Of a stretch of 64,000 bases of DNA, positions 1-64,000 are shown one piece after another. Under the pieces are notes generated by a model. It searched no databases. It was given only the letters and a program-made list of their open reading frames with translations, and was not told the DNA's origin. Position numbers and translations under genes: made by a program. Position 1 is the stretch's first letter, and every line of letters begins with the position of its first letter. The stretch lies in the NCBI GenBank assembly GCA_018992685.1, contig JACVGT010000011.1:32001-96000 (forward strand), in the 5' to 3' direction. This DNA comes from Theionarchaea archaeon. GTDB taxonomy: Archaea > Methanobacteriota_B > Thermococci > Methanofastidiosales > SZ-28-30.

Positions 1-779
1 TTTGGCACAGGCACTGCAGACATCAAAGCCTCTGTATAGGGGTGCAGGGAATTGTCAAATAGCTCTTTCTTTGGCGCCATTTCCACAATCTTTCCTACAT
101 ACATGACTGCCACCCTGTCACAAATATGACGTATGACACTGAGATCATGAGTTACAAATAAATACGTGAATCCGAATTCCTCCTGGAGATCCTGCATCAG
201 ATTCAGGATCTGGGCCTGTATGGACACGTCCAGGGCTGAAACTGGTTCATCTGCCACAATGAAATCAGGATCAACAGCCAGAGCACGGGCAATGCCAATT
301 CGCTGCCTTTGCCCTCCTGAGAACTCGTGGGGGTATCTGTTCATCTGTTCCTGAGTGAGCCCCACCTTGTCCATAATCTCCAGCACTTTCTCTTCTTTTT
401 CTTTTCCTGAAAACAGGCCATGGACTTCCATGGGTTCAGCAATGATTGCTCCCACTGTCATTCTGGGGTCAAGGGACCCAAAGGGATCCTGATAGATGAT
501 ACTCATATCTCTCCTGTATTTTCTCATTTCCTGCCTTTTGAGGGAGGTAATGTCCTCTCCTTTGAACATGATACTGCCGGAATCAGGTTCATATAGCTTG
601 AGTATTGTCTTTCCACAGGTCGTCTTGCCGCACCCGGATTCTCCCACCAACCCTAGTGTTTCTCCTTCTTTTATGGCAAATGACACATCGTCTACAGCCC
701 TGTTGATTAAGGGCTTTTTCAGGAGTCCTCCCCCTACATTGAAGTATTTTGCCAGGTTCTTGACCTCCAGCAGTGTCAT
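1..779 (-). CDS. dppF: Oligo/dipeptide ABC transporter ATP-binding subunit (DppF/OppF-like), 3' end runs off the window
   Basis: Reverse strand from ATG at 779 reads [13 protein letters not shown]...[12 protein letters not shown]...[38 protein letters not shown]; overlaps the stop of the upstream ATPase. Confidence 0.9.
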
Positions 780-1744
780 GGTATCTCCTCCAGAAAACAG
801 CGGGTAAAATGGCTATTTTCTCGTTCTACCAGCTGGGGTTGCTCCCGTGCACACATCTCTGATGCGTGACTGCACCGGGGGTGGAACCTACATCCCGGGG
901 GTATCTGAATCAAGTTGGGAACATTCCCCTCAATAATCCTCAGCCGGTTCCTGTCCACATCCAGCCGTGGTATGGCCTGGTATAGTCCCACCGTGTACGG
1001 GTGCAGTGGATTATTGAAGATGGCTTCAACACTTCCGTATTCCACGATTTCCCCTGCATACATCACAGCTACAGTGTTGCACTGCTGAGCTATTACTCCC
1101 AGATCATGAGTAATCAGAAGAACAGAGGCCGAGAAGTCCTGCTTCAGCTTTTCCATCAGCCGGAGAATTTGAGCCTGTATAGTGACATCCAACGCTGTGG
1201 TGGGTTCATCCGCTATCAAGAGCTTCGGATTGCAGGAAAGGGCCATAGCAATCATGACTCTCTGGCGCATTCCTCCCGATAACTGGTGAGGATACTCTTT
1301 CATTCTCCGTTCTGGATCGGGGATGCCCACGACGTGCAGCATATCAGTGGCCTTCTTGCGGGCTTCCTCCTTATCCAATCCCTGGTGCAGCTGGATAGCT
1401 TCCATGATCTCATTGCCCACCGTGAAAACAGGGTCTAACGAGGTCATGGGTTCTTGGAAGATCATGGATATCTTGCATCCTCTTATCTTCTGCATTTGTT
1501 CTTCTGTCTTCTTCAGCAGGTCTTCGTTTTCAAGTAATACCTGACCTCCGACGATCTTCCCTGGAGGCCAGCTGATGAGCCGGATGATGGATAGAGCAGT
1601 CACGGATTTCCCGCATCCTGATTCTCCCACCAGTCCAAAGGTTTCTTCCTTCTCTATGGTGAGACTTACATCATCCACAGCCTTGACGATGCCATCATCA
1701 GTGAAAAACTGAGTCTTCAGGTTGTTGACTTCTAGGAGGCTCAT
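776..1744 (-). CDS. dppD: Oligo/dipeptide ABC transporter ATP-binding subunit (DppD/OppD-like)
   Basis: Walker [17 protein letters not shown] signature, DEPTTALD, C-terminal GCRFHPRC oligopeptide-ABC motif. Confidence 0.93.
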
Positions 1745-2637
1745 AGCTTGGCACCTCCCTTCAGTCGTGGATCCAATGCATCTCGCAATCCATCACCCAA
1801 TAGATTCAGCGATATTACTGAAAGGAGTATAGCTATCCCGGGAAAAGTAGCAGCCCACCATGCCCCTGTTACCAGGTACTTCCGTGACAGTGACAGAGCG
1901 AGACCCCACTCGGGTGAGGGCGCCTGCGCTCCCACTCCCAGAAATCCCAGAGCTGCAGCATCCAGAATGGCAGTGGCCAGCATCAAAGTAGAATACACAA
2001 TGATGGGGGCAAGTGAGTTGGGCAAGACGTGTTTGAAAATGATCCGCCAGGTAGATGACCCGATGGCATGCTCCGCCTCGATATATTCTGTCTCTTTTAT
2101 TGATAGCACAGCTCCTCTTACCACCCTGGCCATCTGAGGGGTATACACGATACCAATGGCCAGCATGGCCTTGTCAATTCCCCTCCCAAGCGTACCTGCC
2201 ACCACCAGAGCCAGCAGTAGTGCAGGATAGGCAAATAGAATATCTACAATACGCATGACAACATTATCTACAGCTCCTCCAAAGTATCCTGCTGAGATAC
2301 CCATGAGAATACCCATGCCCACAGCGAATCCTAGGGCAACAAACCCCACACTGAGGGTGACTCTCCCTCCATAAAACAAGCGCGAAAGCAGGTCCCGTCC
2401 CAAGGCATCTGTACCGAGGTAAAACCCTGGTAACCCGTCATCGGACCAGAACCCTGGTTTCAGCTGACGATCAAGATCTACATCATGAGGGTCATGAGGG
2501 GCAAACAGAGGAGCACCCACACTCAGAGTGACTATGATAAACAGCAGTCCCAGCCCAAACATGGCTGACTTATTCTTCCGCATCTGGCGCGTGACATCTT
2601 GAATCCGTGTTCGTCTCTTGATTTCTTCTTCTGCCAT
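1741..2637 (-). CDS. dppC: Peptide ABC transporter permease (DppC-like)
   Basis: [13 protein letters not shown] motif, EAA loop ([10 protein letters not shown]), PEWG motif. Confidence 0.93.
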
Positions 2638-2648
2638 AGTATCACCTA

Positions 2649-3653
2649 TTATTTGTACTTGATACGCGGATCGATGTAGACGTAAATGATATCAGTAGCC
2701 AAGTTAATGATCACGAACGCAGTGGCAAAGAACAGCGTAAATCCTTGAATCACAGGATAGTCATAGGCCAGTATAGCGTCTGCAATGTACTTGCCCAGTC
2801 CTGGCAAGGTAAATATCGTTTCTGTCAGTACTGCCCCCCCCATGAGCAATCCAACATTCATACCGATAACAGTGACGATGGGGATCAATGCATTACGAAT
2901 AGCATGTTTGTAGACAACCACTCGTTCTGAGAGGCCTTTTGCTCTCTCCGTTCTGATGTAATCCTGCCGCAGGACTTCCAGCATGGAAGACCTGGTCATT
3001 CTGGCGATTGTGGCCATGGGAATGGTGGCCAAAGCCACGGAAGGCAATATCAGGTGCTTGATACTGTCTAGAAATGCTTCCCCATTAAATGTCAGGATGC
3101 TGTCCAGGATGTTGAGTCCGGTAATCCGTTCCAGGTAGATACCTGTGGTCAGCCTCCCCCCTATGGGAAGTACTCCAAGTTTGACTCCAAAAATGAACAG
3201 CATCATCAGTCCAAGCCAGAACACAGGCATGGACACACCAAACAGGGCTCCAAACATGACCCCATAATCAACTGGTGAATACTGACGGACAGCGGAAACA
3301 ATTCCAGCAAGAATACCAAAAAATGATGCGATAATCATGGCAAATATCGATAGCTCCAAGGTGGTGGGTAGTCGTTCCACAATTTCAACCGTAACCAATT
3401 CACGGGATTTGATTGATCTTCCCAAGTCACCTTTCAGAGCCATTTCAATCCAGATAAGGTACTGTTCATAAATAGGTTTGTCCAGGTGGTATTTTTCCCG
3501 TATCTGTTCTAGTACCTGGGCAGTGGCGTGTTCACCTGCCAGATTGACGGCAGGATCTCCTGGTGCTGCTCGTACCAGCACGAAGGTGATAATAGAAACA
3601 CCAAAAAGCACCACTACGAGCATTGCCAATCGTTTCAGGACATATTCTTTCAT
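2649..3653 (-). CDS. dppB: Peptide ABC transporter permease (DppB-like)
   Basis: PGDP motif, GDLGRS, DYIRTERAKGL EAA loop. Confidence 0.93.
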   Translation of the reverse strand: MKEYVLKRLAMLVVVLFGVSIITFVLVRAAPGDPAVNLAGEHATAQVLEQIREKYHLDKPIYEQYLIWIEMALKGDLGRSIKSRELVTVEIVERLPTTLELSIFAMIIASFFGILAGIVSAVRQYSPVDYGVMFGALFGVSMPVFWLGLMMLFIFGVKLGVLPIGGRLTTGIYLERITGLNILDSILTFNGEAFLDSIKHLILPSVALATIPMATIARMTRSSMLEVLRQDYIRTERAKGLSERVVVYKHAIRNALIPIVTVIGMNVGLLMGGAVLTETIFTLPGLGKYIADAILAYDYPVIQGFTLFFATAFVIINLATDIIYVYIDPRIKYK

Positions 3654-3686
3654 CTTTTCACCTCAAAAAAGAAAAAAGGGAAAGAT

Positions 3687-5414
3687 TTATTTTCTTTTGA
3701 TTCGCAGGACAATTCCTCCCACCAAGAGAAGAGCGACGAAGAGTGTTCCCAGTCCAGCTCCTCCTTCTTCTTCTACCCATACAGGATAGAAGAACTTTCT
3801 GCTTGTGGGGTGAATGACGTAACCATGCACCGTGGACAGGAAGGCAAGGTTCTGGTCGGCATGTGCAATGAAGACATGGGAGCACTGGTCTACCAGAAGT
3901 TTGTTTGCCTGTTCATACAGAGCACCTCTCTCATCCTGGTCATACGTCAACAGCGCCCTGTTGAGAAGATCCTGGAATTCAGGGTTCTTCTTGAATCCGA
4001 TGTTACCTGCACTGCCTACTGTTGCCTTGTCCTGGGAGTACAGCACATTGAGGAAGTTGTCAGGGTCACCGTTGTCCCCTGTCCATCCCAGCATAGCCAT
4101 GGCGTGCTTGCCGGCCTCAGTGTCCTGCAGATAGGTACCCCAGTCTTCAGTGAACAGCTCCACCGTGATACCTACTTCTGCCAGATCTGCCTGGATTGCC
4201 TCTGCAATCTCGGTGGGTACAGGGAAGTACGGTCGTGAAACAGGCATGTGCCACAAGACTACTTCAAACCCGTCAGGGTATCCTGCTGCTGTCAGGAGGT
4301 CCCGTGCTTTCTGTGGATTGTACTCATATCCTGTGATGGCATTGTTGTATCCAAACAGGACAGGGGGCATCCCCTGGTTGGCCGCAGTAGCTGCTCCCTG
4401 GTACAGGTTCCTGACTATTGCATCTTTGTCAATAGCATGAGCAATGGCCTGCCTTACACGGACATCATTGAATGGCTCAAAGGCTCCAGTCACGTCCACT
4501 TCTTCACCTGAATCCCACTTACCATTCTCGTTTGCGTCAACGTATCCTTCGCCGCAGTTCAATGCAATGTATCCCACGTTCATTCCTGCCTGTGAGATCA
4601 GCTGCAGTTTTGGATCATTCTTGATAATGTCCAGCTGCTTGGGGTCAACGTGCTCAATTCCGTGGACTTCTCCTGCCTGCAATGCCATTAACCGGGCCGA
4701 TGGATCTGGAATAACTTTGAAGACCAATTCATCAATTTGGGGCGGGTCTCGCCAGTAGTCCTCGAAAGCCCTCAGAGTAATGTGGTCGTCCTTAACCCAT
4801 TCCACAAACTCAAAGGGTCCAGTTCCTACAGGGTTCTTAAAGTAATCCTCCCCGTATTGTTGTGCAGCCTTTTCACTAACAATACACACAGTAAACATAG
4901 CCAGACTTGTCATGATCGAAGCATTGGGCTGCCTCATGTGGATAGCGACCTTGTACGTATCCAGCTTCTCCACACTCTCAATATCAGTGTACATGTAGCC
5001 CCAGTAGGCCCATTCACCTTTGTCGTAGTACCAGTTGCTTGAATCGTACTGTCTTGCGAAGGAGAAAACCACGTCATCAGCAGTCACTTCACCAAACCCG
5101 TGATGGAACTGCACACCTTTTCTCAGGTTGAACGTGATAGTTTTCTTGTCATCTGAGACATTCCAGTCTGTTGCAAGGCATGCCCTGATGTTGGTGGTTC
5201 CACCATCATATTCTACAAGACCTTCGTGTATGTTGTCCATCCTCTGGATGGATTCACCGTCTGTAACATCTGCAGGATCAAGTCGTACTGCATCACCGGA
5301 TGAACCGAAGATAAAGATTGTTTTCGTCTCTGGTGCCTTTTCTTGGCCCACACATCCGGCCAATAAGGTTACCAAAACCAGCACAGCTGCGATCGCTTTA
5401 AGTTTTGTTTTCAT
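3687..5414 (-). CDS. dppA: Peptide ABC transporter substrate-binding lipoprotein (family 5, DppA-like) with C-terminal membrane anchor
   Basis: Lipobox LAGC, LRKGVQFH, PVGTGPF, GWTGDNGDPDNFL; hydrophobic C-terminus ending RIKRK. Confidence 0.92.
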   Translation of the reverse strand: MKTKLKAIAAVLVLVTLLAGCVGQEKAPETKTIFIFGSSGDAVRLDPADVTDGESIQRMDNIHEGLVEYDGGTTNIRACLATDWNVSDDKKTITFNLRKGVQFHHGFGEVTADDVVFSFARQYDSSNWYYDKGEWAYWGYMYTDIESVEKLDTYKVAIHMRQPNASIMTSLAMFTVCIVSEKAAQQYGEDYFKNPVGTGPFEFVEWVKDDHITLRAFEDYWRDPPQIDELVFKVIPDPSARLMALQAGEVHGIEHVDPKQLDIIKNDPKLQLISQAGMNVGYIALNCGEGYVDANENGKWDSGEEVDVTGAFEPFNDVRVRQAIAHAIDKDAIVRNLYQGAATAANQGMPPVLFGYNNAITGYEYNPQKARDLLTAAGYPDGFEVVLWHMPVSRPYFPVPTEIAEAIQADLAEVGITVELFTEDWGTYLQDTEAGKHAMAMLGWTGDNGDPDNFLNVLYSQDKATVGSAGNIGFKKNPEFQDLLNRALLTYDQDERGALYEQANKLLVDQCSHVFIAHADQNLAFLSTVHGYVIHPTSRKFFYPVWVEEEGGAGLGTLFVALLLVGGIVLRIKRK

Positions 5415-5472
5415 GTTTTCCCTCCTATTGTGAGAACTAGAGTTCTCCTTAGTTCAAAGACAGCTTTTTCAA

Positions 5473-5487
5473 TATATAAAGCTTTCG
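5473..5487 (-). promoter_or_regulatory. BRE/TATA promoter of the dpp operon
   Basis: Reverse strand CGAAAGCTTTATATA about 60 nt upstream of the dppA ATG, which has a GGAGG RBS. Confidence 0.7.
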
Positions 5488-5766
5488 ATGTTCATAGTTT
5501 GAAGAGTTCTTCGTCAGTCTTCTGCTCTATAGGCTAGAAAACACATTCTGATCAACGAGGTGGCAAAATTTCTCGACTATCTGAGATGTTCCTCAGGTAT
5601 TTCCACCACAGAATGAGAAGGGACCCTTACCCTCAGTTATTGATTTCTCGGATGGGGTTCATGCAGCTCCTCCTGTTCTAGCTTGATCTCATGAATTGCA
5701 GGGGATTTTCGATTACACGGTCTGGAGCCCCCGAACTCTTTTAAGTGCTCATTCCCCAGGTGGTCT

Positions 5767-6183
5767 GTGAACTATACCATGGTGGAAACGGATTCAGGCT
5801 ACAGGGTATTCCAAGACCGAATTGCCCTCCTGGATGGAATGCAGCTCAGGTTCCTCTATGATGTAGGACGTTGTCAAATTGCCGATACAAATTCGCTCTT
5901 TGCCTATTTTGAATCCATTGAAGCCTTTGAGCAACTGATTGCCCTTGACCTTGTCACCCTGCGGCCTCATCGAGTGCCCGGACCCGGGGAGAAAAAGGTG
6001 ATCCAGTGGAAAGGGATCCTGTTCTATGCAATTCAGGCTTCCGTATTTAGACCAGAGGTAACAGAGAAGGGCATCCACCTCCTTCAGGAAGTGAAGAAAA
6101 GTGATTCCTTCTCAGCATGCATGGAAGATATGGACCAGAAAATCGCAGAGAAACTCGTGTACCTGAGGATTGAGCATGACTAG
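5767..6183 (+). CDS. Hypothetical protein
   Basis: 138-aa ORF after a TTTTAAG TATA-like box; its stop overlaps the next start; no family recognised. Confidence 0.6.
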   Translation: MNYTMVETDSGYRVFQDRIALLDGMQLRFLYDVGRCQIADTNSLFAYFESIEAFEQLIALDLVTLRPHRVPGPGEKKVIQWKGILFYAIQASVFRPEVTEKGIHLLQEVKKSDSFSACMEDMDQKIAEKLVYLRIEHD

Positions 6184-6814
6184 AAAGCCCTTGTACTATG
6201 TTTCCAGAGAAAAGAAGACCTACCACATTGGGTTCCGGAGCTCGGGGAGAAATGAACTGCTGAAATCACGGCTTTCGCGTTTTATGGAAGGGTTTACAGC
6301 GGATTCATGGCTCAGAGAGACTGATTCTGCAGTGTACGCCTTTTGCCGTTCTCTTCCCGAGAGTGTGGTGAATCTCTGGTTCTCGCAGATTTCACGAGAA
6401 CGTTCTGCCATCAAGGAATCAAGAAATGCAGTAAAAGTGGGAAAAGACGGAAGAGCTTCAAAAGCTGTAAAGGTAAGGAAAACAGGAAAGTACAATAATC
6501 TGGTCTCCTCTGTGATTCGTCAGCTTCCACGAAAGAGAATTCGCAGCATAGGGGAGCTCTACTACAGGATTCCTCCCTCTGTTCCTCCCGACATTTCCAG
6601 GACTGGTAGGAGGAAAAGGAAAAAGGATCTTGCAACACTCAAAGAAGAGGTCATGGCTCAACGATTGTGGGAACCATTTGTCCCCACATGCAGTGAATGT
6701 GCTTTCTGGGAAAAACACATCCTCCCCTACAGCCAGGTGAATACAGGCCAGTGCAAGGCTACGAGAAATCTGGTAGAGGGAGAGAACAAGGCCTGCTCTG
6801 AATTTCAAAAGTAG
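6176..6814 (+). CDS. Basic hypothetical protein with C-terminal Cys4 cluster (possible Zn-binding)
   Basis: Lys/Arg-rich; CSEC...C...C near the C-terminus; ATG at 6176 overlaps the upstream gene end. Confidence 0.6.
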   Translation: MTRKPLYYVSREKKTYHIGFRSSGRNELLKSRLSRFMEGFTADSWLRETDSAVYAFCRSLPESVVNLWFSQISRERSAIKESRNAVKVGKDGRASKAVKVRKTGKYNNLVSSVIRQLPRKRIRSIGELYYRIPPSVPPDISRTGRRKRKKDLATLKEEVMAQRLWEPFVPTCSECAFWEKHILPYSQVNTGQCKATRNLVEGENKACSEFQK

Positions 6815-6896
6815 GATGAGGGTATCATCTTATAAATTCTGGGTTACAAGCGCGTTCATTGGTAACCTTTAAAAATTCCAAATTCACGAACAGGAT

Positions 6897-8075
6897 ATGG
6901 ACTCACGACTCTGGAATGCAATCAGCATCATTGCGTTTTCTATCCTTCTGCTGCTGGGGTTTTATGTTACGCACTTCCTTCTAGATGTCCTCCTGATTGC
7001 AGTCATCATATCCTACATGGTCAGGCCTGCAAAAGAGAAGTTGCCCTTCAAGAATGAGACACTTTCAACTCTTCTGGCTGAGATTATCGTCCTAGTACCA
7101 CTTTTCCTCTTCTTGGTCTTTACCTTTCTTTCCCTTGCGAATGCGCTTGTGGCGCAGCACGCATTGAAATCCGTGCTTCAGGACATCGGAGCAATAGGGG
7201 AAACTGTCAACAGAATTGTGGGAGATTTTCTGCAGTTTCTAGGAATCAGCGAAACTCAAATTGCCGAGGCCTCTCTGGAGACGCTGACCTCACGAATTGA
7301 GGTTCTCACTCAGGACATAACAGAGACTGTTGTAACCTGGGCATTCAAACTTCCCAGCGTTATAATTCGACTGTTTCTGGCGACTTTTCTCTCTTTCTAT
7401 TTCGTGCGTGATGGGAAAAGTCTGAGAGATGCTTTGATTAAAATAACTCCAGACAACAAGAAGGAGAAAATTGCCAGAATGGTGACAGCCTGCGATGCAG
7501 TAATATATGGCATTGTGGTGGGGTATCTTTTCAAGGCTATCATCACAGCATTTCTCTCCATTATTGTATTCTACTTCCTTGGGATTGGTAACCCTTTTGT
7601 CATGGGAGTCGTGCTTGCGGTTTTTGATTTCATCCCTTTGATCGGACCCTGGACTGTCTTCCTCGGCTTGTTTCTATGGTATGCACTCCAGGGACAGGTA
7701 GCCTATGCCATCGAGGTGGCAGGAATCTGTTACTTCACCATCTCTCTGGTGCCGGAACTGTACATTCGTCCCAAGGTATCAGGGACGATTTCTCAGGTTC
7801 ATCCCATGGTGATGCTGGTAGGGATTCTGGGCGGTATCTTGTCTATGGGTCCTATCGGAGTTATTGCAGGTCCCCTCATTCTTGGAATGATTGTGGTGAT
7901 CGTCAAGAGCTACTTTCTGGACATGCGTATTGAGAAGGAAGACATTATTGGCAGGCTCCTGATAAATGCTGGGGCCCGGCTGAAGAAGCTGAACCCCAGA
8001 CAGGGCAGAGAGGCTCCTGAAGACAAAGATGAGAATGGTGAGGATGGAAGATCCGCCGGGGTGGAACAGTCATGA
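6897..8075 (+). CDS. AI-2E family (UPF0118/PerM-like) transporter
   Basis: Multi-TM; FYFVRDG, FIPLIGP, IRPK...HP...G..G...GP motifs. Confidence 0.85.
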   Translation: MDSRLWNAISIIAFSILLLLGFYVTHFLLDVLLIAVIISYMVRPAKEKLPFKNETLSTLLAEIIVLVPLFLFLVFTFLSLANALVAQHALKSVLQDIGAIGETVNRIVGDFLQFLGISETQIAEASLETLTSRIEVLTQDITETVVTWAFKLPSVIIRLFLATFLSFYFVRDGKSLRDALIKITPDNKKEKIARMVTACDAVIYGIVVGYLFKAIITAFLSIIVFYFLGIGNPFVMGVVLAVFDFIPLIGPWTVFLGLFLWYALQGQVAYAIEVAGICYFTISLVPELYIRPKVSGTISQVHPMVMLVGILGGILSMGPIGVIAGPLILGMIVVIVKSYFLDMRIEKEDIIGRLLINAGARLKKLNPRQGREAPEDKDENGEDGRSAGVEQS

Positions 8076-9085
8076 CCAACTGGAAATCACTCATCCTGCT
8101 TCTTGCTGGAATAGGTATCATTGCTCTTCTTATTCACCTGGCAGGAATGGAAAGAGTTTTCGATCTGCTCTCGGAGGCTGATTTCAAGTTCGTTGCGGCA
8201 GCAGTAGGCTGCCAGGTCATGGCATTGCTCCTATGGTCGTGGCGGTGGAAGATCCTGCTGCATCCGTTTCATGTAGCTCCATTGAGGAGATGCCTTTCAG
8301 GAATTCTCATTGGGACATTCTTCAACAATATCACTCCGATTGCCAAGGCAGGAGGTGAACCCTTCAGAGCCTACTACTTGGGGGAAAAAGAAGAGGTACG
8401 GTTTGAAGACACTTTTGCCACGGTGGCTATGGACAGGATCATGGAGAGTCTCCCGTTTCTGATTGTTTTCGTTGGCTCTGTGGTGTATGTCACGTTCCAT
8501 CACGGGACCAGTGGTGAAATGATCATTGTTGTGGGGTTTGCCCTTTTTCTTAATATTCTCCTGCTGGCGGGAGTATTGTATCTTTCGTACAATCTGGGAG
8601 CTGCCAAGAGATTGATATTCATGTTTTTTGGGTTGGTGGGCCGCTTTTCCAACAGATTGGAAAAGTATGAGAGTGCAGTGGAAGAAGCTGTAGAACGATA
8701 TCATGGTGCCATAAAGATGTTATTTTCCCATCAGACGAGACTCTTCGCTTCTTTCTGTATTTCATCAGTATTCTGGCTTCTTTTAATTCTCAGGAACTAC
8801 TTAGTAGTTCTTGCCCTCGGATATGAAGTCGAATTCTCGGTTATTGTGGTGATCCAGACCGTAAGCACCCTTGTTGGAATCATTCCCATATTGCCAGGAG
8901 GTCTGGGTTCGACTGATGGGATCATGATATTCCTGTATCTTTCTTTCGGATTTCCGGCTGCAGCAGCAGTGAGTGCCTCTCTCCTGGACCGATTCATAAG
9001 TTACTGGATGGTGACCACACTCGGTGCTGTTGTCGTAATTGCTGAGCGGAATCTGCTGAGAGGACAGGATTCCTCGTCTGGGTGA
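8072..9085 (+). CDS. UPF0104 / lysylphosphatidylglycerol-synthase TM-domain (flippase-like) protein
   Basis: RWKILL, FFNNITP.AKAGGEPFRAY, PGGLGSTD, LLDRFISYW motifs. Confidence 0.85.
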   Translation: MTNWKSLILLLAGIGIIALLIHLAGMERVFDLLSEADFKFVAAAVGCQVMALLLWSWRWKILLHPFHVAPLRRCLSGILIGTFFNNITPIAKAGGEPFRAYYLGEKEEVRFEDTFATVAMDRIMESLPFLIVFVGSVVYVTFHHGTSGEMIIVVGFALFLNILLLAGVLYLSYNLGAAKRLIFMFFGLVGRFSNRLEKYESAVEEAVERYHGAIKMLFSHQTRLFASFCISSVFWLLLILRNYLVVLALGYEVEFSVIVVIQTVSTLVGIIPILPGGLGSTDGIMIFLYLSFGFPAAAAVSASLLDRFISYWMVTTLGAVVVIAERNLLRGQDSSSG

Positions 9086-9500
9086 TGATGATCACTCCTC
9101 CTGAGATGTAGGTGCCACACGATATTTTTCGCTAGTGTATGCACCAAAGCTGCAGGCAGGCCACAGGGATTTCTGAATTTGGGGCTTCTGTCGGTTCCTG
9201 AAGTATCTCCTCCTGATACTTTTTTTGCCAGAAGACTGGATGAACTCTCTGCTGGGGATCATAGAATCCCGTTCCGGGAGCCGGAGTATTCCACTCGCAA
9301 AAATATGGCGACGTTCTCACTGTGCTCTTCTTGATGCGAGAGTGAAGTACCTCCAATGTCTTCAATAGAGGGAGAATGGAGGTATTCGTGCCTTTCATTT
9401 CTGTGTAACCCTGAAAAACACTGAACAATCAAAGTCCAGAAAGATTTATAAGTGATGAGATGAAAGCGATACACATCTCAGTCTAACGTTTGGTGATTAT

Positions 9501-9794
9501 ATGGAACGGTCAAAAGGCATCAGAAGCAGGACCAGATACAAGATGAAGAAGAAGCCCAGAGAGCGAGGGCTACCTTCTCTGTCCCGCATTCTCCAGGAAT
9601 TTGAATGCGGGCAGTATGTGCACATAGATATTGAGCCCTCTATTCACAAAGGGATGCCTCACCCTCGATTCCAGGGGAGGACTGCTGTGGTTAGAGAGAA
9701 ACGGGGCAGTTCCTATGTTCTGGAAATTCGAGAAGGATCAAAGCACAAAACCATAATTGCGCGACCTGAACATCTTCGGCCTCAGGAGGGATAG
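9501..9794 (+). CDS. rpl21e: 50S ribosomal protein L21e
   Basis: SKGIRSRTRYKMKK, HKGMPHPRFQGRT, RPEHL. Confidence 0.97.
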   Translation: MERSKGIRSRTRYKMKKKPRERGLPSLSRILQEFECGQYVHIDIEPSIHKGMPHPRFQGRTAVVREKRGSSYVLEIREGSKHKTIIARPEHLRPQEG

Positions 9795-9796
9795 GA

Positions 9797-10135
9797 TTGG
9801 ATGGGAAGCAAATTGAAAAGTCTGAACCAGTTACCCTAGCTGAGGTTAGAGCTATTCTTTCCTCTCGCAGAGAGGCTGGGGATCTTCTGTATGAGCAGAG
9901 CATTGCTCTGGATCATGCCAACAAGTTTGCCCGCCTGGACATTGAAAAGGCTCACAAACTCGTTGAAGAGCTGGTGGAATCAGGAGTCCGGAAGGATATG
10001 GCCTGTAAACTTGCTGATCTTCTTCCCCAGAGCAAAGAAGAGCTCCAGATGCTCTTTCCAAAAGAACGGTTCATTTCAGATGAACCCCTGATAGAAAAAA
10101 TCATTTCGACTATTCAGAAATATGGGGAGAGCTAG
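9797..10135 (+). CDS. rpo4: DNA-directed RNA polymerase subunit Rpo4 (F)
   Basis: VTLAEVRAIL...YEQSIALDHANKF...KLADLLP; conserved position after rpl21e. Confidence 0.9.
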   Translation: MDGKQIEKSEPVTLAEVRAILSSRREAGDLLYEQSIALDHANKFARLDIEKAHKLVEELVESGVRKDMACKLADLLPQSKEELQMLFPKERFISDEPLIEKIISTIQKYGES

Positions 10136-10678
10136 ATGCAAAAAACGTATGAAGACTATGGTGTTGTCCTTGACTTTCTGCCCCAGGGCTATCCAACAGA
10201 GAAAGGGTTCAAGAGAACCCCCATCGTGCAGCTCCTGGGGGAAGCCCACTTCTCTCTATTGGAGGCAATCCCGCGAGGTCATCTGACATCCCACGAACGG
10301 GTCTTCATAGGAAAGGGAAATCGTAAGAGAATTAACCACATAAAACGACGGTTGAGTCATGATGATCTTACCAGCTCTGCAAAGGCAGAGTTGCCCTATG
10401 TTGTTGAAGAAGTGGTGGAACGGTGCGAACAGCAATTTGTAGAGTTTTTCAATACTTCCCGTGCCATCACCATACGGTATCACCAGCTGGAGCTCTTGAG
10501 TGGAGTAGGGAAGAAGCTCATGAATGAGCTTTTGACCCAACGCAGGAAAGAAGAATTCAAGAGTTTTGAAGACATCAAGCAGAGAATTCCCTCTGTCCCC
10601 GATCCCAAAAGGATGATTGCCAAGAGAATCGTCACTGAAATAAAAGGGGAAGACAAATATCACATTTTTGTATTCTGA
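10136..10678 (+). CDS. DUF655 family putative nucleic-acid-binding protein
   Basis: VLDFLPQG, HQLELLSGVGKK HhH-like motif, FKSFEDI; rpl21e-rpo4-DUF655 synteny. Confidence 0.9.
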   Translation: MQKTYEDYGVVLDFLPQGYPTEKGFKRTPIVQLLGEAHFSLLEAIPRGHLTSHERVFIGKGNRKRINHIKRRLSHDDLTSSAKAELPYVVEEVVERCEQQFVEFFNTSRAITIRYHQLELLSGVGKKLMNELLTQRRKEEFKSFEDIKQRIPSVPDPKRMIAKRIVTEIKGEDKYHIFVF

Positions 10679-10812
10679 TGTAGCGACCTTTTCTTCCAGA
10701 AAGTACAAGCGAAAGTCCAGCATGCTCCTGGTCTGACTCCCCACCAGAGGATTCACCATAAAGGGTTCAAGAATGTCGATACCCAGATGAAAGAACGACG
10801 GCTTTCTCATGG

Positions 10813-11484
10813 TTGCGTGATGAGCTGCTCATCCCTCTCAGGGTTGAACAACAAAGAGTTTTTATGCTCTTCTCCCATGTGACAGCAATGAGTGCAAGCA
10901 TCTATCCCATGGGGTCGATTTTCTTCTTCTATATCTTCTTCATAGTGTTGGTCATAGTCATGGTGTACGGCTTGTGGGAGCTCCAGCAGGCGCACCTTGA
11001 GCAGATGCCGAACCCACTTTCCGCAGCCTTCTTGGGAATTCCTGACACTATCAACCTTTTTGACGAGGTGCAGGCCATGCTCAGAATACAGAACGTGGGA
11101 AAGACCCGGCTGAAAAATGTCCGGGTGATGTGGGGTTCAGTATGGACTCTTTCTCTGGAGCCTGAAGCGCACGTGGATATTCCCTTTAAACTGGACACCC
11201 TAACTGCAGGAAATCACTCCATGAATGCCCGCGTGTGCTACAAGCAATGGGACGTAACCATTCTATGTTTTTACCACGTCTTTCTCAGAAGACTTACTCA
11301 GAAAGAGAAATATTTAAGAATTCTAGGATTGAAAGCAGGTGCATCCCGGAGAGACATAAAAAGGGCAAGGAACAGGCTGGCTAAGAAATATCATCCAGAC
11401 AAGGAAATGGGGAATGAGGAGAAAATGAAGGAAGTTAATGAAGCCTATCGGCGGCTCATGCAGGACTTAGATCCCCATACATAA
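10813..11484 (+). CDS. Membrane-anchored protein with C-terminal J-domain (true start probably later, about 10888-10909)
   Basis: N-terminal TM; C-terminal ILGL...[17 protein letters not shown]...EVNEAY (HPD motif). Confidence 0.8.
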
Positions 11485-11541
11485 TTTCTCTTGACCAGCC
11501 AATAATCAGCTCGAAAACACATTCATCTATCATGACGGCAA

Positions 11542-12273
11542 TCAATACTGTTCTCCGTGATAATAAATGACAATACCGTCCTGTTGGATTTCAAACGGCA
11601 GCTTCCTCATGGTGTGCTTTGTTCCTCGCATCTTCCGTACCCGTAGTGTGCGTTTCAGATCGTGACCTTTTTCCTCGAGATCCATGATTATGACACCCCG
11701 GCAGACGAATTCCTCCACACCATACCGGGAAATCATGTTGGGGCGCACACTCTCTGTGGTCAGCAGAGACGTCACACCAATCTCCAGGAGCAGAGAGCTC
11801 AGGCGGTAGATAATGCCTCTGATCTGGCCCGTGTCAGTTACCCGCAGCTCCAGAGAAGGGAGAGAATCAATGACCAGCCGTGTTGCCTGAATTTTCTTGG
11901 TTGCCCGGTAGATTTCAGTTACCAGTGAATCTATGTCGAACCCCTTGGGCATGGTGTACTTCTCTCTGGTATGTAAACCAGAGCGGGTTGAAGCGGCATC
12001 AATGATGACCAGTCTCTCTTCGTCTTCGAACTTCTTGAAATCCCAGCCCAATGAAAGCATTTCGTTTCTCAGGTCTTCGGGTCGCTCTTCCAACGTCACG
12101 TAGATGCCTTTCTCGTTGTAGTCTCGTAGACCGCGATACAGGAATTGGGCGCAGAATACGGTCTTTCCAGTACCAGACGCACCAGTAACGAGTATGTTCG
12201 TTCCGGCGGGATACCCTCCGCCCATGACTTCGTCCAATCCCTCAATACCTGTCTTCACCCGTTTCATTGACAT
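11542..12273 (-). CDS. KaiC/RAD55-family single-domain RecA-superfamily ATPase
   Basis: KTGIEGLDEVMGGG, GASGTGKT, TLEE, VIDS, RKMRGT. Confidence 0.9.
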   Translation of the reverse strand: MSMKRVKTGIEGLDEVMGGGYPAGTNILVTGASGTGKTVFCAQFLYRGLRDYNEKGIYVTLEERPEDLRNEMLSLGWDFKKFEDEERLVIIDAASTRSGLHTREKYTMPKGFDIDSLVTEIYRATKKIQATRLVIDSLPSLELRVTDTGQIRGIIYRLSSLLLEIGVTSLLTTESVRPNMISRYGVEEFVCRGVIIMDLEEKGHDLKRTLRVRKMRGTKHTMRKLPFEIQQDGIVIYYHGEQY

Positions 12274-12369
12274 GATTTTTCTTCTTACTTATATATACTT
12301 TTCGCTTTTTTCCCAAATCTCTTTGGAAATCTTCCAAACATTTATATATAAGGGCATCTATGTACATAT

Positions 12370-12834
12370 ATGGACCAGCTTGATCGAGAGATCTTAAGGG
12401 AACTGTTGCAAGATTCGCGAAAGCCCACCTCAGAGATTTCGAGAGAACTGAATAAGCCAAATTCCACCATAGATTTCAGAATCAAGAAGATGATGGAAAA
12501 GAACATTATAAAAGGATTCACCGTCATAACTGATCAGTCTGCCCTTTCCAAAACCTTTGCACAGGTAATTGTGGACGTTGAAAAACCCTTCTTCAAGGAC
12601 AGGTACCGGGAAGTTATAGAAGATGTGGCTCATCGATTGGCTGAACACACTGAAATATGTGTGATTGCTGCCATACGGGAGGGGAAGCTGTTCTGCATTG
12701 TCGCCTGTGCGGATGCTCTGGAGCTCAATGAATTCATTAACGAGAAAATCAAGATGACTCCATTCGTGCGCTCCTGCGAAACAGAGGTTTTTCTTGACGT
12801 TTATAAGAACAATGTGTGGGTGGAGGACTTATAG
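12370..12834 (+). CDS. Lrp/AsnC family transcriptional regulator
   Basis: MDQLDREILRELLQDSRKPTSEISREL...RIKKM HTH; divergent from the KaiC-like gene across an AT-rich promoter. Confidence 0.88.
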   Translation: MDQLDREILRELLQDSRKPTSEISRELNKPNSTIDFRIKKMMEKNIIKGFTVITDQSALSKTFAQVIVDVEKPFFKDRYREVIEDVAHRLAEHTEICVIAAIREGKLFCIVACADALELNEFINEKIKMTPFVRSCETEVFLDVYKNNVWVEDL

Positions 12835-14593
12835 TAGTGGCTCGATACCGGATTCCAACCCAGTATTCACCTATGGCGAAATATGTGTCTACTGGTGGCA
12901 GGGTTTCTTTGTTGCGGTAAACGAAGACTGCAGGTCTCTCTTCTTGTCTGGCCAATTCAATAGTCTTTTGCGCTTCTGCACTTCCCACTTCAAACCACAT
13001 GCCATTGTCCACAGGACGTCCGGTGAGGACGACAATACGGTCAGCGAGAGAGGGTTCATCGACATGAATGATCTGATTCGGATCAGTATTCTGTTCTATG
13101 AATGCTTTCAGGGCAATGTCAGCTTCACGTAGTCCAGGTTGTAGGAAATGGAGTCCTACTGCCCCATCAAGTGCAGTAATGCTGGGGAGGATAGGTGACC
13201 CACTTCCTGGCACACCAATGGCAATCAGAGGCATGGGGATCAGTCCTATCAGGAGGAGGAGAGCTACCCTCTTCCGGGAGGTGATCCACTTCTGCAGGTA
13301 CAATGCAATGAAGATGGCCCAGAAAGGTGCCGTGTGGAACCAGTACCGTCCACCGTAGAAGACGAGGGCAGGAAGAAACCCGATCAGGATGTACTTTACG
13401 AGGTCTCGGTTAATCCCCGAAGACTGTCTCAGCCCTTTGATCCCAAAACCCAGAAAGATGGGGTTGAAGATCTGCAGCGACAGCATGCCGATAATCAATC
13501 CCAGAACAGGGTTTCCCACTATTGTGCCAAAACTCCTCAGGAAATCCCGGAACAGAAAAACCCTCAGAGCCCACGGAAGGTAAAAAATCAAAGAGAGTAC
13601 AACAAACTTCCGGTAAAAGGAAAAATACGTCCTGAACTTATAGGAGAGAACCAGTAAACACACCAATACCAGAAAAGGGAAGGAGAGATGGGAATACAGG
13701 CATAAGACCATGAAGAAGACTGACCAGCCCAGCCGCTTGGAGAGAAAAGCCAGCAGCAATAAGGGAAAGAAGAGGTTAACCAGAGAGCTGGGCATAACTC
13801 CAATGAATATCAGCAGGAACGTGGCATCCATAGACAAAATGATCAGAGCGATAAAGGCGATTTTGGATGAGAATAAGAGGCGGGCGAAGTACCAGGAGGT
13901 GAGCAATGCTACAGGATACAAGACGATCTGCAGCACTTTGGCCCCCTCAATAACGTGGTCAGCATCCTCACTGAAGAAGGTAATCAGGATGTGAAGCAAA
14001 GGAGGATATAGGTGAGGTCTGCCCACAGGCTGGTACTCCCAGGTGTCCCACAGGGGAATCTCCTTCAGCTCAATGATCTTTCTGGCTACTGCCATGTGAT
14101 ACCAGCCATCATCTCCAAAAGGCTGAAATTTATCAGCATTAACCAGAAAACTCAAGAAAATGAAGAGGATAATGAGGAGAGCCAGTAAATCAAGTTTCTC
14201 CGTGGCGAAACGCAGTCGAGGCCGGGAGAATACCTCGCCGTCTTTTGAAATAACAATGGCTTCCTTCCACGCAATTGGACTTTCTTCTTTCTCACCAATT
14301 CGGAATCGAGCATAAATCACCTTGACCACACGGGCTACAGGAAGGAGGAGGAGAAAGATCCATAATCTGGTCAGAAGCACTATGGAGAAGATGAGGAGTA
14401 CATTTGCTACAATCAGCAGGATGACTCTGAGAAGTGAAGAACGCACCTCCCGTCTGTACAGGTATAGAGCCAGGGGGGCTGTGAATATCGTGGACAGGTA
14501 GAACCCAGGCCTGTGCCATCCTCTGGTGGCGATTTTGAGACACGCCTGCTCGAAATAGTCAAACCCCTTGGGAAGCCAGGTTAAAGGGTTCAT
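12749..14593 (-). CDS. Multi-pass membrane protein, GT-C-fold glycosyltransferase-like
   Basis: DDGWYH and GRPHLYPPLLH motifs resembling STT3/PMT external loops; many TM segments. Confidence 0.6.
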   Translation of the reverse strand: MNPLTWLPKGFDYFEQACLKIATRGWHRPGFYLSTIFTAPLALYLYRREVRSSLLRVILLIVANVLLIFSIVLLTRLWIFLLLLPVARVVKVIYARFRIGEKEESPIAWKEAIVISKDGEVFSRPRLRFATEKLDLLALLIILFIFLSFLVNADKFQPFGDDGWYHMAVARKIIELKEIPLWDTWEYQPVGRPHLYPPLLHILITFFSEDADHVIEGAKVLQIVLYPVALLTSWYFARLLFSSKIAFIALIILSMDATFLLIFIGVMPSSLVNLFFPLLLLAFLSKRLGWSVFFMVLCLYSHLSFPFLVLVCLLVLSYKFRTYFSFYRKFVVLSLIFYLPWALRVFLFRDFLRSFGTIVGNPVLGLIIGMLSLQIFNPIFLGFGIKGLRQSSGINRDLVKYILIGFLPALVFYGGRYWFHTAPFWAIFIALYLQKWITSRKRVALLLLIGLIPMPLIAIGVPGSGSPILPSITALDGAVGLHFLQPGLREADIALKAFIEQNTDPNQIIHVDEPSLADRIVVLTGRPVDNGMWFEVGSAEAQKTIELARQEERPAVFVYRNKETLPPVDTYFAIGEYWVGIRYRATTISPPPTHCSYKRQEKPLFRRSARMESS

Positions 14594-14725
14594 CTCCCCA
14601 CCTCCCCATTAAAGCATAAAAGGTTACTGGTGCCAGTCCAGTGATTCCGCCTGTAATCCTGATGACAATACTTATATGGTTCCTTCCCCAACCACCACAA
14701 TAACCACACAAAAGGTGTAGAATAC

Positions 14726-16615
14726 ATGAATAACGGGAAGGTAACCCTCGATAGAATGAGAGAACAGTACCCAGAGAAGTTTAAAACAGAACCCGGGATA
14801 TTTGAGAATATCCATCGGGGAGACTACATATTCATCGGTACAGCCTGTGCTGAGCCACAGTACCTTGTAGAAGCCTTAATAAACTATGTAGAATCATATC
14901 CCAAAGCCTTTTTTGATGCTGAGATCATTCATGTGTGGACACTGGGTGTCGCTCCCTATACTGATGAGAAATTCAGATCAAACTTCAGGCATGATTCTTT
15001 TTTTGTTGGAGAGAATACCAGGTCAGCAGTAAATAAAGGGTGTGCTGATTATACCCCTATCTTTCTGTCAGAAGTACCACACTTATTCTATGATGGTATC
15101 GTCCCCGTGGATGTTGCTCTGATACAGACATCACTTCCAGACAGCCATGGGTACATGAGTCTGGGTGTCAGTGTTGATATCACAAAGGCTGCAACTGAAG
15201 AGGCGTCTCTTGTAATTGCGCAGGTCAATTCCAATATGCCACGGGTACATGGAGATGGGTTCATCCACATAGATGATGTGGATTTTGTAGTTCCTCATGA
15301 TGAGCCAGTCCTCGAGTATGAACCACAGGTATCTGATGAGATTGCCCAGCAGATAGGCACCTACGTGGCACCACTGGTGGAAGATGGTGACACCATTCAG
15401 GTAGGATATGGAAGCATACCAAATGCTATCCTGTCCAACCTCGGTCAGAAAAAGCACCTGGGAGTCCACACTGAACTCCTGGGAGACGGCATTGTGGATC
15501 TCATGAAAGCAGGTGTTATTGACAACAGCAGAAAGGCGATAGACAGGGGGAAAACCACAGCCACCTTCTGCATGGGTACAAAAGAAACCTATTCATATAT
15601 CCATGATAACCCTTCCATCGAATTCAAGATCGTGGACTATACGAATAATCCGTTGATTATTGCCCGGCACGACCACATGACAGCCATCAACAGTGCTCTG
15701 GAAATCGACCTCACCGGGCAGGCCACGGCAGAGTCCATTGGAAAAACCTTCTACAGTGGTATTGGAGGACAGGCAGACTTCATGCGAGGGGCTGCTCTTG
15801 CCCGAAATGGGAGGACAATCCTCACCTTGCAGTCAACAGCAGAAAATGGTGAGGTGTCGCGGATTGTCCCCTTCCTGAAAGAGGGTGCGGGTGTAACCCT
15901 GAACAGAGGAGACATTCACTATGTAGTCACAGAATGGGGAATTGCGTACCTGCATGGCAAGAATATCAGGGAACGGGCCATGGAGCTGATTGCTATTGCT
16001 CACCCGAAGTTCAGGCCCTGGCTGATCAAGGAAGCAAAGAACCTCAATCTCATCTACAAGGACCAGGCCTTCATCCCCGGGAAGAGAGGAGAGTACCCTG
16101 GAGAGCTGGAGATGTACAGAACCACAAGAGAAGGGCTGGAAATCTTGTTGAGACCTGTCAAGATCAGCGATGAGCCCTTGCTCAAGGATTTCTTTTACTC
16201 TCTGTCAGATCAGAGCATGTACAGGCGATTCATCTCCCAGCGTAAAGACATGCCCCATGAAAGGCTGCAGGACTTCGTGGTCATTGACTACACCAAGGAG
16301 ATGGTGATCCTGGCTGTGATCCAGGAAGAAGAACGGGAAGAAGTGGTGGGGGTGGGTCAGTATGGTATCGATGATATCACTCACACTGCAGAAGTTGCCT
16401 TCGTAGTCCGTGATGACTATCAGAACAAAGGAGTGGGAACTGAATTACTAACGTATCTGACATACCTTGCAAAACGACGTGGGTTACTGGGCTTTACGGC
16501 AGAAGTCCTCCTGGAAAATAAGCCCATGCTCCATCTATTTGAAAAAATGGGATTTGATATACAGAAGAGAACAGATGGAGGAGTATACGAACTGAGAATG
16601 GCTTTCAGAGGTTAA
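14726..16615 (+). CDS. Acetyl-CoA hydrolase/CoA-transferase with C-terminal GNAT domain
   Basis: QVGYGSIP, HLGVHTE, SGIGGQADFMRGA; C-terminal AEVAFVVRDDYQNKGVGTELL GNAT motif. Confidence 0.9.
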   Translation: MNNGKVTLDRMREQYPEKFKTEPGIFENIHRGDYIFIGTACAEPQYLVEALINYVESYPKAFFDAEIIHVWTLGVAPYTDEKFRSNFRHDSFFVGENTRSAVNKGCADYTPIFLSEVPHLFYDGIVPVDVALIQTSLPDSHGYMSLGVSVDITKAATEEASLVIAQVNSNMPRVHGDGFIHIDDVDFVVPHDEPVLEYEPQVSDEIAQQIGTYVAPLVEDGDTIQVGYGSIPNAILSNLGQKKHLGVHTELLGDGIVDLMKAGVIDNSRKAIDRGKTTATFCMGTKETYSYIHDNPSIEFKIVDYTNNPLIIARHDHMTAINSALEIDLTGQATAESIGKTFYSGIGGQADFMRGAALARNGRTILTLQSTAENGEVSRIVPFLKEGAGVTLNRGDIHYVVTEWGIAYLHGKNIRERAMELIAIAHPKFRPWLIKEAKNLNLIYKDQAFIPGKRGEYPGELEMYRTTREGLEILLRPVKISDEPLLKDFFYSLSDQSMYRRFISQRKDMPHERLQDFVVIDYTKEMVILAVIQEEEREEVVGVGQYGIDDITHTAEVAFVVRDDYQNKGVGTELLTYLTYLAKRRGLLGFTAEVLLENKPMLHLFEKMGFDIQKRTDGGVYELRMAFRG

Positions 16616-16618
16616 AAT

Positions 16619-18748
16619 ATGACGGATCCACCAGATATTACATACCTGTTCGAGCCCCGCTCTGTGGCGGTAGTTGGTGCCTCTCACGATGAGTCCAAGG
16701 TGGGGTACAAGGTGCTGGAGAACATCGTCAAGGGAGGATTCACAGGGGATGTCTATCCTGTGAACCCGAAGGGAGGGGAGATTCTGGGACTCCCTGTCTT
16801 TGAGCGCGTTGAGGATTTGCCTGAAGGTGTGGATATTGCATTTATCATCATCCCTGGGAAGTATGTGTTTGAGGCTGTGAAAAGCTGTGCAGAAAGGAAG
16901 GCGAAATTCCTCCCGATTATCTCTTCCGGATTTTCTGAAGTGGGGAACATTGAAGAGGAGCACAAGATGGTAGAGTATGCCAGAGAGCACGGCATGCGGA
17001 TTTTGGGCCCCAACATTTTTGGCATCTATTCGGCTGGAGTCTCCTTAAATGGCACCTTCGGTCCCCCCCATATTCTCAAAGGAAATGTAGCCATCGTCAC
17101 CCAGAGCGGGGCTTTAGGCGGTTCAATGATAGGAAAGACGGCTGTGGAGAATATCGGGCTATCCACCATGGTCTCAGTGGGGAATAAGGCAGATATTGGG
17201 GAACCTGACCTTCTGCGATATTTGATGAAGTCTGATACCGCCAGAGTCATCTTCATGTATATTGAAGGAGTGAAAGAAGGGGAGGAATTGATCACAGTAT
17301 TGAGTGAGGCCACACGGGTAAAACCTGTCATTGTCATCAAATCAGGCCGATCGAAAAGAGGTGCTATGGCGGCAGCCTCTCACACAGGGTCTCTGGCAGG
17401 CCAGGACGAGGTTTTTGATGCTATTATGAAACAGTGTGGTGTCTTGCGGGCAGAGAGCCTGCAGGAAGCCTTCAACTGGTGCAAGTTTCTGGCCAGTGCC
17501 CCTTTACCGAAAGGGAATGCCACCGTAATCGTCACCAACGGCGGAGGTCTTGGGGTCATGGCTACCGATGCCTGTGAGAAGTACGATGTCAGTCTGTATG
17601 ATGATACTGAAATCCTGAGGGAAGCCTTTTCAGATGCGACGCCTGACTTCGGGTCTACAAAGAACCCTGTGGACATAACCGGGCAGGCCACTCCCCAGCA
17701 CTATGAATCTGCATTGAGAGCTGCTCTCGATCATGAAAGTATTGACAGTATCATTGCTCTGTACTGTGAGACTGCAGTTTTTGACCTCGAGGCATTTGTA
17801 GAACTCATGAGGCAGTACCATCAGAAAGCACTCCAGGTGGGAAAACCGCTCCTCTTTTCACTCCTGGGTGGTGGAAGGATTGAAGAGTGTATCCGTTCTC
17901 TCAAGAATGAAGGAGTCCCTGTATATGCAGATGTGTATGAGTGTGTCAGCTGTCTGGGAGCACTCTACCAGTATTACCATCACTCTTTAGCTGAGGAAGA
18001 GCTCCCTGAAGAGTATGATATTGATTACAGTACCATCAATACTGTGGTAGAGAAGGCTACTGCAGAAAATCGGTATTTCCTCCTCTCTCATGAGGCTCAA
18101 GCCATCATGGAAGCTGCACGAATTCCCACTCCTCAGAGTTATATTGCCAGGACCCTGGATCAGGCCGTTGCTTTTGCAGAGAAGGTGGGGTATCCTGTGG
18201 TCATGAAGGTGGTCTCCAGGGATATCATACACAAGAGTGATGCAGGTGGAGTTGCCCTTGACCTGGAGAATAAGGAAGAGCTCATGGATGCATACCAGGC
18301 CATCCTGTATAACTCGAGACAGTATAACCCTCATGCCAGAATTGATGGCATCGAGGTCGCTGAAATGGTGGAGAAAGGAACAGAGACTATTGTGGGAGCC
18401 CGCATAGATCAGGCCTTTGGTCCTGTGGTCATGTTTGGTCTCGGTGGGATCTATGTTGAGGTCATGAAGGATGTTTCCTTCAGGGCTTTTCCCCTGAACC
18501 GTGAGGAAGTACTGACCATGATGAAGGAGACCCGATCGTACCCCCTTCTGCTGGGAGTTCGGGGGGAAGAGAAAAAAGACATCGAGAGTGTCCAAGATGC
18601 TATCATGAAAGTGGGTGCAGTGATTCACAACTGTGCTCTCATTACTGATATTGAGGTTAACCCCCTGGTTGTGTACGAACGGGGGGTCAAAGCAGTAGAT
18701 GTGAGGATTCTCCTGAAGAGAGAGAAAGGTGGTGATATTAATGAATAA
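16619..18748 (+). CDS. acdAB: ADP-forming acetate-CoA ligase, fused alpha-beta
   Basis: FEPRSVAVVGAS, GPN, SHTGSLAG (phospho-His), TNGGG, NPVD, ATP-grasp HKSDAGGV and DIEVNPL. Confidence 0.88.
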   Translation: MTDPPDITYLFEPRSVAVVGASHDESKVGYKVLENIVKGGFTGDVYPVNPKGGEILGLPVFERVEDLPEGVDIAFIIIPGKYVFEAVKSCAERKAKFLPIISSGFSEVGNIEEEHKMVEYAREHGMRILGPNIFGIYSAGVSLNGTFGPPHILKGNVAIVTQSGALGGSMIGKTAVENIGLSTMVSVGNKADIGEPDLLRYLMKSDTARVIFMYIEGVKEGEELITVLSEATRVKPVIVIKSGRSKRGAMAAASHTGSLAGQDEVFDAIMKQCGVLRAESLQEAFNWCKFLASAPLPKGNATVIVTNGGGLGVMATDACEKYDVSLYDDTEILREAFSDATPDFGSTKNPVDITGQATPQHYESALRAALDHESIDSIIALYCETAVFDLEAFVELMRQYHQKALQVGKPLLFSLLGGGRIEECIRSLKNEGVPVYADVYECVSCLGALYQYYHHSLAEEELPEEYDIDYSTINTVVEKATAENRYFLLSHEAQAIMEAARIPTPQSYIARTLDQAVAFAEKVGYPVVMKVVSRDIIHKSDAGGVALDLENKEELMDAYQAILYNSRQYNPHARIDGIEVAEMVEKGTETIVGARIDQAFGPVVMFGLGGIYVEVMKDVSFRAFPLNREEVLTMMKETRSYPLLLGVRGEEKKDIESVQDAIMKVGAVIHNCALITDIEVNPLVVYERGVKAVDVRILLKREKGGDINE

Positions 18749-19775
18749 GATAGTAGTGGCATCAACACGAGAGAATGCTGGAAAGACCAGTTTCATTGTA
18801 GGGTTAACCAGGGCGTTACAGTGTGAGGTTGGATACATGAAGCCTTTCGGAGACAGGCTCTTGTACAGAAAAAAACGGTTATGGGATTATGATTCTGCAG
18901 TGATGGCCAATATCTTTGGGCTACGAGAAGACCCAGAGAATATTACCATTGCGTTCGAGCACTCCAAGATCAGGTATATGTATGATGAAGAAGGTACAAA
19001 GGAGAAACTTCTGGAAATGGCGGCCAATACGGGGGAAGGTAAAGATCTGCTCATTGTGGAAGGCGGAAAGGACCTGACTTACGGGATATCTGTGTTTCTG
19101 GATGCTGTCTCTGTGGCGCGGCATCTGGAGGGAGAATTACTCTTGGTCCTGGGTGGCGGTGACGAGACAATTGTGGACGACATTACATTTGTCAGGAAAT
19201 GTGTGGACATGAAAGGAGTTGACCTGAAAGGAGTGGTCATCACCAAAGTTCGAGACCCCAGAGAGTTCACTGATCTTTACATGGATAGTATTGCAGAACT
19301 GGATGTGCCAGTGCTGGGGATTATTCCCTACGAAAAGGAGCTGACGTATTTGTCTGTAGGATATCTGGCCGAATTCCTGTTTGCCAAGGTTCTGGCAGGT
19401 GAGAATGGATTAAACAATGTTGCAAGGCACATTTTTGTAGGTGCTCTGTCTGCTCATGCAGCCATGAGAAATCCTCTCTGGAAGGAGGAAGACAAGCTGA
19501 TTATCACCGGTGGAGACCGGACAGACATGATCCTGGCTGCTCTGGAGAGTGACACAGCGGGAATTGTCCTGACCAACAATGTCCTACCACCTTCAGCAAC
19601 AATTTCAAAGGCTGCTACCCGGAATATACCGCTGCTTCTGGTGTCTTCTGATACATATCAGACAGCAAAACAGGTTGATGATCTGGAACCTCTGCTGACC
19701 AGAGAGGACGTAGGGAAGATTGACCTGCTGGAGAAACTGGTACGAGAGCATGTGAAGCTTGAAGAAATCTGCTAG
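18741..19775 (+). CDS. Phosphotransacetylase N-terminal-like (AAA_26 + DRTGG) protein
   Basis: AGKTS, GYMKP, VEG, ITGGDRTD; GGTGA RBS before ATG 18741. Confidence 0.85.
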   Translation: MNKIVVASTRENAGKTSFIVGLTRALQCEVGYMKPFGDRLLYRKKRLWDYDSAVMANIFGLREDPENITIAFEHSKIRYMYDEEGTKEKLLEMAANTGEGKDLLIVEGGKDLTYGISVFLDAVSVARHLEGELLLVLGGGDETIVDDITFVRKCVDMKGVDLKGVVITKVRDPREFTDLYMDSIAELDVPVLGIIPYEKELTYLSVGYLAEFLFAKVLAGENGLNNVARHIFVGALSAHAAMRNPLWKEEDKLIITGGDRTDMILAALESDTAGIVLTNNVLPPSATISKAATRNIPLLLVSSDTYQTAKQVDDLEPLLTREDVGKIDLLEKLVREHVKLEEIC

Positions 19776-20063
19776 CATCAAAGGAGAAAACGTGGCGTCA
19801 TGAAAGGCAGTGAATCGACAGCGTAGACTGGAGTCTTGATGCGAGAAAATGAACTCTTTTTTCTAATGAAAGAAAGTACATAACCTGCACTTCAGAAAGA
19901 GTCCACAGACTGAATCATATAGTTGCTTTGGATGTTGCACTCTGTGACATGGGGAGTGGGGGGATTGATTGGGCACGTGACCGTCCTCTGCTGAACAATG
20001 AGGATCTCGCGGTATTCATCGAATAGCAGAAGAATTCTTATAGTCGTACCCGGTATGTACGTC

Positions 20064-22112
20064 ATGAGATCATTAGTCGCGTTTGCCATGATCCTCCTAA
20101 TTTTCTGCGGTTGTGCTGAGCAATCACGTGACGAAGAACCAGTATCCTCAGCCACCCTTCCTGACCGGACATCGGCTGGACCTGTGATTGAAGCACCTTC
20201 TGAAGAACCCGAAGAATTTCTCTTTCCCCTCTCTCCAGAAGACGAAGAAGCCTATTCAAAGGCGCTCCACGATATCGAACAGTACAGAAAAGGAGATGTC
20301 ACCGTAACTGTTGTCAGCAAAGAAGGAACCTCTCTTCCCAATGTGACCGTGGAATACCATCAGGTCAAGCACAGCTTCTTGTTCGGCATCTTCACCCCGT
20401 ACAACCCTGACATATTCCAGTTGATGAAAGAAGCGGGGATCAATTATGTTACCTTCCACTTTAACTGGCAGGCTACAGAACCTCAGGAGAACACATTTGA
20501 CTTTCTTGGATTGGAATATGCTTGGGGTGTGAACCCTCTGTATGATCAGGGATTCACATTGAAGGCTCACGCTCTAACCTGGATGTCAGATGAGGTGACT
20601 CCAGACTACATGAGGAACGTCTCTTTCCAATCATATAAGGAAAAATCCTGCCAGCACATTCATGACATTGTTTCTCATTTTAAAGAACAAATACACATCT
20701 GGAACGTCATCAATGAACCCATGGCAGAGTGGGCAAACATCTACAACCTCTCTGAAGAACAGGTAGAAGAGGCCATTACAACAGGGGTAGAAGCAGTGAG
20801 AAAGGCCGATCCTCAAGGGAGAATCATCATTAACAATGCATCACCTGCAGGTGAAAACCACATTATACCGCCATATGATTTTCTCAGAGATTTAAAAGCA
20901 GATTATGATATTGTTGGTCTTCAGATGTACTATAATGGGTATACCCAGGAATATGAGGCGCCTCGTAGATCTCTTGCATATCTGGCTTCTCTGGTAGATC
21001 AGTTTTCAACACTAGAGAAGGAAATTCACATTACGGAGTTATCTGTTCCGTCTGAACCGGAAAAGGGGAGGAAGGGATACTGGGGATATCCGTGGAGTGA
21101 AGAACTGCAGGCCCAGTATGCACAGGTGGCCTACACATTATTCTTTTCGAAGAAGGAAGTGAAGGCTGTGACCTGGTGGGACGCATCTGATGCTGCATGT
21201 TTCATGTACCATGGGGGGTTGCTGGATGAGAATAACAATCCGAAAAGAATCTACTACGCGGTAAAAACCTTGATTCAATCGTGGACAACCCGTGGAACGC
21301 AGGTGACAGATGTCAATGGGAATATTGCATTCAGAGGGTTTGGCGGCCTCTATGAAGTGAAAATCAATGATGATGAGACAGGGCTGGTGTATGAGGGGAT
21401 GTTTGAGGTGAACGAACAGAACGTGAATGATATTTTGATCGTGATTGATCCTGAAACACTACAGAAAGAACAAGATCTGAAAAGACAGCAGACAATCGAG
21501 GAATTGAACAGGGTGGTCACAGACATCAAATGGCTCTTGGACTACTGGAAGAATCAAGGAAAAGACGTGACGACTCAGGAGAGGGAATTAGAAGATGTTC
21601 TGATCCTGGAACCAGAGGAAGCTCTTGAAGAGGCAGTAGCTCTCCGACTACAGGTTGCGATTGAAAGGGAATCAGTACACAGCTGGGAGACGTTCGAAAA
21701 CACGAATAAATCTCTTTTTGATCTTTCATGGGCTGATTCTGGAGTCTTACTGACAAGTGGGGCTCTATACAAACCAATATCATTAAAGAAAGGGAGGATT
21801 GCAGTGAGAATCTTGGCCAAAGGTGATGAAGGTGGAGGTGCCTTCCCATTCTTTTTTGTTATGGCAGGAAGTTCTGTGTCGGATGTTATCCGCATTACCA
21901 GTTCTCAATGGCAGTGGTATGAAATCGTACTGGACACAAATGGAGCAGAGGACATTGCACTCATCTTCACCAATGACTATTACGACCCAAGAACAGGAGA
22001 AGATCGGAACCTGTATATTCAGGAGGTAATCATCACTGAATATCTCTATTCTGATTGGTCATCCTTATCATACTTGAAAGGAGGCCCCAGTCTCTATCAC
22101 TTTGCTCATTAG
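20064..22112 (+). CDS. GH10 (endo-xylanase-like) lipoprotein with C-terminal carbohydrate-binding-like domain
   Basis: Lipobox FCGC; KAHALTW, WNVINEP (acid/base), IHITEL (nucleophile); C-terminal FTNDYY...EDRNLYI. Confidence 0.75.
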   Translation: MRSLVAFAMILLIFCGCAEQSRDEEPVSSATLPDRTSAGPVIEAPSEEPEEFLFPLSPEDEEAYSKALHDIEQYRKGDVTVTVVSKEGTSLPNVTVEYHQVKHSFLFGIFTPYNPDIFQLMKEAGINYVTFHFNWQATEPQENTFDFLGLEYAWGVNPLYDQGFTLKAHALTWMSDEVTPDYMRNVSFQSYKEKSCQHIHDIVSHFKEQIHIWNVINEPMAEWANIYNLSEEQVEEAITTGVEAVRKADPQGRIIINNASPAGENHIIPPYDFLRDLKADYDIVGLQMYYNGYTQEYEAPRRSLAYLASLVDQFSTLEKEIHITELSVPSEPEKGRKGYWGYPWSEELQAQYAQVAYTLFFSKKEVKAVTWWDASDAACFMYHGGLLDENNNPKRIYYAVKTLIQSWTTRGTQVTDVNGNIAFRGFGGLYEVKINDDETGLVYEGMFEVNEQNVNDILIVIDPETLQKEQDLKRQQTIEELNRVVTDIKWLLDYWKNQGKDVTTQERELEDVLILEPEEALEEAVALRLQVAIERESVHSWETFENTNKSLFDLSWADSGVLLTSGALYKPISLKKGRIAVRILAKGDEGGGAFPFFFVMAGSSVSDVIRITSSQWQWYEIVLDTNGAEDIALIFTNDYYDPRTGEDRNLYIQEVIITEYLYSDWSSLSYLKGGPSLYHFAH

Positions 22113-22364
22113 GGTGGTCCCTACTGAATAGTTCAAGAAGAGAAGTGACTCACACTGAGATCATGATCATGATCATGAGATTGTTCCTCCTTTGATTTAG
22201 ATGATTTCCCAGAGTCTATTCCAACTGGTAGATTCCACATATGTATATACAGTGATCAGAAAAAGACAGTTTTCCCTCATTCTTTGTGGAAAACTTTGTC
22301 CAGCCGGTTCATCTCCACGCAAGATTTATAAAGCTCTCTTCATCTCTAGGCACAGGTGATTCTT

Positions 22365-22871
22365 ATGGCACATTTACGACCTGGAAAAATCGACCGGAAT
22401 GTGGACAAACCCTCATACACACGGAGGAAGTACATACGCGGGGTTCCCGGTATCAAGATCGTGCACTTTGATATGGGAAATACCAGGCGGATCTTCCCCT
22501 TTGAGGTTTCGCTTGTGGTCAAAGAACCGATTCAGATACGGCACAATGCCCTTGAAGCTGCGCGTGTTATCTCTCACCGGTATCTGGAAAAACGAGTCGG
22601 TCCTACCAACTATCACATGAAGATCAGGACTTTCCCTCACGAGATTCTGAGGGAAAACCGCATGGCATCGGGGAAGAAGGCGGACCGGTATGGAGACGGC
22701 ATGAGGCGTTCCTTTGGCAAGCCAATGGGAACCGCAGCTCGGCTGGAAGAAAATCAGAAAGTGATTTCCATCTGGGTGGATGAAAACAGGATTTCTCACG
22801 CTAAGGAAGCTTTGAGAAAAGCAGGACATAAGTTCCCAGTTCGAGTGTCTATCTGCGTGGAAAACGCCTGA
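22365..22871 (+). CDS. rpl10e: 50S ribosomal protein L10e (uL16)
   Basis: YTRRKYIRGVP, QIRHNALEAAR, DGMRRSFGKP; GGTGA RBS. Confidence 0.97.
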   Translation: MAHLRPGKIDRNVDKPSYTRRKYIRGVPGIKIVHFDMGNTRRIFPFEVSLVVKEPIQIRHNALEAARVISHRYLEKRVGPTNYHMKIRTFPHEILRENRMASGKKADRYGDGMRRSFGKPMGTAARLEENQKVISIWVDENRISHAKEALRKAGHKFPVRVSICVENA

Positions 22872-22882
22872 TATTCCTCCAA

Positions 22883-23317
22883 CTAGTACCTTTTTCTTCC
22901 ATAACTTCTGTCCCGGCTTCCATATCTCCTGTCCTGACCTCCAAATCGGGGTCGGGGCTGGCGTTCTACTTTCTTATCGGATACGTTGCTTTCCATGTTG
23001 GGCTCTATTTCCTCAGAACTCACCTCCATGTGCCCAAGCCTCCCTAGACTGAGCCGCATGGAATCTTTAAATACCGTAATGTAGCCGTTCGTAATGGAAT
23101 AGCTCGTTCCTTCGTGGACAGTTTCGATGTTCTCATTCCAGACACTGAGAATGATGCAGCCAGTAGAGTCGCCCACCAGAACATCAGAGACACGGTGTGC
23201 AGAACCATCCTTTCTGGACACTACATCACGAGGTTCGCCCTTATTGATGACCTGCACCTTGAGATTCACATTCCGGGACCCCGGATTAAGATCTGCAATT
23301 TTCATGATCGGTTCCAA
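22883..23317 (-). CDS. ssb: Single OB-fold single-stranded DNA-binding protein
   Basis: MKIADL, VGDSTGCIILSVW, NGYITVF; Arg/Gly-rich tail; GGAGG RBS with TTG start. Confidence 0.85.
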   Translation of the reverse strand: MEPIMKIADLNPGSRNVNLKVQVINKGEPRDVVSRKDGSAHRVSDVLVGDSTGCIILSVWNENIETVHEGTSYSITNGYITVFKDSMRLSLGRLGHMEVSSEEIEPNMESNVSDKKVERQPRPRFGGQDRRYGSRDRSYGRKRY

Positions 23318-23469
23318 ATAGATACCTCCTCTTCTTGGTTACATGTTGTCCTTTAAATGGTTTCGGGTAAACGCGATCTGTCCCTTCGTTCGTGGTGGGT
23401 CCACAGGCACGTGACATGAGCCACTCACAAGAACGAGACAGGTGAATCTGATCTCCTTTCCCACTCTGT

Positions 23470-23796
23470 CTATTTGTCGCCCGTCAAATTCAGGATTGCT
23501 GCAGCAATGTCACCGTTGGACTCCTTGAGTGCGTTCTCGGCCTCATCTCGTGTGCACGCTGTCTGTTCCATCACCATCTTGATGTCTCCCTCTGGAATCT
23601 CCTTATGTCTTCTTCTGGTTGTGTAGTTGCCTGACACTTGAAAGGTCTTCTGACCGGCAGCACTAATGGATGCCACATCAGGGTTCTTGAATACGTATTC
23701 TTCATCGGGAGTTCTAATAATGACTTCCTCTGCTTCGATTTCACTCATCTTGACGCCAGCTTGCTTCATCAACCTGCGCATCCTTGTATCGAACAT
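23470..23796 (-). CDS. nac: Nascent polypeptide-associated complex protein
   Basis: MRRLMKQAG...EEVII...TFQV; UBA-like ALKESNGDIAAAILNL. Confidence 0.93.
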   Translation of the reverse strand: MFDTRMRRLMKQAGVKMSEIEAEEVIIRTPDEEYVFKNPDVASISAAGQKTFQVSGNYTTRRRHKEIPEGDIKMVMEQTACTRDEAENALKESNGDIAAAILNLTGDK

Positions 23797-23806
23797 TACA
23801 TCCCTC

Positions 23807-24544
23807 CTACATGATACGCTCTTTCATGTCGAAAAGCAGTCCTTCCTTACCAATGCGGTAACCCACATTCTTTGTGTTATAAACCATTTTCTTGAACTTG
23901 TAAATATTCATGAACAGCTCTGTAAAGTGATGGCCTACCACCTTCCGTGAGAAATGGACCACATTGTCTGCCAGGTAGAGCAGTGCAGTCTCCACTTTGG
24001 GATCGTGCATTCCGTCCACCAGGATGAATACGTAGGAACCTCCATATCGCTTGGCCATCATGCGCATACGATCAAAGAATTCACACACCATGTCGGGGCT
24101 GTTGTTCTGCAGGATGAAAGACAAAGAATCCACCACACACCTGCATTCTCCACGGGTCTTCTTGATCTGATCAAATAAGGCATGTTCTATCTGGTCCATG
24201 GCTGTGAGATCGTGCGCAAAGATCTTGAAAGGTGCGATTTTCTCGTCCGTATACTCCCTGTAGCGGGGGGTGAATGCATCAATGAAATGCAGTGTCCTGT
24301 TGTAGTACATGTTGACATCCCATCCAAAGAAGGTGATGTCCTCCAGAATGTCCTCTGGAGCTTGGTTACTGGTAAAGTAGACTCCTTCACCCCCATCTTT
24401 TAATCCACGGTACAGTATGCTCCAGGCTACCACTTCAGCTCCGCTTCCTGGATGGGAGTGCAGTATCGTTGTAGTTCTGTCGGGAATGCCGCCACCAACC
24501 AAAATGTCTAGGTCCTGACTACCCGTGCTGTAGACCTTCACCAT
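23807..24544 (-). CDS. KaiC/RAD55-like protein with degenerate Walker A
   Basis: STGSQDLDILVGGGIP, PGSGAE (no GKT lysine), FIDAF, VVDSLS, YLADNV. Confidence 0.8.
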   Translation of the reverse strand: MVKVYSTGSQDLDILVGGGIPDRTTTILHSHPGSGAEVVAWSILYRGLKDGGEGVYFTSNQAPEDILEDITFFGWDVNMYYNRTLHFIDAFTPRYREYTDEKIAPFKIFAHDLTAMDQIEHALFDQIKKTRGECRCVVDSLSFILQNNSPDMVCEFFDRMRMMAKRYGGSYVFILVDGMHDPKVETALLYLADNVVHFSRKVVGHHFTELFMNIYKFKKMVYNTKNVGYRIGKEGLLFDMKERIM

Positions 24545-24972
24545 GGGTAGTACTATAGCGCGTCGCTCTTAAAAGGTTTGCTTTACAATCGATTTCAGAA
24601 TGCACAGGATGAGCGCTATTCCGCAGGTATGAGGTGGGCTGCCATGGTCTCGTCTGAAAGACTTTCTGCCCCTTTTACGGATTCACAGAGGTTCGTGTGC
24701 ATATTTTTACGGTTCTCTCGTTGCCTCTCTTTTCCTGAATCCGCACCTGGGACAGCAGAAGCTTTCATTTGCCAGAAAGATCAGATATCCCACCACAATG
24801 TTCAAAACCAACAATGAAAGCCAGGAGAGTATGCCTTTAATCTACCGTGAGAATTTGTATGTTCTTATGGCTATTGCATCATGTTATTCTCTGTTTTTTT
24901 CACCTCTGGCAAGGTGGTTAGGTTAATGACCTAAATGTAAGCTCAAGAAAGACTCTGGTATAACGATACTAT

Positions 24973-24989
24973 CGAAACATTTATAAATA
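24973..24989 (+). promoter_or_regulatory. BRE/TATA promoter of RiPP cluster 1 precursor
   Basis: CGAAACA-TTTATAAATA about 40 nt upstream of ATG 25029; AGGAGGTG RBS at 25015-25022. Confidence 0.75.
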
Positions 24990-25028
24990 AGAAAGAGAAT
25001 AATAGCAAAACTACAGGAGGTGCGAACC

Positions 25029-25127
25029 ATGAAGTTTAACGTAAGGAAGTTGGAGACCGTCTCAACTACTGTTGCTGCAGCAGATGACGTGGTCCCTTGG
25101 AAAGAAGCCAAGCTGCAGTGCCTGTAA
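25029..25127 (+). CDS. Putative RiPP precursor peptide 1 (32 aa, MKFNVRKLETVSTTVAAADDVVPWKEAKLQCL), absent from the ORF track
   Basis: Manual translation; strong RBS, own promoter, oligo-T tract, immediately upstream of three RRE-rSAM genes. Confidence 0.82.
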   Translation: MKFNVRKLETVSTTVAAADDVVPWKEAKLQCL

Positions 25128-25151
25128 TCTTTCCAAAAGGGATCTAGAAAG

Positions 25152-25181
25152 TTTTCTTTGACTTTTTTGTTTTTTTTCTTT
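25152..25181 (+). terminator. Oligo-T archaeal terminator/attenuator after precursor 1
   Basis: TTTTCTTTGACTTTTTTGTTTTTTTTCTTT directly after the peptide stop. Confidence 0.65.
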
Positions 25182-25210
25182 GCCACATTGATGGTTATCC
25201 GGTGTGAAAA

Positions 25211-26551
25211 ATGCCTTACCTGCGAATAATCAAGACCTCAGTGATCAGAACGATTCCTCTGGGAGTGTACCTATGTGTCCCTCACGGGTTTGCGTCTGAA
25301 GCATACTATCCTGTGATGGAAGTTGACGAATCCATAAAAGAGGTTCTCACCCTCTGTGACGGGACACGAACTCGAGAGGATATCCTCAGTCACCTTGCTG
25401 CAGAAACTGGAGAATCTGTGGAGGAGGTGGCGGAAGGATTTGACCAGTTTGTGGAATACATGGTACAGGAGGGTGTACTGGAATGGAGAGAAGAACCGTC
25501 TCCTCTTGAGCCTCTTTACTTGAAGAATAGACCACTGGGGATTATCATGGAGATAACGTCCGACTGCAACCTGCAGTGCCCAATGTGTTATGCTGATTCA
25601 GGAACTGGGCACTCGTGCGATCTAGCGCTGGATGATGTGACCGCCATTGTTGAGGCATCTAAGAAAATGAGGTCAACGTCTCTCGTTATCACTGGAGGCG
25701 AGCCCCTCCTCCGGAAAGACCTGGTGATCTACATGCTGAAAGAGCTCTCCCCCGTAGAGACAGTGGACGTGGCTCTCTTTACAAATGGTACGCTCGTTAC
25801 CAGTGAATATGCACGAGACCTGTATGATGCAGGGCTAAGGCACGCTATTGTCAGTGTGGACGGACACACAGCAGAACTGAACGACAAAATACGAGGTCAT
25901 GGGGCTTTTGAGAAGACAATTCAAGGTATTCATTATCTCAGAGAACGTGGTATTCAAGTCAATGTTGTAACTACGATTTCTCAGACCAATTATCCATATA
26001 TGAAAGAGATCAGAGAGTTTACCTCCCAAATCGGAGACGGCAGCGGCTTGATCCCTGTTTCTCCTTTTGGAAGAGCTGCCCCGGAAATTCTCTTGACTCC
26101 AGAAGGAGTGTTCAGTGTCATGATGGCAAATCTTCCTCCTGGAGAACTTGAAATCAGTATCCCCCCTCGTGATAGATGCAATGTGGGACAGAGTGTTTAC
26201 ATTAGAGCTAACGGAGACGTCTTTCCCTGTGTGAATATGCAGATCCCTGAATTCAGGATGGGGAATATTCGAGAGGAAGATTTCTGGGAAATGTATCAAT
26301 CAGATCTGGTACGAAACCTCTTGCAACTGACAGTCAAGGACTTTGAGCAGTGCAGAGACTGTGATATTCGCTATTACTGCGGAGGCTCGTGTAGAGGGTT
26401 TGCTTACAAACTGAATGGCTCGTTGTACCTTCCAGACCCCTGGAATTGCGGGGCAAATAAGAAACTGACTGAAGAGATTTTGAAAAATGGTGGAGAGACT
26501 ACCAAGAAAGGACTCCGAGAGCTGCTAAAATCCACCAAGGAGTTACTATGA
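25211..26551 (+). CDS. RRE(PqqD-like)-radical SAM/SPASM peptide maturase A
   Basis: N-terminal LCDGTRT..DI wHTH; CNLQCPMC; TGGEP; SPASM C..GDVFPC..CRDC..CGGSC..C. Confidence 0.92.
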   Translation: MPYLRIIKTSVIRTIPLGVYLCVPHGFASEAYYPVMEVDESIKEVLTLCDGTRTREDILSHLAAETGESVEEVAEGFDQFVEYMVQEGVLEWREEPSPLEPLYLKNRPLGIIMEITSDCNLQCPMCYADSGTGHSCDLALDDVTAIVEASKKMRSTSLVITGGEPLLRKDLVIYMLKELSPVETVDVALFTNGTLVTSEYARDLYDAGLRHAIVSVDGHTAELNDKIRGHGAFEKTIQGIHYLRERGIQVNVVTTISQTNYPYMKEIREFTSQIGDGSGLIPVSPFGRAAPEILLTPEGVFSVMMANLPPGELEISIPPRDRCNVGQSVYIRANGDVFPCVNMQIPEFRMGNIREEDFWEMYQSDLVRNLLQLTVKDFEQCRDCDIRYYCGGSCRGFAYKLNGSLYLPDPWNCGANKKLTEEILKNGGETTKKGLRELLKSTKELL

Positions 26552-27025
26552 GGAAGAGATTTTTCATCATACCAGTCTGGTGAGAGATGAAGCCATCCGA
26601 GAGAAAGAGCCGAAAATAATAGACCTGTCCCGTTTCTTGGGAGTCCATGGAATTCCAGTGTATATTCCTGACTTTCTTCTTGGAATATAGGCTGGAACAT
26701 GTGCGGAGGTGATGAAATGCAATATCTAAGAGTGACAAAGACACCAATCGTCAGAAGAATGCCGCTGGGAACATATGCATGTTTCCCTTCAGGGTTTCAA
26801 CTTGAATCCTTCTATCCAATAATGGAAATCGACGGATCCATAGAAGAGGTTCTCACCCTCTGTGATGGAACACGAACTCGAGAGGATATCCTCAACCACC
26901 TTGCTGCAGAAAGTGGAGAATCTGTGGAGGAGGTGGCGGAAGGATTTGACCAGTTTGTGGAGTACATGGTACAGGAGGGTGTACTGGAATGGAGAGAAGA
27001 ACCGTCTCTTGTTGAGCCTCTTTAC
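25325..27025 (+). repeat. 195-bp near-identical direct repeat (25325-25519 and 26831-27025) encoding the RRE helices of maturases A and B
   Basis: Manual codon alignment: 10 mismatches in 195 nt, no gaps. Confidence 0.9.
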
Positions 27026-28063
27026 AGAGAGAACAGACCCTTCAGTATCACCATAGACATTACATCAGCGTGCAACCTTCAATGTGACTTCTGTTCGGCT
27101 GATTCAGGGGCCCCACGGGGTGATGATCTGACAATGGAACATATCGACCCTCTTCTTGAGCAGGTGAAAAAGTGCAAACCCACGCCTTTTGCCATAAGCG
27201 GCGGAGAGCCCCTTCTCAAGAAGGAAATGGTACTCCACATTTTGGAAGAACTTGCTTCCATTAGAGAAACTGCTGTGACCATTTTTACTAACGCGACCCT
27301 GGTGAATAGAGATTATGCTCAACAGCTTTATGATGCAGGACTGAGATATGCACGAGTCAGTGTGGACGGGCACACAGCACAGGTGCACGATGCAATACGA
27401 GGAAAGGGAACGTTCCAGAAGACGACTCAGGGAATACAGTATCTGAGAGAGCTTGGCATTCACGTCAATACCGTGTCTGTGATTTCCAAGACGAACTATC
27501 AGTATCTGGGTGAGATCAGACACTTTGTTAATCACATTGCAGACAGCTATGGTCTTGCTGTTGTGCAGGAGTATGGAAGGGGTGCAGAGTCTGGGCACCT
27601 GCTTCTCAGTGAAGAAGAACGGTTCAATGTTAATATGTCCAATCTCAGAACAGAAAACATTCAGACGAATGTCAGCCCTCGAGACAGATGCAACGTAGGA
27701 GAGACCATCTACATCAGAGCCAATGGAGATATCTTTCCGTGCTTCTATCTTCAGTTCCCCGAATTCAGAGTGGGTAATATTAAGGAGAACGATCTCTTTG
27801 AAATCTACGAACACAAGATCATGAAGGACCTGTTGAAAATGACTGTTGCAGATATCGAGGAATGCCGGGAGTGCGAGATCCGGTACTACTGTGGAGGCGC
27901 ATGCAGAGGGTTTGCGTATCTGGAGCACAGCTCAGTTCACGTTCCAGATCCTCTGAACTGTGAAAAGAACAAAACGATCGTTCGCATGATTCTGGAAAAG
28001 GGTGAGGAGAATACGAAGCAACTGCTCAGAGAAGTGTTGGATTCAACTTCAGCACTGGGATAG
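26717..28063 (+). CDS. RRE(PqqD-like)-radical SAM/SPASM peptide maturase B
   Basis: GGAGGTGA RBS before ATG 26717; LCDGTRT; CNLQCDFC; SGGEP; SPASM CREC..CGGAC. Confidence 0.92.
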   Translation: MQYLRVTKTPIVRRMPLGTYACFPSGFQLESFYPIMEIDGSIEEVLTLCDGTRTREDILNHLAAESGESVEEVAEGFDQFVEYMVQEGVLEWREEPSLVEPLYRENRPFSITIDITSACNLQCDFCSADSGAPRGDDLTMEHIDPLLEQVKKCKPTPFAISGGEPLLKKEMVLHILEELASIRETAVTIFTNATLVNRDYAQQLYDAGLRYARVSVDGHTAQVHDAIRGKGTFQKTTQGIQYLRELGIHVNTVSVISKTNYQYLGEIRHFVNHIADSYGLAVVQEYGRGAESGHLLLSEEERFNVNMSNLRTENIQTNVSPRDRCNVGETIYIRANGDIFPCFYLQFPEFRVGNIKENDLFEIYEHKIMKDLLKMTVADIEECRECEIRYYCGGACRGFAYLEHSSVHVPDPLNCEKNKTIVRMILEKGEENTKQLLREVLDSTSALG

Positions 28064-28105
28064 TTCTCTTTATTGCAGCAGTATCCATGGATCGAAGGGA
28101 GGGAC

Positions 28106-29461
28106 ATGAAGATGGATCATGTGAAGAAGCAATATCCTCGGGCTGTCCACCAGGTTGTCATCAGGCATACACGTGTTGGAGACTTCTTGATGTCAGGTGA
28201 CAGCTTGCTTGAAATGGATGGTCCGTCTCTTGAGGTAGTGAACTTGTGTGACGGTTGTCATACTGTCCAGGACATAGCAGAATGGGCAGCCAGAGAAGCA
28301 GACGAGCCTGTGGAAGAGGCGTATGAAGGGCTGATCCAGTTTCTGGACATGCTTTCAGGAGAAGGTGTCATTGTCTATAAGGATTCTCCAGACCCTTTCA
28401 ACCCTGTCTATTGCTATGATAGGCCGCTCTCTGTGATCTGGGAGATTACGTATGCATGCAATCAGCGGTGCAGGTACTGTATTGCTCAGGCTGGTACCCC
28501 TGATCCTGATGAACTCTCCCCACAGGAAATAGACAGAGTGCTGGACGAGCTGGTGGAACTTGGAATTGGGTTGATCAACATAACAGGAGGAGAGCCCCTA
28601 CTGAAAATGGATACTGCCCTTCACATAGCAAGGAGGGCCTCGGAGAATGGCATTGATCTCGAGCTGTTGACCAATGGAATGTTGATAACTTCCGACGTGG
28701 CTCAGAATATCTATGATGCAGGCATCCGGCATGCTCAGGTCAGTCTGGACTGTGTACGGCCAGAGGTTCATGATAACCAGAGGGGGGTGAAAGGTGCCTG
28801 GAAGAAAACTGTGAGTGGTATCCGAAACTTGAGAGATGCAGGAGTCAATGTCATGGCAGCGGCAGTCATGACCAGTGAAAACTTACAGTACTTTGAAGAG
28901 ACAAAGCAGTTTCTCAGGGAGATAGCTAATGTCGTCAAGATGGGTTCTGTTTTGCCAATGGGGCGGGGGGAGAACAGTATTTTTCTGCTCCCTCCTGAGG
29001 ACTATCTCACCTTTCTTAAATTGAGGAATACTGAAGAAGCCACGCTCACAGACTTCATTTTCTGCAGAGAGAAATGTTCTATAGGTACAACGCCTGTGAT
29101 TTCGCCACGGGGAGATGTGTATCCCTGCATGTTGACGAAATACGATGAACTGAAACTGGGAAATGTGAGGGATACGTCCATACACGCTATTTATGAGAAT
29201 TCTGATTTGCTTCAGGAGCTTTTCGACTGGAATGTGGACAAGGTAGATGCCTGCCATTCTTGTTGGAATCGCTACTACTGTGGAGGAGGGTGCAGGGGGT
29301 GCGCATTCGCATACCACGGGACTATTTATGGAAATGATCCATATCAATGTGCTGCCCGGAAGAAATTCGCTCGAGAGCTTCTTGTACGGGGAGATCCAGA
29401 AACTCGAAAAGCACTGAAACATCTAATCTTTTTAGCTAAGCATGACTCTGGTAGAGGATAA
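28106..29461 (+). CDS. RRE(PqqD-like)-radical SAM/SPASM peptide maturase C
   Basis: LCDGCHTVQDI; WEITYACNQRCRYC; TGGEP; SPASM GDVYPC..CHSC..CGGGC. Confidence 0.92.
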   Translation: MKMDHVKKQYPRAVHQVVIRHTRVGDFLMSGDSLLEMDGPSLEVVNLCDGCHTVQDIAEWAAREADEPVEEAYEGLIQFLDMLSGEGVIVYKDSPDPFNPVYCYDRPLSVIWEITYACNQRCRYCIAQAGTPDPDELSPQEIDRVLDELVELGIGLINITGGEPLLKMDTALHIARRASENGIDLELLTNGMLITSDVAQNIYDAGIRHAQVSLDCVRPEVHDNQRGVKGAWKKTVSGIRNLRDAGVNVMAAAVMTSENLQYFEETKQFLREIANVVKMGSVLPMGRGENSIFLLPPEDYLTFLKLRNTEEATLTDFIFCREKCSIGTTPVISPRGDVYPCMLTKYDELKLGNVRDTSIHAIYENSDLLQELFDWNVDKVDACHSCWNRYYCGGGCRGCAFAYHGTIYGNDPYQCAARKKFARELLVRGDPETRKALKHLIFLAKHDSGRG

Positions 29462-29463
29462 CC

Positions 29464-30705
29464 ATGGCTGATTATGATATAACGGATGAGAGTGTAGTCA
29501 AATTCCATGACTTATTCAGAGGTGAAGAGGACGAATCCATCACCGTAGGAAGGCAGGATATCGGGAAGTATGTCAGTCTCCCCAGAGATGCTGTGGAGGT
29601 CATCGATCTCCTGGATTCAGGACAGAAGGTTGGGGAAGTCAAAAGAGTCCTGAAGGACAAATATGGAGAAGACGTGGAAATCGAAGAGTTCATTGAAGAC
29701 ATGATTAAGAACGAAATGGTGAGGTCAATAGATGGATTCGAGATGGTCACGACGTCAAAACTACAAAAAGACCTTTTCAGTAGAGTAACTGCTCGCCATG
29801 TGGGGTGGATGTTCTCGAAGGTAGCATGGGTCATGTATATTGGCATGGCTATCTCATGTCTCATCATTTTTGCCCTTATTCCTGATTATATTCCATCTCC
29901 ACGTGATTATTTCTTCCATCCGTTGTATTCTGTGGCTGTTGGCTTCATGTTTTTCCTTGGATGGATTTTTGTGGCTATTCACGAACTGGCGCATTTGTTT
30001 GCGGCAAAATCTGTGGGAATTGAAGGGAATTTCAGTTTGAGCAATCGGTTGATCTTCATCGTGGCGCAGACAAACCTGGGCAATATCTGGACCATCCCGC
30101 GCAGAAGACGATTTGTCATCTATCTTGCCGGCATGGCGTGGGATTCAACATTGGTATTCATCTGTCTAGTACTGCTCTTCTTGTCTGATCATGGAGTGAT
30201 AACGCTCTCAGTCCTCTTGTACAAGTTCGTGAAAGCAGTGATTTTTGCCAAGGTGTGGACAATAATCTGGCAGTTTAGATTCAACATGCAGACCGATATC
30301 TACTACTCCATTGCCAACTACTTCAGGTGCCGAAATTTATTGGGCGATGCTCAGACCTACATAAAGAATTACAGTTCCAGATTCTATTCCCGAATAAAAG
30401 AGGCCGACATGAGCGGCATACCGGGAGATGAAATGAGAGTAATCAAGTGGTATGCTCTTCTCTACTTCGTTGGCACATCCATAACATTGGCCAGCTACTT
30501 TCTGAGAAATTTGCCCCTTGTCCTGCTCCAGATAATGAAAGCATTTGATGGACTCGTGATAGGCTACTCAGCAAGCCATGCAGATTTCACTGACGCAGTG
30601 GTGCTCATAGTCTTGAATGCCTTCAGATACGGACTCTTAGGATTCGTTATTTTGAGACCAAGATGGAATTGGCTGAAGGAGCGGTTTGCGGGTGCAAGAG
30701 CTTGA
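29464..30705 (+). CDS. RRE-fused intramembrane Zn-metalloprotease (M50/site-2-protease-like), putative leader peptidase
   Basis: Soluble N-terminal PqqD-like segment (VIDLLDSGQKVGEV...IEEFIEDM); TM-embedded HELAH; YLAG; FNMQTDIY in place of NxxPxxxxDG. Confidence 0.8.
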   Translation: MADYDITDESVVKFHDLFRGEEDESITVGRQDIGKYVSLPRDAVEVIDLLDSGQKVGEVKRVLKDKYGEDVEIEEFIEDMIKNEMVRSIDGFEMVTTSKLQKDLFSRVTARHVGWMFSKVAWVMYIGMAISCLIIFALIPDYIPSPRDYFFHPLYSVAVGFMFFLGWIFVAIHELAHLFAAKSVGIEGNFSLSNRLIFIVAQTNLGNIWTIPRRRRFVIYLAGMAWDSTLVFICLVLLFLSDHGVITLSVLLYKFVKAVIFAKVWTIIWQFRFNMQTDIYYSIANYFRCRNLLGDAQTYIKNYSSRFYSRIKEADMSGIPGDEMRVIKWYALLYFVGTSITLASYFLRNLPLVLLQIMKAFDGLVIGYSASHADFTDAVVLIVLNAFRYGLLGFVILRPRWNWLKERFAGARA

Positions 30706-30989
30706 AAATCTATACTGCTTTGCCAATACCGGCATTTATATCTTCTTTCGGTCACTGGGTGAGCATAGGTTCTTGATGAGCCTGAAAGCTTGACTCTCAT
30801 TCGATGTTAATCTTCGAGAGGTTCCGCACAAGAAGGAGTGGAATCCTGCTGTCTGCGAGGTGACGCTGTGAAATCTCTGGAATATTCAACCTTTTTGCGT
30901 ATTCCTAATCAGGTCAAGTGTCCAGCAATTAAACCCAAATGCTTATAAGTAGATTGTAGTTTCCTAGAACTGAGTAATAGGTGACTCCC

Positions 30990-31478
30990 ATGAATAGCAG
31001 GCTATTAACCTACATTGCAGTGTTCGGCGCACTGGGCGCTGCCCTTGGATGGATTTCCATTCCAGTAGGACCAACCAAAGTGTTTCCGCTGCAGCATACC
31101 ATAAACGCTGTATCCGGAATACTGATGGGACCGTGGGCTGTCATATCTTCTCTCATTGCAGCCACTGTCAGATTCTCAACCGGAACAGGGAGTATCTATG
31201 CATTCCCTGGAAGCCCTTTTGGGGCTTTGGTAGTCTCCTTGTTGTACAGACTTACAAAGAAAGATCTAGCAGCTCTGACTGAACCCTTGGGAACTGTGGG
31301 GATTGGTGCAACCCTGAGTGCGTTACTCATCGCTCCTTTCATCACAGAGAGTGCGCCCACTCTTTGGTTCTTTTGGACTGCCTTTGCAGCAAGCTGCATT
31401 CCCGGAGCTGTCCTGGGCTACTTCATCCTGAAAATTCTGAGGAGGTCGAATGTGGAGCTTTACAGACCTGGAGAATAA
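30990..31478 (+). CDS. thiW: ECF S-component ThiW (thiazole transporter)
   Basis: FPLQHTINAVSGILMGPW, GTGSIYAFPGS, EPLGT.GIG. Confidence 0.9.
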   Translation: MNSRLLTYIAVFGALGAALGWISIPVGPTKVFPLQHTINAVSGILMGPWAVISSLIAATVRFSTGTGSIYAFPGSPFGALVVSLLYRLTKKDLAALTEPLGTVGIGATLSALLIAPFITESAPTLWFFWTAFAASCIPGAVLGYFILKILRRSNVELYRPGE

Positions 31479-31965
31479 GAAGACTCTTATCACTGGTGAG
31501 GTCCATACGGGGAAAACCTACCTAACCCAGACTCTGCTACAGGAAGCTGAATCCCTAACCAGGGATATAGCCGTCATTGATATGGCTCCGGAACCCACCA
31601 AAGGGGTGGGGGGAAAGCTTCATCCAACGTCATCCGAGACAGAATACTACACAACAGAAATACTAACACCCAGACTCTCAGGGAAAACTGCTCAAGAAGT
31701 CATTCAGCTAGCAGAAACTAACAAGGAACGAATAGATGTCCTTTTTCAGAATTACATCCCGCGTGCCATTCTGTTCATCAACGACGTTTCTATCTATCTC
31801 CAGAGAGGAAGTGTCAGAACTGTTCTTCACACTATATCTTCCTCACGAACTGTCATCATGAATGGGTATCTGGGCACAAGCCTGGGAGAAGACCCATTTT
31901 CTCAGAAGGAGAGAGAATCCATGCTCAATTTACAGAAATCTTGTGATATACTAATCAGGAGGTGA
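31450..31965 (+). CDS. Small P-loop protein of unknown function
   Basis: LITGEVHTGKT Walker A; LFIND Walker-B-like; overlaps the thiW stop. Confidence 0.75.
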   Translation: MWSFTDLENKKTLITGEVHTGKTYLTQTLLQEAESLTRDIAVIDMAPEPTKGVGGKLHPTSSETEYYTTEILTPRLSGKTAQEVIQLAETNKERIDVLFQNYIPRAILFINDVSIYLQRGSVRTVLHTISSSRTVIMNGYLGTSLGEDPFSQKERESMLNLQKSCDILIRR

Positions 31966-31969
31966 TCTT

Positions 31970-33172
31970 ATGGAAAGAATATCTGCACAGGAGAGAAATT
32001 TCACAGGGCTCGACTTTTTCCTCTTGTGGGGTGGAGCTGGTGTATCTCTGGCTGAAATACTGGCAGGGGGGATACTGGCCCCTCTCGGAGTGGTCACAGG
32101 TGTACTGGTAATCCTTTGTGGTCACATCATTGGAAATACACCGTTGGCTCTCGGTGGAATCATCGGTTCAGAAGAAGGAGTCCCTACAATGGTTTCCACT
32201 CGACCTGCTTTCGGTGTAAAGGGGAGCTACTTGGCTGCTGTGCTCAACATTATCCAGTTGATTGGATGGACAGCTATCATGCTTATAATCTGTGGGGAAG
32301 CAGCCAACACGGTCATGGAAAGCTTTACTGGAGAGTCACACCTATCTGTATTGATCCTCATTTCTGGCATAGTCACTACTGCTTGGGCCCTCGTGGGCCA
32401 CAAGAGCTGGAAGTGGCTGCAACGGATATCTGTCAGTGCGTTACTTATTCTCTGTGTGATCATGACCTATGCTGTTTTCAGACAGGGGGTACCTGAAGCA
32501 CCATCGACACACGAACTGTCTGGTGCTCTAGCTTTGGATCTGGTGATTGCCATGCCCATATCCTGGCTTCCCTTGGTATCAGACTATTCCAGATATGCAA
32601 AGAGTACCAGACCTGCCTTTGCTGGCACCTGGATCGGGTACTTCATCATATCCAGCTGGATGTACGTCCTGGGGTTAGGGGCTGCCATCTACACAGGAAA
32701 TGCAGAACCAGTGCCCATGATGCTGGCATTAGGACTGGGTATTCCTGCGTTACTCATCGTGTTCCTATCCACCTTTACTACGACGTTTCTGGATGTGTAT
32801 TCTACTGCTGTCTCTGCTTTGAATATATCGGAGAACCTCGGTGAGAGAAAAGGTGTTATCATCGGTGGTATCCTGGGGACTGCTCTGGCTCTGGTATTTC
32901 CCATGGCTCGATACGAGTCGTTTCTCTTGTTGATCGGGTCCATGTTCTGCCCCTTGTTTGGCGTGGTGCTCACAGACTACTTTGTCATCAGGAAGACCTA
33001 CCGAGATGATTCGCTCTTTACGGAACGAGCTATCAACTGGATGGCAATTGCAGCCTGGGCTATCGGAGCCGTGGTTTACCAGGTACTGATACATTTAAAT
33101 GTGGGTAGTTCAATACCCAGTATGGTAGTAGCGGCAGCAATCTACTATGGATTGATGAAGGTGAACCCATGA
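31970..33172 (+). CDS. cytX: NCS1-family putative hydroxymethylpyrimidine transporter CytX
   Basis: [37 protein letters not shown]; thi operon context. Confidence 0.85.
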
Positions 33173-34500
33173 AGGTCGCTCTGACCATTGCAGGATCTGA
33201 TTCAGGTGGCGGTGCAGGGATACAGGCTGATTTGAAGACCTTTGCCGCCTTCAAGGTGTATGGGACCAGTGTCATAACGTCGGTGACAGCTCAGAATACG
33301 GTAGGTGTTTTGGGCATACATGATATGCCTGCTGAATTTGTGGGTGCTCAGATGGATGCAGTTCTGACAGATATCGCGGTCGATGCTTGTAAAACAGGGA
33401 TGCTGTCTAATGCTGACATTATCAAGGTGGTTGCTGAAAGGCTGGAGAAATACAACATGGAGAAGTATGTACTGGACCCTGTCATGGTGGCCAAGAGTGG
33501 AGATGCCTTGCTGCAGCAGGATGCAGTCTCCTCTCTCATTCGGTTCCTGATCCCCAGAAGTCATGTCATAACACCCAACATGGACGAAGCTTCACTGATC
33601 ACAGGGATGTCTATACAGACTGTGGACGACATGAAGGATGCCGCTCTAAAGATCAAAGAGATGGGTGCTCGCGCTGTGGTGGTGAAGGGTGGCCATCTGA
33701 AAGGAGATGCTGTTGATGTCTTTTGTGGAAAAGACATAGAGTTATTGAGCTCAGAGAGGATTGATACTCGCAATACGCACGGAACAGGGTGTACCTTCTC
33801 TTCAGCTATTGCAGCAGGGTTAGCCAGGGGAGATGATTCCCTTACGGCTGTGAAGAGAGCAAAACAGTACATTACCGATGCCATCAGGTATTCATTCCCC
33901 ATAGGGGAGGGACATGGACCTACTAACCATTTTGCTGTATTATACAGGGAAGCAGAGAAGTTTTCGATTGTGAATCAGTTGAGAGAGGGATTCAACCTGG
34001 CTAAATCTTCCGAGATTGCAGATGTCATACCTGAGGTGCAGTCAAACTTGGTGATGGCCCTGTCTGATGCAGATTCTGTTGAGGATGTGGCAGGATTTCC
34101 AGGGAGAATCGTACGATACAAAGAGACTGTAGAAACAGTTGGATGTCCTGAGTTTGGAGCTTCATCACATATGGCGCGAGTGGTCTTGGCAGTCATGACG
34201 TATGATCCTACCATTCGATCTGCCATGAACATTCGTTATGGAGACGATGTCGTGGAAGCAGCTGAAAGAGCAGGGTATACTCTGGGGAAGTTCTCCAGAG
34301 AGGACGAACCACAGCAAATCAGAGAAAAGGAAGGATCTACCTTGGACTGGGGAACCATCACGGCAATACAGGAGTTGGGAAAACCTCCAGATATAATCTA
34401 TGATCTGGGTGGAATTTCTAGGGAAGCCATGATGCGGGTGCTGGGGAAGAACCCATTGGATGTGGTTCAAAAGGTGATAAAAATATCACAGGGTTTGTAA
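33169..34500 (+). CDS. thiDN: Bifunctional HMP/HMP-P kinase and thiamine-phosphate synthase (ThiD-ThiN)
   Basis: [26 protein letters not shown]; C-terminal [24 protein letters not shown] ThiN motifs. Confidence 0.95.
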
Positions 34501-34742
34501 GAAGGACGTTCCTGCGTTCTTTTCCCTATTCTCTTCTGGATTTTGTATTTCTATTTTGATCTCACTGTGAGCTGGGTCATGAATGTGGACGGGACTAATC
34601 AGGAGAACGTGTTGGTACTACGTATTGCCCGTCAAGGAAATTCATGCGTGGAACATCAAGAGGTGCATGAAACCCCTGGGGTTCACACCCATGACCAGAG
34701 AATATGGGTAAATGAGAAAGAGAAAAAAATGAGAAAGAAATG

Positions 34743-36107
34743 CTACCAGTACATGCGCACTGTGTAGGTCAGAGTGACCTCACCATCTGCAGCAACTGCT
34801 ACATACCATACTGCAGAGTAGGCATCTTCCTGCTTCCAGTCAAGAGAGGATTCAGTAATCCTCCACTCTCCCCAGAAGTGATCCAGAACAGTGACAGTGA
34901 TGTCTTCGGTCTTGTGATTTCTCAGAGACACCTCATAACTGATCTCTGCCCCACGGGTTCCCAGTTGATTGTACTTGGTCTGCTTCTTCTCTACCACCAC
35001 ATCAAAGGCATCTCCCACGTAGATGCGCACCTTTTCATCTTTTGGTGTGTGGTCAATGGAATCCTCTCCGATAAACTGTAGCTGTCCTTCAGAATCTTTC
35101 TTGTACACTCTGACAATCCCTGCAGGAAGGGGCATCCCCATGTTGTTCTCCGCAGTGTTCTCAAAGACCAGCATGACTTTCACTGCTCCAGCGTTCTGCT
35201 GGTATCCGTATGTATATCCTGGGTCGAACACATACTCTTTCTTCACTGATATGTTCTGCGTTTCGAACAAGGTTACCTGCTTCTGCTGGTTGTCCAGGAC
35301 GTCAGTCTTCCTGTCAAGGGTGTACATGTGGTATTCGAAGAAAGCCTCCTCCTGGAACTGGTCAGGAGCTTTGGCAGCTCCTCGTTCTTCTTCAGCATAG
35401 GCGACCGTTACCTGTGTCTGCACTCTGTGGACTTCACCTGCTATGAGTTTCAGTCGGGCATTCTTGTATGATGCACCACTGTAGTTGGTAAGGGTAACCC
35501 AGCTCATTAAGTCCAGTTCAGTATCATCACTGTTCACCACGGCCACATAGTACGCTTCCCAGTCCAGTCCTGATGTCATGTAGGAGAGCTGCATATCATG
35601 TGCACCTGCCTTCTCTGCATCCAACAGCCATTTCAGGGTGGGTTTGGTGATCAAGCCTTCAGGCAGCTCAGGAAGAGATACCTGTTCTCCTTTCACAATG
35701 TGCACCCCACTATCATTCTGAATGATCAACTCATCTCCAGAATAGCTGAGAAGAGCACCTTTCAATGTATTCCCTTCCTTGTCCAGAACGGTAATATCCT
35801 TTCCCAGGTACTTCTCGTAGATTTTTTCCTTGTTCACGAGATCAAACAGGTAGTTCTGTTCCAGGACATAGGACGCTCCCGTTAGGTCCCTGATGGACAC
35901 TGACGTGGGATCAATGAGTTTTGCGACATCCTGAATCATCACCGTGTTCAACCCCTCCTCCAGGTCGATAGTCCGTACGTCTTTGACTACTCCAAAGTTC
36001 TGGTTGTAGACTGTGATCTCCAATGATGACTGAGCATCTCCGGATACCAGAGTACTGGCCAAGATTACTGCTATTACTCCTGTAATGAGAATGATTCTTT
36101 CTTTCAT
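34743..36107 (-). CDS. Secreted DUF4139/DUF4140-domain protein
   Basis: Signal peptide; ITVYNQNFGVVKD, LSYMTSGLDW..Y, PLPAG.VRVY, FIGEDSIDHTP. Confidence 0.8.
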   Translation of the reverse strand: MKERIILITGVIAVILASTLVSGDAQSSLEITVYNQNFGVVKDVRTIDLEEGLNTVMIQDVAKLIDPTSVSIRDLTGASYVLEQNYLFDLVNKEKIYEKYLGKDITVLDKEGNTLKGALLSYSGDELIIQNDSGVHIVKGEQVSLPELPEGLITKPTLKWLLDAEKAGAHDMQLSYMTSGLDWEAYYVAVVNSDDTELDLMSWVTLTNYSGASYKNARLKLIAGEVHRVQTQVTVAYAEEERGAAKAPDQFQEEAFFEYHMYTLDRKTDVLDNQQKQVTLFETQNISVKKEYVFDPGYTYGYQQNAGAVKVMLVFENTAENNMGMPLPAGIVRVYKKDSEGQLQFIGEDSIDHTPKDEKVRIYVGDAFDVVVEKKQTKYNQLGTRGAEISYEVSLRNHKTEDITVTVLDHFWGEWRITESSLDWKQEDAYSAVWYVAVAADGEVTLTYTVRMYW

Positions 36108-36421
36108 GTAATCACTCCCTTTTCTTTTGGTTCAGGATATATAAGGGTTTTCATATGCTTCAAATCATCTTGAAGTTATAACTGAACTGTATTGTGTCGA
36201 AGAATCAAAGAATCAAGGAAGAAAAAGAGGACACACAACCGATCTCAAGAGGCAGCAGCCCGAAGAATCAGATTTACTGCCCGCTGTGTAGGAACAGCAT
36301 GAATCGCTTATTATTCTCAAGCGGAATTCCTAATCGAACACGGTGAAAAAAGAGACGCATGAATGACTCTTCAGGACTGACCTTCAGATTCCATTACCTT
36401 TTTCTATTACGATTTCCTATC

Positions 36422-38680
36422 ATGCTCATGCGTTCCACATGGTTCGGTATCTTCTTCATATCTGCAGGAGCCCTCCTCTTTGAAGTTTCCCTGACCAGGA
36501 TCTTTTCCGTATCCCGCTGGTATCATTTTGCATTCATGGTAGTAAGCATCGCTTTGCTGGGATTTGCTGCCAGTGGTTCTCTGCTGAATCTCTATCCCAC
36601 CCTCAAGAGGAACAGGAATGCTCCCTTTATCTTATCCGTACTATTTTCTCTTTCTGTGGTGGTAAGTTTCTATGTGTCAGACAAGGTTGAAATGGATCCT
36701 TACAGGATCATGCTGGACCCCCTCCGTATCTCATACATCAGCATCTACTACGTGGTGCTGTCACTGCCATTCCTGATGGCGGGCTTGGTTATCAGCCTGT
36801 ATTTATCCACGCATTCTCAGAATGCAGGACAGATCTATGGGTTCAACCTGGCAGGCTCTGCAGCAGGGTGTTTACTGATTTTTGCCTTTTCTGCTGCAGG
36901 CTCAAACATCATCCTGGTAAGTTCTGTACTCGGTGCTGTGGGTTCCCTTTTCTTTGCCAGGAACGTCCAGAAACTTGCCTCACTTCTCGTCATTATTGCG
37001 TTGATTGGTTTACCCGGATCCCTGTTTGAGATCACCATGTCTCCGTACAAGTCGTTGTCCCTGGCTCTGAACTATCCCGAAGCCAGAATTCTGGATACAG
37101 AATGGAATGCAGTCTCCAGAGTGGATGTGGTGGAAAGCCCTTTGCGTCAGGCACCCGGACTCTCTCTGAAGTATGGTGAAGGGCTGGAACCAGCCCTGGG
37201 GACAACCATAGATGGAGATTCCATGTCTTCATTGTCAGAACCGGGTGCATTCGTAGAATATCTCCCCACTGCGGCAGCATACCTGAAAGGCCCCAATACA
37301 ATCCTCATTATTAACCCCCAGGGGGTGGATATCGCTGCGGCCAAGTATTTCAGTGCAGACATCACAGCAGCAGAAGGAAATCCGTTGCCCGTGAGAGCAA
37401 TACAACGATTCAGCAGCCTCTACGATGGCGTGACTGTCATACATGAGAACGGAAGAACGTATCTAGCTTCCACTGATGAACTGTTTGATATAATTCAGAT
37501 CTCCCTATCAGAGAGCATATTTGCCAGCTCTGTTGGGCTGTATGGGTTTAATGAGAGCTATTCCTTCACGGTGGAAGCATTTGAAGAATACTATGCTCAT
37601 TTGACTGAAGAGGGTATGGTGGTCATCACGCGGTGGCTGGTGATTCCTCCTCGAGAATTGCCCAAAGTGATCTCGCTCGTCATAGACACAGTACCTGAAC
37701 CTGAAACCCATCTTGCGGTATTCAGATCGTACTCCACTGTCACAGTACTGGTGAAGAAGACCCCCTTCGCTGAGTATGATGTAGACGGTCTTGCAGCATT
37801 TTGTAGGGATAGAGGATTTGACATGGTGTGGGCACCAGGAATTACTGCAGATGAGGTAAATGTGTATAACCGATTTCCTGAACCATACTTCTATCAGCTA
37901 ACCAAAGAACAACTCGATAACAACGCACAGGTGAAAAAGGACTATCTTTTTGCAGTTGAATCTCCCACTGATGATTCTCCTTTCTTCTTCAATTTCTTTC
38001 AGTGGAGAAAAGTGAACCAGGTAGTGGACTCTCTACAAGGGAAGTGGCAGCCCTTGTTTGAGGGAGGGTTCATGGCTGTGGCCATACTGGGACAGGCTGG
38101 CATCTTGTCTCTGGCCCTGGTTTTCATTCCGGCAAAAAGAGTCGCCTTTTCCCGGTTTACGCTGAGGTACTTTGGGTTAATTGGACTGGGCTTTATGTTC
38201 GTAGAGATCTCGCTCATGCAGCAGTTGATTCTCTTTCTGGGACAGCCGGTGTTCTCTGTCGCTATCGTCTTGTCCTGCATCTTGTTGTTTTCTGGATTGG
38301 GAAGCGTTGTGTCAGGGAGAATCGGGTGGAACAGGGGGTTTGTGGGGCTCTTGGGACTCCTGGCCGTTTTTGCTGTTGGGCTGTCAGCGGGCATTCATGA
38401 GCTGCTGGGAGTCTCCATGGGTTGGAAGATACTCATGACTGTGGGAATTCTGGGGCCTCTTTCTGTCTGCATGGGGATTCCGTTTCCTACAGGCATTGTC
38501 ACCGTTGGCGAGAACCAGGTTCCCTCAGCCTGGTGCATCAATGGATGCGCTTCTGTGTGTGGTTCAGTTCTGGCAATCATTGTGGCTCTGTCATTCGGGT
38601 TCCAGATAGTCTTGGCGTGTGGGGGAGTGTGCTACTTTTTCGCTTTCCTAGTACGGATGATACAGAAGGGCCAGACTTAG
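36422..38680 (+). CDS. Membrane protein fused to spermidine-synthase-like SAM-methyltransferase domain
   Basis: FEVSLTRIFS TM block, WNAVSRVDV, GRTYL..FDIIQIS, FTVEAF, PTDDSPFF, GFMFVEI, AWCING. Confidence 0.8.
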   Translation: MLMRSTWFGIFFISAGALLFEVSLTRIFSVSRWYHFAFMVVSIALLGFAASGSLLNLYPTLKRNRNAPFILSVLFSLSVVVSFYVSDKVEMDPYRIMLDPLRISYISIYYVVLSLPFLMAGLVISLYLSTHSQNAGQIYGFNLAGSAAGCLLIFAFSAAGSNIILVSSVLGAVGSLFFARNVQKLASLLVIIALIGLPGSLFEITMSPYKSLSLALNYPEARILDTEWNAVSRVDVVESPLRQAPGLSLKYGEGLEPALGTTIDGDSMSSLSEPGAFVEYLPTAAAYLKGPNTILIINPQGVDIAAAKYFSADITAAEGNPLPVRAIQRFSSLYDGVTVIHENGRTYLASTDELFDIIQISLSESIFASSVGLYGFNESYSFTVEAFEEYYAHLTEEGMVVITRWLVIPPRELPKVISLVIDTVPEPETHLAVFRSYSTVTVLVKKTPFAEYDVDGLAAFCRDRGFDMVWAPGITADEVNVYNRFPEPYFYQLTKEQLDNNAQVKKDYLFAVESPTDDSPFFFNFFQWRKVNQVVDSLQGKWQPLFEGGFMAVAILGQAGILSLALVFIPAKRVAFSRFTLRYFGLIGLGFMFVEISLMQQLILFLGQPVFSVAIVLSCILLFSGLGSVVSGRIGWNRGFVGLLGLLAVFAVGLSAGIHELLGVSMGWKILMTVGILGPLSVCMGIPFPTGIVTVGENQVPSAWCINGCASVCGSVLAIIVALSFGFQIVLACGGVCYFFAFLVRMIQKGQT

Positions 38681-38833
38681 AATGTGCCAGAATGGGTTCC
38701 GTTCATGCAGTTTTCCGGATATGTCGTTTCGGTTTTGAGACCAGAAACAGCATGTCATAGCAGCAGCGTACCCGGGGCCTCTTGGCTCGCATCCAGCCAA
38801 AACCTTTTTCTGCCTCTACAATCAGGAACCCCC

Positions 38834-39310
38834 ATGAGAGAAGCCATCGAAACTGGACTGAGCTTTGGACTGACCTCTGGGATCATAACTACCCTGGGGC
38901 TGATGGTTGGACTGCACTCAGGTACTGGATCAGAGGCTGCTGTCATAGGAGGGATCTTGACCATTGCCATTGCAGATGCATTCTCTGACGCTCTGGGCAT
39001 TCACATGTCTGAAGAGACAGAAGGCGACCATACATCTCTTGAAATTTGGGAGGCAACTGTTTCCACGTTTACTTTCAAGTTCTTGTTTGCATCAACGTTC
39101 GTTGTCCCTGTCCTGCTGCTGGAGCTTTCCACAGCAGTTGAAGTCAGTGTTGCATATGGACTGCTCTTGCTGACGCTCCTGAATTTCAGGCTGGCTCGGA
39201 ATCAGAAGATCAGCCCTCTGAAGCCGATTGTGGAGCACTTGACCATAGCCCTGGTGGTGGTTGTACTCACTCACTTTGTGGGAGACTGGATATCTGGGTT
39301 CCTTGGCTGA
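38834..39310 (+). CDS. VIT1/CCC1-like small membrane protein
   Basis: SFGLTSGIITTLGL, AIADAFSDALGIHMSEE; ATG 38834 preferred over the longer ORF-track start. Confidence 0.75.
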   Translation: MREAIETGLSFGLTSGIITTLGLMVGLHSGTGSEAAVIGGILTIAIADAFSDALGIHMSEETEGDHTSLEIWEATVSTFTFKFLFASTFVVPVLLLELSTAVEVSVAYGLLLLTLLNFRLARNQKISPLKPIVEHLTIALVVVVLTHFVGDWISGFLG

Positions 39311-39411
39311 TCAACGATCACGTGGCCTGTGGGCTTTGCGAGAGATCAGAGACCGCGTGACCTCACCCGTGATGTGGCAACGTTTAAGTAATAGAAAGTA
39401 ATTCCCGGTAC

Positions 39412-40434
39412 ATGACTGATGAAGAACCAGGAGAGACTATTCCAAAATTGGATTCAATAGAATTCTGGTACGTAAATGTGAAGATTTCTATCCTCAGAGC
39501 TGCTCTTGAACTCCACGTATGGGACAAGATAGCCGAGGGCACTACCAATGTAAAGCATATGGCTTCAGAGGAAAAGTGGGATCCTGTTGGTACAACCGTA
39601 CTCCTCGATGCGCTTTGTGGCATGGGGCTGCTTGACAAGAATTCAAAAGGATATTGCCTGACTCCTCTCTCAGATTTCTATCTCGTCAGAACGAGATCTA
39701 CCTATATGGGTGATGTGAGAATGGCACAACTCACGTGGGAGCATCAGGGACGTCTCGCAGACGCCATAAGAAAAGGAAAGAGACCAATAGTGAAAAAATG
39801 GACAGATTCTGAAATGGGAGGAGTATGGGCAGGTCATTCAATTCCCTTTCGTCTTTTTCCAAATCACTACATGGAATACTATGAGACCCTCTGGCAAACG
39901 TTGGGATTTGAAAAAACCCAGACCATGAAGGTACTGGATGTTGCCTGTGGTCCTGCAGCTGAGACTCTGTGCCTCGCTCTTCAAAATCCTTCATCCAAGA
40001 TTACACTTCAGGACTGGCCCAAGGTAGTTGAAGAAGGAGCTCGAATTGCAGACAAATTTGGTGTTGGACCTCAGGTGTCATACGTGCCAGGTGACTGGGA
40101 ATTGGTGGACTTTGGTAGAGACTATGATGTTGTGGTCATGGGGAGTATCGCCCACTTTTACGGTCCTGACGGCGTAGCAAAACTCTTTTCAAAGGCAAGG
40201 GAAGCACTCCGGCTAGGAGGAACTGTCATAGTCAGCGGTCCTTTGCCTGATGAATCCCGATGCAGAGAAGAATTCCCGCTTGTTTCTGCAGTGTGGGTCT
40301 ACGCTACCAGTGAAGAAGGAGCTATGTATACATTCTCAGAGTACAAGGAGTTCTTGGAAAGTGCACAGTTTGAGAACGTAGAATTGCTTGAATACAAGGG
40401 AAACAAGTACATACGAGCACGAAGCCCTCAATGA
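39412..40434 (+). CDS. Class I SAM-dependent (O-)methyltransferase with dimerisation domain
   Basis: LRAALELHVWD wHTH; VLDVACGPA; QDWP; GD..DFG..YDVV. Confidence 0.85.
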   Translation: MTDEEPGETIPKLDSIEFWYVNVKISILRAALELHVWDKIAEGTTNVKHMASEEKWDPVGTTVLLDALCGMGLLDKNSKGYCLTPLSDFYLVRTRSTYMGDVRMAQLTWEHQGRLADAIRKGKRPIVKKWTDSEMGGVWAGHSIPFRLFPNHYMEYYETLWQTLGFEKTQTMKVLDVACGPAAETLCLALQNPSSKITLQDWPKVVEEGARIADKFGVGPQVSYVPGDWELVDFGRDYDVVVMGSIAHFYGPDGVAKLFSKAREALRLGGTVIVSGPLPDESRCREEFPLVSAVWVYATSEEGAMYTFSEYKEFLESAQFENVELLEYKGNKYIRARSPQ

Positions 40435-40758
40435 TTCTCGTGGAAAACCTCTCATAATATTCCTCATCCTCTGTCGCGCTTTCATGAGATCGTGTTAGAG
40501 CTAAAGTGTTTTCCAGATGGTATTTTTTGACCAGATATTCTTCTTACTGAAGCTGACATCTATCGTAGGTAATATGACAGAAAACTCACTTCAAAGCAGG
40601 GATCATCTTCATGAAGGCTTTTCTGATGCTCAACATTAATTTTACTGTGGTATCTTGGATTTCTCCTTTCAAAATAGTGAAACTGGTTTCACTGTTTTTT
40701 TCATATAAACATATAATCAGTGAAAATCCCCGTTAACACAAAGAGCAGGTGATAAGAA

Positions 40759-41133
40759 ATGACTGGAAAATCCAAAGTAGAGAAGATGACCGACCTGTTG
40801 AAAGACCTGGAAGGTACAACCCCTGACATCGAAGCATCTGCTATCGTATCAGTAGATGGATTGATGATTGCATCTGCTTTACCTCGAGATGTGGAAGAAG
40901 ATAGAGTGGCTGCCATGTCAGCTGCCATGCTGTCACTGGGTGAACGAACTGCTGGTGAATTGGCAAGAGGTGCGCTTTCTGAAGTGTATGTGAAAGGAGA
41001 AAACGGGTATGTGGTGTTGATGTCTGTAGGAGAAAATGCTGTGTTGACAGCTCTCGCTCGAAAAGATGCCAAACTAGGCCTCGTCTTTCTGGATATGAAG
41101 CGAACCGCTGGAGATGTCGTCAACCTGATATAA
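40759..41133 (+). CDS. Roadblock/LC7 (MglB-like) protein
   Basis: IEASAIVSVDGLMIAS, RVAAMSAAMLSLGER, KLGLVFLDMKR. Confidence 0.92.
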   Translation: MTGKSKVEKMTDLLKDLEGTTPDIEASAIVSVDGLMIASALPRDVEEDRVAAMSAAMLSLGERTAGELARGALSEVYVKGENGYVVLMSVGENAVLTALARKDAKLGLVFLDMKRTAGDVVNLI

Positions 41134-41142
41134 GGTGATACA

Positions 41143-41778
41143 ATGGTTAAAGGTAGAAAAACCGACAACCTCACTATGCGGATCTGCCTCGAGGTGGTGG
41201 AGAGAATTGCTGGGCCCAATGGACTAAAATCAGTTCTGAACTATGCACATCTGGAGAAATACATCGAAAACCCTCCTCCTGACAATGATGAAATAGTTGT
41301 TCCCGTTGAAGACGTTAAGACCCTTTACATGTCTCTCATGGAGCTGTTTGGCCAGAAAGGTGCTCGCGGCCTCCAACTTCGTGTTGGAAGAGAGTTCATG
41401 TGCATTGGTCGTGATAAACGCCAAGAGATATCAAAAGATCTCAATGCTTCCCTTCAATCTGCTTCTGCAACAGAAAGGATGAAGTTCACTCTCAAGGTGT
41501 TCACGGAGCAGTTTGAACAGAGATGGACCTCTGGATCAGGCAAGCCTCGCTTTGAATTGCAGGAAGATGTTGACCATATCCTTGTTGTTGACAAGGACAA
41601 TCCTCTGACTGAGGACATTGAGTCTCAAGCCCCCATGTGTTTTGCCACTGTGGGTATGCTCCAAGAGTTATTGAACCGCGCCATGGGGAATCTGCATGAT
41701 GTAGTAGAGGTTGAGTGCAGAGCCATGGGGCATCCGGCTGACGTTTTCAGGATTTCCAAAGCCTGCAATGCGGATTGA
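41143..41778 (+). CDS. V4R-domain protein
   Basis: GPNGLKSVLNYA, GARGL..RVG, PMC...GML, EVECRAMGHPADVFRI. Confidence 0.82.
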   Translation: MVKGRKTDNLTMRICLEVVERIAGPNGLKSVLNYAHLEKYIENPPPDNDEIVVPVEDVKTLYMSLMELFGQKGARGLQLRVGREFMCIGRDKRQEISKDLNASLQSASATERMKFTLKVFTEQFEQRWTSGSGKPRFELQEDVDHILVVDKDNPLTEDIESQAPMCFATVGMLQELLNRAMGNLHDVVEVECRAMGHPADVFRISKACNAD

Positions 41779-41820
41779 ATTGCAGGAAGAGGACTGCAGG
41801 AAGAACTCGGGATAGGCCAT

Positions 41821-42180
41821 ATGAGTCTGAATCTTCTCCTGTCTGGAAAAGAAGGCCTCGTCTTTCTGGATATGAAGCGAACCGCTGGGAAAATTGAACT
41901 GGAGAAATTCATGGAGTAGATGAAGAATAGGCAGATCTCTTCAGGTGACAATCGGATGAAACTGCAGGAAGAAGATGACTGCTTCTTGCTCATTGACAGA
42001 GACTACTTTGAGAGCTCCAGCAGGACTTCGCCGCAGCCACGCTGTTACATGTATATCGGAATGCTTGAAAATCTTATGGAATGGGTCATCGGACACCGCC
42101 ACAAGGTCACCGAAATCAAGTACAGAAGCGTGAGTGATGACGCAGACATCCTTAAGATCTCAAAAAAAGCAGAGAAATAA
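41821..42180 (+). pseudogene. Remnant of a second roadblock-V4R cassette (internal deletion plus in-frame TAG)
   Basis: 36-bp exact copy of the roadblock 3' region (41853-41888 = 41076-41111) joined in frame to the C-terminal half of a V4R paralogue; TAG at 41917-41919. Confidence 0.7.
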
Positions 42181-42255
42181 AACATGTCACTCTTTTTTTC
42201 TTTATTGATTCAAGGGATACAAATGGGGCCAGCAAGAACGATGTCCCAGAATGGG

Positions 42256-42777
42256 TTAAGGATAATAATCCGGCACAATGAAAGGTGCCATGGCAAGAAT
42301 AATGCTATGCTCAAGAGCTGCCTGCCGGGTGACGAGATTCCCTGTAAGAGTGCCCACAGCGCCCGCCTTCTGTTTCGTATTGCATTCACCCCGTAGTCGA
42401 TCTATTGTGGGGCCCAGTTCCTTTCCCCTTCTGACTTCGGCAGCTACTGCTTCAGGCAGCAGGAGCTTCCCTCCGCCTCCAATGCCTCTCCGTCCTTTTC
42501 TGTCCTGTATCACAACCCAGCACGAAGCAAACATTCCATAATCAGTATCTACGGTAAACCCTTCTAGTCCAACCCCCATGTCAGCATCCACGTACTCCCG
42601 AGCTTGTCGTGCTCTCTGGTGAGCACCTATGATAGCTTCTTGATCAGAGGTCGGTTGATCATTAATTCCAGAGGAAACTGCAACTGGCAATACCCTGTAA
42701 TCATCCCATATCTGGTTCACCACCACTGAGACTGCATTCACCTTGACAGGATTCTTTGAACCAACTGAAACCAACAT
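42256..42777 (-). CDS. yjjX: Non-canonical purine NTP phosphatase (inosine/xanthosine triphosphatase)
   Basis: VGSKNPVKVNAV, SGINDQP, GAHQRA, GLEG, ELG, KQKAGAVGTLT. Confidence 0.9.
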   Translation of the reverse strand: MLVSVGSKNPVKVNAVSVVVNQIWDDYRVLPVAVSSGINDQPTSDQEAIIGAHQRARQAREYVDADMGVGLEGFTVDTDYGMFASCWVVIQDRKGRRGIGGGGKLLLPEAVAAEVRRGKELGPTIDRLRGECNTKQKAGAVGTLTGNLVTRQAALEHSIILAMAPFIVPDYYP

Positions 42778-42933
42778 ACTCTCACATATCTTCCTCACTT
42801 TAAACCCTTTTCTTTTCACATCACCACATGAATAGGCACCCCACTACCACTTTCTTGGAGCAGAAACATCCCCCCAAGACATGGATTGGAATCTGGGAGA
42901 ATCATATCTCATCGGGTGGAGGACCAGTTTTCG

Positions 42934-43269
42934 TCAATGAGAGCGTATCATGGTAAGAATCATCTTAAACTTGGTGACCGCCTTAACAGCATGGGGTTCA
43001 TGGGCAGGCATGATGATCATTTCGCCTTTTTTCAAGTAGACAGCCTTGCCAGAAATGATGATTTCTGCTTCCCCGTCAGTCACCCAGACCAACGCATCGA
43101 AGGGCGTAGTGTGTTCGCTGAGTTTCTGGCCTTCATCGAATGCGAAAAAGGTCACTGTTCCTGTTGGCTTTTCCATTACTATCCTGCTAACTACCGCACC
43201 TTTCTGGTACACAGCAAGTTCATCTACTGGTAGTGCTGTTGCAGGAACTATTTCAATGTCTTCTTTCAT
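42934..43269 (-). CDS. Cupin domain protein
   Basis: YQKGAVVSR, FAFDEGQKLSEHTTPFDA, MPAHEPHAVKA; AAGGAG RBS. Confidence 0.88.
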   Translation of the reverse strand: MKEDIEIVPATALPVDELAVYQKGAVVSRIVMEKPTGTVTFFAFDEGQKLSEHTTPFDALVWVTDGEAEIIISGKAVYLKKGEMIIMPAHEPHAVKAVTKFKMILTMIRSH

Positions 43270-44293
43270 TTTTCTCATCTCCTTGCTCGCGAGGCCCCTT
43301 GCGGTCTGTAATCCTGTTGTTCTCCATCTTCTGCATTGGGGAAACCACTGGATCGTAGCCGCTTGGATTCTGCCTGAATGGTTCCTCATTCACTGCGAGG
43401 GTTTCTTCCTTAATCATTATGTTTTGTTGCTCTTGGGAGAACATAAGTGTTGTCGTTCCGGTTGAGTCAATATACAAGAAGATTTGCGGAACTGAGTTTC
43501 TCGTGGTTCAGAACTCTGCATGACGCAGAACCTTGAAAAAAAGAGTCAGTCCAGAGAAGTGCAAGAGAAATGAAAAGTGCAGAGGACCTGACGGAGGGGT
43601 GAAAGGAGGGCGAAAGATCGTGCATTTACAGGCCCTCTGCTTGAGGCCATCCGGCGCAGTATAGTGGGGAAGCGTTTGCTTGGTTTGTTGACAGCCTGTG
43701 ATAGGTGCTGTAGATGGAGACAACAAAGAGAATCGTAGCTTCCTTTCTACATTCTCTTCCATAGTACCAGCATCAAATCACTTCCATGTTTCTTTTTGAG
43801 GAAAGAAGTCCCGTTCTTGGAACCTGTACCGGGGGGCATGACACCACAGCGATACAACGTGTTTCTAGCCGGAATTGGACTGTTCTCTCACTGCTGTAAT
43901 CATGAGGAACGGTGTCCATGCCTGGAGTATAGCGCAATTATTTCTGACGAAATCTAAGGGCAGACTGCTAGTTCTGATCCGGGCTATCATTGCCTTCATG
44001 GAAGAGACCGGTTCAAAACCTAACCTCTTTTCACAGCACCAAACAGTCATAGTCTTATTCGCAAAAATACTATTTAAGAGTCTTGTGGTGTACAAGTGTA
44101 CACGTCAGGAAGTGCTGTTGAGGAGCTGGCATGCAGTGAGGTGGAAGGAAAGCACATAAACCACACGATTAGTAACGAAATGTTTATAAAGAAGACTACC
44201 TCTACTATGGGCGGTGCTGCAGATGATTGTGTTTTGACGTGTAATCTGGCATTTCTCTTCGGGTCGTAAAGCCCAACCCTTTTAGGTGATTTC

Positions 44294-47224
44294 ATGATTA
44301 AAGAATTCCACATTGAAGATGCCCAGAAGCTGGCTGACATGTTGAATAGGAGTGACGAAGCGTGGCCAGGGGGACTCACCCACGGCATAGACTTCACGGC
44401 AAAAAGCGTAATGGAAGATCGAAAAAGAGAGAGTATTCTTGCGACGTACTGTGCATGGGATGATGACAATATCGTGGGACTTACGGAAATCATCGAGTTC
44501 TGGAGAGATACCAATGTCCTGTATATCGACTTTCTCAACGTTGAACCCACCCATCATGGTCGAGGATATGGAAGAGATCTCCTCAAGACCTGTGTTGAGA
44601 AGGCTACTGAGTTGAAAAGTAAGAGACTGGATCTTCATACATGGTCAGGTAACATGAAAGCAGTTCCCCTCTACAAGAAGACAGGGTTTTTCTGGGTTCC
44701 TAAAACGTCTGTGCACATGAAGAATTTCCTCCCCTTGATCCTGAGCCTTCAGGCTGCCAAATTCTTCTTCGAAAAGCACAATTGGTATACTACCTTCAAG
44801 AGAGAACTGAAGGTTGAAGAAGATGACTATGATGGCATATATCCCTACCACTGGGAAGAAGCGGAGGATATCCTCTCTGTGGTGATAGATGCAGAATCAG
44901 GGGGGGTAATCCAGTTCGAAAACAACGATTTTACAGTCTACCAGAAGGTGGAACCCGTATTCGTGGGAGAAAAAGCTTCTGTGACATGGGAGATTAAGAA
45001 TAAGACCCCCACTCCCCTGGAGGTTGCATTGATATCTAGAGGAGAAGACGGTATTGTGATGGATTTCAGGAAATCCTTCACCGTTCAGGATGTCGAGACA
45101 GTGACGGCCACAGTCTCTGTTGACCCAGACATTGAAATCAGGAAAAAAGAGGAGCCTCCTCATCAGCTCTCTACCGACGTCATCATCAATGGAATACTTC
45201 TCCCTCTTGTTTCAGGATTGCGGGTAACTCATGGAGTAGAGGTCTCTACATTTCCCGAGTTTGTGGTGGTTCCTCCAGGCGAGCAGTCTATCATGGTGAT
45301 ACTCAAGAACAATAGGCAGAACCATGTTGAAGGGGTGATTACGTGCCAGAATACCGGTGAATCCCACGAGTTCAGTATAGAACCTGGATACAGCGAAGGT
45401 ATCCCCTTTACTCTGCGTTTGGCACGAGACTGTGAGCTGCGATTTTCCATAGAGGGCGCCCTGCCCATCCACATAGTACCCGTACGGGTGACGACGGGTG
45501 GCGCAGTACTAATGCAGAAAGGGAGAGACGTCATTCTTGAAAATGCTCACGCCAGAATGATTGTTTCGCTGGCGGGAGGGGAAACTTCCATCTTTGTGAA
45601 GAACACTCAAGAAATGGAGATCAAGTACGCCGGTGACGAACTGGGACCTCCGTACTGGCCATCAGAGTTGTTTAAAACATCGTACACGGTAAGAATGAAG
45701 CAGTGCACTGGCAAAGTTAGTGCAGAATTCACTGCCTACTCGAAAAAGTATGACACCACAGTTGTTCGTAAAGTTGAAATGGACGCTGGTCCTTTGATCA
45801 AAATCGAGTATTCCTTCACCCCACAAAGAGATCTTTACGTGCAGTTTGGCGGAGAGGCCAGTTTCGCCGGAGGGCTCTTAACTCTTCCGCTCACAGAGGG
45901 ATTCATTTCAGAACCTACTGTTGATGAGGATTTTCCTCTGGGTCATGGAGACCTTCCTGAAGACTCCACAGCATATGAAGAACAGTGGGCGTGCCACCAG
46001 ATGGGTGACGCAGTCCTCGGTGTCATATGGGAGAAATGCGTGAAAATGAACGTGAGTAGATATTCATTCCCCGGGATCATCCTGGACACCCGGAATCCGC
46101 GTCCATTCTACCTGTACGTGGGAAGAGGGACCTGGAAGGATGTGAGGAACAGCTGGTCTTTGCTGCACAACGTGGCGGTACCACCTGCGGAACCTAAAAG
46201 TGTGTGGGATGTCAGCCCTTCCCTGGTGGTGACTGTCGACGATATGATTACTGAGCAATTCACTCTCAGTAACAGGAGAAAAAGAACTCTGGAAGGGAAC
46301 GTAACCGGGATCCCTTTTAAAGCGGCGAGAGGGTCACCCTTTACCTTTGAAGCTGCCCTTGAGGCTCCAGACGTTGGCATCCACGAACGAGTTCTGCACA
46401 TGGAGACAGATCTCTTTTCCAGAAATATTCCCGTGATGGTTGTCAGAGCAGGAAAAAGGAGTAACGTCGTCGTCCTTGAAGAAGGAGATACCATACAGGT
46501 TAATAATGGATTATACCGGTTTGAAGTTGCTCCATCGTACTATGGATCAGTGGTCTTCTGGGGGGATAACGTGAACCACCTGCTGACCCCATATCCAGAG
46601 ACCACACAGCTTGCCTGGTTCCGCCCCTGGTATGGGGGGATCCATCCAGTCGTCTTTGCTGAAAAAAGAGATTTCCCTGGTCGAATGCATAAAGAAGCTT
46701 TCAGCTGCGCTATTGCAGAAAGAAAAACACACGGTATTTCATGGAAGGGCGTTACCGTGACATCTACCCTCCAGGAGATTAAGGGAATCGGCCTGGAAAC
46801 TTCCTACCTGACAGCAGGACACAGCAATCTTCTGGTCATCTGCCACACACTGAAGAATCTGACATCTGCCCCCCGTTCTGTGTATTCAGGAATGACATTT
46901 TTTGTACAGCCAGACGGTTCTCTAACAGATTCCACCTTGTACTACCGCAGCCCTCAATTGGTTCAAAGAAGACGAACCTCCTATGGAGGGCTATCAGCGG
47001 GCAGGGAATGGGCTGCGGTCCAAGGAACATCAACATTCCTCACCGTTGTGGCAGACAGTATTCATGCACTTGATCTGGGAAGAGAGGGCGCTCATATATT
47101 CAGCGCCAGAAAACGGGACATTCCCCCACACGGTTCTGTCACTGAATTCCAGTATTTAGTGGCAGCACACTCTCTGGAAGAATCGCAGGCATATAAGAGT
47201 TTGAGGGGATTGCAGTGGATCTAG
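44294..47224 (+). CDS. Large (976 aa) GNAT acetyltransferase-domain protein
   Basis: N-terminal LNVEPTHHGRGYGRDLL and NMKAVPLYKKTGF GNAT motifs; long beta-rich C-terminal region unassigned. Confidence 0.8.
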   Translation: MIKEFHIEDAQKLADMLNRSDEAWPGGLTHGIDFTAKSVMEDRKRESILATYCAWDDDNIVGLTEIIEFWRDTNVLYIDFLNVEPTHHGRGYGRDLLKTCVEKATELKSKRLDLHTWSGNMKAVPLYKKTGFFWVPKTSVHMKNFLPLILSLQAAKFFFEKHNWYTTFKRELKVEEDDYDGIYPYHWEEAEDILSVVIDAESGGVIQFENNDFTVYQKVEPVFVGEKASVTWEIKNKTPTPLEVALISRGEDGIVMDFRKSFTVQDVETVTATVSVDPDIEIRKKEEPPHQLSTDVIINGILLPLVSGLRVTHGVEVSTFPEFVVVPPGEQSIMVILKNNRQNHVEGVITCQNTGESHEFSIEPGYSEGIPFTLRLARDCELRFSIEGALPIHIVPVRVTTGGAVLMQKGRDVILENAHARMIVSLAGGETSIFVKNTQEMEIKYAGDELGPPYWPSELFKTSYTVRMKQCTGKVSAEFTAYSKKYDTTVVRKVEMDAGPLIKIEYSFTPQRDLYVQFGGEASFAGGLLTLPLTEGFISEPTVDEDFPLGHGDLPEDSTAYEEQWACHQMGDAVLGVIWEKCVKMNVSRYSFPGIILDTRNPRPFYLYVGRGTWKDVRNSWSLLHNVAVPPAEPKSVWDVSPSLVVTVDDMITEQFTLSNRRKRTLEGNVTGIPFKAARGSPFTFEAALEAPDVGIHERVLHMETDLFSRNIPVMVVRAGKRSNVVVLEEGDTIQVNNGLYRFEVAPSYYGSVVFWGDNVNHLLTPYPETTQLAWFRPWYGGIHPVVFAEKRDFPGRMHKEAFSCAIAERKTHGISWKGVTVTSTLQEIKGIGLETSYLTAGHSNLLVICHTLKNLTSAPRSVYSGMTFFVQPDGSLTDSTLYYRSPQLVQRRRTSYGGLSAGREWAAVQGTSTFLTVVADSIHALDLGREGAHIFSARKRDIPPHGSVTEFQYLVAAHSLEESQAYKSLRGLQWI

Positions 47225-48225
47225 CACCAGAGCATGCTATAATAGCAAAGGGTGTTGTAAAGACATTCAGGAAAAAGGGACGTCGGAAATATGGGATAGG
47301 TCCGAAGATAACCCCGGATGAACTCATTTATGCAGTGAACGGTGTTGATCTTACCGTACGCAGGGGAGAACTTTTTGGGTTGTTGGGCCCCAATGGTGCG
47401 GGGAAAACCACTCTCGTAAAGTGTTTGTCCACCCTTCTCCTTCCCAACAAGGGGACTGCCATCATCAGTGGGCATGACATTATCAATGATCCTATTGCTG
47501 CCAGGGAGTGCATAGGGATTACCACAGGGGGAGAAAGGACATTGTACTGGAAGTTGTCAGGAAGAGATAATCTCAGATACTTTGCTGCCTTGTATGGACT
47601 CTCAAGCGAGGAAGCAGATAGGCGGATCAGCTACCTCATGAAGATCATGGGCCTGGAAGATAGGCAGTATGAACGCATTGAAAAATATTCCACAGGGATG
47701 CGCCAGAAAGTGTCCATTTCAAGAGCTCTGATCCATGATCCACCTGTTCTGCTGCTGGATGAGCCAACTCTGGGCCTTGATCCCTCGTTTTCTCGGTTCA
47801 TACGTTCTTTCATCAAGAAAGATTTGAACCAGAAGCAGAAAAAGACCATTATTCTTACCACGCACTATATGGACGAGGCAGATCAGCTGTGTGACCGTAT
47901 TGCCATTATGAATGAGGGGAAAATAGTGGCTGTGGATACACCCGAAGTCCTGAAGAGAAGGATACCCCAAGACGAGGTCCTGGAGGTCAGATGTCTGGGA
48001 CATGCTGATTTCTCCGGGATTGGACAGAGAGTGTATGCAGATTCTGTAGAAGGAGTGACCATATACCGAATTCATGCAGAAAATGTGGAAGATATCATGT
48101 CACAGGTGATACAGGCTGCTCACTCAGCAAAGATTCTCTCCATGAATGTTACCAAGCCCACCTTGGAGGATGTATTCATACATCTGACAGGGGCACGCCT
48201 GACAGGTGAGGACAATGAGCAGTGA
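47215..48225 (+). CDS. ABC-2 exporter ATP-binding protein (DrrA-like)
   Basis: GPNGAGKTT, YSTGMRQK, LDEPT, TTHYMDEA, PTLEDVF. Confidence 0.92.
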   Translation: MDLAPEHAIIAKGVVKTFRKKGRRKYGIGPKITPDELIYAVNGVDLTVRRGELFGLLGPNGAGKTTLVKCLSTLLLPNKGTAIISGHDIINDPIAARECIGITTGGERTLYWKLSGRDNLRYFAALYGLSSEEADRRISYLMKIMGLEDRQYERIEKYSTGMRQKVSISRALIHDPPVLLLDEPTLGLDPSFSRFIRSFIKKDLNQKQKKTIILTTHYMDEADQLCDRIAIMNEGKIVAVDTPEVLKRRIPQDEVLEVRCLGHADFSGIGQRVYADSVEGVTIYRIHAENVEDIMSQVIQAAHSAKILSMNVTKPTLEDVFIHLTGARLTGEDNEQ

Positions 48226-49036
48226 ATTGTTTCTGGTGAAAGAAGAAATCAAGAAAAATATTAAGATACTGTTGTGCTACCCAGTGGAGATCATGTTCTG
48301 GGCCATTTTTCCCATCCTGTGGGTTATCCCCTTTATTTTTCAGGGCGAGGCACTGGTGGGAGGTTCTACCAGTTCTCAATTCAAGGAATTGGCAGGGACG
48401 GAGCAATTCATCCCTTTTGTGTTGATAGGAGCTATCATATCTACATATTTGTTCTCCTCTCTGTATGGGATGGGAGGAAGTATTCGCATGGAATCGTACT
48501 GGGGTACCCTGGAGTACATTCTGGGGAGCCCTGCTCGCAAGATCTCTGTGCTCATGGGGAAAGCTCTCAGCGAGTCGATTTCTTCCACGTTCTTTGTGGC
48601 CACCCAGGTTCTCATATGCGTATTCGGGTTCGGGCTGAAACTAACGGTAGCAAAGGTTTTGCCGATCCTCCTGGTGCTGCTTCTGCTGGTGGCGGGATTG
48701 TACGGGATGGCTATTGCCCTTGCAGGAGTGACGCTGCAGATAAAGGAAAGCAGATCACTGGTCCATACCATAGAATATTTATTCTATCTGTTCTCGCCCA
48801 TCAGGTATCCCGTGGGAATAAACCCAGTGATTGCCACTGTTTCACTGGTGATACCCCTGACGTATGCCTTGATTGCAATCAGAGGGATATGGCTCCTAAA
48901 CCAGCCTATGTCAACCTTGTGGGGATACGTTGGGCTGCTGGCTCTCTTAGATGTGATATTCATTGGCGTGGGATATACAATCTTTTACTACATGGAAAAA
49001 AGGGTGAGGAAAAGTGGATCTGTTTCCCAGTACTAG
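48215..49036 (+). CDS. ABC-2 type permease
   Basis: About 6 TM; E..GTLEY..SP, YP, PLTYAL. Confidence 0.88.
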   Translation: MSSELFLVKEEIKKNIKILLCYPVEIMFWAIFPILWVIPFIFQGEALVGGSTSSQFKELAGTEQFIPFVLIGAIISTYLFSSLYGMGGSIRMESYWGTLEYILGSPARKISVLMGKALSESISSTFFVATQVLICVFGFGLKLTVAKVLPILLVLLLLVAGLYGMAIALAGVTLQIKESRSLVHTIEYLFYLFSPIRYPVGINPVIATVSLVIPLTYALIAIRGIWLLNQPMSTLWGYVGLLALLDVIFIGVGYTIFYYMEKRVRKSGSVSQY

Positions 49037-49865
49037 CCGGATTCTGCGGTATCTGCGCGGCATGAATGCTGAGAATGTAAAAGAATGGAAGATTGAGCTA
49101 ACGTACAGGGCAGATTTTATCAGGGGAATGCTGGAGCCCTTGATTTTTGTATTTCCCTTCGTGCTATTTGCCATGTCGCTCATGGGTGGAAGGACATCCT
49201 CCGTTCTGGAAGGGCTGACTGGCGTGTCTGATGGTATCACCTACACCATCATTGGATACATCTTCATGGGATTTCTGAATACTGCAGTCTGGGGCATGGG
49301 ATTTGCCCTCAGGAAGGAACAATGGTACGGGACCCTGGAGTCTATATTTGTTGCCCCTGTTCCCAGATGGGTATATGTTCTGGGAATGGCCCTCCATTCT
49401 ACTGTCCATCAGGGGATCATATTGTTCTTCCAGATCCTGGTAGTCTACGTCTTATTCGGTGTGATACTCAATGTCCAGGGAGTTCTGCCTGTTCTTGTGT
49501 TCATTGCTCTCATGTTGATATCGTTGGTGGGGCTGGGGCTCATGGTTTCTGGGCTGGCCCTCATATTCAAAGAAGGATGGATTGTCTCAGAAGTCTTGTA
49601 CTCTTTGATTACTATTGTGACACCAATTGCATATCCTCTGGCCGTGCTTCCCCCTTTGCTCCAGAAGATATCTCTGACCATGCCCACGACGTATGCCATT
49701 ACGGGGATCCGTCACTTCTTGATTGATGAGAATATGGGAGTGGGATTGTTGGATTCATACTCCCGGCTGATTATCATCGGAGTGTGCTGGATTATCACGG
49801 GATTGCTTATATTTCAGATAGTGGACAGAAAAGTGAGAAGGGAAGGGACTCTGGCAGAGTACTAG
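49014..49865 (+). CDS. ABC-2 type permease (paralogue)
   Basis: About 6 TM; EQWYGTLES..AP, YPLAVLP, PTTYAI. Confidence 0.88.
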   Translation: MDLFPSTSRILRYLRGMNAENVKEWKIELTYRADFIRGMLEPLIFVFPFVLFAMSLMGGRTSSVLEGLTGVSDGITYTIIGYIFMGFLNTAVWGMGFALRKEQWYGTLESIFVAPVPRWVYVLGMALHSTVHQGIILFFQILVVYVLFGVILNVQGVLPVLVFIALMLISLVGLGLMVSGLALIFKEGWIVSEVLYSLITIVTPIAYPLAVLPPLLQKISLTMPTTYAITGIRHFLIDENMGVGLLDSYSRLIIIGVCWIITGLLIFQIVDRKVRREGTLAEY

Positions 49866-50019
49866 TGGAACAACGACCACGGTTCTCCTTCTTTCAGTAC
49901 TGGATGTTCACCATCAGCCAGACATATTACCCCCTTCTTGTTAATTATTTGCTGCCCTTGAGATTATCAACAGTGGACTTGAACAATAATCTTATATATG
50001 ACTGCATGATGGTACCAGT

Positions 50020-51123
50020 ATGGCAGACATAAGAATGGAACGACTGGCAGATCTCATTGTCAATTATTCGGTGAGTGCACAGAAAGGACAGGAAATTTTC
50101 ATCATTGGGCCAACCATCTCCTACCCCATGATTGAACAGCTGTACAAATATGTTCTGCTGGCAAAAGCATATCCCACCGTGATTTTCCTGGATGAACGGC
50201 TGGATGATATTCAGTTTCGTTACGGGGAGGATCACCAGCTGCAGCATGTTCCCTTGCTTTCCAGGCATGCAGTGGAGGAAGCAGACATTCTGATCAGGGT
50301 AAAAGCAGAGCGGAACCCCAGACACTTGGCGAATGTGGAAACAGGGAAAATAGCTAAAAATGTTGCATCAAGGAGGGAAATTTCTGACATCATGTCGGAA
50401 CGAATTAGAAAGGGAGAACTGTCCTGGAACCTGGTGCCCTTCCCCACGGAATCAATGGCACAGGAAGGTTCCATGAATCTTATGGACTATGAAGACTTCG
50501 TTTATAAGGCCTGCTTTGCTCATGTCGATGAACCCAAGAAGGAATGGATGAAAGTCTCTGAACATCAGCAAAAAATCGTCGACTACCTTGGCAGGAAATC
50601 AGAACTTCGATACGTAGGAGAAGACACAGATATTACCTTTGCCATCAAGGGACGCATCTGGATAAATGCAGACGGGAAAAAGAACATGCCTGATGGCGAA
50701 GTGTTCACTGGTCCACTTGAGGATTCAGCAGAAGGTACCATCAGGTTCACATATCCTGCAATCTATAGCGGCAATGAAGTAGAAGACATCAGATTGACCT
50801 TCAAGAAAGGAGTAGTCACAGAGGCCAGAGCCAGGAAAGGCGAAGAACTGCTTCGCCAGATGGTGGGACTGGACGAAGGATCAAACAGAGTTGGCGAAGT
50901 GGCTATCGGAACCAATTATGAGGTTACTCAGTTCACCAAGGACATGCTCTTTGACGAGAAGATGGGCGGAACCATCCACATGGCGCTAGGAAGAGGAATA
51001 CCAGAGACCGGCAGTGAAATCATGTCAGCCATACACTGGGATATGTTGAAGGACATGAGAAAGGGCGGGAAAATCTTTGCCGACGGAGAATTGTTCTACG
51101 AAAATGGGAAATTCCTAATCTAA
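50020..51123 (+). CDS. M29 family aminopeptidase (AmpS/AmpT-like)
   Basis: NMPDGEVFTGP, GEVAIG, LFDEKMGGTIHMALG, SAIHWDM. Confidence 0.93.
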   Translation: MADIRMERLADLIVNYSVSAQKGQEIFIIGPTISYPMIEQLYKYVLLAKAYPTVIFLDERLDDIQFRYGEDHQLQHVPLLSRHAVEEADILIRVKAERNPRHLANVETGKIAKNVASRREISDIMSERIRKGELSWNLVPFPTESMAQEGSMNLMDYEDFVYKACFAHVDEPKKEWMKVSEHQQKIVDYLGRKSELRYVGEDTDITFAIKGRIWINADGKKNMPDGEVFTGPLEDSAEGTIRFTYPAIYSGNEVEDIRLTFKKGVVTEARARKGEELLRQMVGLDEGSNRVGEVAIGTNYEVTQFTKDMLFDEKMGGTIHMALGRGIPETGSEIMSAIHWDMLKDMRKGGKIFADGELFYENGKFLI

Positions 51124-51231
51124 TCATTGTCATGGTGGTTCACTCACTACAGAGTGCGTGGTCTCTCTGCCATGCACTCACCTTTTTCTGCTTGGCTTTC
51201 CATGAAGTAATTCGTGTACGGAGGAATTTGT

Positions 51232-51891
51232 ATGGCAGATCAAACCTTGGAGATAACCTACTGGGAATCCGCCGGAGAAGTCAACACGGATAACCTCCTC
51301 AAAATCGTCAGAGAATGCGCCCTCCAACGTGATATTCCAGTAATAGTAGCCTCAGAAACTGGAAAGAGTGCATTGAGAGCACTCCAAATATTCAAAGACA
51401 CATCAATTCGCATGGTGGTGGTCACCCATTTCCCCGCCACGACGTGGGGGCCCAAGGGGAATATTCCTATTGGGCTTTTGAGAAATGAATACACAGAAGC
51501 AAGGAAAACGCTCCTGGACCACAATATTACCATAGTCCAGGGCACAAGGCCTTTTGCTCCCCCTTCCCGATCCATTGAGTGGGGATATCCAACGCCCGAA
51601 GCTGTAATGGATAAGACACTTGAACTCTTCGGGGCGGGAACTAAAATCGCTATTGAAGCTGCAATCATGGCTACAGATTCTGGAGCGGTCACTGACGGAG
51701 AGGAAGTCCTCTCCTGTGCAGGAACGTTCAAGGGATTGGATTGCGCTCTCATAGTAAAGACTACCTACAGCATGAATGTCTTCAGTCAGTTTGAAGTGCG
51801 GGAAGTCCTTGCCAAGCCCCGATATAGAGTAACGCAGCTTCCTGAATACACCTTTGACCATTGGAAGGGTGATCTTGAGCAGTATTACTGA
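51232..51891 (+). CDS. Pyruvate-kinase C-terminal alpha/beta-domain-like protein
   Basis: GEVNTD, IVASETGKSA, VVVTH, FGAGTKIAIEAAIMATDSG; GGAGG RBS. Confidence 0.8.
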   Translation: MADQTLEITYWESAGEVNTDNLLKIVRECALQRDIPVIVASETGKSALRALQIFKDTSIRMVVVTHFPATTWGPKGNIPIGLLRNEYTEARKTLLDHNITIVQGTRPFAPPSRSIEWGYPTPEAVMDKTLELFGAGTKIAIEAAIMATDSGAVTDGEEVLSCAGTFKGLDCALIVKTTYSMNVFSQFEVREVLAKPRYRVTQLPEYTFDHWKGDLEQYY

Positions 51892-52150
51892 CTATTATTA
51901 ATCGGCGTGAATGAGGTATGTCAGTCTTCAATAAAAAAGAGAAAGGAGGATGATATGGCGCAATACTATTATTAATCAATAGTATATAAAGCTTTCGGTT
52001 CATGACTCATATTTCGTCCTGATCACTTCACTTCATAAGCACATTCATTCAACCATTGCACGAAGTGGGACCTTCTCCTATGGAAAAACTCCTGAAATCC
52101 CCTCTTATTTTTTTCATCATCCATTCTCATTATTACACGACAGTTTAAAT

Positions 52151-52167
52151 AGAAACCTTTTTAAATA
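52151..52167 (+). promoter_or_regulatory. BRE/TATA promoter of RiPP cluster 2 precursor
   Basis: AGAAACC-TTTTTAAATA about 45 nt upstream of ATG 52211; AAGGAGGTG RBS at 52196-52204. Confidence 0.7.
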
Positions 52168-52210
52168 ATCCATATCATAAGTAATAGATAAGCTAAAGGA
52201 GGTGTAACAA

Positions 52211-52351
52211 ATGATAAATGTGCCTATGGTATTTGAGGGTCCTGCCCTGCTGGCCAACACAATGGTTCCGTTAGGGCGGGGGACTAATGTCTGCTGCTAC
52301 AATGATACTGATGGAGACTACTACTGCTGCATCAAGACTGAAGTCCTATAA
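52211..52351 (+). CDS. Putative RiPP precursor peptide 2 (46 aa, MINVPMVFEGPALLANTMVPLGRGTNVCCYNDTDGDYYCCIKTEVL), absent from the ORF track
   Basis: Manual translation; strong RBS, promoter, oligo-T tract; upstream of rSAM/SPASM and PqqD genes. Confidence 0.85.
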   Translation: MINVPMVFEGPALLANTMVPLGRGTNVCCYNDTDGDYYCCIKTEVL

Positions 52352-52358
52352 AGAATTG

Positions 52359-52382
52359 TTTTTTCTCTTTTTTTGTCTTTTT
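52359..52382 (+). terminator. Oligo-T archaeal terminator/attenuator after precursor 2
   Basis: TTTTTTCTCTTTTTTTGTCTTTTT directly after the peptide stop. Confidence 0.65.
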
Positions 52383-52591
52383 CCGATTTGGGAAATACGT
52401 TGTGAATGGGGAGGTTGTGCTAGTGTCATTCAAAAGTCGTCTATCTTGTCAGGGTGAGATTATACATTCATATGCAATCAGACGGTCATGTGATTGCCAT
52501 GGAAGCAGAATCAGAATCGTACCTTGTGTCATAAGAGTCCAGTGGTTCTCTTCGTATCCCTTTTGTCCCCTCTCCACAGAGACGTGGTAGC

Positions 52592-53680
52592 ATGCTGGCA
52601 AAAGTGGAATTGACGGCCCGCTGCAATTTGAACTGTATGCACTGCAGCGCATCCATTTATAGACCCTCTCCAGAATGGAAGACAAGCCAATTACTAGGGC
52701 TACTTGAACAGCTCATAGATAATGGATATGATAGCTTCGATCTCAAAGGGGGTGAACCGTTTATCCGTTCTGACATATTCGAGATATTGGATTTCCTGGA
52801 ACGACACGATGCTTCATTCTTTCTTTCCACCAATGGACTTCTTCTTGATGAAGAAAAGATACGCAGGGTGCTCTCCTATCAGAGGCTTTCGACCTTCACT
52901 GTCAGTCTTGACGGCGCAACGAAAGAGACACACGAGGCCATGAGAGGAAAGGGCACATTTCATCCAACTCTAGAAATCATTAGGAGGATCGCTGAAACAA
53001 GAGAAATGCTAGGTTCACAGATACGGTTTGGTCTCAACTATGCCCTGACAAAGGTCAACTACCAGGAAATCAAAGATGTCTTTCACCTTGCAGATGAGCT
53101 TGGATTCAGTGCAGTGTTTGTTCTCTGCCTGTCTCTTATCGGCAACGCTCTTGAACATAAGGGTGACCTGTTCTTGCTAGAAAGAGACGAGCTTGCTGCG
53201 CTGAAGGAAGGAGCCACTGTTCTGAGGAAGATAGATATTGCTCGTCAGATCAGAGGGCTGTCTCCACTCGAATTCAACGTTGAGTTGTTCCCCTATAAAT
53301 GGAAGTGCCGGCTGATGAAATGGTCAGGACATTACAAAGGTTTCATAACAAAGAACCAGTGTAGTGCTGGGGTCAGCGAAATATATGTCGGAGCCGACGG
53401 TACAATCTATCCGTGTGAAGGAGTGAGAGTCTTTCTGAAGATGGTGGAAGAGGAAGTTGGACATTACACACGACCAAGTGTTTGGAATTATACAATCAAT
53501 GAGGCGAGACAGGAGGAATCTTTCAAGAAGATTGTAGACTTCCTCCATGATTACGACCGATTGTTTGAGTCCATAGAGCCCTGCAACACATGCGAACACC
53601 TCAGAAAATGTACAATATGTCCCCTGTTTGCCCGGGCAGACGGAAAGGTGAATAGATGCACAGAAGAGGTGTTGATTTGA
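52592..53680 (+). CDS. Radical SAM/SPASM-like maturase D (no fused RRE)
   Basis: CNLNCMHC, GGEP, VSLDG; C..GTIYPC..CNTC-x5-CTIC..C. Confidence 0.9.
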   Translation: MLAKVELTARCNLNCMHCSASIYRPSPEWKTSQLLGLLEQLIDNGYDSFDLKGGEPFIRSDIFEILDFLERHDASFFLSTNGLLLDEEKIRRVLSYQRLSTFTVSLDGATKETHEAMRGKGTFHPTLEIIRRIAETREMLGSQIRFGLNYALTKVNYQEIKDVFHLADELGFSAVFVLCLSLIGNALEHKGDLFLLERDELAALKEGATVLRKIDIARQIRGLSPLEFNVELFPYKWKCRLMKWSGHYKGFITKNQCSAGVSEIYVGADGTIYPCEGVRVFLKMVEEEVGHYTRPSVWNYTINEARQEESFKKIVDFLHDYDRLFESIEPCNTCEHLRKCTICPLFARADGKVNRCTEEVLI

Positions 53681-53771
53681 TGTATTATTTCGAGATCTTT
53701 TCACGCGAGCAAAGACGTTGGATGAATGGAGCTGGAGTACTCTTCAGAAGATCTGGAATCTGGGTGACGTC

Positions 53772-54893
53772 ATGAAGGTGAGACTTGACATTACAACTCG
53801 GTGTAACCTCAATTGCCTCCATTGTGGAGCGACGGAATTCAAGACAGAGAGAGAATGGACAACTGAGGAAGCACTCCAAGCTTTTGAGAGCATGATTTCT
53901 TATGGTATAGACCACTTTGATTTTCTAGGCGGAGAGCCATTTATTCGCAAGGACATCCTGGAACTTTTCTCCCATTTGAGTGATCAAGGCGCGAGGATTC
54001 TCGTGGTTACCAATGGTCTACTCCTGAATGAGGAAATTATTGATTTTCTGGCCAATCTGGAAACCTTCTCCGGAATTTCTGTGAGCATTGATGGGGCATC
54101 AAGAGAAGTGCATGAGACTATTCGCGGCAAAAATACATTTGACCGTACTGTAGCGAATGTACAGGCCCTGTTATCCAGAAGAAATAGGAGAACCCCATCG
54201 TTCACTGTTGGCCTTACCTGTGTTTTGAATCGGATGAATGTTCTGGAATCTGGCGCAATGATGGAACTGGCGGATCAGATTGATGTGGATAGTGTTTCAT
54301 TCACACCTATGGGATGGATTGGCAATGCCAGGAAAAACAAAGATGACCTGTATATAGACCCCCAGGAAGAGTTCACCGCCTATGATAAGGCAATTCGCAG
54401 AGTAATCCAGATTAACAGAGTTCGTGCAATTAAGGGAAAACATCCTTTACGGTTTCCTATCGATAGCATACCTTTCACCTGGAAATATCACTTTGTGAAA
54501 AAGTATCCCTTGGTTCACCAGATAAGTGGTAAATTCAAGTGCTTGGCTGGAACGGGGACATTTCACGTGGACGGTTCAGGAGTGTTGTACCCCTGCGAGG
54601 CTGTCAAAATTCATAGAGCATCAATAGAGTCTGAGATCGGGGAGTACAGGAGCATGTCTCTGCCCGAGTACACCTTTGAAGAGATTGTCAAGAGTGGATT
54701 TTTCAAGAAAACTGTAGCATACATAAGAGATAGACATCATCTGACCGAGAACGTTGTACCATGTAAAGACTGCAAGTACGGTGATGGATGCAGCGTCTGC
54801 CCACTTCATGCGAGGTCTGAAGGAATCGTCCGTAATTGTGTGGAAGATACCATGAAGGGTGTAGTTGAAAGAGGTGATCTGCTTGAATCCTGA
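53772..54893 (+). CDS. Radical SAM/SPASM-like maturase E (no fused RRE)
   Basis: GGTGA RBS before ATG 53772; CNLNCLHC, GGEP, VSIDG; C..GVLYPC..CKDC-x5-CSVC..C; paralogue of 52592-53680. Confidence 0.9.
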   Translation: MKVRLDITTRCNLNCLHCGATEFKTEREWTTEEALQAFESMISYGIDHFDFLGGEPFIRKDILELFSHLSDQGARILVVTNGLLLNEEIIDFLANLETFSGISVSIDGASREVHETIRGKNTFDRTVANVQALLSRRNRRTPSFTVGLTCVLNRMNVLESGAMMELADQIDVDSVSFTPMGWIGNARKNKDDLYIDPQEEFTAYDKAIRRVIQINRVRAIKGKHPLRFPIDSIPFTWKYHFVKKYPLVHQISGKFKCLAGTGTFHVDGSGVLYPCEAVKIHRASIESEIGEYRSMSLPEYTFEEIVKSGFFKKTVAYIRDRHHLTENVVPCKDCKYGDGCSVCPLHARSEGIVRNCVEDTMKGVVERGDLLES

Positions 54894-55497
54894 AACAACA
54901 TATGTACACTTAGGTGAAGACGTCTACTGGCACAGGGATGTTTCAAGAGTGTATATTTTCTCTGAGAAGACAGGAGAATCCATGCAAGGAAACATGACAG
55001 CAGGTAGAATCATGGAGCTCTCCGATGGAACCCGCTCTGTTGAAGAGATCGGGAAAACACTCCTGAGAGAGTTCACAGAAGGTCCGAGCTTTGAGGAGAT
55101 TCTAGAATTGGTCACTGACTTCCTCCTAGAATGTGAAAACAGAGGGTTTGTAGAACTACGAGCATCCCCGGCAGAGAAGCCTTCCTCCAGAGATCTCAAG
55201 GAATTTACACACGCTGATGTTGAAAGACTTCTCGAGGACAATGCTGTTCTGATCATAGATGAGACGGCATCTTTTGAGCTCAAAGAAGACGACAGTCTGA
55301 TTACGTACAGCGCCAGGGATGGCGAGTACCTGAAGCTCAGTAAAGAAGAGAAAGAAATCCTCACAATAATGCTGGAGGAGAAACCACTTCAGGAGGTACT
55401 CTCCGATTTTTCACAAGAGCACAAGGAAGGGTCCAGAGATATTCTCGTGGAATTCGCAACACAGTTGCTTAACAGGGGATTGGCAAGAATACAGTGA
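54883..55497 (+). CDS. Stand-alone PqqD-family peptide chaperone with two RRE-like domains
   Basis: GAGGTGA RBS with TTG start; NMTAGRIMELSDGTRSVEEI...FL...GFV, plus a second similar beta3/alpha3 unit ending QLLNRGL. Confidence 0.8.
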   Translation: MNPETTYVHLGEDVYWHRDVSRVYIFSEKTGESMQGNMTAGRIMELSDGTRSVEEIGKTLLREFTEGPSFEEILELVTDFLLECENRGFVELRASPAEKPSSRDLKEFTHADVERLLEDNAVLIIDETASFELKEDDSLITYSARDGEYLKLSKEEKEILTIMLEEKPLQEVLSDFSQEHKEGSRDILVEFATQLLNRGLARIQ

Positions 55498-55634
55498 AGG
55501 AGTGTGTTGTGAACTGCTCTCTTCTCAAGTCTCGGTTATCACCTCCAAGTCTCGGAAAGAACAGATGGACCGGCTTAACCGAAAGATTCTTAAGATCTCA
55601 CACAACCCTTCTATAATGAGAAGGAGGCTGCCCC

Positions 55635-57455
55635 ATGATCCTGCAGAGCACAGTACCTTATAGAGAAGACATTCCTAATGCTGCATTAGGATATCTCAAA
55701 GGGTTTCTCACAGCAGAAGGCATTCCTGTCACTGCTCTTTACTGGAACCTCATTCTGGCCCGCAAGATTTCGGAATTTTACAGAGTACTGGCAGATTATT
55801 CGAAGGAGATGGGATTGTTTCATCCCGAGTCCGTTGGGCTATATATTTGCAGGAATCTGCTGACTGACCATTCTGATAATTCCAACCCAACAAAATTTGA
55901 TCTGATTTTCTCATCGATTTTTTCAAGAGAAGAGAGATCAGAGATGATCAGCTCAATACAGGATGAGATTTATCAGTATATCCAGAGGAACAGATTGCAT
56001 GAGGTACCTGTTGTTGGATTCACCTTGAAGACATATCAATGGATGCTGGGTTCCTACTTGATCCAGTGTTTCAAAGAGATGAACACTGATGTCACTATTG
56101 TGATAGGTGGGATTACTGATGAGTCCCAGGCAATCACCTACATGAAGATATTTGAATTGGCTGATTTTGCCATCTGGGGAGAGGGTGAATTCCCACTGGT
56201 GCACCTCGTGAGAACTCTGGAAGAAGGTACAGACGTTTCCGGAGTGCCTAACCTTGTATATCGGAGTGATAAGACCATTCTTTCGACAAAAGTATTTGGT
56301 GACTCGTACTCCCTCCTTGATTCATATCCTTTTGCAGATCACTCTGATTATTTTGAAACTGTGAGGAGGTTCGATCCTTTCAGGAAATACGTCACTATTC
56401 CCATATGGGGAAGCAGGGGCTGCCCATGGGACAGATGCAAATTCTGCACTTCGAGCGGAGGATACAAGTATCGCTTCCGCTCACCGGAAAACATTGTTGA
56501 AGAGATAGAGGTCCAGTCAAAAAAACACCGTGCGGACGACTTCATTTTCGTGGATACTGAACTTGCAGGCAACAAGAAGAGATTCTTGAGTCTTCTGAGA
56601 CTGCTCATGCAGAGTATCGTCAGTAGAAAAAGACCATATCGACTGAGTGGGGAAATATCTCCTCTTTCAATAGACAGAGAGACGGCGCAATACATAAAGC
56701 GTGCGGGATTCGTCAGCCTGCAGATTGGATTTGAGGCAGTCACTGACACACTCTTGAGAAAGATGCAGAAGAGGCAGATGATTGTTCACAACATTGAGAC
56801 ACTAAAGATCGGAGGTCAACATTCGCTACCTCTGAGAGGTCTCAACATCATTAGGGGAATTCCAACAGAAACCGCAGGCGATGTTCTGGAAAGTTGTATT
56901 AATTTGAAATTTTGGCGGTTCCTTCTATCTGATTTTCGTATCAGGCCCACTTTCTTCTTGCTGCACAAGAGATCTCTCTTTGACAGAGAGATGGCAGAAG
57001 AGGAAAAAGAGAAATGGAAGGCGGATTCACTCTGGGATGAGATTGTTCCAGCCCGTCTCGTGCCTGAATCTGATCGATTTGAATTCTCAAGTTTTCGAAG
57101 GGATCGGTTTGACCACCATCACCTGTGGGATATTTTTGAAGATCTCTTGATGTTCTATACAAAACAGAAAAGTTCCTATGAATGGATTGAATACCCAGAT
57201 GGTTCTCTTGTCGAAGAAAAAGGATTCAGAACCCACAAGCTCGCACTCAATCGAGAGCAGACAGATATTTTGGCTTTCTGCGATTCAGTAAAATCACTGT
57301 GTGATGTGGAAGAGAAATTCTCTCACTTGTGTGAGAATGAACTCTTTGAACTTTTAAATGGTCTGAAGACTTTGGGATTACTCTATTACGATAAGGAAAG
57401 CGGCAAGGCCATTTCGATTCTCGACACATCTAAAAGAAGAACTGAAGCGGGCTGA
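55635..57455 (+). CDS. B12-binding (class B) radical SAM enzyme, RiPP C-methyltransferase-like
   Basis: ALGYLKGFL, IVIGG, GEGE B12-binding features; SRGCPWDRCKFC; QIGFE...LLRKMQK; C-terminal wHTH-like segment. Confidence 0.82.
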   Translation: MILQSTVPYREDIPNAALGYLKGFLTAEGIPVTALYWNLILARKISEFYRVLADYSKEMGLFHPESVGLYICRNLLTDHSDNSNPTKFDLIFSSIFSREERSEMISSIQDEIYQYIQRNRLHEVPVVGFTLKTYQWMLGSYLIQCFKEMNTDVTIVIGGITDESQAITYMKIFELADFAIWGEGEFPLVHLVRTLEEGTDVSGVPNLVYRSDKTILSTKVFGDSYSLLDSYPFADHSDYFETVRRFDPFRKYVTIPIWGSRGCPWDRCKFCTSSGGYKYRFRSPENIVEEIEVQSKKHRADDFIFVDTELAGNKKRFLSLLRLLMQSIVSRKRPYRLSGEISPLSIDRETAQYIKRAGFVSLQIGFEAVTDTLLRKMQKRQMIVHNIETLKIGGQHSLPLRGLNIIRGIPTETAGDVLESCINLKFWRFLLSDFRIRPTFFLLHKRSLFDREMAEEEKEKWKADSLWDEIVPARLVPESDRFEFSSFRRDRFDHHHLWDIFEDLLMFYTKQKSSYEWIEYPDGSLVEEKGFRTHKLALNREQTDILAFCDSVKSLCDVEEKFSHLCENELFELLNGLKTLGLLYYDKESGKAISILDTSKRRTEAG

Positions 57456-57560
57456 TCCTGGCTGGCTGGAACCTTTGAGTCAGAATACACAGAGTCTGGA
57501 AAGAGAGTCTGGAGGCGCAGAAAGGAAAAGAGGTATGAAGTAGTACTGCGGTATTGAAAG

Positions 57561-59420
57561 CTATTCGGGTGCGATTTTTCTTATTTCTGCTGTTAGAATA
57601 TCGTTAATCAGCTTTCCATCCGCCTTCCCTCTTAGTTCTTTCATGCATACTCCCATCAGAGGAGCAACTGCTCGCATACCCTTCTCTTTTATTGTATCTC
57701 TGTTTTCTGCTACTATCTTCCGTACTATGTCTTCAACATCTTCTCGGGAAACTGGTTCCACTGTAATATCCTTGATCTTCTTTCCTTCTGCTATTTTTAG
57801 AAGAATATCATCCAGTGCTTCTTTTACTATTTGATGGTTGGCCAGTCTCTCGAGACAGAGTCTCAATTCATGTTCATCTTCAATGTATTTTCCCTCGTGT
57901 TCCAGTGCCTTGAGGATGTCAACCACTTTGATGAAGAGTGTTGGCTTGAGGTTCATGGTCTGGGTTTCTTCAAATACGTTCTCATATCCAGAATTGAGTA
58001 TTTTTTCTGCATGCTCCGGGGTCAGTGCGTACTCAGTGATGAACCGCTTGAGTTTTACATGAGGCAGCTCCGGCAGCTCTTTGTGGATACCTTCAATCCG
58101 TTCTCCTGAAATGACCAGTGAAGGGATATCTGTTTCTGGATACATTCGTTCTGCTCCCGGAAGAGGACGGGCATATCTGGTGTTCCCATCAGGGAGTGGT
58201 TCTCTGGTTTCTTCAGGTACTCCGGTTAGAGCCTCCTGAGCTCTGACTAACACTTCTTCAAGTGCTCTCCTTGACTTTTCTTCTTCATCAACTACCAGCA
58301 CAAAGGCGTCTTCTCCTTTCCTGTCCAATCTCTGACTGACTGCCGAAACCTCCTGGTCTGTAATTCCGTATGCGGGGAGTTCATCCGAATGGAAAATCCC
58401 TCCCACCCCCACCACTTTCGCCCTGTCAGAAAACTCGGTACCAAGCCGGCGACCTGGCTGTATCTCCTGTCCTACCAGGCCGCAGAATCCAGGAAGGATG
58501 ATACCAAGGACTCTTCCTCCTCTTTCCAGGATATTCTTGATGATTTTTGCCTTTGTGTCTGAGAAGCAGTCAGTCACATCTATAATTCCTTCATGTACAG
58601 AGGCTTTCCTCATTTCCAGCTCTCTCCGTATTTCTACAAGAGCAAGCTGCCTCTGCACTTCTCTTTCAATGTAAACAGCAATCAGATCCAGCTGCTGGAC
58701 ACCCTTGATCTCGCAGCGGGACCCCTCTTTTATAGAGATATTGAGGTCTTCCCTGATGGTGCCAAGTCCCCGCTTCACCTTGAGGGTGGCTCTCAGTACC
58801 TGTCCAATGGCAAGAGCAATATCTCTGGCTTCTTCTGGAGTTCTAATATCAGGATCTGTGGCCACTTCTATCAAGGGAATTCCCAGACGATCTAGCCTGT
58901 ATACCTTCTCTTCTCCCCTTGTTTCTATGATGCGGGCTGCATCTTCCTCTAGACAGACGGTAGGTATCCCATACTGCTTTCCTTCTACGTGCAGGACCCC
59001 ATGAGTGGCCAGGAGCAGTGTTCTTTGAAATCCAGAGGTGTTGGACCCATCGATGACAATCTTTCTCATGGTGTGCACTTCGTCTACAGGGCGTGCTCGT
59101 AGCAAGAGAGAAACTGCAAGACCTGTATCAACAGCTTCATTGCTGAGAGGGTGAGGGGGTTCTTCATCCAGTTCCACAAGGCATACGCTGTCATATCCCT
59201 GGTACACGAATGTTAGTCCCTTCTTGACCTCTGCTAAGGCTGCCTGATCGATTTTCCCTTTTTCGGAGAAAGATGGCCTTAATCTCCTTTTAATTTCGAA
59301 TTGAGGCTCATCTGTACGGAGTACTGTCGGACAGTGGCAGAAAAGCTTTCTCCCTGTATCCAACTGTTGATGGATTTCCAGCCCTACCTTCAATCCAATC
59401 TCCTCATACATGAGAGTCAC
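57561..59420 (-). CDS. gatE: Glu-tRNA(Gln) amidotransferase subunit E
   Basis: GLEIHQQL, MRKIVIDGSNTSGFQRT, RLDRLGIPLIE, RPLPGAERMYPETD. Confidence 0.97.
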   Translation of the reverse strand: MTLMYEEIGLKVGLEIHQQLDTGRKLFCHCPTVLRTDEPQFEIKRRLRPSFSEKGKIDQAALAEVKKGLTFVYQGYDSVCLVELDEEPPHPLSNEAVDTGLAVSLLLRARPVDEVHTMRKIVIDGSNTSGFQRTLLLATHGVLHVEGKQYGIPTVCLEEDAARIIETRGEEKVYRLDRLGIPLIEVATDPDIRTPEEARDIALAIGQVLRATLKVKRGLGTIREDLNISIKEGSRCEIKGVQQLDLIAVYIEREVQRQLALVEIRRELEMRKASVHEGIIDVTDCFSDTKAKIIKNILERGGRVLGIILPGFCGLVGQEIQPGRRLGTEFSDRAKVVGVGGIFHSDELPAYGITDQEVSAVSQRLDRKGEDAFVLVVDEEEKSRRALEEVLVRAQEALTGVPEETREPLPDGNTRYARPLPGAERMYPETDIPSLVISGERIEGIHKELPELPHVKLKRFITEYALTPEHAEKILNSGYENVFEETQTMNLKPTLFIKVVDILKALEHEGKYIEDEHELRLCLERLANHQIVKEALDDILLKIAEGKKIKDITVEPVSREDVEDIVRKIVAENRDTIKEKGMRAVAPLMGVCMKELRGKADGKLINDILTAEIRKIAPE

Positions 59421-60437
59421 CTACATTGACAGTAAAAGCCAGAACACTGCACCCAGGGCAATGCTTCCGATGCCGATAAGCCCGTGATACACTGATCTCT
59501 TTTCTGAGCCTACTGCATACATCACCATCAATGTAACACCTGCAGCCCCGTTGAATGCTGCCAGATACGCAATCCTGTGCACAAAGCCCAGGGACAGAAT
59601 GTTGAACACTGCCAGAAGATAGATCCCCAGACTGAATGCCAGTGATGCCAGACAGCTCCCGACCCCTGCAAAGAATAGACTGATTCCATCACCTTCTGCA
59701 GTCAGGTCATCGAGCGCAGTCCTGATTTTCGAGGGCACAGGGAGTCTGCTGACCACCCCAGTTCCAAGAGAGAGTACTCCGAGGGCTACAGCCACCACTG
59801 CCAGTGGGAATTCCAGAGGCACTATCATATTGGCCAGAAACACTACCGTTGACAGAGCTGTACAGAAGATGAGGCTGGTGATTATGTACGCTCCGAAAAA
59901 CGGTACACCTTTCCCTTTGACTCGTGAAACAATGTGTGAATTCAGAGGCGTTAGCCCAGATATGAGTCCTGCAATCATCAGAAAAGGGAGCAGAAAAGTC
60001 TTTCCCGAAACCTGAGGAGTTGCCGTATGATCATACACGACAATGCAATCCCTGTGCTCACACAAAGCGATGTTGCAGCCACTTTCAGAACACGTTTCAA
60101 TCTTCTTCCTGATTAGTTGATGGGAGGTAGGCCCATACCCCCCAAAGTGATCCTTCCCAATGAATACCATGGGAGTGCTGTACCCTTTGAAATCCAGGTT
60201 GTACACCTGTTTGAAGAGATCATAGAGTTTTTTGCTCTCCTCTTCTGAGATCTCGTACCGGTGAATCACCATGGTAGGATACTCCAGAGATAGTTCTTGT
60301 AAGAACTCATTCATGGAGCTGCATCCTCCACAGTATTCTGATTCAAAAATAAATACATCTATGAATTTTGTGGGGATTCCGTACAGCAGAGGTACTGCAA
60401 TGATTGCCATTAACATAATAAGTACGACTTTTTTCAT
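59421..60437 (-). CDS. Exported thioredoxin-fold (CGGC) domain fused to multi-TM CcdA/DsbD-like domain
   Basis: Signal peptide; FESEYCGGC..TPMVFIG; AGLISGLTP TM region. Confidence 0.7.
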   Translation of the reverse strand: MKKVVLIMLMAIIAVPLLYGIPTKFIDVFIFESEYCGGCSSMNEFLQELSLEYPTMVIHRYEISEEESKKLYDLFKQVYNLDFKGYSTPMVFIGKDHFGGYGPTSHQLIRKKIETCSESGCNIALCEHRDCIVVYDHTATPQVSGKTFLLPFLMIAGLISGLTPLNSHIVSRVKGKGVPFFGAYIITSLIFCTALSTVVFLANMIVPLEFPLAVVAVALGVLSLGTGVVSRLPVPSKIRTALDDLTAEGDGISLFFAGVGSCLASLAFSLGIYLLAVFNILSLGFVHRIAYLAAFNGAAGVTLMVMYAVGSEKRSVYHGLIGIGSIALGAVFWLLLSM

Positions 60438-60438
60438 T

Positions 60439-61716
60439 CTACCACCTCTCTAGGAGAGAACGCATCGTTATCTCTCCAGCATAGTTGTGTAGCATCATCC
60501 GGCGAATCTCCTCTTCATTCTCTGTGTGACCTAAGACCCAGGCCAGTTTCAAGAACGCAACTTCGGGCAGCATGTCTTCAGCATATAGTACCCCTAGGTT
60601 GAACATTATTCGGCCGTTGGTGTATACATATGGGTTGACCCTTCCATACAGGCACTGGGTGGCAAAGGCGATGGCTACTCCCTCTTCCCTAGCCCTCTTT
60701 ATAGCTGAAATCCACGAATACTCTGGATTCACAGTATCTGTGGGCAAATGCCCCAGGGCGGTGGCTTCAATCAAGACTCCTTTATAGTGGTTATCCACCA
60801 GATAGTTCAGCAGTTCAGGGTTACAGTTGGGGTGCGCTTTAAGTAGAGCCACTTTCTCCTGGAGAGCAGTGTCTGCATGAACATCAGTGTCCTCCCGGGC
60901 TCTGTAGTCGGAAAGGTATTCAATACTGCCTGAGGGCCACACCCTGCCCAGCTCTCTTCCATTTATGGGCTGAAATGCATCCCTTCGAGTGGTGTGCATC
61001 TTTCTCACCTTGGTTCCCCGCAGCACGGAGCAGTATGTATCAGATGTTTCTCCATGCATGACGATGACCACTTCACCAATGTCAGAGAATCCTGCAGTTA
61101 TTGCTGAACAGATCAAGTTCATGGCGCCATCAAAGCTCCCTCTATCGGGAGAGCGTTGAGCACCCACCAGACACACTGGTTTCTTCAGGCCCTGGAGCAT
61201 GAAAGACAGTATGGCAGCAGTGTAGTGAAGCGTGTCTGTGCCATGTGTAACCACGACTCCTGCGACTCCCTCATTTAACTCTTTGGCCGCCAGTTCTGCT
61301 ATGATTGGATATTCCTTGAAGGTCATGGATTCAGACCCTACTCTGAAGGGAGACACCACTTTCTTGAGGGAGACGAGTTCTGCTAGCTCAGGGGTGGTGA
61401 AGAATATTTCCCTGGGCTCCATCAACATATGTACTCCGCCTGTCCTGTAATCTAATCGGGATGCTATAGTTCCCCCAGTGGCGATCATGGAAATTTCAGG
61501 AAGACCTTCTTTCTTCTCCAATTCGATCTCAGGAAAAACCTGCAGGTGTTCTTCTTCTCCCAGAACTTCAGTTCGTCCTCCCCTGAGGCCGATGTTGTAG
61601 CCATTGTCCAGTTTTATGGTAATGTGATCTTCATCTTCCAGTTCAGATCGAGGAAGGAGGATGCCCTCAAATGTCTGTGTTTCAGTTGTCACTCTGATGC
61701 GGTCTCCTGGATTCAT
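60439..61716 (-). CDS. gatD: Glu-tRNA(Gln) amidotransferase subunit D
   Basis: KLDNGYNIG, TGGTIASR, HGTDT, GAQRSPDR, KMHTTRRDAF. Confidence 0.96.
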   Translation of the reverse strand: MNPGDRIRVTTETQTFEGILLPRSELEDEDHITIKLDNGYNIGLRGGRTEVLGEEEHLQVFPEIELEKKEGLPEISMIATGGTIASRLDYRTGGVHMLMEPREIFFTTPELAELVSLKKVVSPFRVGSESMTFKEYPIIAELAAKELNEGVAGVVVTHGTDTLHYTAAILSFMLQGLKKPVCLVGAQRSPDRGSFDGAMNLICSAITAGFSDIGEVVIVMHGETSDTYCSVLRGTKVRKMHTTRRDAFQPINGRELGRVWPSGSIEYLSDYRAREDTDVHADTALQEKVALLKAHPNCNPELLNYLVDNHYKGVLIEATALGHLPTDTVNPEYSWISAIKRAREEGVAIAFATQCLYGRVNPYVYTNGRIMFNLGVLYAEDMLPEVAFLKLAWVLGHTENEEEIRRMMLHNYAGEITMRSLLERW

Positions 61717-62597
61717 GGTACCACCCTGTAGGTCGGGGGATCTATCCATTCAGAATTGCAGTTAGGGCACTTGCTGGGTTCTTTAATGACGGTCAGCTTA
61801 AAAGTAAATCCACAGTGGTTGCACACGGGCATTTTCACTGTGAGGTCTCCATTTCTGTTCCGGAGACTTCTGCTAATGTGCTGCAAATCTGATAGAACAG
61901 TCTTCTTGGGGATCTTGAAATGATGAGCGAGCTCCAGGGAAGTCATCTCAGCATCCTGGAGAAGCTGGACGATTTCTTCACGTCTGGTCATACAATTCCT
62001 CCTTTTCGATTCTGAAAGTTGAATCTCGGACTTTGAATGTTGAATTCTGAACACAACCAATTCCTCAAAAAACAACCGTGTCCTGACTAGTATGGTGCAG
62101 TCAAACTTCCTGGCCTCAAGATATGTTCTGGTCTGAGCGAGGTTTGAGAGAGAGGATTGAAGAAGGTAAACCCTCCCTTCAGGACTCAGAAACCCATTGA
62201 ACTGGGAAAGAAATGCATCAATGGTGTTTCTTCCGTCAGGTCCTCCATCACAGGAAAAATCCTGGATTGAAAGTTCGTCTGAGGGGCAGTAGGGGGGGTT
62301 GAAAATGATGACGTCAAAGGCCCCCGAGACTGATGAGAAGAGATCACTGCAGTGAAATTGTACATTGGTTACACCATTTTCTTCTGCGTTGTATTCAGCC
62401 AGAGCCACAGCCCGAGGGTCGATATCCACGCCCACCATCTCCTGGAACCGGTGGGCCAGGTTCAGGGTGATCACTCCTGTACCCACTCCTATCTCGAGTG
62501 CCCGTCCTGACAATTCCTCATCAACCAGAGCATCCAGCAGGAGAAAGGTATCTTCCCGAGGACCATACACCTCAGGATCAGTGGTAATGGTGAACAT
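61713..62597 (-). CDS. HemK2/PrmC-type methyltransferase continuing in frame into an HTH + Zn-ribbon regulator (own RBS/ATG at 61991)
   Basis: VYGPREDTFLL, EIGVGTG, FNPPY; then MTRREEI...DLQHI..CNHCGF..PSKCPNC.SEWI.PP. Confidence 0.85.
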   Translation of the reverse strand: MFTITTDPEVYGPREDTFLLLDALVDEELSGRALEIGVGTGVITLNLAHRFQEMVGVDIDPRAVALAEYNAEENGVTNVQFHCSDLFSSVSGAFDVIIFNPPYCPSDELSIQDFSCDGGPDGRNTIDAFLSQFNGFLSPEGRVYLLQSSLSNLAQTRTYLEARKFDCTILVRTRLFFEELVVFRIQHSKSEIQLSESKRRNCMTRREEIVQLLQDAEMTSLELAHHFKIPKKTVLSDLQHISRSLRNRNGDLTVKMPVCNHCGFTFKLTVIKEPSKCPNCNSEWIDPPTYRVVP

Positions 62598-62673
62598 TGG
62601 TGTTCTCTCTTCTGCTGGTTATAAAGACTTTGTGGTCCTGGGGGGCATGTCTGTCGGGCAACAAGAGAAACAG

Positions 62674-63057
62674 CTACTGGTGGATTGTCATGAAATGAAC
62701 CTTCCGTTTCCGCGGACCATCAAACTCACAGAAGAACAACCGTTGCCAGGTTCCCAGACTCAGCCTACCGTTTTCCATGGGGATAATGGCAGAGTTTCCA
62801 ATGAGGATTGCCTTTAGATGTGAGTCTGCATTGTTGTCCACCCTATCATGTTTGTACGACCCGTGAGATACCAGGGTTTCCAGCAACACCACGATGTCTT
62901 CCTTCAATCCCGATTCGTTCTCATTGACACATATTCCTGCAGTTGTGTGGGTGCAGTATACCGCAAGCAGTCCTGTATTATTCTCCAGAATGCTCTGTGC
63001 CCTCTCTGTAATATCAATCAGTTCAACTCTTTGGCTCGTCCTTATCTCAATTTCCAT
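62674..63057 (-). CDS. yjbQ: YjbQ/UPF0047 family protein
   Basis: HTTAG..NE, NADSHLK, LGTWQ..FFCEFDGPR. Confidence 0.92.
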   Translation of the reverse strand: MEIEIRTSQRVELIDITERAQSILENNTGLLAVYCTHTTAGICVNENESGLKEDIVVLLETLVSHGSYKHDRVDNNADSHLKAILIGNSAIIPMENGRLSLGTWQRLFFCEFDGPRKRKVHFMTIHQ

Positions 63058-63231
63058 ACGGAAGACTATGTGTAACCTATAAAAGAATTTTCTGTGGCGT
63101 GAGAGTAGTATGTAATAGGTGATGCCTCTCCTGGCCCGCCTAGGAAATATTCTGTACAAAGCCTGTATTGTCATAAGAGTTTCAAGGTGTGAATAGCTTG
63201 GAAAGGAACCTCCCAAAAAAAGGGAGAGGAA

Positions 63232-64000
63232 TTACTTTTTCCTCATTCCAACAAAAATTCCAGTTACTATCAGTCCTGCTAGAATTAATGTTCCCAGGCA
63301 GGGTCCATCCACCTCAGGCTCTTCCTGCTGTTCTTGTTGTTCTCCACCTTTTTCTTGTTCTTGCTCTTGCTCCTGTTCACATGTGGAAATCCATTCTTCA
63401 CATTCTCTGATTCTCTCTTCATCTCCCAGGTCTCTGTACAAGGCGAGGGCTTTCTCGAAGCTGGCCTTGGCACTCTCGTAGTCCTGGAGTTCAAGGTATT
63501 CAATTCCCTCCTTCAAGGCGATGTCAGCATCAACTGCCTTCATGCAGGCATCAATCATGTCCTGGGCCTTTTGAGAGCCCGCAGCATCGTTTATTTCATC
63601 GTACAGTGTCTTGCTGTTCTTGAATTGTTCCAGAGCCTTTTCGTAGTCTCTCTCTCCGTAACGTTCTGTACCATTGATATATGACATGCCTGCTTCAATG
63701 CCCTTCTCACACTGAGCAATTGGGTCCTCCATGTCAGACACTCTTGTTTCAATGCCTAAATCCTTGTAGGAATCCAAAGCTTTCTCAAAGGCATCTTTCG
63801 CACTTGTGTATTCTCCCTGAGAGAAGAGGTCGTATCCCTGTGAAGCCAATGCATCCGGCTCAGATGTATCAACTTTGGGAATATACGGCTGGGCAGCCCA
63901 CATGAACATGTTCAGCGCCAGTCTCCTGTCGTCTTCGTAGGAAAGATAGCTCATGTCCTCAATGGCCACGAGAAAGTCGTAGTCTCCCATGGCTACCACT
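63232..64000 (-). CDS. TPR-repeat surface protein with C-terminal TM anchor (5' end outside the window)
   Basis: Repeated G..Y..A...FEKA...Y helices; EQ-rich linker; GPCLGT-TM-RKK. Confidence 0.8.
   Translation of the reverse strand, partial: VVAMGDYDFLVAIEDMSYLSYEDDRRLALNMFMWAAQPYIPKVDTSEPDALASQGYDLFSQGEYTSAKDAFEKALDSYKDLGIETRVSDMEDPIAQCEKGIEAGMSYINGTERYGERDYEKALEQFKNSKTLYDEINDAAGSQKAQDMIDACMKAVDADIALKEGIEYLELQDYESAKASFEKALALYRDLGDEERIRECEEWISTCEQEQEQEQEKGGEQQEQQEEPEVDGPCLGTLILAGLIVTGIFVGMRKK

Follow-up and report, generated by a model that had tools for sequence, protein, structure and literature searches.

The window analysed here is a 64,000-nt stretch of the genome of an uncultured Theionarchaea archaeon from sediment, and the locus described below lies on its plus strand. 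It comprises a 32-codon open reading frame (25029–25127, +) encoding a putative precursor peptide, and four longer open reading frames downstream, all in the same orientation. Upstream of the small frame are a BRE-like purine-rich pentamer (24973–24977, +) and a TATA-like decamer (24980–24989, +), which together read as a candidate archaeal promoter, and a Shine–Dalgarno site, AGGAGGTG (25015–25022, +), placed six bases 5′ of the ATG. The stop codon is followed by a T-rich tract (25152–25181, +) with a T6 run (25163–25168, +) and a T8 run (25170–25177, +), a candidate archaeal terminator or attenuator. The features described by an earlier, sequence-only reading of the window were all confirmed at the positions it gave. 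On the basis of Pfam domains, motifs and a phylogenetic tree, the first three downstream genes encode RRE-rSAM/SPASM enzymes: enzyme 1 (446 amino acids; 25211–26551, +), enzyme 2 (454 amino acids from the first ATG; 26699–28063, +) and enzyme 3 (462 amino acids from a TTG; 28073–29461, +). The fourth (29464–30705, +) encodes a polytopic, RRE-fused membrane protein with an HExxH motif, an M50-like candidate leader peptidase. The earlier description of the locus as a complete pathway is presumptive, because neither a transporter nor an immunity gene was found in the cluster.

The 32-codon open reading frame is a genuine gene. A profile built from 12 precursor peptides and searched against the 32,460 stop-to-stop frames in the full set of loci yielded 18 matches with E-values of 1e-15 to 1e-20, the next best having an E-value of 1e-7; all 18 are situated in archaeal loci and adjoin homologous enzyme genes. 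The conserved blocks of the 12 precursor genes (66 pairs) have a mean pS of 0.75 and a mean pN of 0.21, and a pN/pS of 0.27 places them under purifying selection. The Shine–Dalgarno site is the same in all 12 homologous precursor genes, a T-run of at least five lies within 90 nt on the 3′ side in 11 of them, and a TATA-like box, located by regular expression, lies 5′ of eight. The exact window peptide has no entry in a collection of 15 billion proteins, and four of the seven homologous peptides looked up are present there, either as 'hypothetical protein' or unnamed.

Alignment of the 12 peptides reveals a leader that ends at approximately residue 14–15 and is joined through a variable linker to a C-terminal motif that is conserved. 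The invariant residues are M1, K7, E9, T14, W24, K25, E26, K28 and C31. Among these, K7, E9 and T14 match the leader segment proposed from the sequence alone. The core residues proposed at the same time divide into two groups: W24, E26, K28 and C31 are kept in all archaeal clades, including the distant clade L073–L079, but K25 is replaced in that most distant clade, and D19 and D20 fall in the variable stretch and are not conserved across the family. The window peptide ends in Cys-Leu, and each precursor has one invariant cysteine, C31, available for a thioether. Acidic or Cys-containing middle stretches tend to occur in clusters with more enzymes.

In many RiPP families, it is the product region that varies and the recognition sequences that are conserved. 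On that model, the variable residues 15–23 would be the true core, with the conserved C-terminal motif serving for recognition or as a follower and being trimmed away later. We regard this assignment as unlikely. Across the 12 peptides the middle stretch does differ in length as well as in composition, and the tendency noted above, relating acidic or Cys-containing middles to enzyme number, would also fit it; however, some middles are merely about five residues of Ala, Gly or Pro, and the invariant Trp, Glu, Lys and Cys are the side chains that rSAM/SPASM peptide maturases crosslink. Moreover, in the streptococcal radical-SAM RiPPs the modified motif lies in a conserved C-terminal region. The enzyme families of that group are given in a section of PMC11851443.

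The three enzymes have a uniform domain architecture, with an N-terminal PqqD domain (Pfam scores of 29.5, 25.9 and 30.5 bits for enzymes 1, 2 and 3; cut-off 23.4), a Radical_SAM domain (81.7, 84.2 and 107.8 bits; cut-off 29.5) and a SPASM domain (44.5, 38.7 and 38.9 bits; cut-off 21.5). The CX3CX2C motif, at residues 119, 125 and 129 of enzymes 1, 2 and 3, respectively, is kept in 32 of 32 relatives, as are the seven C-terminal SPASM cysteine columns, a set that fits the predicted binding of two auxiliary clusters. Enzymes 1 and 2 are 58% identical and belong to clade A (support 100/100), and enzyme 3, which is 449 amino acids long in its protein-collection form, belongs to clade B1. Within the RRE of enzyme 1, a tract (25346–25525, +) has a partner in enzyme 2 (approximately 26852–27031); the two show 92–98% nucleotide identity with a pS of 0.05–0.13, compared with 0.5–1.0 elsewhere in these genes, and were also detected as a direct repeat. 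Judged from this pattern of identity, the tandem clade-A enzymes have a gene-converted RRE segment in common.

The enzymes form a clade of their own, with identity dropping sharply from at least 38% to at most 31%. Comparison with NCBIfam families, including StsB, WgkB, MftC, PapB, SCIFF, AlbA, SkfB and PqqE, matched 86, 85 and 84 models to enzymes 1, 2 and 3, respectively, and none of the best 25 models per enzyme attains its family cut-off (best score/cut-off of 137.9/625, 136.7/650 and 156.8/265); no chemistry is therefore transferable by homology. The closest solved structures by sequence are those of CteB (PDB entry 5wgg) and SkfB (6efn), both of which form thioethers.

The fourth protein is predicted to open with a winged-helix domain that folds like an RRE. 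The model of its N-terminus (AF2, pLDDT of 82) comprises four strands (residues 11–39) followed by three helices (41–82), and Foldseek matched it to the leader-bound RRE of the lasso-peptide protein TbiB1 (5v1v_A; probability 1.00, target-normalised TM-score of 0.68 and r.m.s.d. of 3.1 Å) and to the RREs of TigE, ThcOx and McbB (0.97, 0.94 and 0.87). The match to the Pfam PqqD sequence model is weak, at 13.9 bits against a cut-off of 23.4, with matches at E ≤ 1 in 7 of 11 family members (best 0.0032), and a profile search against PDB sequences returned TbiB1 alone (E = 0.27), so the assignment of this RRE rests on the predicted fold. Thus, of the four PqqD-like N-termini that had been proposed, those of the three enzymes exceed the Pfam cut-off and the fourth is recognized by predicted fold and not by Pfam sequence score.

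The metalloprotease assignment of the same protein is tentative. The HExxH motif (H173, E174 and H177) is invariant and lies within a modelled helix (155–183). Three acidic residues, D278, E323 and D377, are invariant across 15 diverse sequences, and D227 is invariant in narrower sequence sets only; no canonical second M50 motif was recognized. The Peptidase_M50 score falls below threshold (20.2 bits against 27.2), with matches at E ≤ 1 in 9 of 11 family members (best 6.7e-6), and a precomputed PF02163 match is present in 2 of 72 homologues and in 17% and 49% of the members of look-alike Atlas clusters. Several homologues carry the JGI label 'putative peptide zinc metalloprotease protein', which we take to be the KEGG name for YydH. 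The membrane domain was modelled with a pLDDT of 89 and a pTM of 0.84, and a Foldseek search of the PDB, a method that may overlook distant membrane folds, retrieved no protease and no solved site-2-protease fold among the 50 matches listed, all of which have E > 0.06 and r.m.s.d. > 19 Å.

Recurrence of the small gene upstream of maturase homologues, a check suggested by the earlier reading, is nearly universal at the archaeal loci assessed. The precursor was found at 20 of the 21 assessable rSAM and protease loci (those with flanks on the contig), or at 11 of 12 distinct loci after near-identical ones were merged. Of the 41 related genomes searched, just three have the system. Peptide and protease co-occur: both are in G000, G001 and G002, and neither is in G003. 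The genome of the window has three paralogous cassettes, and one locus (L053/L054) holds up to three different precursors. Archaeal cassettes have one to three rSAM enzymes from two clades, and the protease and rSAM moieties are fused in proteins of 939–974 amino acids (L074–L078) and 855 amino acids (L014). A clade-A-only cassette (L004) and clade-B-only cassettes (L005, L065–L069 and L073–L079) bear the same conserved precursor motif, so that no division of labour among the three window enzymes can be read from it. Three loci were counted against the RiPP reading: L055, with a clade-B1 enzyme and a protease, has no recognisable precursor in the 6.6 kb upstream; L059 has a precursor and a protease and no rSAM gene on its 11-kb contig; and L061 has a protease by itself.

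The leader extends beyond the archaea. The same leader type is present at 31 of 37 bacterial and other loci that have homologues of the fourth protein, with 39 matches in 3,889 nearby frames and 2 in 13,807 control frames. ThiF-like genes occur at 19 of the 37 loci, in 17 cases within 300 nt of the protease gene, and hypervariable cores are seen at the bacterial sister loci. Archaeal and bacterial clusters share both the leader and the RRE-protease, and in bacteria a ThiF-like enzyme often takes the place of the rSAM enzymes.

The invariance of the C-terminal motif would be unusual in an antimicrobial peptide and raises the alternative of a scaffold or cofactor precursor like those of PQQ, mycofactocin or the pearlins: a small molecule would be assembled from the conserved C-terminal residues and released by the membrane protease through cleavage at that end. 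There is precedent for the last step, as passages of PMC10885120 describe the release of C-terminal modified residues from scaffold peptides by the M50 proteases TglG and TmoG. We nevertheless consider a cofactor role very improbable. The mycofactocin maturase model is the top score of enzyme 3 (156.8 bits) but misses its cut-off of 265 bits, and no redox partner genes adjoin the window cluster. Furthermore, the restriction of the system to 3 of the 41 genomes searched and the hypervariable bacterial cores speak against it, and three paralogous cassettes per genome with as many as three precursors per locus are more in keeping with a natural-product or signalling family than with a cofactor. 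That the small open reading frame is not the substrate at all, being for example a regulatory upstream peptide, and that the enzymes act on another protein is barely credible: the archaeal radical-SAM/SPASM enzyme CrpC modifies the full-size protein CrpA, according to part of PMC13692751, and L055 lacks a nearby precursor, but the peptide combines a coding signature with invariant Trp, Glu, Lys and Cys, keeps a constant place before RRE-bearing enzymes with which it co-occurs across genomes, and shares its leader type with peptides that accompany the same protease family in bacteria.

Several characterized systems resemble the cluster in part. The epipeptide operon of Bacillus subtilis (yydFGHIJ/epe) also encodes together a small precursor (YydF), a radical-SAM epimerase (YydG) and an intramembrane M50 protease with HExxH (YydH/EpeP); EpeP is thought to perform both cleavage and export (PMC7026026 and PMC10885120, in part). 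As described, the epipeptide system is set apart by its enzyme and protease, as the archaeal enzymes have SPASM and fused RRE domains and number one to three per cassette, in two clades, and the protease is itself RRE-fused; in addition, the two precursors are unrelated, and the window cluster lacks an ABC transporter. The thioether formers CteB, SkfB, PapB and StsB and the Trp crosslinkers StrB/SuiB, WgkB, WprB and DarE share the RRE-rSAM-SPASM order of the window enzymes, and crosslinking maturases are likewise paired with a short conserved C-terminal motif containing Trp, Lys and Cys, albeit in different precursor families. StsB and WgkB are two of the top-scoring NCBIfam models for the window enzymes, which score 135.6–141.1 (cut-off 625) and 131–141 (cut-off 650), respectively; scores with PapB are 75.7–82.7 (cut-off 340), and SCIFF reaches 84 (cut-off 425) with enzyme 3 and is outside the best 25 models for enzymes 1 and 2.

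In the ThiF-like adenylyltransferase (TLAT) RiPPs, such as enterofaecin (EnfA/EnfB), the likeness lies in the bacterial relatives of the window protease, beside which RRE-ThiF genes and short precursors with a leader of the archaeal type are found. Processing of EnfA by the RRE-bearing EnfB requires a conserved basic leader motif, as a passage of PMC11256085 states. The window cassette differs in having no ThiF enzyme, a ThiF domain being absent from the four window cluster genes and the immediate flanking genes scanned. A term search of two ThiF reviews and of the enterofaecin paper (PMC11256085) returned no mention of an M50 or membrane protease partner. The pearlin, mycofactocin and PQQ pathways also derive their products from peptides, by means of RRE-guided enzymes and a peptidase of their own; TglG and TmoG are membrane-bound M50 enzymes (PMC10885120, in part). 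However, the window cluster has no PEARL enzyme, the MftC and PqqE models score below cut-off on its enzymes, and its precursor is without the terminal residues that those pathways use.

The cluster is probably a RiPP cassette for a crosslinked peptide, in which a precursor with a leader is served by three RRE-rSAM/SPASM maturases and a membrane protease with HExxH and a fused RRE; it seems to represent an uncharacterised family of peptides that are made ribosomally and modified by enzymes. The core of this interpretation had been drawn from the sequence alone, and domain scans, precursor conservation, coding signature, the predicted RRE fold of the fourth protein and co-occurrence support it. 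The pathway that we infer, from leader binding to modification, cleavage, export and biological role, would run as follows. The precursor would be transcribed from its own promoter, and the T-rich tract behind it would probably allow more transcript to be made of the peptide than of the enzymes. Each of the four downstream proteins would recognize the leader (K7, E9 and T14) through its N-terminal PqqD-like RRE. The two clade-A enzymes and the B1 enzyme would then apply 5′-deoxyadenosyl radical chemistry to the W24/E26/K28/C31 motif and install one or more intramolecular crosslinks, most likely a thioether from Cys31 to a carbon of a side chain or of the backbone (Glu26, for example) and/or a C–C bond from Trp24 to Glu26 or Lys28. 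Our leading guess for the modification is a Cys thioether, a Trp crosslink or both. Finally, the membrane protein would release the leader by cleaving close to where the conserved T-T-(A/V) segment ends, and may also move the product across the membrane; M50 proteases known in RiPP maturation include EpeP in epipeptides and TglG/TmoG in pearlins (PMC10885120, in part).

More tentatively, and with somewhat less than an even chance in our estimation, the cassette may belong to a cross-domain RiPP superfamily defined by a shared leader and an RRE-HExxH protease, in which the modifying enzyme is swapped, being ThiF-like in many bacteria and rSAM/SPASM in archaea. The archaeal branch would then be a new crosslinked class built on an invariant Trp-x-Glu-x-Lys-x-x-Cys motif, with the two enzyme clades making different crosslinks and gene conversion keeping the leader-binding domains matched.

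The cluster begins on the forward strand with a precursor ORF of 32 codons (25029–25127). A TATA-like decamer (24980–24989), with a purine-rich pentamer on its 5′ side, and the Shine–Dalgarno (SD) site AGGAGGTG (25015–25022) were read from the sequence upstream of this ORF on the same strand, and runs of T6 and T8 (25163–25177, +) lie 3′ of its stop codon, a T-tract that would predict more transcript for the peptide than for the enzymes. Four ORFs in the same orientation follow: enzymes 1, 2 and 3 (25211–26551, 26699–28063 and 28073–29461) and a membrane protein, the fourth protein or protease (29464–30705). The assembly comprises 3.03 Mb in 45 contigs, with the window corresponding to positions 32001–96000 of contig 3. 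Upstream, on the opposite strand, are a KaiC-like ATPase, NAC and an SSB-like protein, and downstream are ThiW, an unnamed protein of 171 aa and a cytosine/purine-type permease; all six were rejected as cluster members. The boundaries drawn in the sequence-only reading are borne out, since the genes on both flanks are unrelated. Elsewhere in the window (52592–55497, +), a separate set of two radical-SAM genes (362 and 391 aa), for which the domain scan found no SPASM match, precedes a protein of 210 aa whose PqqD domain scores 33.6 bits, and this set may be another peptide-modification cluster.

The precursor recurs beside its enzymes. Loci were collected by searching with the protease rather than with the peptide, which yielded 39 loci from species genomes and 29 from metagenomes. 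A profile of 12 peptides searched against 32,460 stop-to-stop frames gave 18 matches (E of 1e-15 to 1e-20). Every one of these sits next to the enzymes in an archaeal locus. The peptide is present in 20 of the 21 loci that have a radical-SAM (rSAM) and a protease gene with their flanks on the contig, or 11 of 12 distinct loci when the near-identical L053/54, L060/64, L065/66/69, L073/79 and L074–78 are merged; the exception is L055, and five loci that begin within an enzyme gene were left out of this count. Locus L059 encodes peptide and protease, with no rSAM gene found, and L061 has the protease only. The peptide genes carry a coding signature (mean pS of 0.75 versus mean pN of 0.21 over 66 pairs), an SD site in 12 of 12 cases and a downstream T-run in 11 of 12; at the level of sequence, the data support the peptide gene being coding. 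Three genomes of one genus encode both the peptide and the protease, and neither was found in the fourth genome of the family; beyond those three, a search at E ≤ 1e-5 did not find the protease in any of the remaining 38 genomes, one from the family and 37 from the order and class.

Two further copies of the peptide are found in the genome from which the window comes, each followed by one rSAM/SPASM gene with a RiPP recognition element (RRE) and by a homologue of the fourth gene. The cassette on contig 7 (L005, contig 7 90000–103000; 3230–7401) additionally contains an rSAM/SPASM protein lacking the RRE, a TldD/PmbA pair and an FMN reductase, with ABC-transporter-like genes beyond them, and represents an expanded form of the pathway. 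The archaeal locus L053/L054 holds three different precursor genes, two between the genes of enzyme clades B1 and A and one after the protease gene.

Among the 12 peptides, M1, K7, E9, T14, W24, K25, E26, K28 and C31 are invariant, and the stretch between T14 and W24 differs in length and composition. A distant clade (L073–L079) retains the leader type together with the W, E, K and C residues. Of the core residues singled out in the sequence-only reading, W24, E26, K28 and C31 are thus kept even in that clade; D19 and D20 are not conserved, and K25 is replaced in L073–L079.

Enzymes 1–3 each match PqqD, Radical_SAM and SPASM above the Pfam curated cut-offs, and the CX3CX2C motif and seven SPASM cysteines are conserved in all 32 aligned relatives. 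NCBIfam returned 84–86 matching families per enzyme; among the best 25 listed for each, none attains its cut-off, and the top models, StsB, WgkB and MftC, score 137–157 bits against cut-offs of 265–650. The nearest solved structures by sequence are the thioether-forming CteB and SkfB (E of 1e-13 to 1e-18). Assignment of the chemistry by homology was rejected, as the NCBIfam and PDB sequence searches yield only generic rSAM/SPASM similarity. A protein search of 5.8 billion clusters found 77 relatives of enzyme 3 with at least 38% identity, named, where a name is given, as 'radical SAM protein' of Theionarchaea; below these, identity falls sharply to 31% or less and the matches are generic rSAM/SPASM proteins.

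A maximum-likelihood tree was built from 36 rSAM sequences of the loci, with sequences longer than 800 aa trimmed to their last 450 residues, identical ones merged and rows with less than 70% query coverage excluded. Clade A (12 rows, support 100/100) contains enzymes 1 and 2, clade B1 (9 rows, support 100/100) contains enzyme 3, clade B2 contains the contig-7 paralogue, and clade B3 is a distant metagenomic set. The same C-terminal motif accompanies clade A alone and clade B alone in different loci; there may thus be partial redundancy between the clades, or each of them could form several links. Locus L057 has two clade-A genes, and between these and the protease gene is a short fragment (7251–7457) resembling residues 93–163 of the clade-B enzyme, possibly a decayed clade-B gene.

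Overall, enzymes 1 and 2 share 58% identity. Over residues 46–105 of enzyme 1, the two genes share 92–98% nucleotide identity with a pS of 0.05–0.13, compared with 0.5–1.0 in the rest of the genes. The pattern is that left by recent gene conversion, here limited to the leader-binding domain, and fits with two diverged catalysts being held to a single leader.

The fourth protein has 72 homologues at E ≤ 0.001, nearly all 51–82% identical and from Theionarchaea or Methanofastidiosia assemblies, some of which carry the JGI name 'putative peptide zinc metalloprotease protein'; the homologues also include a Bacillus 'PqqD family protein' (32% identity). Its HExxH motif (H173, E174 and H177) is invariant in the aligned homologues. 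In the AlphaFold2 model (pLDDT of 82), four strands and three helices form an N-terminal module, and the membrane domain that comes after it is helical. Foldseek matches this module to TbiB1 with its leader peptide (probability of 1.00, target-normalised TM score of 0.68 and r.m.s.d. of 3.1 Å over 90 columns), and also to the RREs of TigE, ThcOx and McbB. The membrane-only model (pLDDT of 89) has no solved relative among PDB structures, and the whole-protein model likewise gave no convincing match for the membrane part. Since the Pfam matches to Peptidase_M50 and PqqD both fall below cut-off, the predicted fold of the module is RRE-like and the membrane domain is without a solved relative, we describe the protein as an RRE-fused, M50-like HExxH membrane protein, in which the RRE fold is supported by the model and M50 membership is not established. 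Complex prediction for protease residues 1–100 and the precursor (alignments A2 and A3, respectively) scored 0.07 against a mark of 0.32 and gives no verdict. In L016 (Aphanothece assembly, 8301–9263), an in-frame stop interrupts the membrane part of the protease homologue, which was left out of alignment A4 for this reason; the stop reflects a pseudogene or, alternatively, an error of assembly.

Outside the Theionarchaea, 37 genome loci represent cyanobacteria, Bacillota, Actinomycetota, myxobacteria, Chloroflexota, other groups and one Thermoplasmata genome. An rSAM match at E ≤ 1e-8 is present in the Thermoplasmata locus (L014) and in none of the other 36. ThiF-like genes occur in 19 of the 37 loci, in 17 cases no more than 300 nt from the protease gene (tblastn), and three examples score 150–193 bits with Pfam ThiF. 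At least one nearby small frame on the same strand has the archaeal leader type in 31 of the 37 loci; such matches number 39 in 3,889 frames near the protease, one of which, in L045, resembles chance, versus 2 in 13,807 control frames. The non-Theionarchaeal cores are short and bear no relation to the archaeal motif. PMC11256085 reports that EnfB, the RRE-bearing ThiF-like enzyme of enterofaecin, needs a conserved basic leader motif, and the resemblance of this motif of EnfA to the leader of the present archaeal and bacterial loci is a lead by analogy. Protease-like and rSAM/SPASM modules are fused in single ORFs in L074–L078 (939–974 aa, about 7500–10400) and L014 (855 aa, 6810–9377), in both module orders, with a leader-type small frame beside each. 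In L023 (Thermoactinomycetaceae, 3100–6200), roughly a dozen small frames in tandem, with this leader and different short cores, lie 5′ of a ThiF-like gene and a protease homologue. In cyanobacterial, Chloroflexota, myxobacterial and other loci (L015–L017, L019, L020, L022, L024, L027, L030, L031, L033, L034, L038, L040 and L043), the protease homologue is directly preceded by leader-type peptides whose cores are rich in Cys, and neither a ThiF nor an rSAM gene was detected.

In the proposed pathway, the leader would dock onto the RREs, the rSAM/SPASM enzymes would crosslink the C-terminal motif, and the membrane protein would remove the leader near the conserved T-T-(A/V) boundary, at which the bacterial cores also begin. 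A thioether at Cys31 is favoured by three weak pointers: it is the single invariant Cys of the peptide, a Glu sits five residues N-terminal to it, and the nearest solved relatives of the enzymes form thioethers. Carbon–carbon crosslinks from Trp24 to Glu26 or Lys28 are equally possible, and streptide, darobactin and the three-residue cyclophanes provide precedent for Trp-centred linkages of this type. Export of the product may be a further role of the membrane protein, as PMC10885120 proposes for EpeP.

The closest architectures include the epipeptide system, which pairs a radical-SAM enzyme with an intramembrane M50 protease, and the RRE-rSAM/SPASM crosslinking pathways. Judged by sequence, the precursor family is unnamed and the cluster reaches the threshold of no named family. 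To our knowledge, hardly any archaeal RiPPs are characterised, and the literature searched yielded none from this uncultured lineage. Searched by cluster type rather than peptide motif, the literature contained no description of this peptide family, nor of an RRE-fused M50-like protease or of the ThiF and M50 cluster type; the supplementary similarity-network tables of RRE and ThiF papers could list any of these. Nor did look-ups by term find any of them described in the available text of PMC12596934, PMC12250964, PMC12144867, PMC10885120, PMC12710340, PMC11256085, PMC13692751 and PMC7026026.

The cassette is small, with a single peptide, a single protease and between one and three enzymes, and is directly tractable in a heterologous host, and the natural single-enzyme versions of the same genome with clade A only (L004, contig 19) or clade B2 only (L005, contig 7) would let the reaction of each clade be assigned. 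Gene conversion of the RRE in tandem enzymes points to how paralogous maturases could remain tuned to one leader. The leader and RRE-protease provide a genome-mining handle that is independent of the class of modifying enzyme and, being common to bacteria and archaea with differing modifying enzymes, represent a clear case of modular evolution of RiPP pathways.

Follow-up and report, generated by a model that had tools for sequence, protein, structure and literature searches.

A probable RiPP cluster of a new, apparently archaeal family with precursors built from repeated G-x3-Cys-Cys units

Genes and signals at the locus

The window, a stretch of 64,000 nucleotides from an uncultured marine-sediment archaeon, contains a real gene cluster in which a very short gene lies beside two radical-SAM (rSAM) enzymes of the SPASM type, a PqqD/RRE protein and a B12-type rSAM enzyme (Table 1). 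The original prediction had singled out the short ORF with its 46-residue product, its ribosome binding site, TATA-like boxes and oligo-T tract, and all of these are present in the sequence. The peptide has a leader of approximately residues 1–23 and a core with two G-x3-C-C units (G24...C28C29 and G35...C39C40). It thus contains the arrangement C28C29-x9-C39C40 and also the two spacings C28-x3-D32 and C40-x3-E44 that had been pointed out earlier. An identical peptide is already a called gene in the protein collection (P0126).

The two TTTAAATA boxes are candidate archaeal TATA elements, and the oligo-T tract is a candidate archaeal terminator or attenuator. A sigma-70 scan of the region has no bearing on archaea. 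Two of the gene starts in Table 1 are likely to be placed too far upstream: the true start of maturase B is probably the ATG at 53772 (373 aa), and that of the PqqD/RRE protein probably the TTG at 54883 (204 aa), which stands behind AGAGGTGA and overlaps the end of gene B.

Table 1. Features of the cluster, with positions in the window
Feature	Position	Strand	Basis or remark
Candidate TATA elements, two TTTAAATA boxes	52144-52151, 52160-52167	+	Read from sequence, upstream of the precursor gene
Shine-Dalgarno sequence AAGGAGGTG	52196-52204	+	6 nt before the precursor ATG
Precursor ORF, 46 aa	52211-52351	+	ORF list, family alignments, family profile
Oligo-T tract (T6, T7 and T5 runs)	52352-52385	+	Directly 3' of the precursor stop codon
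rSAM/SPASM maturase A, 362 aa, without fused RRE	52592-53680	+	Pfam, NCBIfam, alignment, AF2 model
rSAM/SPASM maturase B	53718-54893	+	Pfam, paralogy to A, orthologues
Two-domain PqqD/RRE protein, 210 aa from TTG 54865	54865-55497	+	N-domain by Pfam; C-domain by model and Foldseek
B12-type (class B-like) rSAM enzyme, 606 aa	55635-57455	+	TIGR03975 and other B12-rSAM families

The precursor family

Peptides of the same family adjoin orthologous enzymes in three metagenome loci, L071 (two peptides), L072 (four) and L074 (two), which adds eight further members. They lie in synteny with orthologues of the two SPASM rSAM enzymes and of the two-domain PqqD protein, and in all four loci with enough sequence the precursor keeps its position beside the enzymes. 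The doubt raised with the original prediction, that the peptide might not be conserved at homologous loci, is answered by these relatives, and they bear out its proposal that the small ORF is the precursor of the cluster. A GGAGGTG motif stands 5–7 nt before the ATG in all nine family peptides from the window and the three loci, and dN/dS is 0.15 for one orthologous precursor pair. Similar T-rich tracts also lie 3' of both L071 precursors.

When a family profile was searched against 1.84e9 proteins, 27 matches were found at E<=1e-3, and 25 of these were short peptides; where an organism name goes with them, it is always Theionarchaea or Methanofastidiosia. Family profile E-values span 1e-9 to 1e-15 in this library, where the window peptide itself scores 4.5e-13 against the profile of its relatives. 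None of the remaining 132 species-representative genomes of the phylum has the cluster, which is therefore rare.

The members of the family begin with the leader signature M-x-[DN]-V-x-M-x-F-x-x-P-x-L, followed by a core of two or three G-x3-C-C units. Alignments of nine and of twelve peptides have the same invariant columns, namely M1, F8, P11, G24, C28, C29, G35, C39 and C40. A Gly is found at position -4 in 67 of 67 Cys-Cys pairs from 32 family peptides, an invariance that is partly built in among the profile matches, as these columns were already part of the query profile. Four peptides have a third unit, each time with the Gly at -4 (4/4); two matched stretches were reported for these four, so the third unit is taken to lie beyond the main match. 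Apart from the Gly and the Cys-Cys pair no core residue is invariant, and the residues between the pairs are highly variable. Each locus can hold several divergent precursors (up to four, in L072), which is the pattern usual for diversifying peptide natural products and not for cofactors.

No family in Pfam or NCBIfam matches the precursor peptide, and no description of these peptides or enzymes was found in the searched literature or curated families. The peptides are a previously undescribed family of repeated G-x3-Cys-Cys units, in agreement with the original suggestion of a product from an unrecognised family, to which the repeated unit is added here as a conserved feature that had not been noted before.

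The enzymes and their known relatives

Maturases A and B are 35% identical over 361 residues. In Pfam, both match Radical_SAM (E 4.5e-21 for A, 2.5e-25 for B), and the SPASM score of A is 19.0 bits, just below the cut-off of 21.5, with a fragment of A in L074 reaching 23.5 bits against the same cut-off. SPASM enzymes combine the CX3CX2C motif with a consensus C-x9-15-G-x4-C ... C-x2-C-x5-C-x2/3-C ... C, and bind two auxiliary clusters. Maturase A has this pattern, with CX3CX2C and eight C-terminal Cys residues (C239, C257, C275, C331, C334, C340, C343 and C356), and B keeps seven of the eight, without an equivalent of C239. An alignment of 19 proteins has CNLNCMHC at the N-terminus; C257-x12-G270-x4-C275, C331-x2-C334-x5-C340-x2-C343 and C356 (numbered as in A) are invariant in it, and C239 is present in at least 90%. 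The AF2 model of A (mean pLDDT 82.7, pTM 0.84; the CX2CX5CX2C region below pLDDT 50) agrees with the SPASM fold of a partial TIM barrel with a SPASM/twitch extension, and Foldseek places SkfB, SuiB, CteB and anSME at the top (E 1e-14 to 1e-12, TM 0.55–0.67). Identity to solved enzymes is only 16–21%, the closest by sequence being SkfB. Paralogy, Cys pattern and fold together support the two paralogous rSAM enzymes with SPASM-like Cys sets that had been predicted, and the solved structures closest to them belong to maturases of peptides.

Orthologues of maturase B are 61% identical in L074 and 58% identical in L071. The L071 copy is truncated before CX2CX5CX2C, and in L072 the gene is missing between two precursors. 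This casts doubt on a rigid assignment of each enzyme to one Cys, unless these contigs have decayed or been misassembled. NCBIfam families match the two maturases in 66 and 77 cases at E<=0.01; among the 25 best of each, all scores for named rSAM families are far below the cut-offs, and function is therefore not transferable.

PqqD/RRE domains are winged-helix domains of three strands and three helices that bind leader peptides. The N-domain of the window protein matches Pfam PqqD (residues 31–96, 33.6 bits, cut-off 23.4). Pfam did not detect PqqD in the second half of the window protein, and the C-half of the L071 orthologue gives 21.9 bits. The model of the C-domain has four strands and three helices (pLDDT 71–95), and among the Foldseek matches that fit it well, the best are the TbiB1 RRE (TM 0.75) and lasso B1 RREs, with TM to target 0.71–0.75, rmsd 2.3–2.6 Å and weak E-values of 0.0075–0.06. 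The tandem PqqD arrangement proposed earlier is thus established by Pfam for the first domain; the second is missed by Pfam in the window protein but is modelled with an RRE-like fold. On the level of fold and profile this is a PqqD/RRE protein, and leader binding is predicted. A separate PqqD protein of 51–63% identity occurs in 13 further protein clusters (14 matches at E<=0.001, including the protein of the window itself).

The 606-aa enzyme carries a CX4CX2C cluster motif (C263/C268/C271), and the B12-type rSAM gene that had been predicted matches TIGR03975 and thirteen further B12-rSAM families (E 2e-24 to 2e-6). TIGR03975, the "RiPP maturation radical SAM C-methyltransferase" family, aligns with it end to end (residues 12–587 against profile positions 12–598 of 606, E 1.1e-45), and like that family the enzyme lies in a peptide-maturation cluster. 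It differs from the family in its score of 156.3 bits, below the cut-off of 281.85, in its CX4CX2C motif, and in being found in only part of the loci. Class B (cobalamin-dependent) rSAM methyltransferases combine a B12-binding domain at the N-terminus with a radical-SAM domain. No match to Pfam B12-binding was reported for the window protein, and the L074 orthologue (53% identical) scores 26.4 bits, below the cut-off of 32.1. A sequence search brought up no relative of solved structure. The gene is present in two of the three loci long enough to judge (the window and L074) and absent from L071; it is an accessory tailoring gene and not a core gene.

As a whole, the cluster resembles the SkfB/SkfA, CteB/CteA, AlbA, PapB and CrpC/CrpA systems, in which an rSAM enzyme with C-terminal auxiliary Fe-S clusters acts on a precursor of leader and Cys-rich core. 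Among solved enzymes, SkfB and CteB come closest in both sequence and fold, and recognition through a PqqD-like RRE, here predicted, is shared with sactipeptide and ranthipeptide systems. In ranthipeptides and sactipeptides, a thioether connects a Cys sulfur with a carbon (alpha, beta or gamma) of a second residue. Unlike in these systems, however, the RRE is a separate two-domain protein and is not fused to the N-terminus of a maturase, the maturases form a paralogous pair, and the core consists of G-x3-C-C units with adjacent Cys residues and no conserved downstream acceptor. The match to the sactisynthase family StsB (NF045574) covers only the rSAM core (87.6 and 85.5 bits, cut-off 625) and leaves the maturases outside that family. 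No ranthipeptide/SCIFF maturase family is among the 25 best of the 66 and of the 77 NCBIfam matches. The ranthipeptide Cys-Xn-acceptor motif, in which each donor Cys is followed further on by Asp/Glu or a different side chain, is not a conserved feature of the 67 pairs in the 32 peptides. CrpA is described in PMC13692751 as at least 100 aa long and with C-X-X-Q/D motifs, its enzyme CrpC belonging to TIGR04463.

Another similar arrangement is the SynChlorMet (SCM) cassette, with two RRE-less rSAM/SPASM paralogues (ScmE and ScmF), a free-standing PqqD-like ScmD and small precursors. ScmE (TIGR04250) is the best or third-best NCBIfam match of the two maturases. All scores against the SCM families (TIGR04250, TIGR04251 and TIGR04248) are below the equivalog cut-offs: 90.3 and 95.8 against 400 for ScmE, 70.4 and 56.3 against 400 for ScmF, and 19.7 against 100 for ScmD. 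In contrast to the bacterial SCM cassette, the present lineage is archaeal, the precursors belong to an unrelated family and a ScmC-type peptidase is absent. The SCM cassette is not known to have been characterised experimentally.

Possible chemistry of the Cys-Cys units

Taken together, the locus is probably a RiPP cluster of a new, apparently archaeal family in which an RRE guides thioether formation. A RiPP-type cluster had been predicted, and the conserved precursor, the orthologous SPASM enzymes and the PqqD protein agree with this. Cys-derived thioether cross-links inside each G-x3-C-C unit appear the most likely chemistry, because the Gly and the Cys-Cys pair are the sole invariant core residues and because of the reactions of related SPASM enzymes. 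The free-standing tandem RRE protein would bind the leader and hand the core on to the SPASM pair, which has no RRE of its own. In each of these two enzymes, a 5'-deoxyadenosyl radical would take a hydrogen from a residue inside the unit, and the resulting carbon would be joined to either sulfur of the Cys-Cys pair, giving small thioether rings unit by unit. The invariant Gly at -4 could be the acceptor itself (at its alpha-carbon, sactionine-like) or a turn residue that enables the ring. Where the B12-type enzyme is present it would add methyl groups, B12-dependent methylation as an accessory step being the best reading of this gene. The oligo-T tract may lead to short precursor transcripts in excess over the enzyme transcripts.

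Characterised modified peptides from archaea are very few. The survey PMC12144867 names a small number of haloarchaeal lanthipeptides as the only functionally characterised cases, and lists archaeal radical-SAM peptide clusters solely as predictions. The cluster offers a defined, testable archaeal system, with a simple repeated-motif precursor family and its accompanying enzyme set. Its natural variants differ in the number of units (two or three) and in whether the B12 enzyme or maturase B is present, and they form a ready structure-function series.

A more far-reaching and rather tentative reading is that (G-x3-C-C)n peptides form a new RiPP class, so far apparently found only in Theionarchaea/Methanofastidiosia, in which the two SPASM paralogues and the free-standing tandem RRE turn each Cys pair into a structure unseen in peptides. 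No precedent for a pair of SPASM enzymes with adjacent Cys as their invariant target was found in the searched literature and curated families, and the chemistry may therefore be new. One such product could be a fused bis-thioether bicycle on the alpha-carbon of the invariant Gly and on a neighbouring residue; a substrate thiolate would bind to an open auxiliary-cluster site in the 7-Cys paralogue but not in the 8-Cys paralogue.

It is also conceivable, though unlikely, that the Cys-Cys pairs are metal or redox ligands, in a metal-binding or redox peptide or a cofactor precursor, and that the rSAM enzymes carry out epimerisation, a carbon-carbon cross-link or backbone modification near the Gly. 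Four or six clustered thiols are typical of metal ligands, SPASM enzymes also perform reactions other than thioether formation (two of the closest folds are SuiB and anSME), and the best NCBIfam matches include the heme b synthase AhbD and WgkB. However, divergent precursors within a locus and variable inter-Cys residues are unlike cofactor precursors, no fixed four-ligand site is conserved since the three-unit peptides have six Cys, and with invariance in the core limited to Gly and Cys-Cys, another reaction has no conserved target.

Still less probable is a sactipeptide or ranthipeptide with PapB-like Cys-X3-Asp/Glu links, from C28 to D32 and from C40 to E44, which had been put forward as the mechanism. 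SPASM enzymes of the same fold make such links, the window peptide has both spacings, and the archaeal SPASM enzyme CrpC has recently been reported to install ranthionine links (PMC13692751). Across the 32 peptides, however, an Asp or Glu follows at +4 in only 9/67 pairs counted from the first Cys and 8/67 from the second, D32 and E44 are not conserved columns, and 15 peptides have only one (four peptides) or two (eleven) residues past the last Cys-Cys. Acidic residues this rare at +4 and such short C-terminal ends mean that a PapB-like link cannot be the conserved reaction. Finally, short ORFs are common (102 of at least 40 aa in 14 kb), but the idea of a chance ORF, with some other substrate for the enzymes, is effectively refuted by the comparative data given above, namely the profile E-values, the conserved place beside the enzymes, the Shine-Dalgarno motifs and the dN/dS value.

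The precursor peptide and its family

The 46-aa reading frame of the original prediction is present in the sequence together with everything described around it: a ribosome-binding site, upstream boxes, an oligo-T tract and radical-SAM genes downstream. The spacer between the precursor stop codon and the start of the gene for maturase A, the first of two paralogous radical-SAM enzymes, is 240 nt long (52352-52591) and has the oligo-T tract at its 5' end; the maturase A frame of relatives stays open further 5', in extensions that are not conserved. A scan for bacterial promoters and terminators, a type of scan that is not applicable to archaea, gave counts close to the shuffled expectation.

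Features of the peptide-maturation cluster in the window
Feature	Position	Strand	Remark
Two TTTAAATA boxes	52144-52151 and 52160-52167	+	5' of precursor
Shine-Dalgarno AAGGAGGTG	52196-52204	+	6 nt ahead of precursor ATG
Precursor ORF, 46 aa	52211-52351	+	exactly as originally predicted
Oligo-T runs T6, T7, T5		+	directly 3' of precursor stop
Maturase A, radical-SAM, 362 aa	52592-53680	+	
Maturase B, paralogue of A	53718-54893	+	probable true start ATG at 53772
PqqD-family protein	54865-55497	+	probable start TTG at 54883, preceded by AGAGGTGA
Radical-SAM enzyme, 606 aa	55635-57455	+	
gatE	57561-59420	-	convergent, bounds 3' side of cluster

Relatives of the peptide were found both next to orthologues of the cluster's enzymes and in protein collections. 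A profile of maturase A and its relatives picked out 65 loci in JGI metagenome contigs. Three of these (L071, L072 and L073) carry maturase A orthologues at 59-61% identity and a fourth (L074) has a maturase B orthologue and the end of A; the remaining 61 are distant. All six frames were scanned with a regular expression (Cys-Cys, 5-16 residues, Cys-Cys), which gave many unrelated matches in the distant loci, and eight small ORFs with the leader of the window peptide. The original prediction had depended on the peptide recurring at homologous loci, and these leader-sharing relatives lie in L071, L072 and L074. In all nine peptides, counting that of the window, the ATG stands 5-7 nt after GGAGGTG. 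For one orthologous pair dN/dS is 0.15 (Sd 11.5, Nd 8.5, 44 codons), a value that comes from one of four pairs, the other three being unequal in length.

With a nine-peptide profile, a word-indexed search returned nine peptides, each at E <= 4e-8. When 1.84e9 representative proteins were searched in full with HMMER and a 12-peptide profile, 27 of them reached E <= 1e-3, and 25 of these are leader-bearing peptides of 43-63 aa. The two others, P0150 and P0154, are long proteins without the leader and were dropped. P0150 is 276 aa long and contains nine tandem 11-residue units ending in G-T-x-V-C-C; the core part of the peptide profile matches it in four stretches (E 3e-6). When the 12 aligned peptides were compared with Pfam and NCBIfam, there was no match at a meaningful level.

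As read from the sequences, the core of the family is a repeated G-x3-C-C unit behind the leader M-x-[DN]-V-x-M-x-F-x-x-P-x-L. The counts are based on 32 distinct peptides (three near-duplicates known from the loci only were left out), of which 27 have two units, four have three, and one is frameshifted with a single Cys-Cys. Gly is found at position -4 in 67 of 67 Cys-Cys pairs, although the invariance of Gly and Cys is partly by construction, both columns being present in the query profile. For the four three-unit peptides the search gave two matched stretches, which we read as a sign that the third unit falls outside the main match and hence is a more independent check of the Gly rule; Gly is at -4 in all four third units. 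Position -5 is Leu, Phe, Tyr, Trp or Met in most units, successive Cys-Cys pairs are separated by 9 (19 cases), 10 (13) or 11 (3) residues, and the tail past the last pair is 1-8 residues long in the 31 intact peptides. Coinciding contig sizes and sources (for instance 7344 for the proteins P0006, P0152 and P0168; 3621 for P0003 and P0153) suggest that the three-unit peptides also adjoin maturase A and the PqqD protein.

The enzymes and their conservation

Pfam recognises a Radical_SAM domain in maturase A, maturase B and the 606-aa protein. The two maturases had been described as paralogous SPASM-type enzymes, which agrees with 35% identity across 361 residues and with a SPASM-type Cys pattern in both. 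Each starts straight at the radical-SAM motif and is without an N-terminal RRE. In NCBIfam they have many weak matches (AhbD, WgkB, ScmE, StsB, the mycofactocin maturase and PqqE), with scores of 60-100 bits where the cut-offs are 265-650, so that no named family can be assigned. A search with maturase A gave 257 matches at E <= 1e-3 among 5810 candidates; the close family consists of 19 protein clusters at 52-65% identity besides the window's own, and the next match is at 28%. An alignment of maturase A with 18 of these 19 clusters shows an N-terminal CX3CX2C and an invariant SPASM-type set (C257-x12-G-x4-C275, C331-x2-C334-x5-C340-x2-C343 and C356), with C239 kept in at least 90% of the sequences. 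Maturase B retains seven of the C-terminal Cys of A and is missing the equivalent of C239. An AlphaFold2 model of maturase A has a mean pLDDT of 82.7, with the final Cys-rich stretch modelled poorly. The best Foldseek matches of this model are SkfB, SuiB, CteB and anSME (E 1e-14 to 1e-12, TM 0.55-0.67), and SkfB is also first when solved structures are searched with the sequence profile (2e-15, radical-SAM core only).

The downstream protein had been called a tandem PqqD. This holds for the N-terminal half, which scores 33.6 bits against the Pfam PqqD cut-off of 23.4, whereas the C-terminal half of the window's protein has no Pfam PqqD match; the same half of the L071 orthologue reaches 21.9 bits. 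Relatives of the whole protein make up 13 further protein clusters, at 51-63% identity. In the AlphaFold2 model, made from a shallow three-sequence alignment, the N-terminal half is poor, and residues 111-210 are confident (pLDDT 71-95), with a fold of four strands and three helices. Foldseek matches have weak E-values (0.004 to 0.06), and those that fit well are RREs known to bind leaders (TbiB1, lasso B1, the TigE RRE and PqqD; TM to target at most 0.75, rmsd 2.3 Å). Two PqqD-like domains in tandem are thus a reasonable reading, partly shown, in which the second half is RRE-like according to the model.

The 606-aa enzyme matches TIGR03975 ('RiPP maturation radical SAM C-methyltransferase') from end to end (E 1.1e-45), although its 156 bits stay below the cut-off of 282, and thirteen additional B12-binding radical-SAM families match as well. 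A sequence search for solved relatives found none. Both this enzyme and its L074 orthologue (53% identity) have CX4CX2C (C-P-W-[DN]-[RK]-C-K-F-C, residues 263-271) compared with the usual CX3CX2C. The gene is present in two of the three loci long enough to judge, and its product may methylate the peptide.

Gene order differs from locus to locus. In the window it is precursor, A, B, PqqD, B12 enzyme, and in L074 it is the end of A, precursor, B, precursor, PqqD, followed by the B12 enzyme on the opposite strand. L071 has A, B, PqqD and two precursors; its maturase B (3480-4466) has 328 aa, matches over residues 16-342 and stops before CX2CX5CX2C, the last Fe-S Cys motif. L072 has two precursors, A, a precursor, about 450 nt without B, and another precursor; between the last two precursor genes (2432-2887) there is no maturase B, and by eye just a few start codons resemble its beginning. 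The truncation in L071 and the absence in L072 are either natural decay or an artefact of metagenome assembly. L073 is too short for gene order to be judged.

All organism names on family members are 'Theionarchaea archaeon' or 'Candidatus Methanofastidiosia archaeon', such a name being carried in one look-up by 4 of 10 clusters. These names and the gatE/gatD pair beside the cluster point to an archaeon of the Theionarchaea/Methanofastidiosia group. With the maturase A profile, only the window's genome was found among 133 species-representative genomes of the phylum (in some of which scoring covered 15 of as many as 48 candidates), and a search with maturase A in 34 genomes of the order likewise found that genome alone. 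The peptide profile found it among the species representatives at 8.5e-17, together with three partial matches at E ~0.008 that were taken as chance, and the single window peptide gave extra matches in the order at chance level only (E ~0.3). A pattern scan of the species-representative genomes, built on a single query and so able to miss relatives at 55-65% identity, gave 65 loci with best-segment identities of 20-44%, every one of them distant and outside the close family. Since the cluster was found in the window's genome alone among the representatives, and completeness is 84-91% for the three closest genomes, it is sporadic. The locus is listed in 15 sequencing runs, all of DNA and none of RNA, made from sediment metagenomes of marine, estuarine, mangrove and other origin; five may represent the source sample.

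Proposed chemistry and relation to known systems

A PapB-like cue, Cys-X3-Asp/Glu, had been proposed for the modification. Both spacings occur in the window peptide, but family-wide they are found in 9 and 8 of 67 pairs, and in 15 of the 32 peptides at most two residues follow the last Cys-Cys. With Asp and Glu this rare at +4 and tails this short, the PapB-type version is unlikely. Within the core nothing is invariant but the Gly and the Cys pair of each unit, so the conserved reaction must involve them. Among the SPASM maturases with the closest folds, SkfB and CteB make sulfur-to-carbon links, and anSME acts on Cys. An archaeal SPASM enzyme has recently been shown to install thioethers (PMC13692751). 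Taken together, the invariant Gly and Cys-Cys, the chemistry of the closest folds and the archaeal precedent make the most likely reaction, by analogy, the formation of a thioether that links one Cys of each unit, or both, with a carbon located N-terminally. The Gly would then be either the acceptor or a turn residue. Paralogues with eight and seven auxiliary-cluster Cys suggest a division of labour, and the truncated B in L071 and missing B in L072 argue against a strict need for both maturases. We infer this whole reaction scheme, division of labour included.

Among known systems, the SynChlorMet cassette is similar in having two RRE-less SPASM enzymes and a free-standing PqqD protein, but the window's proteins score a quarter of its cut-offs. 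Sacti- and ranthisynthases have a fold similar to that of maturase A, at 16-21% identity. The logic of leader peptide, RRE and SPASM radical-SAM enzyme is known already; the novelty is judged to lie in the precursor family, in the repeat motif and in the clade of enzymes. No paper on the G-x3-C-C family was found in the literature searched (article texts, with few subscription journals among them), and the cluster may be listed in some genome-mining supplement. The Crp study is limited to proteins of at least 100 aa (PMC13692751), and a survey of archaeal RiPPs gives radical-SAM clusters as predicted classes (PMC12144867).

Neighbouring genes

The genes at 44294-49865, 2.3 kb upstream of the precursor, code first for a 976-aa protein in which an N-terminal GNAT acetyltransferase is the one recognised domain, and then for a DrrA-like ABC ATPase and a pair of ABC-2 permeases. 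On the other side, between gatE and gatD (59421-60437, - strand), is a predicted membrane protein of 338 aa; it has a C-G-G-C motif in its N-terminal part and no Pfam family. The ABC ATPase is only 29% identical to that of L074, and the 338-aa protein has no similarity to a 328-aa protein by the L074 cluster; the comparison of neighbours therefore does not support counting the upstream M29 peptidase, ABC-2 transporter or GNAT protein as members of the cluster. A second, different peptide-maturation cluster lies at 25211-30705, and the Cys-Cys scan showed no G-x3-C-C type peptide near it. It has three tandem PqqD-radical SAM-SPASM fusions (446, 454 and 462 aa), after which comes a 413-aa protein without a Pfam family.
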